A stretch of DNA of 32,000 bases from contig NC_010296.1 in NCBI RefSeq assembly GCF_000010625.1, forward strand, positions 900,001 through 932,000, read 5' to 3'. The position numbers and the translations under genes were made by a program. The stretch comes from Microcystis aeruginosa NIES-843. Its GTDB lineage: Bacteria; Cyanobacteriota; Cyanobacteriia; Cyanobacteriales; Microcystaceae. The notes under the pieces were generated by a model. It did no database searches. It saw nothing but the letters and a program-made list of their open reading frames with translations, and was not told where the DNA came from. This document shows positions 1-32,000 of this stretch, piece by piece (positions within the stretch are counted from its first letter, which is position 1; the number at the start of each line of letters is the position of its first letter).

Positions 1-97
1 TATTGCCACCAGACTCGACACTTTGACGAATACCGCTTTCGTAAAATTGTTTAGCTCGATATGCGACTTCTTCCACACTCCAAAAAATAGATTGCAT
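1..97 (-). CDS. Partial hypothetical protein; N-terminus only, gene runs off the left edge
   Basis: Reverse-strand ATG at 97-95 opens a frame with no stop to position 1 (MQSIFWSVEEVAYRAKQFYESGIRQSVESGGN...). No recognisable family and no clear SD. Confidence 0.25.
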   Translation of the reverse strand, partial: MQSIFWSVEEVAYRAKQFYESGIRQSVESGGN

Positions 98-131
98 AAC
101 AGTTGTACCCACTTTGAGTTTTTTTCTGGAT

Positions 132-270
132 TAGACCTCTTGCATAAATCCGAAAACAAACGATAGAAACAATAATGGGAGGGACTTTCAGTTAATTATT
201 TATTAGTAGTTGATAATCTTCAAAAATGTTGCTGTACAAGGATCGACTTAAGACTTTTGCAAGAGGTCTA
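132..270. repeat. MITE-like element or long hairpin bounded by a perfect 13-bp inverted repeat
   Basis: TAGACCTCTTGCA at 132-144 and its exact reverse complement TGCAAGAGGTCTA at 258-270, with a 113-bp AT-rich interior. No clear target-site duplication. Confidence 0.35.
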
Positions 271-476
271 TTGTAGAGTAGGTGGCGAACCGACTCCCGT
301 AAAACCTTGCGGGTAAAAACTTTGTCTAAAAGTTACTAGCTTGTGGCCTTTTCTGTCGTCTTCCGGTGAGGGGAAAAGAAAACGGTAATCGGAAGGGGGT
401 CATCGCTGGATGCGGCTTGGTCACTATACATAATTTAAACTTATGACAGCAAACAGAAATACTTTTGTCAAACCCC

Positions 477-505
477 TTTACAAACCGTTACAAACTCTCT
501 AAGAT
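477..505 (+). promoter_or_regulatory. Candidate sigma70-type psbA promoter (TTTACA-N17-TAAGAT)
   Basis: TTTACA at 477-482, a 17-bp spacer, then TAAGAT at 500-505, about 50 bp upstream of the psbA ATG. The same sequence is conserved upstream of the second psbA copy. Confidence 0.55.
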
Positions 506-554
506 AGAGACATCATCAATCGTACCTCGATAACTTAATAGGAATCATAAACCA

Positions 555-1637
555 ATGACCACCACTCTACAACAGCGCGAGAGCGCTTCCCTGTGGGAGC
601 AGTTCTGTCAGTGGATCACCAGCACCAACAACCGTTTATACATCGGTTGGTTCGGTGTCATCATGATCCCCACCCTGCTCACCGCCACCACCTGCTTCAT
701 CATCGCCTTTATCGCCGCTCCTCCTGTAGATATCGACGGTATCCGCGAGCCTGTAGCCGGTTCTCTACTTTACGGAAACAACATCATCTCCGGTGCGGTT
801 GTTCCCTCCTCCAACGCGATTGGACTCCACTTCTACCCCATCTGGGAAGCTGCTTCCTTAGATGAGTGGTTATACAACGGTGGTCCTTACCAGTTAGTCA
901 TTTTCCACTTCTTACTAGGTGTCTTCTGCTACCTCGGTCGTCAGTGGGAACTGTCTTTCCGTTTAGGAATGCGTCCTTGGATCTGTGTAGCTTACTCTGC
1001 ACCCGTATCCGCCGCTACTGCTGTATTCTTAATCTATCCCATCGGACAAGGTTCCTTCTCTGATGGTATGCCTTTAGGAATCTCTGGAACCTTTAACTTT
1101 ATGTTCGTGTTCCAAGCAGAACATAACATCCTGATGCACCCCTTCCATATGTTAGGTGTTGCCGGTGTGTTCGGCGGTTCCTTGTTCAGTGCGATGCACG
1201 GTTCTCTAGTAACTTCTTCCTTAGTGCGTGAAACCACTGAAATCGAATCTCAGAACTACGGTTACAAATTCGGTCAAGAGGAAGAAACCTACAATATCGT
1301 TGCCGCTCACGGTTACTTCGGACGTTTAATCTTCCAATACGCTTCTTTCAACAATAGCCGCTCTCTGCACTTCTTCTTAGGTGCTTGGCCGGTAATCGGT
1401 ATCTGGTTTACGGCAATGGGTGTTAGCACCATGGCGTTTAACCTCAATGGTTTTAACTTCAACCAGTCGATTCTCGATTCTCAAGGTCGTGTAATCGGTA
1501 CTTGGGCCGATGTGTTAAACCGCGCTGGTATCGGTATGGAAGTAATGCACGAGCGCAATGCTCACAACTTCCCCTTAGACTTGGCTAGTGGTGAACAGGC
1601 TCCTGTAGCTCTGATTGCTCCTGCTATCAATGGTTAA
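555..1637 (+). CDS. psbA: Photosystem II reaction-centre protein D1 (Q130, D1:1-like form), copy 1
   Basis: 360-aa ORF with an unmistakable D1 sequence ([10 protein letters not shown]..., [24 protein letters not shown]-terminal extension ...[20 protein letters not shown]). Residue 130 is Q in GRQWELSF. Confidence 0.98.
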
Positions 1638-1656
1638 TTCCTAGTCTGAACGAAAA

Positions 1657-1686
1657 GGCACTCCCGCAAGGGGGTGCTTTTTTGTT
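1657..1686 (+). terminator. Rho-independent terminator of psbA copy 1
   Basis: Hairpin GGCACTCCC-GCAA-GGGGGTGC followed by TTTTTTGTTG, 20 bp after the stop codon. Confidence 0.75.
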
Positions 1687-1754
1687 GTTAGAATTGGGGA
1701 ACGGGGTACAAATGAAAAACGCTGCAAAATGCTTATTCTCAAACAATCATCATT

Positions 1755-2324
1755 ATGACCGCTCTCACTGGAAAATATACTCTTAGTCAATATTTTGAGC
1801 AGGAAATACAATCCCAAACTCGTCATGAATATCTGGATGGAAAAATTATTGCTATGACAGGAGGGACACCGACTCATAATCGCATTATTAGTAATTTATT
1901 AGTGGCTTTATATACTGGACTAAAGAATCAACCCTATGCCGTTTTTGTCACCGATCAGCGTTTATGGATACCTGAGCGTCAAATAGCTACCTATCCTGAT
2001 ATTATGGTGATGCCTGAACCTCTCACTTATCAAGAAGGACGCAAAGATACTTTAATTAATCCTGTTTTAATCGCTGAGGTTTTGTCTGCTTCAACGGCAA
2101 ATTACGACAGAGAAGAAAAGTTTGCCGCTTATCGAACCATTGCAACTTTTCAGGAATATTTATTGATTTCTCAGGAAAAATGTTATATTGAGCATTTTCA
2201 AAAAGAAGGCGAACGCTGGTTGTTTACAGCTTATGAATCTGATAGGATAATTCATTTAAACTCTTTGGGAATTCAGATAGTAATCGCAGATGTTTACCAT
2301 AAAATCATCTTTGAAAATAATTAA
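1755..2324 (+). CDS. Uma2-family (DUF820) putative restriction-endonuclease-like protein
   Basis: 189 aa. The pattern EYLDGKIIAMTGGTPTHNRI...FVTDQRLWIPE...YPDIMVM...INPVLIAEVLSAST..YDREEKFAAYRTI.TFQEYLLISQ matches the cyanobacterial Uma2 PD-(D/E)XK family as I recall it. Confidence 0.85.
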   Translation: MTALTGKYTLSQYFEQEIQSQTRHEYLDGKIIAMTGGTPTHNRIISNLLVALYTGLKNQPYAVFVTDQRLWIPERQIATYPDIMVMPEPLTYQEGRKDTLINPVLIAEVLSASTANYDREEKFAAYRTIATFQEYLLISQEKCYIEHFQKEGERWLFTAYESDRIIHLNSLGIQIVIADVYHKIIFENN

Positions 2325-2391
2325 AGGTTGATAGATGATTTTTTTGTTCTAATAAAAATGGACAGGTTTTTATCGAGAGTTAAGAGGTAAA

Positions 2392-2601
2392 ATGATGACT
2401 TTGCCAGAAATGATCAAATCTTTTGAGAATTTATCAGAGGATGAACAGGAGTCATTGTTAGAGATTTTGTGTCAATATAGAGCTAAAGCAAGAGAAAGAG
2501 AAATTTTAGCTAATTTTAAGGAATTGAAAGATGCGATCGCTACTGGAACGGCCAGAAGGGGAACCGTAGAAGATTTGATTGCTGATTTGAATGAGGATTA
2601 A
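2392..2601 (+). CDS. Putative type II antitoxin (small acidic protein upstream of a RelE/YafQ-like toxin)
   Basis: 69-aa ORF ending 2 nt before the toxin ATG. It is acidic and helical. The call rests on position and size only. Confidence 0.5.
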   Translation: MMTLPEMIKSFENLSEDEQESLLEILCQYRAKAREREILANFKELKDAIATGTARRGTVEDLIADLNED

Positions 2602-2603
2602 CA

Positions 2604-2891
2604 ATGGAGCTAATATGGAGTGATGGGTTTAAGCGTTCGTTTAAGAAGCTAATCAAGAAAAATCCCCAGTTAAAACCTAAAATTTTCGATGTACTTAGAA
2701 AACTGGCAGAAGACCCATTTACACTGTCTTTAAAAACCCATAAGTTAAGTGGTAATTTAGAAGGGTTATGGTCTTGTACTGTAGCTTACGATTGTCGAAT
2801 TATTTTTAGTTTTTCGGAAGATGGAGAATATTTAGAAGTTATCATCTTGTTAATTGATATTGGTAGTCACGATCAGGTGTATAGAAAATAG
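2604..2891 (+). CDS. RelE/YafQ-family type II toxin (mRNA interferase)
   Basis: 95 aa. F.RSFKKL.KKNP....KI..VL..L..DPF..SLKTHKL.G.L.G.WSC.V.YD.RIIF......VI.L..IGSHD.VY is the typical YafQ/RelE-like signature. Tightly coupled to the upstream small ORF. Confidence 0.75.
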   Translation: MELIWSDGFKRSFKKLIKKNPQLKPKIFDVLRKLAEDPFTLSLKTHKLSGNLEGLWSCTVAYDCRIIFSFSEDGEYLEVIILLIDIGSHDQVYRK

Positions 2892-2963
2892 GATAGACTG
2901 GAAAGCGATCCTGCGGGTTTCTGCGTTGCGGTACACATATATTTATAATAAGATAAATTTTTC

Positions 2964-4334
2964 CTAATCGTTAGGATTTCTTTGAAGATAGGATTTAAAC
3001 ACAGGATTAATAGGAAAATAGGACGAGGTTTCTGATGGTAATTTATCCAGTAAACAGCGTCTAATTAATGACTGAATAGTTGCCCAAAATTCAGAAGTAG
3101 ATAAGTCAAGACTAGCAGTTTTTGGAAACTTTTCTACCGCTTCAGTTTGATTAGCTAACCAGTGCATCACCTTTTTTTCTGCTGCGGATAAACGCTGTAA
3201 ATGACATTCGATCGAGTTTTCTATATCCCCTAAATAAATTTCATTGTTCATTTGTTCTAAAAATAAGGATACTTCTCCATCAAATAGTTCAATAATGGTT
3301 GAGGAGATGATATTTAACCAGTTAGGATGACCTTGATAAAGTTCGCTCAGTTCCGTCCATTTCTCCTCATTTTTTAAACCGTATTCTTTGAAGATTTCTT
3401 CAAATTCTGTTGTTAAACCTTGCAGGTATAAAGTTTTAATTTTATCGGATTTTAAGGTGACAAAATCTCTGGGAAGTTCCCAACTAATTAAAATCAAACA
3501 ACTTTGATGAGATGTGGTAGCAATTTGCTGAAAAAATTTATGATAGTCCTGACAGTCGGGTAAATATTTACCTGCTAATTCCCCCTGTTTAAAAATATTC
3601 TGCACATCATCAAGAATAATTAAACAACGATAGGAGCTTAGATAATCTATTATATCAGGTAAGGGGGTTGATAGAGATTGGTTGAAAAACTGTTTTAGAT
3701 CATCTTTGAGAGCGATTAATTGAGGAATATTTTCCAGACTGCGATAAATAATATAATCAAATTGTGAGGCAATTTCTGAAATTAATTTAAGGGTTAAAGC
3801 TGTTTTTCCAATTCCAGTTAACCCATAAATGGTAATTAATCGAGTTTTATTATCTAGCCATTCTTTTAAGGTTGATATTTCTAACTTACGTCCACAGTTA
3901 TACATTAATTCTGGGGCTTTTGTTAAGTCAATCATGGGATATTGATCGTCATTGCGTAAAAATTTTCTTGTTTTTTTTCCATTATTAATTGTTTGTAAAG
4001 ATTGATCGCAAATATGAATATTTCCTTGATTAACTTGTAAACAATGACCGAAATTAGAAGTTTGAGAAACCCGATATTTTCTTTCTAACTTGGATCGTAA
4101 ATTATCTTTATTAACATCTTCGTCTAATACCTTACCCAACTTTTTCCATAAGTTAGCAGCCTCTTTTTTAATATGAGATTCACTACAACCATTAAAAGAT
4201 TGAGCAATTTGCCAATATTTTTGACCTTGCCAAACCCCTGTCAAGATTGCTTCTTGTACTGGTGTCAGATGAGACTCCACTTTCTCAAACATTAAATCAT
4301 CAACATATTGCAAAACTTGGTCAATATTATTCAT
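2964..4334 (-). CDS. STAND-type P-loop NTPase (NB-ARC/NACHT-like) with an N-terminal HTH-like module and no C-terminal repeat sensor
   Basis: 456 aa. Walker A is IYGLTGIGKTAL, and Walker B is CLIILDDVQNIF about 60 aa downstream. The N-terminal ~90 aa (LTPVQEAILTGVWQGQKYWQIAQSF...HIKKEAANLWKKLGKVL...V.K.NLRSKLE) resembles the short module seen at N-termini of many cyanobacterial NACHT/WD40 proteins. Divergent from the vWA operon. Confidence 0.8.
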   Translation of the reverse strand: MNNIDQVLQYVDDLMFEKVESHLTPVQEAILTGVWQGQKYWQIAQSFNGCSESHIKKEAANLWKKLGKVLDEDVNKDNLRSKLERKYRVSQTSNFGHCLQVNQGNIHICDQSLQTINNGKKTRKFLRNDDQYPMIDLTKAPELMYNCGRKLEISTLKEWLDNKTRLITIYGLTGIGKTALTLKLISEIASQFDYIIYRSLENIPQLIALKDDLKQFFNQSLSTPLPDIIDYLSSYRCLIILDDVQNIFKQGELAGKYLPDCQDYHKFFQQIATTSHQSCLILISWELPRDFVTLKSDKIKTLYLQGLTTEFEEIFKEYGLKNEEKWTELSELYQGHPNWLNIISSTIIELFDGEVSLFLEQMNNEIYLGDIENSIECHLQRLSAAEKKVMHWLANQTEAVEKFPKTASLDLSTSEFWATIQSLIRRCLLDKLPSETSSYFPINPVFKSYLQRNPND

Positions 4335-4371
4335 TTCTGGTTAAAAAATTAGAGGGGTAATCAAATATATT

Positions 4372-4439
4372 ATACCAAACGGAACTAAGACTGTACCATA
4401 ACCTACCTATAAATTGTGTACCAAAGCCTACTTTGGTAC
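4372..4439. promoter_or_regulatory. Candidate operator cluster in the divergent STAND / vWA intergenic region
   Basis: Perfect palindrome GTACCAAAG-ccta-CTTTGGTAC at 4418-4439. Related half-sites are ATACCAAA (4372-4379) and GTACCATA (4393-4400). Confidence 0.35.
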
Positions 4440-4582
4440 TAAAATCAAACGCTACAATACTGAGATGTTAGGTAAATCAAGCTAATTAGTCCTATTTGCT
4501 TGCTAGATTGTCATCATAGCCCATTTTGCGGTGACATGATCATCTTTTCCCTTTCAAAAATCAATGAAGTAATCTTTAAGTT

Positions 4583-5383
4583 ATGTATCAAGAACTACTG
4601 AGTAGCGCCAAGCCTGGATTTATCCTGATTATGATTGATCAGTCAGCTTCAATGTCAGATAAATACGCTAATTCAAATAAAGCAGAGTTTGCCGCATTAG
4701 CCGTTAATCGAGTCATCGGAGAAATTATTACAGCTTGTTCATCGGGTAATGAGATTAAAGACAGATGTTTTGTGGCGGTGGTTGGCTATGGAGCAAGTAT
4801 TAGTATACTATTTCTAGACAAAGCCTCAGAGTTGGCTAAAAATCCCAATACAACAACCCTTAAGAGAAAAGTCTCTGATGGTGCAGGTGGGTTGGTTGAA
4901 GTGGATGAAGTAATGCGAGTGTTTGTGAAACCGACTGCAAGTAATGGAACACCAATGGCTGAAGCCTTTAAACAGGCTTATACTGGGGTAGAAAAATTTA
5001 TTTCTAATCATCCCGATAGTTTTCCACCCGTTGTTATTAATATAACCGATGGAGAACCTAATGATTCTAGTGCTGCTACTACTGAAGCGAAAAAACTAGC
5101 ACAACTTAAAACAAGTGACGGTAACGTGATTGTTTTGAATGCTCATATTTCTAACGCATCAGCAGGGAAAATAGAGTTACCTAGTGATAATGCTGGTTTT
5201 AGCAATAATAAATTTGCTAACTTTTTGTTTGATATTTCCAGTGTGCTTCCTGATCCTCTTGCTGAGAGTGCCAAAAATGCGGGTTTTAATGTTCAACCTA
5301 ATGCCAGAGGTTTTATCTTTAATGCTGATGCTGAAGCACTGATTAAACTTCTTCAATTTGGTTCTCAAGGAGCATTACGCTAA
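4583..5383 (+). CDS. von Willebrand factor type A (vWA) domain protein, TerY-like
   Basis: 266 aa. MIDAS DxSxS in ILIMIDQSASMSD, and a downstream metal-site motif in VVINITDGEPND. Rossmann-like alternation throughout. First gene of a three-gene operon. Confidence 0.85.
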   Translation: MYQELLSSAKPGFILIMIDQSASMSDKYANSNKAEFAALAVNRVIGEIITACSSGNEIKDRCFVAVVGYGASISILFLDKASELAKNPNTTTLKRKVSDGAGGLVEVDEVMRVFVKPTASNGTPMAEAFKQAYTGVEKFISNHPDSFPPVVINITDGEPNDSSAATTEAKKLAQLKTSDGNVIVLNAHISNASAGKIELPSDNAGFSNNKFANFLFDISSVLPDPLAESAKNAGFNVQPNARGFIFNADAEALIKLLQFGSQGALR

Positions 5384-5388
5384 AGTTA

Positions 5389-7026
5389 TTGTCATTAATT
5401 ATGGAATCTCATCATAAAGTTTCAGTCATCCGTCGGTTCAGTGATAGAACTCATAAAGAGATGGAAACCATTAGCGGTTGTCAAGATAATTTTAGCTATA
5501 ATGAAGCTAAGAATTGTTTTGCGATCGCCGATGGTGCAACTCAATCATTTTACTCAAGTATATGGTCAAAACTTCTTGTTGATTATTTTTGTGAAAATCC
5601 CCAGATTGATAAAAACAATTGGCAAGAATGGCTTGAACTAATTCAGCAAAAATGGTTAGAAGAAGTTAGAGCAGAATTAGAAAAAGCAAAAAGCGGTAAT
5701 AATTTTGCCTGGATTGAGATTTACAATGGTTTGGAACATTCTAAATCAGCAACATCTACCTTTATTGGGTTACAATTTATTGAAAATCAAGCAAAAATCT
5801 CAATTGTTGGCGATAGCTGTCTGTTTATTTTTCAGGGAAATCAATTAATTCAAACCTATTTATTGAAAAAATCAACGAATTTTAATGATAGACCTGGATA
5901 TTTTGGAAGTCGCTCTAAAAATAATGATGATTATGAGCCAGAGTTTTTAGACATCGAATTAAAATACAAACAACATTCAGATAAGCTTTATTTTGTACTA
6001 GCAACTGACGCTCTAGCTGAATATATTTTTAAATATACAGAACAGCAAAGAGATATTTTAACAACTTTACTTACCATTAATTCAGAACAGGAGTTTGAGA
6101 ATTTTGTAAAATCTGCTAGACATAATGGCACGATAAAAATGAAAAATGATGATGTCACTTTAATGATTTTAGAAGTCAGTGATGGTGAAATCGTCAGTTT
6201 GCCTACACAAACCAGAAAAGAAAATCAAAAAAATCCTCCTATCATTTTACCTTCAAGTAATGAAAATAAACAGCCTTTTAACGAAGATCAAAACAATTCT
6301 TCAAAAGTAGAAAAAGAACCTAAAGACAATACTCCTGCTGAAAATTTAGAAGTTACTTCTGGTTTTGCCAAAATAAGATCCAATCTACAAACATTATTAA
6401 AATTTCTGCCATCTTTACCCATGACGCACCGCAATTCGAGAGGAGTTTCTTCTTCAAGTCCTCAAGTGAGAGAAGACAAACCACCCGTAATTAAAGGAAT
6501 AGATGGAATCCGTAATCTTCTCCTTGTTTTTATTCCTTTAAATATATTCTTAACTATACTCTCCACTGCGACCATATTATATTTTATTTCTCAGACAGCT
6601 AACAAAATAAATAGTATAAAAACTGAACAATCAAGCAATTCAAATTCATCTAGTCAAGTCACTGAATATAAACCTAAATATATGAAGCTTGAAAAAGGAA
6701 ATAAAATCTACAAAGATCAAACTTTTCAAGAAATTATTATTCCTGCTTTATCTGACTCATCTCAGGTTTTAATTTTAGAAGAAGGAGACAAATGGATTAA
6801 ATTTCAGATTGATCTTTATGCTAATCAAGCAATCTTGAATCAATGTTCTACTTGTGCAGGGGATGAAATAGAAATAAAACCCAAGACAAATCTGAGAACT
6901 TTGGCTAGTGAATCAGAAAGGGATGTTTTTGGACAATTAAGCGAACCATCAAAGTTTAAAAAACTTGAATTTTATTCCCTTCCCGATTGGTCTAAATTTA
7001 CATTTGTGGGGTATGTAAAAAAATGA
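5389..7026 (+). CDS. PP2C-family protein phosphatase with low-complexity linker, single TM helix and ~145-aa C-terminal beta-rich domain
   Basis: 545-aa ORF from TTG 5389; a more likely ATG is at 5401. PP2C_2-like motifs are FAIADGATQSFYS, VGDSCLFIF and LATDALAEYIF. Hydrophobic segment NLLLVFIPLNIFLTILSTATILYFI lies at about nt 6514-6588. The stop overlaps the next gene's start (ATGA at 7023-7026). Confidence 0.8.
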   Translation: MSLIMESHHKVSVIRRFSDRTHKEMETISGCQDNFSYNEAKNCFAIADGATQSFYSSIWSKLLVDYFCENPQIDKNNWQEWLELIQQKWLEEVRAELEKAKSGNNFAWIEIYNGLEHSKSATSTFIGLQFIENQAKISIVGDSCLFIFQGNQLIQTYLLKKSTNFNDRPGYFGSRSKNNDDYEPEFLDIELKYKQHSDKLYFVLATDALAEYIFKYTEQQRDILTTLLTINSEQEFENFVKSARHNGTIKMKNDDVTLMILEVSDGEIVSLPTQTRKENQKNPPIILPSSNENKQPFNEDQNNSSKVEKEPKDNTPAENLEVTSGFAKIRSNLQTLLKFLPSLPMTHRNSRGVSSSSPQVREDKPPVIKGIDGIRNLLLVFIPLNIFLTILSTATILYFISQTANKINSIKTEQSSNSNSSSQVTEYKPKYMKLEKGNKIYKDQTFQEIIIPALSDSSQVLILEEGDKWIKFQIDLYANQAILNQCSTCAGDEIEIKPKTNLRTLASESERDVFGQLSEPSKFKKLEFYSLPDWSKFTFVGYVKK

Positions 7027-7121
7027 AATATCCGCTTATAACTGACTATGAAACAGTCGTAAAATACCCTGATAGATTTATATACGATGGTATTTTACAA
7101 CAAGGAAAGCCTGTTAAGCAA

Positions 7122-7303
7122 GGGAGCATCTCACTTACGCGATAAGTAATTATACTTAGCCTAAAAGCCACTCTTAATCGTGTCTTGGAACGAAATAGAG
7201 GCTTTTAAAGACTGCGTACATGGAGAATTAAAACAAGAATTACCCTCGAAAAGCCTATTTTTCCACTAAGTATTTATGCTCATTGCAAAGGTGAGATGCT
7301 CCC
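7122..7303. mobile_element. 182-bp MITE inserted in the kinase gene
   Basis: Terminal inverted repeats GGGAGCATCTCAC (7122-7134) and GTGAGATGCTCCC (7291-7303). Flanked by a perfect 9-bp TSD GTTAAGCAA (7113-7121 and 7304-7312). No coding capacity. Confidence 0.8.
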
Positions 7304-7723
7304 GTTAAGCAAAAGCAAAATCAGAACTTTTTACTGTCTCATAATGGCGGAAAAGCCGTTGTTTATGAAATTCAAACTAATCCTAAAAAATATGCCCTTA
7401 AATGTTGGATAGAAGATTTAGGGGATCTAAAAATTCGTTATAAGGCGATTGATGCCTATCTTAAAACAGTTCAACTTCCTTATTTTGTTGATTTTGCTTA
7501 CCAAGAACAAGGAATTTTAGTCAATGGACAAAGATTTCCCATTATTAGAATGGAATGGGTTGATGGTATTAGCTTTAAAGACTTTATATCTAATAATATT
7601 AATAACCCGACTTCTATCCGTAACTTTGCCGAAAAATTCTTAGAAATGGTTAAAATTTTCCATCAAAATAATATTTCTCATGGAGACTTACAACACGGTA
7701 ATATTATAGTGCGTAAAAATGGT

Positions 7724-9145
7724 GGCTCTTCGGGAATTGTTATGCAAATAATTAACTTAAAATAAAATTCGATGAGAGCGCCTACGCTCAAAAGTAGCTG
7801 AAATCCATATAGGGAAGGACTTAAGGCATCAACAGGTTAATACCAAAAGATAGACAATCGAGTTAAGATTTGATATAATAGCCAAAAACCAGAGTATTTT
7901 ACTTATGATACTTGACAAATTTTTGAACCTAGAAGGAACCTGTATTCAAGGCTATCGACACCTAGAAAATATCGGTATAGTTTGACCAGTCGAATCGAAA
8001 AATAAAAAAGCAACCTGTCCTCGTTGTGGCTTAGAAAGCGATAAACTCCACCAAAATCATCGACATTTAGTCAAAGATTTACCAATCTCAGGACAACCAG
8101 TGTACCTACAGGTTAATCGTCGTCAATTTAAGTGCGATAATTGTCGAAAACCCTTTAGCGAAGAGTTAGATTTTGTCGCCAAGAAACGAACCTATACGAA
8201 AAGACTAGCCGAGAATATACTCGAACAATTAAAAGAAGGAGATATTTTAAATGTTAGCCGAAGAAATAACGTAACGGAAGAAGAGATTCAAAGAATGGTA
8301 GAGGACATCGCCGAAGAAATTACAGAGCCAGATTTATCGAAATTAAAAAGACTAGGAATTGATGAAATCGCTCTAGTCAAAGGACAAAAAAATTACTGTG
8401 CGGTTTTAGTAAATTTAGATACGGGAAAACTAATAGCTATTCTAGAGAAGCGAACACAAGAAGAGTTGAGAGAAACGCTTACAGGCTGGGGAAAAGAGGT
8501 GTTAGAGCAAATTGAAGAAGTGAGCATAGACCTTTGGTTGCCCTATAAAAATTTGGTGAAAGAATTGATGCCATCGGCCGAGGTAGTCGCCGATAGATTC
8601 CATGTCATGAAACAAATTAATCAAGAGTTAGACGAACAGAGAAGAGCGGAAAAAAGAGCCGTAGAAGCGCAGAAAAATAAAAAACAGAAAGCAGAAAAAG
8701 AAGCAAAGCTAGAAGTTTTAAAGCGAAGTAAATATAGCCTGTTAAAAAATGAAGAAGATTTAACGGAACCCCAAAAAATTAAACTAGAAGCTATCAAAGA
8801 AAAATTCCCAAATTTGAAAAAGATGCAGGAATTAAAGGAAGAATTCAGAAAGATTTATGAAACCTCAGAGAATCCGACAGAGGGAATGCTATCCATCTCG
8901 GAATGGTTGGCAAAATCCTCCAGTGTTTTTACCAAGAGTTGTCAAACAATCCGAAACTGGTTTGGAGAAATCATTAGTTATTTTGAGCGAAGGACAACGA
9001 ATGGGGTGGTCGAGGGAATCAACAATAAACTTAAACTAATAAAACGGAGAGGCTATGGCTTGAGAAACTTTCGGAATTTTTGGGTTAGAAGTATGTTGTC
9101 TTGGCATCTTGTCTGTTGATTTAGCATAAAGGGTAACGAAGAGCC
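7724..9145 (+). mobile_element. ISL3-family insertion sequence (1422 bp) inserted in the kinase gene
   Basis: IRL is GGCTCTTCGGGAATTG at 7724; IRR is ...GGGTAACGAAGAGCC ending at 9145. 8-bp TSD AAAATGGT at 7716-7723 and 9146-9153. GG ends and an 8-bp TSD are typical of ISL3. Confidence 0.9.
7905..9119 (+). pseudogene. ISL3-family transposase with an in-frame TGA at codon 27
   Basis: ATG at 7905 is in frame with the 8100-9119 ORF. Zinc-finger-like CPRCG...CDNCRKPF N-terminus, and DDE region with ...IDEIALVKGQKNYCAVLV...ADRFHVMK... The stop TGA lies at 7983-7985. Confidence 0.8.
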
Positions 9146-9721
9146 AAAATGGTGATCTATGTTTAATTGACTATGATAGTTTATATGTTCCTCAATTAAG
9201 CAACGAAACCGACAATATTAAAGGACTCCCTGGTTATCAACATCCTAACAGAAATAAGTTATCTAAATTAAGTCCAAAAGCTGACTATTTCTCAGAAATG
9301 GTAATTTATTTATCATTGCTTGTTCTATCAGAAAATCCCAACTATTGGCAACAAATACAACCAGAGGAAAGACTACTATTTTCCGAAAAAGACCTAATTA
9401 AACCTAATTCATCCAAGATTTTTAAAGAACTTAAAAATCTTTCTCCTGAGATTGTGTATTTTACCCAAGAATTAGAGAAATTTTGTCAACAATCAAATAT
9501 TGAAAACCTACAACCTCTTGAAAATTTAGTCAACAATTACACAGGAGCTAAATGGAGTTTTGTGCCTCCTACTAACCCTATTCCAATCGTTACTTCACCT
9601 GTTCCTGTAGTTAATCCCGCATTTCTCACAAACTGAATTAAGAACCTAATTTGGAGGTTAAAAGTTGGTGTTTTTCAAAAATAAGAGAAACCCGCTTAGT
9701 TATCAAGGAATAATCTGAATA

Positions 9722-10755
9722 TAGCAATTCTTGGAGCTATGAGGTACAATAGAAAGTAAATAGACAAATAATAGAACTTACCAGCTTCCTATGAGACCCT
9801 ATTCCGTAGATTTTCGCCAAAAAATTATCGATGTCTGGAAGAAAGAAAAAATTTCCATTCGAGGACTAGCCCAGAGATTTGACGTGGCTAAAAGCTTTAT
9901 TCAGAAGTTATTGAAGCAACATAAAGAAACAGGAGATATCCGTCCTCGTCCGCAAGGGGGAAGTCCGCCAACCAAGTTAAATAGTGAACAACTGATAATT
10001 TTAATAGAAATCATCGAAGCTAACAATGATGCAACTCTCGAAGAATTATCGGACTTACTGTATGAAAAGACACAGGTGAAAGTCAGTAGAGCCACCCTGG
10101 GGCGGCTTACGCAAAAACTCAATTACAGTTTCAAAAAAAAACACTACACGCGGCGGAAAAAGAAAGTGACAGGGTACAGCAAAAAAGAGTGGAATACTGG
10201 TCAGAAGTTCGGGAAATTGAGGCATCAAAACTAATTTTCATCGATGAATCGGGGGTAAATTTAGCCCTTTTGAGACTCTATGCTAGAGCCTTAATTGGCC
10301 GAAGAGCTCGGGGAAGAAAACCACAAAAAAGAGGGAGAAATATTTCAATAATTAGTGCTATAAGCTGAGAAAAAGTTGTCGCATCAGTCAACATATACGG
10401 TGCAGTGGATGCGGTAACATTTGAAGGATTTATTCTAAAGGAAGTGCTGCCAAAAATTAAAGAAGGAGACTGTCTGATCATGGATAACGCCAAGATTCAT
10501 CTCGGAGAAATGGTCAGAGAAATAATCGAACAAGAAAAAGCTAGACTCATCTATTTACCTCCTTATTCTCCCGAATTCTCTCCTATTGAAAACTTTTGGT
10601 CAAAAGTGAAAGCGACGTTAAGAAAACTGAAGGCGAGAACTTACAAAGACTTAATAGAAGGGATTGAATTGGCTATGTTAGAAGTTACTCAAAAAGATAT
10701 TCGCAATTGGTTTACTCACTGTTGCTACTGTACCTCATAAGTCAGAGAATTGCTA
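9722..10755 (+). mobile_element. IS630-family element (1034 bp) nested in IS1380 copy A
   Basis: Imperfect ~26-bp IRs: TAGCAATTCTTGGAGCTATGAGGTAC / GTACCTCATAAGTCAGAGAATTGCTA. TA duplication at 9720-9721 and 10756-10757. The empty site is visible in copy B (about 22140-22150), with one substitution. Confidence 0.85.
9791..10740 (+). pseudogene. IS630-family transposase (frame change at an A9 run, plus an in-frame TGA)
   Basis: HTH N-terminus from 9791. Continuation requires a -1 shift at A9 (10133-10141). The downstream frame (LIFIDESGVN...DNAKIH...YLPPYSPEFSPIENFWSKVK) contains TGA at 10366-10368. Confidence 0.8.
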
Positions 10756-11098
10756 TAAACTAATCAAAAAATTCCTGAATTACTGGAAAAATTCCGTCAA
10801 TTAGGGAAAATGTTCACGACAAAGTTAGCTGAATTTATAAGCAGCCATTTTTAAGACTATTTAATGATCTTTGAAAACTCTTCAACTTATCCAGTTCCCG
10901 CTATCGCTTGAATTCTAGAGTAAGCTATCGCTAAAATATCTTGATAGGGACAAGAACTGGCAATTGCGATTAAAATTCTTCTGACACTAACAGTAATTCT
11001 AGCTCCTAATTTAAGGAAATTAAGGCGAATTGTTCCCACTGTCGCTTTGGCAAAAGAAGTTTTAGCCAAACAATTTTGACGAAAAGCTTGCATTAAAA

Positions 11099-13172
11099 CC
11101 CACATTCCGCACCCTAAGTGTCACAACGTCTCAAAAGAGGAAGGGGCGCGAGTCAAAATACTTATCTAGAGGAGTGAGTTGGCGGCAAGCTGCCGGCAAC
11201 TAAGCCGAAAATTTCAGAGTTCCCCCGGTCATTCTCAATAAACAGTGCTTGTTGAGAATGACTAGGCAATCAGACTTAACATCTAGGGGGAGATGTTCCA
11301 GTTGCTCGCTTTGTTTTGTCACCCCTTGAAGTCAATCCATCTGGTCAAGATAAGAGATAATATTCCTGGCAAGGTTTGGGAAAAAATCTCAAAATGTTGC
11401 GCCTCTCATCCGTTAAGTTGCTAATCTTTTGATTGTCTTGAATACGGACGAGATGAATCCCTTGAAAGCACTGAAATATCCAGCGTAACGTCGGTCGGTC
11501 AGTTAACTTACCCAACGGATTTTTCAGTCCCGTCTCCTGCTGTTTTAAACTTAAACGAAGTTGTCTTTGACCAATAGTATAAACCAGCAGGCACAAGCCC
11601 ATGAGCATGGCCATGACCTCGATTCTATGGGGAGATTTGAGAAAGACACTGTGGGCAAAAAAGCAGGGGTCTTTGAGAAAAGAAAATCCTCTTTCCGGAG
11701 CTTGTTGCCCTTTATATTTTTTGAGTATATCCTCACTGCTTAATCGTTGTTTCTCCAAATCGTTAGTTGCTAAAACGAATCGTCCTGCTCGTTTCTTTAG
11801 CCTCTCAATGGCGGTCAAATTCAACTCTAATTCGGCTTGAACTTGATAGCTTTGAGAGGGTAAATCGTCTTTTGATTTGAGTTTTGACCCCTGGGACTCA
11901 GGCGGAATGAGATTGACTTTAATCTCCGTTAACTGATGAGATTTTAAGGAGTCAGATAATCCTTTGGCTATCGCCAACGCCACCGCTCTATTCTCAAATT
12001 CTCTTCGGGATAGTTGCCGGATTTTTTCTTGGGCAGAATTCTTTTCCTGCTCGATTTTTTTCTCTAATTTTTTCAAGTCTGATTCTTGTCTAGCTTGACT
12101 TTCAACTAGCAACCATCTTTGTTCTATCCCCCCATAGTTAGAGATGGTTTCCCGCCAGGAATAACCCGGTATTTCTGAATCGGTTAACTCTTTTTCTGAG
12201 ATGCTATCAACCAACTCTTGAGCCTCTTTAATGCTTAATGGTACTCGAGACAACCAACGCATTTCTTTCATTAGTTTTAAATTCTCTTTGCTATAGAGGG
12301 CGCTATCGCCGACTATTAAACTGTCAAAGTCAACTTGTTTTTTAAATTCTCGGGCGATTTGACCAAAAACCGCTTTGTCCGCTTCATTTCCGTCCCCTAC
12401 TTTCAGGAATAAAGGTACATCTCCATCCCCACTTACGATTAAGTCAATCATAAATTGTTTTAAGTCAGGTCTTCGGTCGCGGGAGTATCCGTAGGTAATT
12501 TTTATTGGCTGTTGTCTGGTTTCAATTTCTTCTCCCACTGCTCCTGATTTCAGGATTTCTACTGTTGGGTATTCCTTGTTATATTCTCCTTCTACTGATA
12601 GAGAAGTCGAATCTAAATGGGAGTTCTCGGTTGCTACACCAAATTTTTTCACGGCCGCTAAACTAATCAGTAGGAAAATGACCGAAACATTAAGTTGATA
12701 AAGTTTGTCCATTACTCGACCAATTTTATCATCATTCAGGTGTTTTGGTTCGATGCCCTCTCCCAGCAGATGTTCGGTTGCTTTATCTTCAAAAAATTGA
12801 GGAAATAAATACAAGGCTCGGGAGACAAATCCCAATCCATTCAGGATAATTGCTTTCACGACTTGCCCAGCTGTGACAATTTCTCCTCGCTCAATTGAGA
12901 CTTGTTCGTTGATAATTTCAACGATTCCTATTTCATCGATAATTCCGGCTACTAATCCCAGATGGTCTAGATTTTTGACTTCAATTTCTGTTGATTGATT
13001 CATGGTCGAACAGTCCACTCGCCTCAGTTTTCCAACAATTCCTATTTTTTCATAATTAGGGGTCTCAAGACCCCCCTAGCGGCCACCGAGAAAACCTTCA
13101 CCAGCTAGGTATTTTTACTCAAGTCTCTGGAGGGGGACAGCTTATGTGACAGTTGAGGGTGCGGAATGTGGG
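11099..13172 (-). mobile_element. IS1634-family element (2074 bp) nested in the IS1380 copy A transposase gene
   Basis: IRs CCCACATTCCGCACCC (11099-) and GGGTGCGGAATGTGGG (-13172). 6-bp TSD TTAAAA at 11093-11098 and 13173-13178. The uninterrupted target is seen in copy B. Confidence 0.85.
11345..13018 (-). CDS. IS1634-family (IS4-related) DDE transposase, apparently intact
   Basis: 557 aa. The N-terminus LDHLGLVAGIIDEIGIVEIIN...VVKAIILNGLGFVSRALYLFPQFF is characteristic of IS1634-type transposases. Confidence 0.9.
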   Translation of the reverse strand: MDCSTMNQSTEIEVKNLDHLGLVAGIIDEIGIVEIINEQVSIERGEIVTAGQVVKAIILNGLGFVSRALYLFPQFFEDKATEHLLGEGIEPKHLNDDKIGRVMDKLYQLNVSVIFLLISLAAVKKFGVATENSHLDSTSLSVEGEYNKEYPTVEILKSGAVGEEIETRQQPIKITYGYSRDRRPDLKQFMIDLIVSGDGDVPLFLKVGDGNEADKAVFGQIAREFKKQVDFDSLIVGDSALYSKENLKLMKEMRWLSRVPLSIKEAQELVDSISEKELTDSEIPGYSWRETISNYGGIEQRWLLVESQARQESDLKKLEKKIEQEKNSAQEKIRQLSRREFENRAVALAIAKGLSDSLKSHQLTEIKVNLIPPESQGSKLKSKDDLPSQSYQVQAELELNLTAIERLKKRAGRFVLATNDLEKQRLSSEDILKKYKGQQAPERGFSFLKDPCFFAHSVFLKSPHRIEVMAMLMGLCLLVYTIGQRQLRLSLKQQETGLKNPLGKLTDRPTLRWIFQCFQGIHLVRIQDNQKISNLTDERRNILRFFPKPCQEYYLLS

Positions 13173-15265
13173 TTAAAACATAAGCCATTGATGACAACCA
13201 AAGTCTTAATTGATTACTCTCAAATGTCTGTGTCGAATTCCGGTCAGCAAATAAGTCTAATTGTTGCTCTTTAATTCGATTTGACCTCTCACCTCTGGGG
13301 CAATATTTTTCAGTGTAAAGTTTAGATGGGGGAATCTTTGATGCAGGTAAAGAAGTCACAACGTGGCGAATTTTTACGCCCTCACTACCAGGACAAACTT
13401 TTGTCACCACTCTTCTTGAACGGCTCCAGGATTTTTGGGTTTGATAACATAGGGAACGATACCAAGTCGATTCTGGTACCAATTTCGCCAATTCTCCTAA
13501 CTCTTCATCGGGAGAAAATAACGTCTCCATTAATTCAGTAACTGGCTGAAGTCTTTGCTCGTAATCTGCCTTAGCTTTCTCAATTACATCGGTCGCTCGT
13601 AATTTTAATTGACTATTCGTTGCCATTGCTAAAACATAATCAACTCCTGCTTGACTTTCGCAAAATTTCATGATATCTTCACGGGAATAGGCACTATCTC
13701 CTCGTACTAATATCTGCGTATCTGACCATTTTTCTCGAATTATACCGATTATTCGCTGCAATTCTTCTAATGCTCCCCCAGCAGTATCTACATGAGAAGA
13801 CCGGAGTTTAGCTACTAATAAATGATGCTCACAGAAAATATACAAAGGAGCATAACACACTCCTTTATAATAAGTATTGAAAAACGCTCCCTCTTGATTT
13901 CCATGCACTTGGTCATCGGTGACATCCATGTCTAAAATAATTGGTTTCGGTGGCTTTTTGTAGGATTCTAGAAAGATGTCCACAAAAGCTTTTTCAATTT
14001 CTTTGGGGTTAGGCTCGATTTTATGGTAACGACTGTTCTCTTGATTGATGACTGTTTCCGGACAATATTCTAGTCGATTAATTGTACTTTTTCCCGCTAA
14101 ATTTGCTTGGGCTGAGTCAATAAAATTTAGTTTTTTCAATGCTATTGCTAAAGCTGGAGCATGACGTAATTTATCATGATCATTGACATCCTCATATCCC
14201 AAAAATATCCCATAAACTCTTTGTGCGAGTAGTTCATGAACTGAATAATCTAGATATGATGAATTTCGATAATCTCGAAAACATTCGGCAAACCGAGCCG
14301 TTATTTTTAGCTTTTGGTCTAACTCTGCCATCAAAATAATTCCTGCATCTGAGGTGATTTTTCCTCCCTCAAAATTAGCGATTACTTGTCTTCCATTGAG
14401 GTTTCCAAAATTTAATTGATTGAGTCGAGACTGGTCTGAACTAGGAGTCATAAACTTGACATACTTTAAATAGTTTTAATGATTAAATTATAGCAAGCTT
14501 TTGACTTCATTCTCTACTTAAAATTGAGACTTTATCAACTAATTAACCTAAAAATACGCATTTTAAATTTGTTCTTTTTTCAAGGTCTAATTGATGATGA
14601 GCTTAAGTTGAATCCTAACAACACACTGTCGTTTTTGCTACAAGGCGATCACCCAGTCAAAACCCAGATTTTGTAAGGCTTCGGGGGTTGGTGATCGTAC
14701 TTTTTGTGAGAAATGCGGGGTTACTGGAGCGAAAAAATCCAACAACTGAAAAAAGACCTCAAAAAAATTACCGATGACCAAGAGGAAAACTATCGTCAGC
14801 GTCAGATTCAATGGATGGAAGCAACGCTAACGGCCGTGATCGTCAGCGAGGAACAGGGAGAGATCGACAAATTCCAGAAACACGGGTTAGATATTACCAG
14901 CCATCGCAGTGTGATCAAAAACGGCTTTCAACTGGCGGACGGTAAAAGGATCAGCCCAGAAAATGCCTTTAAACAAGCCGATCACCCCTTTCGGATCGCC
15001 ATCGTCTGCGCCATGTGGTTGACCGGTTTCGATGTTCCCTCCCTCTCCACCCTCTACCTCGATAAACCCCTGAAAGCTCATACGCTCATGCAAGTGATCG
15101 CTCGTGCTAACCGGGTTAACGAGGGCAAAACCAACGGTTTAATCGTGGATTACTGCGGAATCCTCAAAAATCTCCGTCAAGCTCTCGCCGATCTCGCCCA
15201 AATTTCCGATCAGGGACGTGGCGAAGACCATCTTAGTCTCGACCCCACGAAACCGCAAGAAAATT

Positions 15266-16212
15266 GGTAATGATTCGGTAGTAGTGGCGTAGCTCTCTTG
15301 CTTACCTGGTATGAATTGTGTAAAATATTTATTAATAAAAATAATTGGCTCGAATCAGTCTTTAAACCTCTAGCTTGATCATGACTTTTCTGATAAATAT
15401 CTTTTTCTGGCTCCTGTCTGGCTTACTGAAATATCAGTCTAGCACCGAACAAAGTACCCCCTTCACCTCCGTTCCCCTGTCCTAATTGTGGTTCTCACCA
15501 TACGATCAAGAATGGTTCTATTCATAATGGAAAACCCAAACGTCAAGGTAAAGAATGTGGTCGTCAGTTGGTGATCAATCCCACTAATAAAACCGTCTCT
15601 GACGAAACCAAACAATTAATTGATAAACTCTTGCTCGAACGAATTTCCTGACGAGGAATTGCTAGAGTAACAGGGGTAAGTTGGTCATGGTTACAAAATT
15701 ATGTCAACAATAAACTGGCGGCTGTCCCCCGTCAAATAAAGGTTTCGGACAAACCAAAAGGTAAATTGGTTAGAGAATGTGATGAAATGTGGTCTTTTGT
15801 TTTTTCTAAGACGATAAAGGTCTATATTTGGCGGTTAATTGATAAAAATGCAAGGGAAATTATTGGTTGCTATGCGCGGAGATAGGAGTCGTCAATCAGC
15901 CAAAAAACTTTGGGCTAGTTTACCAGGTGTTTACCGACAATGTGCAGTTGCTTACACAGACTTTTGGGAGTCATATAAGACAGTAATTCCCAGTAAACGT
16001 CATCGACCAGTCGGGAAAGAAACTGGTCAAACTAATCCTATTGAAAGATTAAATAATACCTTTCGACAAAGGATTTCTCGGTTGGTGAGAGAGAGTCTAT
16101 CTTTCTCTAAAAAAATGGAGAATCACGTTGGGGCTGTTTGGTATTTTATCCATGACTACAATGCACACCTGGCAAAGGATTAAGCCGCCATCACTACTAC
16201 AGAATCACCACC
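15266..16212 (+). mobile_element. IS1-family element (947 bp) in hsdR
   Basis: IRs GGTAATGATTCGGTAGTAGTG / CACTACTACAGAATCACCACC (18 of 21 match). 8-bp TSD AGAAAATT at 15258-15265 and 16213-16220. Confidence 0.8.
15478..16183 (+). pseudogene. IS1-family transposase, degraded (in-frame TGA and a frameshift)
   Basis: CPNCGSHHTIKNGSIHNGKPKRQ.KECGRQ...LLLERIS*RGIARVTGVS with TGA at about 15648. The frame changes near 15870-15885 into ...GDRSRQSAKKLWASLPGVYRQCAVAYTDFWESY...IERLNNTFRQRISRLVRESLSFSKK. Confidence 0.7.
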
Positions 16213-17027
16213 AGAAAATTTACTGGATGAATTGGCCCGATCGAGGCAGTTAAAGAATTTTTGGGGGAAAGTAACGCATCCCTAGACGCGCTCCTCGAAT
16301 ATAAAATACCTAGTTTTGCCTTCAATAAAGCTATTAACGACGCGAAGGAAGCGATCAATCGAAGTGATCAGGCCCGACAAAATTTTGGACTCCTCTCTCA
16401 AGAGGTCTTCCATCTTTTTAAGGCCTGTCTTAATCAGCCATCGGTTAATCACTACCGTCCGGCTCACGACACGATTAAACTGATCTATAAATGCATTCAA
16501 GGTGATCGGGAGAAAATAGACATCGCGGAAATTCTCTTGGAAATGCGATCGGTAATCGACGGGGCGATCGATGTAACCACCGAAGCGAGGGCCGATGATA
16601 CCCCACTGTACGACATCAGTAAAATCAACTTCGAGCGTCTGAAACAGGAATTCGCCAATAGCGATCGTAAGAATACCACCGTCCAAACTCTCAAAAACGC
16701 CATCGAAAACCGTCTCCGAACAATGCTCGAGCAGAATCTGCAACGGACGAACTTTCAAGAGCATTACGAGCAGATCATCGCTGATTATAATTTCGAGAAG
16801 GATCGGGTGGCGATCGAACAGACCTTCGAGGCCTTATTGGGACTTAAACGCCAAATAAAGATCAAATCGAGTATAATCGTTAAAGAGTAAGCACTTTACG
16901 TTGAAAGATCAGCGATGAAAGAGACAACCCCAGCCGCAATGCCCCCATGCTTTGACCGATGGTGTCGGCGGTTTGACAATTGCTTCAAAAACGAAGCGCA
17001 AAAAAACGGCTTCAGACAATATTTAGG

Positions 17028-17237
17028 GTCTGCTGAAAAAGTTTTTCCTAGGGGCAGGGTGTAGGGTGTGGGGTGTGGGGTGTGGGGTTTTACCGATTTT
17101 GAGGGGGTCAATTACCTAATTTTCAGGGAAAAAGTCCCTGAATTTACCCCTGATCACTCCCATATCTGGTACTTTTTGAGGGGAAAAAAGTCCAAAAGTC
17201 TTATCCAACAAGGTTTTTAGATTTATTCAGCCAGCCC
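17028..17237. mobile_element. About 210-bp MITE inside the IS701 transposase gene
   Basis: 8-bp TSD TATTTAGG at 17020-17027 and 17238-17245. Imperfect terminal IRs (G)GTCTGCTGAA / TTCAGCCAGCC(C). No coding capacity. Confidence 0.7.
17051..17097 (+). repeat. G-run / GGGGTGT heptamer repeat tract (potential G-quadruplex) inside the MITE
   Basis: GGGGCAGGGTGTAGGGTGTGGGGTGTGGGGTGTGGGG: six G3-4 runs separated by 2-3 nt. Confidence 0.6.
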
Positions 17238-18208
17238 TATTTAGGAGGATTATTAGGGGAAAGTGAGAGGAAAAACCTCACTCAAATGGCCAATAATGCC
17301 GTCGGAGTAGTTTATAACCGATTACATCACTTTTTGACCGAATCTCCTTGGTCAGACCGTCAGGTGAATGAATGTCGGTTGCAAGTGATGAACCAATGCC
17401 GCCAGACGCAAATCCCCCGAGGATTTTCCCTGATTGTCGATGACTCAGGACATCGAAAAAGTGGCAATCTGACCGCCGGAGTTGGCAGGCAGTACCTAGG
17501 AGAAATTGGCAAGACAGACAACGGAATAGTCGCCGTCACTACCCATCTCTACGACGGCAAAAAAAGTGTACCCCTAGACATTGAAATTTATCAACCGGCT
17601 AGTTCCTTAGCCGAGGGGAAAGAAGACAAAGAATTTAAGAAGAAACCGGAGATAGCGATAGATTTAATTGACCGGAGCTTAACCAGAGGCTATCGACCGA
17701 AAATCGTCTTAATAGATGCTGGTTATGGCAACAACACAAATTTTCTCAAAGCCCTGGAAGAAAGAAAGCTAAAATACTTAGGAGGATTGGCAAAAAATCG
17801 AAAAGTAATTATTGAAAAAGAAGGGGGTGTGGAAGAAACAATCCAGCTTGAGCAACTAGCAAAAAGCCTATCAGAAAAGGATTGGGAGAAAATCACCCTA
17901 AATCTAGATAAAGAAAAAACGGTTTGGGTAGCGGTATTCAGAGCGAAAATATCTCAACTAGAAGGAGAAAGGAACTTGGCGATCGTCATGAATGCAAGTT
18001 CAATGGAAAAAGCCACAGAGGTGGACTATTTCATCACCAATGTAGTTGAGGCAGATACAGTAACAGCGTCGTGGATAGTCAAGACTTACACCGAAAGAAA
18101 TTGGGTGGAAGTATTCTACCGAGAAGCCAAAGGATGGTTAGGGTTAAGGGAATACCAAGTCAGGGATAAACGAAGCTTACTTCGTCATTTTATCCTGGTG
18201 TTTTGTGC

Positions 18209-18628
18209 CTATACATTTATCCTGTGGCATAAGTTAACTGGGGGATTGCAAAGGCAGTGGGCGAATCGACCTTTAAACACTTTTGTGGAAGCCTTGGAAG
18301 CTTTTCGGACAGCGATGTCTTTCCGTTTCTTTGAGTGGCTGACCGAGAATCGGGATGTGTTTGCCGCTTACAAAGCCAGTTTAGGCTTTGTTTGGGCTTG
18401 AAATTTGTTTAAGTCCCACTATACATTTATCCTGTGGCATCAGTTAACTGGGGGATTGCAAAGGCAGTGGGCGAATCGACCTTTAAACACTTTTGTGGAA
18501 GCCTTGGAAGCTTTTCGGACAGCGATGTCTTTCCGTTTCTTTGAGTGGCTGACCGAGAATCGGGATGTCTTTGCCGCTTACAAAGCCAGTTTAGGCTTTG
18601 TTTGGGCTTGAAATTTGTTTAAGTCCCA
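18209..18628 (+). repeat. Tandem duplication (2 x 210 bp) of the IS701 3' end, including its terminal IR
   Basis: 18209-18418 and 18419-18628 differ at the 2 positions I spotted (CATAAG/CATCAG and GATGTG/GATGTC). Each unit ends in GTTTAAGTCCCA. Confidence 0.85.
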
Positions 18629-18736
18629 TTATTAGAATTTATTCAGGAACTCGATCAAGAGTCCCAACGGGCGGTTAGCGAGGGATTAGACGAGGAATCC
18701 CTCGCCCTGTTCGACCTTTTAACCAAAGAGAATCTA

Positions 18737-19820
18737 AGTACCTAGGCAAAATTAATTACATACTCGCCTCCAAAATTGTCCAGCACTTTTTTAACGTAAG
18801 CGAGGAGGCTCTTTCGGTCTTTATAGGCGCTAAATTCAATCCATTCATATTTTAAAAATCTCCATAATATTTCAATTAAATTTAAATGAGGTGAATAAGT
18901 GGGCAACCAAAATATTTTCAAGTTTTTCTTTTCCCATTCCTCAAGTTTCTCCATAAATGCCTCGCTGGTATGAATGGAAGCTTGGTCAATTATTATGACA
19001 GTTTTTTTCTGTATATTTTGGCAATATTTATCCAGAAAATTAATAACTATCTCGCTAGTAAACGTTCCGACCTGTGTCTCATAAAATAATTGATTATCTC
19101 GTTTCATTATTCCTAAAATATTTAGTCTTTTACCTTCAATTGGTGGTAACTTTATCGTGGTTTTTTCTTCTTGCCAAGCCTCAGGAATACAAGGCTTTGA
19201 ATCCCCTCCCATTTCATCCAAATATCCTATCTCAATCTCTCCTCTTTTTTCCTGTTTTTTTAGTTCTTCTAAAATAGGTAGTTTGACCTCAAGCTCCCAC
19301 TCATCAGGGGTTTTGGCGACCCCTCTTCTCACCCTTTTCCACCTCATGTTGATTTTTTTTATGAGTCTTTTTATCGTGTCTTTGCTTACGGTTAATTTCC
19401 CTTCTTCTACAATTTTTATCTGGATTTTTTTTAAGCTTTTCGGTTCTTCTTTTACCCAGTCAATAACTTGTTGACCTTGGGCTTCTGTCAATTTAGGTTT
19501 TCTCCCTCTTCCTCGACGATTATAAAAACCAATTAGTTTTCTATCTTCCCAGGCCGTCAACCAATTATAGATGGTCTTTCTCGTAACTCCAAATATTCCG
19601 CTCAATTCTTCTATCGTGGTTCCCTGAAAACTTAAGAGTATACATTTCGCTCGCTCTCTTACTTGATGATGTTTACTAGCTCGATAAATTCTCTCTAGCA
19701 TTTTCTGGCTCTCGGGGTTTAGGTCTCTAATCAATCTCATTGTATTTTCCTGCTGCTTCGTTTTTTTATGTATTATACTTCTTAATTTTTTATTTGGGTA
19801 ATTAATTTTGCATGACTACT
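18737..19820 (-). mobile_element. Second, unrelated IS630-family element (1084 bp) in hsdR
   Basis: IRs AGTAcctagGCAAAATTAATTAC / GTAATTAATTTTGCatgacTACT. TA duplication at 18735-18736 and 19821-19822. Excision restores ...KENLSPQDIEK... in frame. Confidence 0.85.
18742..19740 (-). CDS. IS630-family transposase, apparently intact
   Basis: 332 aa. HTH N-terminus (ELSGIFGVTRKTIYNWL) and DDE region (IIIDQASIHTS...WLPTYSPHLNLIEILWRFLKYEW). Confidence 0.9.
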   Translation of the reverse strand: MRLIRDLNPESQKMLERIYRASKHHQVRERAKCILLSFQGTTIEELSGIFGVTRKTIYNWLTAWEDRKLIGFYNRRGRGRKPKLTEAQGQQVIDWVKEEPKSLKKIQIKIVEEGKLTVSKDTIKRLIKKINMRWKRVRRGVAKTPDEWELEVKLPILEELKKQEKRGEIEIGYLDEMGGDSKPCIPEAWQEEKTTIKLPPIEGKRLNILGIMKRDNQLFYETQVGTFTSEIVINFLDKYCQNIQKKTVIIIDQASIHTSEAFMEKLEEWEKKNLKIFWLPTYSPHLNLIEILWRFLKYEWIEFSAYKDRKSLLAYVKKVLDNFGGEYVINFA

Positions 19821-20257
19821 TATCACCGCAAGACATTGAAAAAATTAAACAGATCGCCACGCAGCTTTTGAAAACCCTAAAACAAGAGAAACTAAAGATC
19901 GATCGTTGGCTAGATAAAGAATCCAGTCGGGCGGAGGTTAAAACTACTATTCACAACTTTTTATACAGCGATGATACTGGTTTACCCGTCGATCTCTACA
20001 CGGAAGAAGAAGTGGAAGAAAAAACGGAAGAAGTCTTCCGCCACATCCGGCGAGTTTATCCGAGTCTGCCTTCGCCTTATTACAGGTCGGCTGCCTAGAT
20101 TCTGGACTGTCCATATTTCGCTTTTCCGAAGTTGCTGATTTTAGCTCTAATAATCATCACCGTTCCTAAATGGTTGCTCCGATTTTTTGTAGTAAAGTTA
20201 TACTATTAAGGAAGCAAAGACGAAATTCTAAGTAGGTGGGTATTAAAAATTGTCAGA

Positions 20258-20310
20258 CACCCCCATGATCAAGGAGGATCCCCCCGCCTATCGGCACCCC
20301 CCTTATCAAG
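20258..20310. repeat. Left, degenerate part of the C-run/G-run palindromic array split by the IS4 insertion
   Basis: CACCCCCATGATCAAGGAGGATCCCCCCCGCCTATCGGCACCCCCCTTATCAAG. It ends in the 9-bp target CTTATCAAG. Confidence 0.6.
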
Positions 20311-21897
20311 CTATCCATTAGTCGGATCTTTCTTAACAAAAAGAGAAGAAACTTAAAAAAAGGGGAAACGATTGATAGGTATAGTTTTGAAAGAAGGAAT
20401 TAAGGTGGAGGTAAGCAAAAAAATGGAGAAATGGGCAGCCCAAGAATTACAGTATGCAGACCTAGGGGACACCAGAAGAAAGAAAAGGTTAATCAGTATC
20501 GTGGAAAACTTGGCCAGTCAACCTAGTACAAGTGTGCCACAAGCTTCAGGAAATCTAGCCGCAGCGAGTGCCACCTACGACTTTTGGAATTCCCCCTATT
20601 TTCACCCCTCAGATATAATTGCCGCCCAGGCCAAAAGTACAGTAGAAAGAATCAAAGAACATCCAATAGTTTTGGCAGTGCAAGACACAACAAGTTTAGA
20701 CTTTACGACGCAAAAAGCCAAAAAAGGCATGGGTTATCTAGATTATAAAAAATCCTTTGGTCTCAAAGTTCATACCACCTTAGGAGTGTCCCCAGTCGGA
20801 ATACCTTTAGGACTGATTAATCAATATGTCTGGGCAAGAGAAGAAAAGAATTTAGGGATTGCCAAGCAACGCAAAAAAAGAGAAACCCAAGAAAAAGAAA
20901 GTCAAAGATGGTTAGATTCTTTGTCAGAAACACAACAACAGATACCCGAAGATATTCAAGTAGTAACAATCGGAGATTGTGAGGCAGACATATTTGATTT
21001 ATTTGCCCAATCAAGAAGTCCTAACTCTCATTTATTAATTCGAGGAACTCATAACCGAAAAGTTAACTATCTCGAAGACAAGCAAAGGTCAGGGCATTCA
21101 GAGCCTAAATATTTACATCAATCCATCAGAGAAATAAAAGCCTGTGGGACCTTAGATGTGCAAGTAAAACGCAATCCTAATCACGAGGCTAGACTAGCTA
21201 AACTAACAGTTAGATTTGCCAGTTTTGAAATACAAGTACCTAGCCATCACTCCAAGGCGACCCCTCGTCAACCGGTCAAATTACAGGTAATTTTAGCTGA
21301 AGAAGAAAATCCGCATAGCGGAGTTAATCCTATCAGTTGGCTGCTCTTAACTAGCCTAGACATTAGTAGCTTTGAATCAGCGATAACCTGTGTGCGCTGG
21401 TATAGTTATCGCTGGTTAATAGAACGCTATCATTTTGTTTTAAAAAGTGGTTGTGGATTAGAAAAACTGCAATTAGAAACGGGTAGGAGAATTGAGATGG
21501 CCTTAGCTACCTATTCAATTGTAGCTTGGAGATTACTTTGGTTAACCTATCAAGCACGCTTACACGGAGAGGAGAGTTGTGAAAGTTTTTTGGAAGAACA
21601 TGAATGGCAATCTTTGTGTGCCACTATTCATAAAAAGAGTCCGCCACCTGAAAAGCCGCCCTCCTTTCGAGAAGCGGTCAGAATGATTGCTTCTCTTGGG
21701 GGGTTTTTAGGTAGAAAAGGTGACGGTGAACCTGGTGTTAAAACTATTTGGTTGGGACTGCGAAGGTTACATGATATCAGCCAGACTTGGAAACTATCTC
21801 ATCAAATTAGTCCCCCTATAGAACCCCCTTGAGCCATCTGGCACACTTTTCTCTTTTTGTCAAATTTTATGTTAAGAAAGATGTGACTAATGGATAG
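20311..21897 (+). mobile_element. IS4-family (IS50/Tn5-like) element, 1587 bp
   Basis: IRs CTATCCATTAGTCggATCTTTCTTAAC / GTTAAGAAAGATgtGACTAATGGATAG. Perfect 9-bp TSD CTTATCAAG at 20302-20310 and 21898-21906. Confidence 0.85.
20372..21832 (+). CDS. IS4-family Tn5-like DDE transposase, apparently intact (likely ATG at 20423)
   Basis: 486-aa ORF. The N-terminus ...WAAQELQYADLGDTRRKKRLISIVENLASQP parallels the Tn5 Tnp N-terminus (ALGDPRRTARLV). Also AVQDTTSLDF, YSYRWLIERYHFVLKSG, and a Tn5-like dimerisation tail. Confidence 0.9.
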   Translation: MIGIVLKEGIKVEVSKKMEKWAAQELQYADLGDTRRKKRLISIVENLASQPSTSVPQASGNLAAASATYDFWNSPYFHPSDIIAAQAKSTVERIKEHPIVLAVQDTTSLDFTTQKAKKGMGYLDYKKSFGLKVHTTLGVSPVGIPLGLINQYVWAREEKNLGIAKQRKKRETQEKESQRWLDSLSETQQQIPEDIQVVTIGDCEADIFDLFAQSRSPNSHLLIRGTHNRKVNYLEDKQRSGHSEPKYLHQSIREIKACGTLDVQVKRNPNHEARLAKLTVRFASFEIQVPSHHSKATPRQPVKLQVILAEEENPHSGVNPISWLLLTSLDISSFESAITCVRWYSYRWLIERYHFVLKSGCGLEKLQLETGRRIEMALATYSIVAWRLLWLTYQARLHGEESCESFLEEHEWQSLCATIHKKSPPPEKPPSFREAVRMIASLGGFLGRKGDGEPGVKTIWLGLRRLHDISQTWKLSHQISPPIEPP

Positions 21898-21992
21898 CTT
21901 ATCAAGGGGGGCAGGGGGGATCAAAACCCCCCTTATCAAGGGGGGCAGGGGGGATCAAAACCCCCCTTATCAAGGGGGGCAGGGGGGATCAA
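21898..21992. repeat. 34-bp tandem repeat (about 2.8 units) of alternating C6/G6 palindromic arms
   Basis: The unit CCCCCCTTATCAAGGGGGGCAGGGGGGATCAAAA is repeated head to tail. C6-TTATCAA-G6 and G6-ATCAAAA-C6 can each fold as hairpins. Confidence 0.8.
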
Positions 21993-22040
21993 GGACAAAA
22001 TCTATCTTCAATTTAATTGAAACCACTTACTTAGGGTTAA

Positions 22041-24028
22041 CCCGCATTTCTCACAAACTGAATTAAGAACCTAATTTGGAGGTTAAAAGTTGGTGTTTTT
22101 CAAAAATAAGAGAAACCCGCTTAGTTATCAAGGAATAATCTGACTAAACTAATCAAAAAATTCCTGAATTACTGGAAAAATTCCGTCAATTAGGGAAAAT
22201 GTTCACGACAAAGTTAGCTGAATTTATAAGCAGCCATTTTTAAGACTATTTAATGATCTTTGAAAACTCTTCAACTTATCCAGTTCCCGCTATCGCTTGA
22301 ATTCTAGAGTAAGCTATCGCTAAAATATCTTGATAGGGACAAGAACTGGCAATTGCGATTAAAATTCTTCTGACACTAACAGTAATTCTAGCTCCTAATT
22401 TAAGGAAATTAAGGCGAATTGTTCCCACTGTCGCTTTGGCAAAAGAAGTTTTAGCCAAACAATTTTGACGAAAAGCTTGCATTAAAACATAAGCCATTGA
22501 TGACAACCAAAGTCTTAATTGATTACTCTCAAATGTCTGTGTCGAATTCCGGTCAGCAAATAAGTCTAATTGTTGCTCTTTAATTCGATTTGACCTCTCA
22601 CCTCTGGGGCAATATTTTTCAGTGTAAAGTTTAGATGGGGGAATCTTTGATGCAGGTAAAGAAGTCACAACGTGGCGAATTTTTACGCCCTCACTACCAG
22701 GACAAACTTTTGTCACCACTCTTCTTGAACGGCTCCAGGATTTTTGGGTTTGATAACATAGGGAACGATACCAAGTCGATTCTGGTACCAATTTCGCCAA
22801 TTCTCCTAACTCTTCATCGGGAGAAAATAACGTCTCCATTAATTCAGTAACTGGCTGAAGTCTTTGCTCGTAATCTGCCTTAGCTTTCTCAATTACATCG
22901 GTCGCTCGTAATTTTAATTGACTATTCGTTGCCATTGCTAAAACATAATCAACTCCTGCTTGACTTTCGCAAAATTTCATGATATCTTCACGGGAATAGG
23001 CACTATCTCCTCGTACTAATATCTGCGTATCTGACCATTTTTCTCGAATTATACTGATTATTCGCTGCAATTCTTCTAATGCTCCCCCAGCAGTATCTAC
23101 ATGAGAAGACCGGAGTTTAGCTACTAATAAATGATGCTCACAGAAAATATACAAAGGAGCATAACACACTCCTTTATAATAAGTATTGAAAAACGCTCCC
23201 TCTTGATTTCCATGCACTTGGTCATCGGTGACATCCATGTCTAAAATAATTGGTTTCGGTGGCTTTTTGTAGGATTCTAGAAAGATGTCCACAAAAGCTT
23301 TTTCAATTTCTTTGGGGTTAGGCTCGATTTTATGGTAACGACTGTTCTCTTGATTGATGACTGTTTCCAGACAATATTCTAGTCGATTAATTGTACTTTT
23401 TCCCGCTAAATTTGCTTGGGCTGAGTCAATAAAATTTAGTTTTTTCAATGCTATTGCTAAAGCTGGAGCATGACGTAATTTATCATGATCATTGACATCC
23501 TCATATCCCAAAACTATCCCATAAACTCTTTGTGCGAGTAGTTCATGAACTGAATAATCTAGATAGGATGAATTTCGATAATCTCGAAAACATTCGGCAA
23601 ACCGAGCCGTTATTTTTAGCTTTTGGTCTAACTCTGCCATCAAAATAATTCCTGCATCTGAGGTGATTTTTCCTCCCTCAAAATTAGCGATTACTTGTCT
23701 TCCATTGAGGTTTCCAAAATTTAATTGATTGAGTCGAGACTGGTCTGAACTAGGAGTCATAAACTTGACATACTTTAAATAGTTTTAATGATTAAATTAT
23801 AGCAAGCTTTTGACTTCATTCTCTACTTAAAATTGAGACTTTATCAACTAATTAACCTAAAAATACGCATTTTAAATTTGTTCTTTTTTCAAGGTCTAAT
23901 TGATGATGAGCTTAAGTTGAATCCTAACAACACACTGTCGTTTTTGCTACAAGGCGATCACCCAGTCAAAACCCAGATTTTGTAAGGCTTCGGGGGTTGG
24001 TGATCGTACTTTTTGTGAGAAATGCGGG
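22041..24028 (-). mobile_element. IS1380-family element, copy B (1988 bp, uninterrupted)
   Basis: 17-bp perfect terminal IRs CCCGCATTTCTCACAAA / TTTGTGAGAAATGCGGG. Same orientation as copy A. The right flank TAAT (24029-24032) matches the left flank of copy A (9612-9615). Confidence 0.9.
22276..23760 (-). CDS. IS1380-family DDE transposase, intact
   Basis: 494 aa. The N-terminus F.GGKITSDAGIILMAELDQKL.I...FAECF.D.R......H....LLAQRVYGI.LGYEDVNDHD.LRHAP is typical of IS1380-type transposases. Confidence 0.9.
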   Translation of the reverse strand: MTPSSDQSRLNQLNFGNLNGRQVIANFEGGKITSDAGIILMAELDQKLKITARFAECFRDYRNSSYLDYSVHELLAQRVYGIVLGYEDVNDHDKLRHAPALAIALKKLNFIDSAQANLAGKSTINRLEYCLETVINQENSRYHKIEPNPKEIEKAFVDIFLESYKKPPKPIILDMDVTDDQVHGNQEGAFFNTYYKGVCYAPLYIFCEHHLLVAKLRSSHVDTAGGALEELQRIISIIREKWSDTQILVRGDSAYSREDIMKFCESQAGVDYVLAMATNSQLKLRATDVIEKAKADYEQRLQPVTELMETLFSPDEELGELAKLVPESTWYRSLCYQTQKSWSRSRRVVTKVCPGSEGVKIRHVVTSLPASKIPPSKLYTEKYCPRGERSNRIKEQQLDLFADRNSTQTFESNQLRLWLSSMAYVLMQAFRQNCLAKTSFAKATVGTIRLNFLKLGARITVSVRRILIAIASSCPYQDILAIAYSRIQAIAGTG

Positions 24029-24386
24029 TAATTGGGGTTTTACATCTAATAATTCTACTCCATCCCCATACCCTCCTCCCTCAAGTCAAGGATGGACTTT
24101 CTCCCCTAACGGAGTTCAAAAGCCATCTCAAACCAGTCCAAAAAATACAACATCTTCAGATCCCTGGAAAAAACTTGAACCCAATTCATCAAGTGCTTGG
24201 GATAAATTTGACACGGGTAAAACACCACCTCCAACAGATTGGGATAAACTCACTCAAGAACCTCCAAAAGAAGCACCAGTACCTATCCCAGATGAAAACA
24301 TTTGGGATAAATTTGATAATATTTGGAAGAAACTTACAACATCCGTATCATCTATTTGGAACAAAATTTTGAACTGGTTTAATTAG
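24029..24386 (+). pseudogene. 3' end of the triad kinase gene (W-rich C-terminal tail), displaced 14.4 kb by the IS1380-bounded unit
   Basis: Joining 9615 to 24033 (dropping one TAAT copy) gives ...SPVPVVN-WGFTSNNSTPSPYPPP... in frame for 117 codons up to the stop at 24384-24386. The ORF-track start at 23997 lies inside the IS end. Confidence 0.75.
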
Positions 24387-24412
24387 CTATCTGATTATTC
24401 TGTTCAGTTCTC

Positions 24413-24835
24413 CTATCCTAAAATCAACCTCATTGCTTGATTAATAATTTTATTTTTATCGATTATAGCCTCAATTTCTTCGGGTTGATATATACCCTCA
24501 AAAGCTTCTAATGCCCCTTGTCTTAAAGCGGAAGAATAAGCATCATCTAAGGTTTCTTTTAATTCTTCTATTGTTAGATAATTTCCTCCAGTTTTACGTC
24601 GTTTATTAATGCGTTGAATCTGTCTAACAGAATTAGAAATAGAGGTTTCCCATGAGCGTGTACTGCGTTTTTCTGCTTGCTGTTTAATCAGATGTAATAA
24701 GACAATAATACTAAAGCTAAAAATCTTATTGAGCTTATCATCTTTGCTCATTTCTGTCATTTCCTCTACCAGGAGCAAGGCATCGGGAACATTTCCTACT
24801 AAAAGTAAATCCTTTAATTCTAACAATTCTTCCAT
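24413..24835 (-). CDS. Hypothetical helical protein (possibly DUF29-like)
   Basis: 140-aa ORF with helix-rich composition. ...LLHLIKQQAEKRSTRSWETSISNSVRQIQRI... loosely recalls cyanobacterial DUF29 proteins. The family call is weak. Confidence 0.5.
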   Translation of the reverse strand: MEELLELKDLLLVGNVPDALLLVEEMTEMSKDDKLNKIFSFSIIVLLHLIKQQAEKRSTRSWETSISNSVRQIQRINKRRKTGGNYLTIEELKETLDDAYSSALRQGALEAFEGIYQPEEIEAIIDKNKIINQAMRLILG

Positions 24836-24889
24836 ATTGCCCCTATTATCAATTCAGTCGTTTTTTGAACCAAGCCAGATATAATTAAC

Positions 24890-25816
24890 TTATTCAGAGA
24901 GGAATCGTCTGATTAAATCTTCCCGTGAAGACTCTAATAATAAACGACTAGACTCCATCGGTGATAACTTGAGCAACTCATCAATGACTTTTATTAAAGA
25001 CTCATCCAATTCTCCAAACCTCACTTGCATTAAATTTTCAATAATTTGTCGTTGTCCTTGTTGAAGTCCTTGTTGAAGTCCTTGTTGAAGTCCTTGTTGA
25101 AGTCCTTCTCGTTTGGTCGCCTCTTTCCACTCTAAATAAGATTGAGATAAAGCCATAAATACCTCCCTATCTTCTGATTCTAAAAGATTGTTAATTTCAA
25201 CACTCACACGCCAACTGATCAATAATTCCATGACATTTTGACGGAAGGAATCGCCAGATGGCAACTCAAGCAACTCTCTCACCGCTTGGCTTTGGGTTTT
25301 CCCTCGTCCCAACAATCTTAACAGTAAAGTGTCTGGGGTAATAGGTAACTGATTAATCGCTATAATTGCCGTTCGGTGAGAGGGAGATAAAAAGTAAATC
25401 CCTTCTGTCCAGTTTTCTAGTTCTAATTTAGCATCAAAACTCTCTAGGGTCTGGAAACTAATAGAAGTAGCCAAAATCCATAATCTAGGTAAGTCATCCT
25501 CGTTTAACTCAGTTTTTTCCCGTTTCCCTTTCCGTTGAAGTTCAGCGAAAATCGAAAACAGTTTTAAGATACAGTTGCGAATTTCCGTTCGATTGGGAGC
25601 ATTGCGAAAAGGCTCAAGCAAAGTGCTTGTTGTCACCATTTGCCCTAAAAGACCCAAAGATTGAGCATTTCCCCGCATATTAGGGTGAGGAGAGAAGAAA
25701 ATATCCACCTGACGGGTTTCATCCGCCACCTCTTTGCTGACTTCCACCTTTCCCAGGGGAGACAGCAATTCTTCTAGGTATTGTTTGGCAAATTGGTCGT
25801 GAGGTTGTCGAGTCAT
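24890..25816 (-). CDS. Rpn-family / DUF4351-type PD-(D/E)XK putative recombination-promoting nuclease
   Basis: 308 aa. The N-terminus HDQFAKQYLEELLSPLGKVEVSKEV..ETRQVDIFFSP and the C-terminal tail IIENLMQVRFGELDESLIKVIDELLKLSPMESSRLLL match the cyanobacterial family as I recall it. Confidence 0.75.
   Translation of the reverse strand: MTRQPHDQFAKQYLEELLSPLGKVEVSKEVADETRQVDIFFSPHPNMRGNAQSLGLLGQMVTTSTLLEPFRNAPNRTEIRNCILKLFSIFAELQRKGKREKTELNEDDLPRLWILATSISFQTLESFDAKLELENWTEGIYFLSPSHRTAIIAINQLPITPDTLLLRLLGRGKTQSQAVRELLELPSGDSFRQNVMELLISWRVSVEINNLLESEDREVFMALSQSYLEWKEATKREGLQQGLQQGLQQGLQQGQRQIIENLMQVRFGELDESLIKVIDELLKLSPMESSRLLLESSREDLIRRFLSE
25055..25102. repeat. 4 x 12-bp perfect tandem repeat encoding (GLQQ)4 within the Rpn-like gene
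   Basis: TCCTTGTTGAAG repeated four times on the + strand. It translates on the - strand as LQQGLQQGLQQGLQQG. Confidence 0.9.
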
Positions 25817-25911
25817 GTCTTCAATCTTAGATCAGAAAAGACCCGACCGCACCCGACCCATTTCATAACCTCAGCTTATCAATGGTATAAGTAACAATAG
25901 TTTCAAACCCC

Positions 25912-25940
25912 TTTACAAACCGTTACAAACTCTCTAAGAT
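25912..25940 (+). promoter_or_regulatory. Candidate psbA promoter, copy 2 (TTTACA-N17-TAAGAT)
   Basis: Same sequence as 477-505. Confidence 0.55.
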
Positions 25941-25989
25941 AGAGACATCATCAATCGTACCTCGATAACTTAATAGGAATCATAAACCA

Positions 25990-27072
25990 ATGACCACCAC
26001 TCTACAACAGCGCGAGAGCGCTTCCCTGTGGGAGCAGTTCTGTCAGTGGATCACCAGCACCAACAACCGCTTATACATCGGTTGGTTCGGTGTCATCATG
26101 ATCCCCACCCTGCTCACCGCCACCACCTGCTTCATCATCGCCTTTATCGCCGCTCCTCCTGTAGATATCGACGGTATCCGCGAGCCTGTAGCCGGTTCTC
26201 TACTTTACGGAAACAACATCATCTCCGGTGCGGTTGTTCCCTCCTCCAACGCGATTGGACTCCACTTCTACCCCATCTGGGAAGCTGCTTCCTTAGATGA
26301 GTGGTTATACAACGGTGGTCCTTACCAGTTAGTCATTTTCCACTTCTTACTAGGTGTCTTCTGCTACCTCGGTCGTCAGTGGGAACTGTCTTTCCGTTTA
26401 GGAATGCGTCCTTGGATCTGTGTAGCTTACTCTGCACCCGTATCCGCCGCTACTGCTGTATTCTTAATCTATCCCATCGGACAAGGTTCCTTCTCTGATG
26501 GTATGCCTTTAGGAATCTCTGGAACCTTTAACTTTATGTTCGTGTTCCAAGCAGAACATAACATCCTGATGCACCCCTTCCATATGTTAGGTGTTGCCGG
26601 TGTGTTCGGCGGTTCCTTGTTCAGTGCGATGCACGGTTCTCTAGTAACTTCTTCCTTAGTGCGTGAAACCACTGAAATCGAATCTCAGAACTACGGTTAC
26701 AAATTCGGTCAAGAAGAAGAAACCTACAATATCGTTGCCGCTCACGGTTACTTCGGACGTTTAATCTTCCAATACGCTTCTTTCAACAACAGCCGCTCTC
26801 TGCACTTCTTCTTAGGTGCTTGGCCGGTAATCGGTATCTGGTTTACGGCGATGGGTGTTAGCACCATGGCGTTTAACCTCAACGGTTTCAACTTCAACCA
26901 GTCGATTCTCGATTCTCAAGGTCGTGTAATCGGTACTTGGGCCGATGTGCTGAACCGCGCTGGTATCGGTATGGAAGTAATGCACGAGCGCAATGCTCAC
27001 AACTTCCCCTTAGACTTGGCTAGTGGTGAACAGGCTCCTGTAGCTCTGATTGCTCCTGCTATCAATGGTTAA
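25990..27072 (+). CDS. psbA: Photosystem II D1 protein (Q130 form), copy 2
   Basis: 360 aa, with protein sequence identical to copy 1. The DNA differences I found are all synonymous third-position changes. Confidence 0.98.
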
Positions 27073-27091
27073 TTCCTAGTCTGAACGAAAA

Positions 27092-27121
27092 GGCACTCCC
27101 GCAAGGGGGTGCTTTTTTGTT
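27092..27121 (+). terminator. Rho-independent terminator of psbA copy 2
   Basis: Same hairpin + T-run as 1657-1686. Confidence 0.75.
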
Positions 27122-27159
27122 GTTAGAATTGGGGAACAATGAAAAACGCTGCAAAATGC

Positions 27160-27345
27160 GGTTCTTCGTTACTTGGTATGGTTCAATAGGGGGGCATAAA
27201 TCGACTAAATCCTTATCTGGCAAGAGACTTAATTGATTAGTTCGCTCTAGATCGAAAACAATTGACATAAATCCCCGAATGTCTTTCTATATAAGAGTTT
27301 CATTCCTTGTAACCCTGTCCGTTGCATAAGACAAACCGAAGAACC
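27160..27345. mobile_element. About 186-bp MITE with ISL3-like termini
   Basis: Ends are GGTTCTTCGTTACTTGG (27160-) and ...CAAACCGAAGAACC (-27345). Both resemble the GGCTCTTCG(T/G) termini of the ISL3 element at 7724-9145. No ORF and no clear TSD. Confidence 0.55.
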
Positions 27346-27451
27346 GTATTATTGATATGGCTTTCCTAGACAGCCCCGCTACTTGTCACCCTTTGCAAAA
27401 ATTTTCTCAAGAATATCCCGAGCAAATTCCGCTATCGCGGTTGAGGTATTG

Positions 27452-29023
27452 CTACTCGATTTTATAGAGATAGGCTTCTGGGGTTTCCAGAAGGGAAGTC
27501 ATCCGGCGATCGAGAGGGGGGGTTTTGGCGAGGGTAAAAATTGGAAATAAATCGTTCATTTGGATAGCCATTTTAAATTTCGGCTGTATATAATAACTAC
27601 CCGATGGGCAGGCATTGGTTATCGTTAGCTCTCTTTTGGTCATAAAGGTATCGATATAATCGTACTGACCGCGCTCTTTTCTTTTGCCTTTCTTAGCTGG
27701 ATCGCAAAGGGTTGAACCGACCGGAATCTGATTGATAATTGCCACTGTATCGGCCACGGATAGGAGCCTTTCGGAACCGTATTTACTGGCAAGATAACGT
27801 TGATTGAAATAGAGATTAGTTGCGATAGAATAGCCGATGATAATTGCTAGAAATAGAGCGAGGATCCTGTGGAAAGTCTTAGTAAAGTTTAGATAGGCCA
27901 GACTAGCGATCGCCAACAGGATAGGAGCAAACCAGAGTAAGATTTTACGATGGGAATAAAAATGCTCATCAGGATAATTAGAGGAAGCATAGAGAAAAAT
28001 TATCCAAGTAATCGCCAAAAAGCCGATCAGTGTTTTATTGCCTCGATATTTTTTGATGACTATGTATAGAGAAATGCCGAAAAAAATCACCGAAACTACA
28101 ACATTGAAAATCGATATATTGTCATTCAAAAAAAATACTTGATTACCCAGATAAACCGTTTCCCAAATCGCTTTAAATAGACGAGTGAACAGATTGCTCG
28201 ATGGTTCACCGCTCGCCCCCTTCGCCGTGAGTGCTCTCACGATTCCCCTCGTATTAGCGAAATTCCGAACGATCTCACTGTGCCAATACATAAATAAGGC
28301 GAGATTTGCCGAGATAATCGATAGAAAAGGCAAAAGACATTTACGAGTATTCTTGCGATTTTGATAAACAAACCATAGAGAGGCGATAACAGAAGTCACT
28401 GGGATAATTAACATCGTGGTGGTGTGTAAACTCACCAATATAGCGACGGTAATCCCGAAGAATATCCAAGCTATAGCCTGATAGAGCAGCGGCTTACTCG
28501 TTTCCATCTGGAACCGATAGAGTAAAGCAAAAACGAGCAGGAAAAAGGGTATTGGGCTAGGGGCCCAGGAAAAATTATTAATAAAATAGTCCGCATAAAT
28601 CGTGCTATACCAAAATCCTGCCAAACTGGACAGGAGAAGACGTTTATCTTGTTCTACATTTTCTAAAAGTTGATAAACAAAGTAGATTAAAAGGGGAATC
28701 GATAGGAAAGAAAATAGTCCATTGGTAAGGACTTGAAATTCGGGAGCAGTACCGAAAATTGTCAGAGGAAACCCTAAATAAAAATAGAGGGGGGGAATTG
28801 TGAATCCATATTTTCCACCCCCCCCTGGTGGTCCCAATTGAGGAAAGTTTCCCTTCCACATATCCATCCAAATAGAACCAATGGTAATCTGATCGGGATC
28901 GGGTCCGATATCGAAGGTAACGTATTCAAAGATACTGACAATCCTCGTGAAAAAGGCAAAGGCGATCGCTAGAATCCCTAAAATCAGTGCCGTTACTCGG
29001 ACTTTATTGATTGATTTCCCCAT
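27452..29023 (-). CDS. Polytopic membrane protein, probable GT-C-fold (family 39/ArnT-like) glycosyltransferase
   Basis: 523 aa with more than 10 hydrophobic segments, aromatic-rich loops and a soluble C-terminal ~110 aa. The function is inferred from architecture and the rfb neighbourhood only. Confidence 0.55.
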   Translation of the reverse strand: MGKSINKVRVTALILGILAIAFAFFTRIVSIFEYVTFDIGPDPDQITIGSIWMDMWKGNFPQLGPPGGGGKYGFTIPPLYFYLGFPLTIFGTAPEFQVLTNGLFSFLSIPLLIYFVYQLLENVEQDKRLLLSSLAGFWYSTIYADYFINNFSWAPSPIPFFLLVFALLYRFQMETSKPLLYQAIAWIFFGITVAILVSLHTTTMLIIPVTSVIASLWFVYQNRKNTRKCLLPFLSIISANLALFMYWHSEIVRNFANTRGIVRALTAKGASGEPSSNLFTRLFKAIWETVYLGNQVFFLNDNISIFNVVVSVIFFGISLYIVIKKYRGNKTLIGFLAITWIIFLYASSNYPDEHFYSHRKILLWFAPILLAIASLAYLNFTKTFHRILALFLAIIIGYSIATNLYFNQRYLASKYGSERLLSVADTVAIINQIPVGSTLCDPAKKGKRKERGQYDYIDTFMTKRELTITNACPSGSYYIQPKFKMAIQMNDLFPIFTLAKTPPLDRRMTSLLETPEAYLYKIE

Positions 29024-29371
29024 AAGTGTCGGTATTTTTATCCTAAAATTGTCTGGTAGCTTCGTGACCGTATCCCCGAATATTTATCTTCGCATGGTAG
29101 CACGAATTTCTAGTCCTACTCGGTCAGGATTATAGCGTTAAAGATGAAGTATAACCTGATTTAGCATTACTGGCCGACTCCCCAAAACGAAAACTTCGTA
29201 CCTCACCATGAAGATAACTGCTATAAGATTTAAGGGCCTGTTTAGCAATAAACTGGGTACACTCGCTTAACAAAAATTTTTTTAGACAGATCTTGGACAC
29301 AATCAGGAATCCCGTGTTAAACTGCCTCGATAAGATGATGTCACTCTCAAAGCCCTTCACTATAGAATCTA

Positions 29372-30202
29372 ATGGTAATACAATCGGTCAGTTTAACAGT
29401 TAAGGACTATAAGTCTAACATTCCCGTCGCCATCTTGTGTGGTGGCAAAGGAACCCGACTGCGGGAAGAAACCGAATTTCGACCTAAGCCGATGATTGCC
29501 ATCGGAAATCGACCGATTATTTGGCATATCATGAAAACTTATGCCCAATATGGGTTAACTGACTTTATGCTCTGTCTAGGGTACAAAGGGGAAATAATCC
29601 GGGACTATTTCTTTAACTATGATTGGAATCAAAGTGATGTCCTCTTAGAGTTAGGCAATAAAAAAGTGACCAAACTCGATAGTGGACATGATGAGGAGGA
29701 CTGGCGTATTTGGTTAGTTGATACGGGACAGGAAACCATGACGGGAGGCCGTCTTAAACGTCTCACCTCTTATATAGATCAAAGTGGAAGTGATATCTTT
29801 TTAGCCACCTACGGGGATGGGGTTTGTGATGTGAATATTGGGGATCTGTTGGATTTCCATTACTCTCATGGTAAATTAGCCACCTTGACGGCGGTCCGTC
29901 CTCCTTCTCGCTTTGGCGAGTTAGTGATTGAGGATAATCTAGTCAGTCAATTCCAAGAAAAGCCCCAAACGACTGAGGGATGGATTAATGGGGGGTATTT
30001 TGTCTTAAATCGCAAGGTTTTGGATTTAATTGAGGGAGATGCGACGACTTTTGAAGCACAGCCCCTAAGAACCCTGGCTGCTTTGGGAGAACTCGCCGTC
30101 TATAAGCATGAAGGGTTTTGGCAGTGCATGGATACTTACCGAGAAATGGAAATGCTCAATCACCTTTATGACACTGGACAAGCTAGATGGAAAATATGGT
30201 AG
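29372..30202 (+). CDS. rfbF: Glucose-1-phosphate cytidylyltransferase
   Basis: 276-aa ORF. VAILCGGKGTRLREETEFRPKPMIAIGNRPIIWHIMK.Y..YG..DF.LCLGYKGE.I.DYF.NY...MTGGRLKR...TYGDGV.DV...LL.FH...GK.ATLTAV.PPSRFG...E.WINGGYFV are RfbF hallmarks. Confidence 0.9.
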   Translation: MVIQSVSLTVKDYKSNIPVAILCGGKGTRLREETEFRPKPMIAIGNRPIIWHIMKTYAQYGLTDFMLCLGYKGEIIRDYFFNYDWNQSDVLLELGNKKVTKLDSGHDEEDWRIWLVDTGQETMTGGRLKRLTSYIDQSGSDIFLATYGDGVCDVNIGDLLDFHYSHGKLATLTAVRPPSRFGELVIEDNLVSQFQEKPQTTEGWINGGYFVLNRKVLDLIEGDATTFEAQPLRTLAALGELAVYKHEGFWQCMDTYREMEMLNHLYDTGQARWKIW

Positions 30203-30411
30203 AGGAAGCATTTTAGCCTGGCAAAAAGGTCTTTATCACGGGTCATACTGGCTTTAAGGGGTCTTGGCTGGCGTTTTGGTTACTCCATCTGGGGGCAGAG
30301 GTAAAAGGCCTCAGTTTAGCCCCCAATACCACCCCCGCCTTAGCTGAGTTAGTGGCTCGTTTAATCGCCTCATGGCAACCGAATGTAATCTTTCATTTAG
30401 CGGCGCAATGA
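30196..30411 (+). pseudogene. rfbG: Remnant of CDP-glucose 4,6-dehydratase (premature TAG, internal and 3' deletions)
   Basis: The ATG at 30196 overlaps the rfbF stop. MVEEAF*PGKKVFITGHTGFKGSWLAFWLLHLGAEVKGLSLAPNTTPALAELVARLIASWQPNVIFHLAAQ*. The Rossmann GxxGxxG N-terminus is present, but only about 70 codons remain of an expected ~360. Confidence 0.65.
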
Positions 30412-30453
30412 TCGTCTTATACTGAACTCAGGTCATGGACAGATAGTCAATCC

Positions 30454-31806
30454 TTGAATAGCAGGAGGCACAAAGTGGACATAGTAAATTCAATACATCT
30501 CCAGATTAGGAAAATGCTCAAAAAGCAATCAAAAATTGATGGCAGATTTTTGGTAGTTGCTGCACTTTTAGGATATTTTGGGTTATTGTATCTAGCTAAT
30601 TTTTTTGTTCCCTATCACAAGTTTTGGAGGAAACTAGGGGTTCCTGCGGTTAAAAGCCCTTTTATCGATCTTGCAGCCGTATTAGGGGCTTTTGATTGTG
30701 ATCGATTGACAGGCGAAGTTTCCCTAACAAATAATTCCTGCTTCACTCAAATAGCTTATCCTAGTAGTTGGTCTTCATTAACTTGGCTGGGGTTAGAGCA
30801 GCGTGATACTATATTTTGGGGAGTTTTCTTTGCTTTAATCTTTTATGTTATAACTTTAATCATCATTGGCCGATTAAATTATCAAGAAGCTGTAGTTTAT
30901 GCCCTAATTTTATGCTCACCACCGGTAATGCTTTTAGTGGAACGTGGCAACGTAGATATTGTTATCTATTCTTGGCTGGGTGTCGCACTAATGATAATTA
31001 AGAATAGCCGAGCATTAATTTTTAGGTTGTGCGCCTATTTATTAATATTTTTTTGGGGGGTTGTTAAACTATTTCCAATTTTTGGACTGGCGGTAATTCT
31101 TAAAGAAAAAAGAAATCTATTTCTGTTCTTGTCGGCTATTTTTACCACTGCTTTTATTACTTATTTTCTCGCTAGTATAGGGGAGATTAAAACTATCTCA
31201 CAAGCATTTGATGTTGAGCGTGTTTGGTTTCGTTTTGGCCATCAAGCCCTCTTTTTGAAAGTCAAACCTTTTCTATCAAATCTTTCTCTATTTACTGGCG
31301 GCGAAACTGATATTAAAAAGACGATCAGATATATAATTTATATAATTATGAGTTTATTAACGCTATTAATCTTGACCAGAGTTTTATTGTCGAAATTTAA
31401 GATTTTTCAAGAATGGCTTAGTTCCGATTTTGTCTCAACGGATTCGGTTCAATCTTTAGATAAAAGTCAATATATTGATTATTTCCGTCTTGCAGCAGGC
31501 ATTTATTTAGGAAATTATCTGGTTATTGGCCTTGTTATGGATTATAAATTAACTTTTCTAATCTTTGCCCTTCCTCAAATCTTGGATTGGATTAAGCAAG
31601 AAAATCAGTTAAGCTTGTCTTCCAGTATGGCTTTAGTCGCTATAGTGGTAACCTTTTACGCGAGTCCATTCTTACATCCTTGGGCAATTGATGAAATTAT
31701 CAATTTGCTCTTATTTGTCAATCTATTATACATTTCACTTTTCTCTATACCTGAATGGCTAAAATTTTTAGTCCATAAGAGATTATCTGGCAAATTTTCT
31801 GGATAA
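30454..31806 (+). CDS. Polytopic integral membrane protein of unknown function (likely start ATG 30514)
   Basis: 450-aa ORF with about 10-12 hydrophobic segments. Given the rfb context it may be a glycan polymerase or transferase, but I recognise no motif. Confidence 0.6.
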   Translation: MNSRRHKVDIVNSIHLQIRKMLKKQSKIDGRFLVVAALLGYFGLLYLANFFVPYHKFWRKLGVPAVKSPFIDLAAVLGAFDCDRLTGEVSLTNNSCFTQIAYPSSWSSLTWLGLEQRDTIFWGVFFALIFYVITLIIIGRLNYQEAVVYALILCSPPVMLLVERGNVDIVIYSWLGVALMIIKNSRALIFRLCAYLLIFFWGVVKLFPIFGLAVILKEKRNLFLFLSAIFTTAFITYFLASIGEIKTISQAFDVERVWFRFGHQALFLKVKPFLSNLSLFTGGETDIKKTIRYIIYIIMSLLTLLILTRVLLSKFKIFQEWLSSDFVSTDSVQSLDKSQYIDYFRLAAGIYLGNYLVIGLVMDYKLTFLIFALPQILDWIKQENQLSLSSSMALVAIVVTFYASPFLHPWAIDEIINLLLFVNLLYISLFSIPEWLKFLVHKRLSGKFSG

Positions 31807-31868
31807 AAGTTTAACCACAGCCTAATATCATTTTTCAAAAGTGATGACAGACTTAGTTGATTATTCCA

Positions 31869-31906
31869 AAGCGCAATTCCGCTCTCGGAAAGGAATTGCG
31901 CTTTTA
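31869..31906. terminator. Stem-loop terminator (perfect 10-bp stem), potentially bidirectional
   Basis: AAAGCGCAATTCC-gctctcggaaa-GGAATTGCGCTTTT, with an A-run 5' and a T-run 3'. Confidence 0.65.
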
Positions 31907-32000
31907 GATGTTAGTCACGACTATTGAAAATTGGTATAATATATAGCAAAACCAAATGAATTGTAAAAGCTCCTCATCCCTAACCCCTCTCTCACTCTGG

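Follow-up and report, generated by a model that had tools for sequence, protein, structure and literature searches.

The TerY-P triad of a vWA protein, a PP2C phosphatase and a Ser/Thr kinase was reportedly described by Anantharaman, Iyer and Aravind in 2012, and is listed in PADLOC and DefenseFinder as 'TerY-P' after Gao et al. 2020. STAND regulators of the AfsR/SARP and GutR types combine an N-terminal DNA-binding domain with an NB-ARC ATPase and TPR repeats. AfsR, itself a STAND-class regulator, is controlled through phosphorylation by the Ser/Thr kinase AfsK, a relation that is suggestive for STAND proteins linked to a triad. MalT multimerizes and cooperatively binds repeated MalT boxes (PMC4381067). 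In actinobacteria, kinase–PP2C–vWA genes are found linked with GAP1-N2 GTPase systems (Kaur et al. 2020, PMC7159879).

We analyzed a stretch of 32,000 nucleotides from Microcystis aeruginosa NIES-843 (hereafter the window), in which a STAND NTPase gene (2964-4334, minus strand, 456 aa) diverges from a vWA→PP2C→kinase operon across a shared control region of 248 bp (4335-4582). ORF analysis confirmed the gene order and coordinates, including the head-to-head arrangement, of the first-pass annotation. The vWA gene (4583-5383, plus strand) encodes a TerY-like protein of 266 aa that matched PADLOC TerY over its full length (E 1.6e-59) and had 1078 homologues at E ≤ 1e-5. Its MIDAS motif (DQSASMS … T123 … D156) is intact, as had been claimed: 20 aligned homologues showed no variation at D19, S21, S23, T123 or D156. 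The PP2C gene (5401-7026, plus strand) begins 5-17 nt further on, with an ATG at 5401 (541 aa) or an alternative TTG at 5389 (545 aa), and its stop codon is overlapped by the kinase ATG at 7023 (ATGA, 7023-7026), so that the tight operon described earlier was borne out. The phosphatase matched PADLOC PP2C (E 4.2e-35). From its PP2C domain (aa ~17-264) a low-complexity linker leads to a single TM helix (at aa ~374-392, window ~6520-6576) and on to a C-terminal domain of ~130 aa (~6634-7023) that is conserved, as judged by hydropathy and an alignment of eight clade members; this agrees with the membrane anchor and extra domain noted previously. This last domain had no match in a Pfam search and, in our survey of triad loci, was restricted to the closest cyanobacterial clade.

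The profile searches that had been proposed for these proteins supported every assignment: in Pfam, Pkinase (52 bits, 6.9e-14, for the kinase rebuilt as described below) and NB-ARC (27.3 bits, cut-off 23.5) scored above the cut-offs, whereas VWA and PP2C_2 (23.7 bits, cut-off 24) fell just below them. All three PADLOC models were matched strongly, the kinase giving E 2.4e-64 with STK_OB, and the vWA→PP2C→kinase order was kept in nearly all of 79 species-level loci. These matches, together with the shared families and tight order, identify the three genes at the level of sequence as a TerY-P-type triad. It differs from TerY-P in that the kinase ends in a Trp-repeat tail where an OB-fold (or Zn-ribbon) half would be expected, the PP2C is extended by a TM helix and a further conserved domain, a divergent STAND regulator with a putative operator array is attached, and the kinase gene is disrupted in the window.

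The kinase had been taken for a single ORF; we found three insertions that split it, all of them flanked by target-site duplications. The first fragment (7023-7121, plus strand, aa 1-33) is followed by a 182-bp MITE (7122-7303) with 13-bp terminal inverted repeats GGGAGCATCTCAC and a 9-bp duplication GTTAAGCAA at 7113-7121 and 7304-7312; neither M. viridis NIES-102 nor strain W13-11 has this element. The second fragment (7313-7723, plus strand, aa 34-170), which carries the catalytic loop HGDLQHGN, ends at an ISL3-family insertion sequence (7724-9145, plus strand, 1422 bp; inverted repeats GGCTCTTCG, 8-bp duplication AAAATGGT), whose transposase (NCBIfam transpos_ISL3, 6.4e-93) is interrupted by an in-frame TGA at 7983. 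The third fragment (9154-9615, plus strand, aa 171-324), with the DFG-equivalent motif DYD, abuts a 14.4-kb block (9616-24028) that we defined by self-BLAST and terminal repeats, naming its transposases from NCBIfam. The block is flanked by the 4-bp duplication TAAT and has two direct IS1380 copies at its ends, copy A (9616-14719), which contains IS630 (9719-10755) and IS1634 (11100-13172), and copy B (22036-24028). Between them lie IS701, IS630 and IS4 elements and hsdR remnants with a T1R_D3-like match. As for the claim of a defence-type neighbourhood, the region has many TA modules, Uma2 genes and IS elements, but hsdR, lying inside the inserted block, is not an original neighbour of the locus, and neither Pfam nor NCBIfam supported the 'Rpn-like nuclease' at 24890-25816.

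The last kinase fragment (24033-24386, plus strand, aa 325-442 and the stop codon) was located by searching the window in tblastn with the intact kinase of W13-11. It encodes a tail that is conserved among eight members of the clade and consists of W[DSGN]K[FL][DG] repeats with IWDKFDNIWKKLTTSVSSIWNKILNWFN as the terminal helix; the Trp-repeat tail of the earlier description is therefore present, but lies outside 2964-9615, where it had been placed. Excision of all three insertions restored a clean in-frame ORF of 442 aa, which shares 98% identity with the 444-aa kinase that Microcystis W13-11 carries intact. Kinases of this kind matched only positions 1-~300 of the 562 in the STK_OB profile, and thus have no OB-fold half. 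Three insertions in succession destroyed the kinase gene, and because of this disruption the triad most probably does not work in this strain; the STAND, vWA and PP2C genes are still intact.

The STAND protein comprises an N-terminal HTH (aa 1-~95, window 4050-4334, minus strand), a linker modelled with low confidence (aa ~90-148) and a NOD of the NB-ARC/AP-ATPase type (aa ~149-456; Walker A GLTGIGKT, Walker B LIILDD). The DNA-binding-like N-terminus suspected earlier was supported by a match of residues 22-67 to Pfam GerE (E 4.4e-4), by a precomputed annotation as PF26355 (HTH_VMAP-M9) and by an AF2 model of the 95-aa domain (pLDDT 88.4). The best Foldseek matches of this model were all σ-factor region 4 or LuxR-type DNA-binding domains, among them σE region 4, FixJ, DosR and NarL, at E-values of 0.26-1 that are individually not significant; as modelled, the domain falls in the LuxR/σ4-type HTH fold class. 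The full-length model was poor (pLDDT 63.7), with ZAR1, Sr35, Apaf-1, CED-4 and ORC/Cdc6 as best matches and DnaA as an additional match of the NOD. We found no C-terminal repeat sensor or other recognisable sensor domain in the protein, no fused effector and no match among the PADLOC models. The family is well conserved, at ~456 aa, 55-63% identity across cyanobacterial genera and 72% mean column identity.

Like MalT, this protein combines a STAND NOD with a LuxR-type HTH, and short repeated boxes suited to cooperative multimer binding (PMC4381067) stand at its presumed target promoter. Unlike MalT, it has the HTH at the N-terminus rather than the C-terminus, lacks the arm and the SUPR/TPR sensor within its ~456 aa, has a NOD of the NB-ARC/AP-ATPase type, and faces variable divergent cassettes instead of a fixed regulon. 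Its order of N-terminal DNA-binding domain and NB-ARC ATPase is that of the AfsR/GutR-type proteins, from which it differs by an HTH of LuxR/σ4 type instead of an OmpR-type winged helix and by the lack of TPR repeats. It shares with the GAP1-N2 systems the genomic coupling of an NTPase switch to a kinase, a PP2C and a stand-alone vWA protein, although those systems belong to a different phylum, use a GTPase with GAP1-N2 where this one has a STAND ATPase with an HTH, and have no divergent operator array described for them. Avs and bNACHT proteins also carry a STAND NOD in a variable, island-like context, but this protein has neither their fused effector nor their C-terminal sensor repeats, and is highly conserved rather than fast-evolving. 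Taken together, these features suggest that it behaves as a DNA-binding regulator and not as an Avs-type defence NTPase.

The STAND-proximal ~140 bp of the control region were conserved among loci with unrelated partners, whereas the partner-proximal part was not. The conserved part contains a phased hexamer array (4371-4440, read on the STAND strand) that may provide operator sites for the STAND HTH: an AGTACC hexamer (4435-4440) is followed by three 16-bp units RGTAGGnTTTGGTAYA (4417-4432, 4392-4407 and 4371-4386), placing hexamers at −106, −98, −88, −73, −63, −52 and −42 relative to the STAND ATG. At ≤1 mismatch, GTAGGNTTTGGTAC occurred in the whole 32-kb window only at 4393-4406 and 4418-4431. 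Upstream of main-type STAND genes GTAGGn5GTA occurred 8.2 times per kb, compared with 0.015 elsewhere in the same loci (an enrichment of the hexamer motif of ~550-fold), and the 10-bp hexamer spacing was observed 70 times versus 0.1 in shuffles, counts that are not independent because the upstream regions compared are homologous. Across about five lineages, the recognition helix covaried with the hexamer: SESH[IV]KKEAA pairs with GTAGG, SYDH[IV]K with GTGGG or GTGGC, SKSHV[KR]N with GTACG, SEDHIKQVAR with GTGTG or GTGTT, and SEGHIRD with GTCGG. These data suggest that the STAND protein binds DNA at the array.

A consensus scan of the 248-bp gap found no complete σ70 −35/−10 promoter pair, and promoter assignments were therefore made by eye. 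Direct reading gave an extended −10 box TGGTATAAT (4369-4377, minus strand) as the candidate for the STAND promoter; its position is conserved in Dolichospermum loci, and the third operator unit extends into it. The candidate −10 box of the triad operon, TACAAT (4453-4458, plus strand), lies just downstream of the array without a good −35, and this promoter looks activator-dependent. In support of this box, the motif CAGTATTGTA, read on the STAND strand, is common to Microcystis, Dolichospermum and Richelia triad loci.

Tabulation of gene neighbourhoods, the check suggested for co-occurrence, covered 79 species-level triad loci. The STAND gene stood head to head with the triad in 7 of the 11 closest of these and in 0 of the 68 more distant ones. 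The seven belong to Microcystis, Dolichospermum, Floridaenema, Geminocystis, Laspinema and two uncultured cyanobacteria, and thus to at least five named genera of cyanobacteria. A STAND homologue also lies divergently upstream of the triad in locus L019, and in Dolichospermum UHCC 0684 the two adjoin in a quite different genomic context. In different genera, and beside different flanking genes, the two are again divergent and ~150-250 bp apart; on these comparisons the pairing is conserved and not due to chance. The remaining four of the 11 nearest triads lack both STAND gene and array; thus the triad can exist without the STAND protein.

Conversely, 70 informative STAND-family loci carried the triad in 10 cases and another divergent partner in 45, at a median STAND-to-partner gap of 231 bp. 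No fewer than 20 unrelated cassettes lie head to head with members of the family, among them glycine-zipper/TM proteins, an Ntox44 toxin-domain protein, GUN4 fusions, ABC/C39 export sets and secreted repeat proteins (domains identified: ABC_tran, Peptidase_C39, MMR_HSR1 GTPases, DUF3825, GUN4 and Ntox44). Not every partner resembles a toxin or defence effector; the secreted repeat proteins, for example, do not. At the same Microcystis chromosomal site, the window and locus L022 were 97% identical in DNA from STAND codon ~128 on, with NODs 97% identical, whereas their HTH, operator and partner regions were unrelated. Homology between L168 and L019 begins at −120, and their partners differ. In the second Microcystis allele the GTGGG array stays beside the partner gene while TA and DUF29 genes are inserted between the array and the STAND gene. 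On these alignments, HTH, operator and partner are exchanged as one module, and the STAND protein is not triad-specific.

Several explanations of the pairing can be weighed against these data. It is very unlikely that a separate defence or regulatory STAND gene merely shares a variable island with the triad. The abundance of TA modules, Uma2 genes and IS elements and the four STAND-less triads would fit such independence, but the recurrent orientation and spacing, the operator array between the two genes and the exchange of HTH, operator and partner as a unit argue against it. We also see little prospect that the array is a STAND-bound site for integron-like cassette exchange or for an ORC/Cdc6/DnaA-like DNA transaction. 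Cassette junctions do map to the array edge (−110 to −120), syntenic sites reveal a hotspot where cassettes vary, and the NOD fold matches ORC/Cdc6 and DnaA too; however, no recombinase is conserved beside the family, the array overlaps promoter-like elements (TTGACA, TATAAT), and LuxR-type HTH domains are typical transcription-factor modules. An AfsK/AfsR-style circuit, in which kinase and PP2C would set the phosphorylation of the STAND protein as the output of the triad and the phosphorylated form would switch on genes, the triad included, seems unlikely. An HTH and NB-ARC protein does adjoin a Ser/Thr kinase and a PP2C here, and the long low-confidence linker between HTH and NOD (aa 90-148) could carry phosphosites. 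Most STAND-family members, however, have no adjoining kinase or phosphatase, and phosphorylation therefore cannot be the general input; in the window, moreover, the kinase is broken while the STAND gene is intact. For triad-linked members such a circuit would be compatible with the explanation that we favour below.

The first-pass annotation proposed a dedicated four-component module, in which the STAND protein, as sensor or effector platform, would be the fourth subunit of a TerY-P-derived anti-phage system and would cooperate with the triad by direct contact between the proteins or by phosphorylation. Head-to-head linkage kept across several genera speaks for this, as does the precedent of an NTPase with kinase–PP2C–vWA genes in the actinobacterial GAP1-N2 systems (PMC7159879); a passage in PMC11090510, citing Gao 2020, reports TerY-P-like triads with an OB-fold kinase as stand-alone anti-phage systems. 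We nevertheless consider a fourth subunit quite improbable, and the proposal of a dedicated module did not hold: the family pairs with at least 20 unrelated cassettes, a Microcystis allele that lacks the triad has a NOD 97% identical to that of the triad-bearing one, the STAND gene is absent from all 68 more distant triads, and the protein has no effector domain, sensor domain or PADLOC match.

The explanation we favour, with moderate confidence, is that a sensor-less MalT-like STAND transcription factor controls swappable cassettes, the TerY-P-like triad being one of them. The locus would then be a two-part module. A vWA protein with its MIDAS, a PP2C anchored in the membrane and a Ser/Thr kinase ending in Trp repeats would make up the signalling triad, and the other part would be a sensor-less STAND ATPase with an N-terminal HTH. 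When ATP is bound, the NOD would multimerize, as in MalT, and the multimer would put several HTH domains on hexamers one helical turn apart (4371-4440). Binding would control, and most likely activate, the promoter of the divergent operon, and may also act on the STAND gene's own promoter, whose candidate −10 box the array overlaps. The module may also have an anti-phage role. On this explanation, the triad would be one of many interchangeable cassettes placed under a STAND switch in cyanobacteria.

Open reading frames (ORFs) placed the gene for STAND (456 aa) at 2964-4334 on the minus strand and, across an intergenic gap of 248 bp (4335-4582), the triad on the plus strand: the vWA gene (266 aa, 4583-5383), the PP2C gene (541 aa, 5401-7026) and, from 7023, the kinase gene, whose ATG overlaps the PP2C stop codon. 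The first-pass annotation had described this anatomy, and it was correct in its coordinates as well. ORFs and profile searches also showed a Uma2 gene (1755-2324, +) and an antitoxin and RelE/YafQ toxin pair (2392-2891, +). All these genes have psbA on one side and an accumulation of insertion sequences on the other, and the locus recurs in M. viridis NIES-102 (AP019314.1) with an identical STAND protein. An Rpn-like nuclease assigned earlier to 24890-25816 (−) could not be upheld, as Pfam and NCBIfam gave no significant match; the sole matches of this ORF were low-complexity ones to FliH via a QQGL repeat. The psbA genes with their flanks at 468-1732 and 25903-27159 are direct repeats, 98.7% identical over 1265 bp, and bracket the whole variable region, module and insertion sequences included. 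The ~24-kb island could be lost or turned round if these two repeats recombined.

Profile searches with PADLOC and Pfam agreed with the vWA, PP2C, kinase and NB-ARC assignments. The vWA protein matched the PADLOC TerY model over its full length (1.6e-59), the PP2C protein the PADLOC PP2C model (4.2e-35) and the kinase, once rebuilt, the STK_OB model (2.4e-64). In Pfam, the rebuilt kinase scored above the Pkinase cut-off (52 bits) and STAND above that of NB-ARC (27.3 bits, cut-off 23.5), and the other two proteins fell just under, PP2C_2 at 23.7 bits against a cut-off of 24 and VWA just below its own. The MIDAS residues D19, S21, S23, T123 and D156 were invariant in an alignment of 20 diverse vWA homologues, and the PP2C motifs ADG, GDS, TDA and DDVT were seen in the alignment. 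The locus thus has a MIDAS-bearing TerY-like vWA gene, an adjoining PP2C gene and, in third place, a co-oriented and tightly packed Ser/Thr kinase gene, as does the TerY-P triad, which Anantharaman and colleagues are said to have described in 2012 as vWA, PP2C and kinase. The three genes are not all intact in this genome: the kinase gene is in four pieces.

The kinase gene is interrupted by a MITE of 182 bp (7122-7303, 9-bp duplication), an ISL3 element (7724-9145, 8-bp duplication) and a 14.4-kb block (9616-24028, 4-bp duplication TAAT) bounded by two direct IS1380 copies, one of which itself carries IS630 and IS1634 insertions. The block holds hsdR remnants together with IS701, IS630 and IS4 elements. 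When 7023-7121, 7313-7723, 9154-9615 and 24033-24386 were joined, a 442-aa ORF resulted whose product shares 98% identity with the kinase found intact, at 444 aa, in Microcystis W13-11. The Trp-repeat tail proposed earlier for the kinase was confirmed, and it is encoded by the last piece (24033-24386); the extent proposed for the gene was not, as the gene is disrupted and reaches 24386. NIES-102 has the ISL3 and IS1380 insertions in common with the window and lacks the MITE. Kinases of 437-443 aa are encoded intact on many contigs from bloom metagenomes; both intact and decayed alleles are therefore present in Microcystis. The triad is most probably inactive in this strain, and the module here is a relic bearing a pseudogene, one that a domain-based defence finder would overlook or miscall. 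Two other features of the mobile elements were noted. The ISL3 transposase frame (7905-9119) has an in-frame TGA at 7983 between its N-terminal part and the 339-aa main ORF, indicating either a dead copy or recoding; and two 214-bp copies (98.6% identical) stand in tandem at 18209-18422 and 18419-18632, directly after the gene for the IS701 transposase.

The kinase covers only positions 1-295 of the 562 in the STK_OB profile, and so do the intact homologues (444 and 436 aa); distant triad kinases with TPR or other tails likewise match only the first ~295. Given this partial match, the kinase lacks the OB-fold seen in the TerY-P type that was tested by experiment, and its tail is a Trp-repeat region. 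Its W[DSGN]K[FL][DG] repeats are followed by a Trp-rich, amphipathic-looking helix. The TerY-P type of Gao 2020, modelled as STK_OB in PADLOC, has instead a kinase with a C-terminal OB-fold, and such OB-fold-kinase versions have been reported as stand-alone anti-phage systems (PMC11090510). The phosphatase had been proposed to be membrane-anchored with an extra C-terminal domain, and alignment indeed showed a single TM helix and, at the C-terminus, a conserved domain of about 130 aa; the triad in this clade is membrane-associated. Among 79 triad loci the extension was limited to the closest cyanobacterial clade, and a third homology search with the PP2C protein returned Microcystis only, all at at least 89% identity, too shallow for a useful alignment. 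By eye, the segments IYKD…V.ILEEGD.WIKF and NLR…FG.L…S.FK.LE…W.KF.F.GYIKK of this domain (6634-7023) look bacterial SH3-like; the SH3b reading found no profile support, Pfam being empty. The triad thus belongs to a known class, its kinase tail and its phosphatase being the unusual features.

We then considered how STAND is related to the triad, for which a four-component module had been suggested. One genome per species was scanned with a vWA alignment, and the ORFs of the resulting 79 loci were searched with the window proteins. The vWA-PP2C-kinase order was nearly universal; at one locus, in a Chthonomonadaceae genome (L051:6246-13627), two complete triads stand in tandem. A divergent upstream STAND homologue was present only in the closest cyanobacterial clade, at 7 of its 11 loci (Microcystis, Dolichospermum, Floridaenema, Geminocystis, Laspinema and two uncultured cyanobacteria, the four without it being from Pseudanabaenaceae, Richelia, Phormidesmis and one unclassified cyanobacterium), and at none of the 68 more distant triads. 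Dolichospermum UHCC 0684 has the same four-gene layout among wholly different neighbours (groESL, asnS). Co-occurrence above chance, which had been named as a check, was borne out by these seven loci and by the second genomic context, and chance adjacency of STAND and the triad is excluded. Linkage of this kind would also be expected if STAND were a fourth TerY-P component, and the family as a whole speaks against that reading. STAND matched 2047 proteins at E <= 1e-5, with 55-63% identity across genera, a length of always about 456 aa and a mean column identity of 72% in a 16-sequence alignment. Neighbourhood look-ups and a metagenome scan of 80 loci, 70 of them informative, showed that STAND almost always stands opposite a divergent gene at a median gap of 231 bp, and that this gene varies: the triad at 10/70 loci, another divergent partner at 45/70 and no divergent ORF within 450 bp at 15/70. 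More than 20 unrelated clusters of partners were distinguished, among them glycine-zipper and TM proteins, a protein with an Ntox44 toxin domain, fusions of GUN4 with glycine zippers, a pair of TM proteins accompanied by an ABC ATPase-permease, a C39 peptidase next to a porin-like protein, small GTPases and DUF3825. Because the partners are so diverse, STAND is not a TerY-P subunit but a constant element beside a variable cassette. The 45 loci with other partners and the 68 distant triads without STAND thus replace the fourth-component proposal with that of a putative, cassette-independent regulator.

Phmmer searches and BLAST clustering of the partner proteins found no adaptor (EAD-like) domain common to STAND and its partners. 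An M. aeruginosa locus, L022, was at one time counted as a lone STAND and was rejected as such; its upstream region has a run of N, and sister contigs show partner and array displaced by TA/DUF29 genes. Beyond the variable cassette, many filamentous-cyanobacterial STAND loci of any cassette type have a gene for a secreted protein of ~300-327 aa (L104:5100-6083, with homologues at L107, L108, L110, L112, L115, L116, L124, L125, L127, L132 and L145), whose recurrence marks a syntenic hotspot. In one genome, a second GUN4 and glycine-zipper gene (L103:10714-11801) faces a 100-aa STAND fragment, apparently as a second, decayed copy of such a module.

STAND itself has the features of an AP-ATPase/NB-ARC nucleotide-binding oligomerisation domain (NOD), namely a P-loop with Walker A and Walker B, a GxP motif and a winged helix, with G176, K177, D242, D243 and the G-H-P motif conserved. 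Its sequence matched PH0952 and the plant CNLs Sr35 and ZAR1 in the PDB, and its fold matched ZAR1, Apaf-1 and CED-4; the full-length model gave only generic NOD matches of low TM-score. No repeat family of the C-terminal sensor type (TPR, WD40, LRR) was found in STAND, which stops at aa 456 directly after the winged helix. PADLOC returned one P-loop-level match only (mad8, E 0.0036). Avs/bNACHT proteins have a fused effector and a sensor, whereas Pfam and PADLOC found in STAND neither a fused effector nor a target-recognising sensor of that kind. The N-terminal 95 residues contain PF26355 (HTH_VMAP-M9) and gave a GerE match below the cut-off (E 4.4e-4). This domain, modelled apart from the full-length protein, reached a pLDDT of 88.4, and its best structural neighbours were all σ70 region 4 or LuxR/FixJ/NarL/DosR DNA-binding domains, several of them DNA-bound structures; the weak E-values of these matches are as expected for a domain of ~70 residues. 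We observed separately six proteins, P0365 (541 aa), P0372, P0392, P0427, P0429 and P0442, with 2-5 tandem copies of the STAND-type HTH and without a NOD, which would suit them to binding direct-repeat arrays.

The divergent region was compared among STAND loci. About 140 bp beside the STAND start codon were conserved across loci with unrelated partners, and the partner-proximal part was not. The conserved block consists of hexamers one helical turn apart, for example AGTAGG, GGTACA, AGTTGA, AGTAGG, GGTAGG and AGTAC separated by ATTT, ATTC, CAA, ATTT and ATAT, and covers −35-like and −10-like elements. In 61 distinct upstream regions the core spacing of 10 bp occurred 70 times, compared with 0.1 times in shuffles, with further peaks at 19-20, 29 and 39 bp. 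GTAGGn5GTA was found at 8.2 per kb within 200 bp upstream of main-type STAND genes and at 0.015 per kb elsewhere in the same loci. In the window, the hexamers lie at −106, −98, −88, −73, −63, −52 and −42 from the STAND ATG (4371-4440, read on the minus strand), and within the 32 kb GTAGGNTTTGGTAC is matched near-exactly at 4393-4406 and 4418-4431 only. The last array unit overlaps TGGTATAAT (4369-4377, − strand), a likely extended −10 box of the STAND gene, and a conserved TACAAT (4453-4458, + strand) follows immediately past the array on the triad side. These promoter elements were assigned by eye; a consensus promoter scan of the gap yielded nothing usable and no full promoter.

Sequence comparison across STAND loci showed that the hexamer type follows the predicted recognition helix: SESH[IV]KKEAA goes with GTAGG, SYDH[IV]K… with GTGGG or GTGGC, SKSHV[KR]N… with GTACG, SEDHIKQVAR with GTGTG or GTGTT, and SEGHIRD… with GTCGG. 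Two Microcystis alleles at one chromosomal site share 97% DNA identity over a stretch that begins at STAND codon ~128 and takes in the downstream toxin gene, and their HTH, linker, operator and partner cassette are unrelated. In the second allele (L161-L177, L022), PIN, DUF29 and antitoxin-like (TA) genes are inserted between array and STAND; the GTGGG array, now 0.8-2.7 kb from STAND, still adjoins its partner, a 390-563-aa secreted repeat protein with a PEP-CTERM-like end. Two Dolichospermum-type loci have STAND and array in common to about −120, beyond which one has a triad and the other an 82-aa glycine-zipper gene. These three locus comparisons show that the parts are swapped as modules. 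All this is consistent with an HTH that binds the array sequence-specifically and has a role at the partner promoter.

We infer that STAND binds DNA and, by analogy, that it may act like MalT, whose ATP-bound multimer binds repeated MalT boxes cooperatively and recruits RNA polymerase (PMC4381067). An ATP-bound STAND multimer would sit on the phased hexamers, from where it would drive expression of the divergent cassette and act back on the STAND promoter. STAND resembles MalT and the LAL proteins in its LuxR/GerE-type HTH, as judged by the sub-threshold GerE match, PF26355 and the structural matches, and in the several short repeated boxes of its divergent region. It differs in order: MalT/LAL proteins run NOD-sensor-HTH, whereas STAND has its HTH at residues 1-95 and no sensor. 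For the triad-linked STANDs, the adjacent kinase and PP2C phosphatase could supply modulation resembling that of AfsK/AfsR, but most members of the STAND family have no kinase nearby. In actinobacteria, kinase-PP2C-vWA sets linked to a GTPase are known (PMC7159879). On the MalT-like reading, STAND would be a transcription factor of a known STAND kind with a minimal, inverted architecture and swappable targets. A survey of cyanobacterial σ factors described σ-region-4-like domains fused to NB-ARC without functional analysis, in a set that may include the present family (PMC11119718). Our literature search, which was limited, so that absence is not proof, found no paper on PF26355/HTH_VMAP-M9 or on the cassettes and arrays of this family.

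Taken together, these data lead us to a broader proposal, which we offer tentatively and consider rather improbable as it stands. The widespread, sensor-less HTH-NB-ARC STANDs of cyanobacteria would serve as one shared transcriptional 'ignition switch', and the conflict cassettes under it would be interchangeable: TerY-P triads, export sets, fusions with GUN4, toxins of the Ntox44 type and glycine-zipper proteins that form pores. HTH, phased array and cassette would be swapped as modules at fixed chromosomal hotspots, and the triads of this clade would be effectors or signal processors under STAND control. If true, this would be immune gating at the level of transcription, of a form so far undescribed among the STANDs of prokaryotes. 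Such a regulatory architecture was not to be expected. With a NOD, a DNA-binding domain and no sensor repeats, the family would also be a minimal one, which raises the question of its trigger. For TerY-P, a conserved putative regulator with a readable predicted operator gives a direct experimental handle; the questions become what triggers STAND and what the triad does once expressed. The variable cassette beside a constant regulator marks a hotspot at which toxin, membrane-protein and signalling cassettes are swapped, and searches for such a pattern could bring up new effectors in the bloom-formers Microcystis and Dolichospermum.

Follow-up and report, generated by a model that had tools for sequence, protein, structure and literature searches.

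A TerY-P-type PP2C phosphatase of Microcystis with a predicted transmembrane helix and a conserved C-terminal domain modeled as all-β

Ser/Thr kinases with PASTA domains, of the PknB/PrkC/StkP type, work with cognate PP2C phosphatases. TerY-P has been validated experimentally as an anti-phage system, and to our knowledge neither its trigger nor its mechanism has been established. In two articles (PMC11090510 and PMC7699616), the TerY-P triad, composed of the von Willebrand A (vWA) protein TerY, a PP2C phosphatase, and a Ser/Thr kinase, is credited to Anantharaman et al. (2012), and the demonstration of its anti-phage action to Gao et al. (2020); the first article also describes TerY-P kinases elsewhere whose C-terminal end carries a fused zinc ribbon or OB fold. 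A different PP2C phosphatase, PstP of Mycobacterium tuberculosis, has an intracellular catalytic domain of approximately 237 amino acid residues, which a juxtamembrane region and one transmembrane (TM) helix connect to a C-terminal domain of 191 residues outside the cell (PMC3052367). A PP2C domain followed by one TM helix and an extracellular domain is therefore already known from the mycobacterial protein. No paper in the literature searched linked Microcystis with TerY-P.

We analyzed a window of 32,000 nucleotides from Microcystis aeruginosa NIES-843 (positions 900,001 to 932,000 of NC_010296.1); the positions below are those of the window and lie on the forward strand unless otherwise indicated. 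An ORF at 5389 to 7026 encodes 545 residues from a TTG start. Its public orthologues have 541 residues and begin at the ATG at 5401, which is the likely true start and would give a protein of 541 residues. The protein shares 99% identity with Microcystis orthologues annotated as PP2C family phosphatases and 96% with the orthologue of strain PCC 9432. With moderate confidence in the explanation as a whole, we regard this ORF as a single-pass membrane form of the PP2C that makes up a cyanobacterial TerY-P triad together with a TerY vWA protein and a Ser/Thr kinase. As in the described triad, both the PP2C and its neighbor match PADLOC models, and the gene order in intact orthologous loci is TerY, PP2C, and kinase. 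The neighbor is a TerY-like vWA protein encoded at 4583 to 5383 as the first triad gene (PADLOC TerY, E = 1.6e-59), with weak Pfam matches to VWA and VWA_2. Unlike in the described triad, a STAND-type NTPase is a conserved divergent neighbor of the cyanobacterial triads. In the window, it is encoded on the reverse strand at 2964 to 4334 and carries an N-terminal HTH (Pfam NB-ARC, AAA_14, ATPase_2, and GerE); its orthologues carry HTH_VMAP-M9, and it lies upstream of TerY in seven related loci (L006, L008, L009, L011, L012, L014, and L017).

The window also differs from the described triad in that its kinase is a pseudogene. A tblastn search with the intact kinase of PCC 9432 located four pieces, at 7023 to 7121 (residues 1–33), 7301 to 7724 (residues ~30–168, with the catalytic loop HGDLQHGN), 9146 to 9615 (residues 168–324), and 24015 to 24383 (residues 323–443, the Trp-rich tail). 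The gene is broken by three insertions, namely, a 182-nt MITE, an ISL3 element, and a 14.4-kb block containing transposases and restriction-enzyme fragments. No adjacent intact Ser/Thr kinase is present in the window, whereas the kinase is intact in the orthologous loci L002 to L012. With its kinase gene destroyed, the triad of the window cannot act as such, and in NIES-843 the whole switch is probably inactive. The start codon of the first piece overlaps the PP2C stop codon (ATGA), suggesting that both proteins were made together. The orthologous kinase matched only kinase-domain families in Pfam. Its Pro-rich tail contains six W-x-[KR]-[FLI] motifs and no Cys, which excludes a zinc ribbon; the Pfam scan gave no OB-fold match in it either, so that by these criteria it shows neither of the C-terminal additions described for TerY-P kinases elsewhere.

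The PP2C protein itself also departs from the described triad by its additional linker, TM helix, and 118-residue β domain. The initial annotation had divided the ORF into an N-terminal part of ~270 residues with PP2C_2-type motifs, a polar linker of ~100 residues, one strongly hydrophobic segment, and a β-rich C-terminus, and all four parts were recovered where they had been placed. The catalytic domain spans residues 17 to 264 (5437 to 6180), where it matched the PADLOC TerY-P PP2C model with an E-value of 4.2e-35. The Pfam PP2C_2 score of the window protein was 23.7 bits, slightly below the cut-off of 24, and four relatives scored 26.8 to 31.2 bits. The acidic residues of the CQD, ADG, GDS, TDA, and NDD motifs were invariant in all 13 of the diverse family members compared; the invariant positions of the domain are D33, D48/G49, D142, D207, and D254/D255, whose acidic side chains presumably bind metal. 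The following segment (residues 265–376, 6181 to 6516), assigned by composition, is a polar, low-complexity juxtamembrane linker rich in S, P, N, K, and E. It cannot be aligned among the family members and is the most variable stretch of the protein in 120 Microcystis orthologues (conservation 0.92, compared with 0.983 for the catalytic domain and 0.987 for the C-terminal domain).

The C-terminal domain comprises 118 residues (428–545, 6670 to 7023). AlphaFold2 (AF2), run with a 19-sequence alignment, predicted a compact all-β structure with a mean pLDDT of 95.9 and a pTM of 0.87, in agreement with the β-rich character proposed at the outset. The domain falls into a first half (residues 428–484, 6670 to 6840), with AF2 strands at domain residues 3–7, 22–24, 31–38, and 42–52, and a second half (residues 489–545, 6853 to 7023). 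An hhalign comparison of the two halves gave a P-value of 1.4e-4, and the domain looks like a repeat whose first copy has diverged from the second. Pfam SH3_3 matched 5 of the 19 relatives (E < 0.1), always within the second half; the best relative reached 26.9 bits against a cut-off of 27, the best E-value was 5.5e-6, and none of the family members attained the gathering threshold. Faint SH3_4 matches to the first half were found in relatives. A profile of the second half compared with the PDB gave an SH3b structure, 2KRS, as the top match (E = 0.045), and a Foldseek search with an AF2 model of this half (pLDDT 86) returned mostly SH3 domains, 2KRS first, with every E-value at least 1.6 and TM-scores of 0.43 to 0.58. 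The second half also shows the SH3b-like pattern xNLRxxPs...vfGxL...kf..le....W.Kf.f.G.

Wider searches found less. The window's own C-terminal region had no match in the Pfam, NCBIfam, or PADLOC scans, and the first-half profile gave only spurious PDB matches, such as stathmin and PI5P4K. Foldseek gave no fold assignment for the whole 118-residue model; the PDB matches were scattered and unrelated (best E = 0.056, TM-scores of approximately 0.3 or lower), and BFVD likewise gave only unrelated matches (best E = 0.061) and no structural neighbor. The domain as a whole thus had no match in Pfam, NCBIfam, PDB, or BFVD. Three separate lines, each sub-threshold, suggest that the second half resembles bacterial SH3 domains. 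The SH3b-like C-terminus suggested by the initial annotation is accordingly retained for the second half and not for the domain as a whole. The second half finds its best sequence and structure matches among SH3b domains. Unlike these, the C-terminal unit consists of two putative half-barrels fused into one rigid body in the AF2 model, and this pair has no structural neighbor in the PDB or BFVD and no member at the Pfam cut-off.

The extension composed of the helix and β domain has a restricted distribution. Related PP2C genes were surveyed in 77 loci at species level; nine of these loci, all cyanobacterial, carried the extension, which was missing from the 60-odd non-cyanobacterial loci. Most of the other PP2Cs in these loci have ~245 to 275 residues and no TM segment. 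A TerY gene lies alongside in nearly all of the related loci, and most have a kinase gene too. The PADLOC PP2C profile consists of 242 positions without the linker, helix, or β domain. The extension is therefore neither universal among triad phosphatases nor already modeled; the possibility that it was universal and already annotated was ruled out by the survey, and the suggestion that the layout lies outside the usual soluble TerY-P form held. Two relatives depart from the full layout: a Pseudanabaenaceae protein (L013) has a TM segment after the PP2C domain and no β domain, and the PP2C of L014 is truncated at the N-terminus. An exhaustive search of representatives matched only 23 among 1.84 billion proteins, and a word-indexed homologue search with the C-terminal 126 residues yielded only 10 short Microcystis-type fragments. 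The module of TM helix plus domain was also found fused to E2/JAB proteins of prokaryotic ubiquitin-like operons, which contain genes for ThiF (E1), E2, JAB, and Prok-RING. The PP2C-type and E2/JAB-type domains aligned by hhalign over 111 columns with 99.3% probability (E = 2.8e-20), and their occurrence in both settings makes the helix-plus-domain unit portable. What computation establishes is the order of the domains, a fold predicted with confidence, a narrow distribution, and this portability.

A single predicted TM helix occupies residues 377 to 401 (6517 to 6591), within a few nucleotides of the segment first marked at about 6514 to 6588. The Kyte-Doolittle 19-mer maximum of 2.14 (residues 373–401) is the sole peak above 1.6 in the protein. 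The position of the helix is conserved; all the full-length relatives, including the E2/JAB fusions, have one equivalent hydrophobic peak immediately 5′ of the C-terminal domain. Across the family, this uncharged stretch of 19 to 25 residues retains its hydrophobicity and not its sequence, and low-complexity spacers lie on both sides. The simplified insertion energy of the window helix, which contains Pro and Asn, is marginal at approximately +0.7 kcal/mol, whereas the helices of the E2/JAB fusions are very hydrophobic, with values down to −6 kcal/mol. The spacer behind the helix (residues 402–427, 6592 to 6669) is a Ser/Asn-rich stretch of 26 residues, QTANKINSIKTEQSSNSNSSSQVTEY, whose length varies across the family.

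Approximately 376 residues precede the helix, with no segment resembling a signal peptide. In the 15-residue flanks, wherever the TM peak is clear, the N-side contains at least as many K/R residues as the C-side, and nearly all of these members have more on the N-side, typically 3 to 7 versus 0 to 3. TM-grade segments are absent from the kinase, TerY, and STAND partner proteins. From the charge bias of the flanks and the soluble nature of the partners, we infer an N-in/C-out orientation for the PP2C protein. A Cys pair (CxxC) in the loop between the two halves of the C-terminal domain was set aside as a sign of a periplasmic disulfide; several members of the family lack it, as do the E2/JAB versions, and because it is not universal, it is weak evidence for an oxidizing compartment. 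With the predicted topology, the overall layout of the window PP2C would be the same as that of PstP. However, PstP regulates cell-wall kinases in a housekeeping role and stands outside any vWA triad, whereas the window PP2C belongs to the TerY-P subfamily. The PASTA kinase systems offer a second parallel, in that a Hanks-type kinase is paired with a PP2C and one partner spans the membrane with a putative wall-binding repeat domain; here, by contrast, the phosphatase rather than the kinase would span the membrane, and the putative outer domain is SH3-like rather than PASTA.

These features suggest a working model whose topology, ligand, and signaling logic are inferred. The catalytic domain and the disordered linker would lie on the cytoplasmic side, one helix would cross the membrane, and the rigid 118-residue all-β domain, made of two SH3-like half-barrels, would be on the far side, in the periplasm or possibly the thylakoid lumen. 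The phosphatase would keep the kinase/TerY phospho-switch off at the membrane. The outer domain would bind an envelope component, for which peptidoglycan is the first guess because of the resemblance to SH3b domains, and this binding would position or gate the phosphatase; disturbance of the envelope would in turn alter the balance between kinase and phosphatase and activate the system. Envelope or cell-wall sensing is a plausible hypothesis, for which the initial annotation had proposed phage adsorption or wall damage as candidate events. The proposed signaling cannot run as described in the window, where the kinase is split by three insertions. A bolder reading, which we consider unlikely as a whole, is that the TM helix and the double SH3-like domain form an undescribed extracytoplasmic sensor module, through which one envelope signal (wall damage or a periplasmic phage component) would feed two cytoplasmic immune chemistries that are unrelated to each other: in cyanobacteria, the TerY-P phosphorylation switch, and in other bacteria, ubiquitin-like conjugation by E1, E2, RING, and JAB.

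Several other explanations were weighed against envelope sensing. The helix and outer domain might be a mere membrane tether or an oligomerization device, perhaps holding the phosphatase beside the kinase without any sensing. The Pseudanabaenaceae relative that retains the TM segment without the β domain implies that anchoring alone seems useful, the six Trp motifs of the kinase tail could form membrane-seeking amphipathic helices, and a ligand-binding site in the outer domain was not identified. Yet a rigid domain of 118 residues, conserved to the same degree as the catalytic domain, exceeds the needs of a tether, and an unrelated enzyme system has recruited it as well, as typically happens with modules for sensing or targeting; we therefore regard this explanation as somewhat unlikely. 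A more distant alternative denies the membrane altogether, with the hydrophobic segment not spanning it and a cytoplasmic SH3-like domain binding a peptide motif, such as one in the Pro-/Trp-rich tail of the partner kinase. Proline-rich peptides are the classical ligands of SH3 folds, the tail is Pro-rich with repeated W-x-K-[LF] motifs, the two genes overlap at the PP2C stop codon and the kinase start codon, and the insertion energy of the window helix is marginal. This alternative nevertheless seems quite improbable to us. A conserved, uncharged hydrophobic stretch with a positive N-side flank wherever the peak is clear bears the hallmark of a membrane anchor, the corresponding helices of the E2/JAB fusions are strongly hydrophobic, and the sequence matches go to bacterial SH3b domains of the extracytoplasmic type.

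The broken locus raises a different question, namely, whether the PP2C gene of NIES-843 is a leftover of a decaying defense locus, with no current function despite its intact frame. The MITE, the ISL3 element, and the 14.4-kb block that interrupt the kinase gene are consistent with such decay, as is the N-terminally truncated PP2C of the relative L014. However, the PP2C, TerY, and STAND genes are full length in the window, and the DNA across them is 98% identical to that of PCC 9432, where the kinase is intact. This near-identity to an intact locus makes the disruption look recent and silent on ancestral function, and we give the leftover explanation little credence.

For the reading that we prefer, that of a membrane-spanning TerY-P phosphatase, some counterweights apply: PstP already shows this general layout, the window copy lies in a broken locus, and the effect of the domain is putative. 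A phosphatase subfamily whose conserved, folded domain is predicted to lie beyond the membrane leads to the testable idea that the TerY-P switch reads the envelope, and the shared-sensor reading, if true, would offer the first clue to the signal that TerY-P detects. Microcystis is a bloom-forming genus, and its phage defenses are of ecological interest. The C-terminal domain represents a new family, missing from the domain databases searched and common to the membrane-bound E2/JAB proteins, and its definition would improve the annotation of both TerY-P and prokaryotic ubiquitin-like systems.

The ORF at 5389-7026 (+) encodes a 545-residue product, and Microcystis proteins that carry the annotation PP2C family phosphatase match it at 99-100% identity. 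The ORF lies directly downstream of a TerY-like vWA gene (4583-5383; PADLOC TerY-P model, E 1.6e-59) and is followed directly by what remains of a Ser/Thr kinase gene, whose ATG overlaps the PP2C stop codon. A STAND-type NTPase gene with an N-terminal HTH is located on the minus strand at 2964-4334. Between this gene and psbA are a Uma2-family endonuclease gene (1755-2324) and a YafQ/ParE-type toxin gene (2604-2891), which fits a defense and mobile-element island. The whole region is bracketed by two directly oriented psbA genes (555-1637 and 25990-27072), each encoding a D1 protein of 360 aa; these copies could mediate recombination across the locus. The corresponding locus of Microcystis PCC 9432 has a single partial psbA that matches both copies at 96%.

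The domain order proposed in the initial annotation, namely, PP2C_2-type motifs, a polar low-complexity linker, one strongly hydrophobic segment, and a beta-rich C-terminal region, was borne out. The PADLOC TerY-P PP2C model matched residues 17-264 (E 4.2e-35), the Pfam PP2C_2 score (23.7 bits) was just below the cut-off of 24, and the acidic residues of the CQD, ADG, GDS, TDA, and NDD motifs were unchanged in 13 diverse relatives; the catalytic domain is a diverged PP2C. The linker (residues about 265-376), with its high content of S, P, N, K, and E, gave no usable alignment between relatives; in 120 Microcystis orthologues, no other region varies as much (mean majority frequency, 0.92 versus 0.98 for the domains). 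Residues 377-401 (nt 6517-6591) form the sole hydrophobic peak that exceeds 1.6 (2.14 at its highest) on the Kyte-Doolittle scale averaged over 19 residues, and are followed by a 26-residue Ser/Asn-rich spacer. Both Pro and Asn occur within the helix, for which a simplified insertion energy of about +0.7 kcal/mol was calculated with scale values that are reportedly those of Hessa et al. 2005. Across relatives, the position and hydrophobicity of the helix are kept, but its sequence is not.

AlphaFold2, with a 19-sequence alignment, modeled the last 118 residues as a compact all-beta domain (mean pLDDT 95.9, pTM 0.87) whose strands form two groups, one per half. When the helix-plus-domain region was used as the query in an exhaustive HMMER search, only 23 of 1.84 billion representative proteins matched, and nearly all of the full-length ones were proteins of 460-550 aa with the order PP2C, linker, single hydrophobic helix, and beta domain. 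The consensus of the domain is L.KG..IY.D..L...LI.SL.N...VLI.EEGD.WIKF..DLYA..S.I..C..C...EIEI....NLR..P.......FG.L....KFKKL.....P.W.KF.F.GYIKK, in which Tyr, Tyr, and Trp positions are invariant. No library searched here describes the domain, and in that sense it constitutes a new family.

The suggested likeness to bacterial SH3 domains was partly supported, by sub-threshold matches of the second half of the domain; the window's own C-terminal region matched nothing in Pfam or NCBIfam and the full 118-residue model had no meaningful structural neighbor in the PDB or BFVD. Pfam SH3_3 matched five of the 19 family members, always in the second half (best match E 5.5e-6, with 26.9 bits where the cut-off is 27); faint SH3_4 matches fell mostly in the first half. 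The best PDB match of the second-half profile was the SH3b structure 2KRS (E 0.045), with an alignment spanning the NLR..P...G.L....W..f.G pattern. 2KRS also led the Foldseek list for the second half modeled alone (pLDDT 86), which consisted mostly of SH3 domains, including the bacterial 2KYB, 9OVI, NlpC2, and YrvJ, with every E-value above 1. In addition, the two halves aligned with each other in a profile-profile comparison (P 1.4e-4 over 33 columns), suggesting an internal duplication. In our reading, two SH3-like half-barrels with a remote relationship to SH3b are fused in this domain; "SH3b-like" is a fair label that falls short of established SH3b membership.

A survey of one genome per species (GTDB), scanned with conserved PP2C motifs, gave 77 loci, nearly all with a TerY gene directly upstream and most with a kinase downstream. 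The extension was present in nine of these, all cyanobacterial (Microcystis, Microcoleus, Laspinema, Geminocystis, Richelia, Floridaenema, Dolichospermum, and two uncultured lineages), most of which retain a divergent STAND NTPase. The extension is therefore a lineage-restricted elaboration rather than something triads share in general, in keeping with the initial view that it lies outside the usual TerY-P form. In Melainabacteria, Actinomycetota, Planctomycetota, and others, most PP2Cs have 245-275 aa and no hydrophobic segment. A 373-aa triad PP2C from Pseudanabaenaceae (L013, 2845-3966) has a TM-grade segment at aa 320-341 and no beta domain, and may be an intermediate or reduced form. PP2C-kinase fusions of about 830 to more than 1400 aa were found in Verrucomicrobia (L025, L027, L035, and L042), with TM-grade segments around residues 600-660, and in some Umezawaea loci (L031, L033, and L041). 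In an uncultured cyanobacterium (L014, 3539-7179), roughly the first 110 residues of the extended PP2C are missing and TerY is 1.6 kb away, which suggests another disrupted copy of the system. A 186-aa ORF directly before a kinase gene (L001, 182-742) consists of the TM helix and beta domain only; because stop codons occur upstream in all three frames, it represents either an independent version of the module or what was left after a PP2C deletion.

Among the representative-protein matches, P0149 is a non-phosphatase: ahead of the TM helix and the beta domain, it has an E2-like region followed by a JAB domain. With P0149 as the query, six further such proteins were identified among 73 E2/JAB homologues. 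In the E2-like/JAB fusions at L083 3379-5217 and L085 7001-8950, the TM helix and the double SH3-like domain are likewise present. A PP2C-type domain profile built without P0149 matched the E2/JAB-type profile with 99.3% probability (E 2.8e-20, 111 columns). The operons of these fusions encode ThiF (E1), a small protein, E2, a second JAB, and Prok-RING proteins and are prokaryotic ubiquitin-like systems. Joined to two unrelated cytoplasmic enzymes, the helix-plus-domain unit behaves like a targeting or sensor module.

We infer that the phosphatase is cytoplasmic and the beta domain lies across the membrane. This topology is favored by the lack of a TM-grade segment in the kinase, TerY, and STAND proteins, the lack of a signal peptide-like segment in the approximately 376 residues ahead of the helix, the matches to wall-associated SH3b domains, and the Lys/Arg bias of the 15-residue helix flanks, in which N-terminal counts equal or exceed C-terminal ones and are higher in nearly all members (typically 3-7 versus 0-3). 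In the most likely mechanism, the phosphatase would counteract the kinase on TerY and/or the kinase itself, the outer domain would bind some envelope component, this binding would position or gate the phosphatase, and envelope disturbance would then tip the switch; the data support the architecture only, and the ligand and logic are hypothetical. Alternatively, the domain might be cytoplasmic with a peptide-binding role, an arrangement opposed by the flank bias and the SH3b matches, or the helix and domain might be a pure membrane tether. Against the latter, within Microcystis, the C-terminal domain is as conserved as the catalytic domain.

A further alternative is simple decay of the locus. 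A tblastn search with the intact PCC 9432 kinase located the window's kinase in four pieces (7023-7121, 7301-7724, 9146-9615, and 24015-24383), and the gene is a pseudogene split by three insertions. These are a 182-nt non-coding element with 45-nt terminal inverted repeats (GGGAGCATCTCAC...) at 7122-7303, which looks like a MITE; an ISL3-family IS with 26-nt inverted ends (7723-9146; 339-aa transposase, 8100-9119); and a 14.4-kb block (9616-24028). The block is filled almost entirely by transposase genes (IS630-like, DUF4277/DDE_Tnp_1, DDE_5, DDE_3, Tn5-like, and DDE_Tnp_1_4) and two fragments of a type I restriction R subunit (14713-15270 and 16261-16890), and looks like a mobile-element junkyard inside a defense locus. 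Envelope sensing by the triad through the PP2C, as initially proposed, is consequently inapplicable to the window strain as it stands. On the other side, other Microcystis strains have an intact kinase of 443 aa, and the TerY, PP2C, and STAND genes of the window are full length, with DNA 98% identical to that of PCC 9432; the PP2C-helix-domain architecture is therefore real and conserved at the species level. The kinase tail (residues about 320-443 of the PCC 9432 orthologue, L002 9623-10954; window 24015-24383) includes a stretch rich in Pro and six copies of a W-x-[KR]-[FLI] motif (WTKL, WDKF, WDKL, WDKF, WKKL, and WNKI), with no Cys residues and no detected domain in the orthologue. It could bind the membrane as an amphipathic tail or serve as a repeated peptide ligand.

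In published descriptions (PMC11090510; PMC7699616), the TerY-P triad comprises a vWA protein, a PP2C, and a kinase bearing a zinc ribbon or OB fold, and is active against T7-like phages. The general layout of the window PP2C is shared with M. tuberculosis PstP (PMC3052367) and is therefore not new; in PstP, an intracellular PP2C catalytic domain is joined through a juxtamembrane region and one TM helix to an extracellular domain of 191 residues. What is new here is the PP2C-TM-outer-domain layout within a TerY-P triad, with an outer domain that is itself a new family and is common to TerY-P PP2Cs and ubiquitin-like systems.
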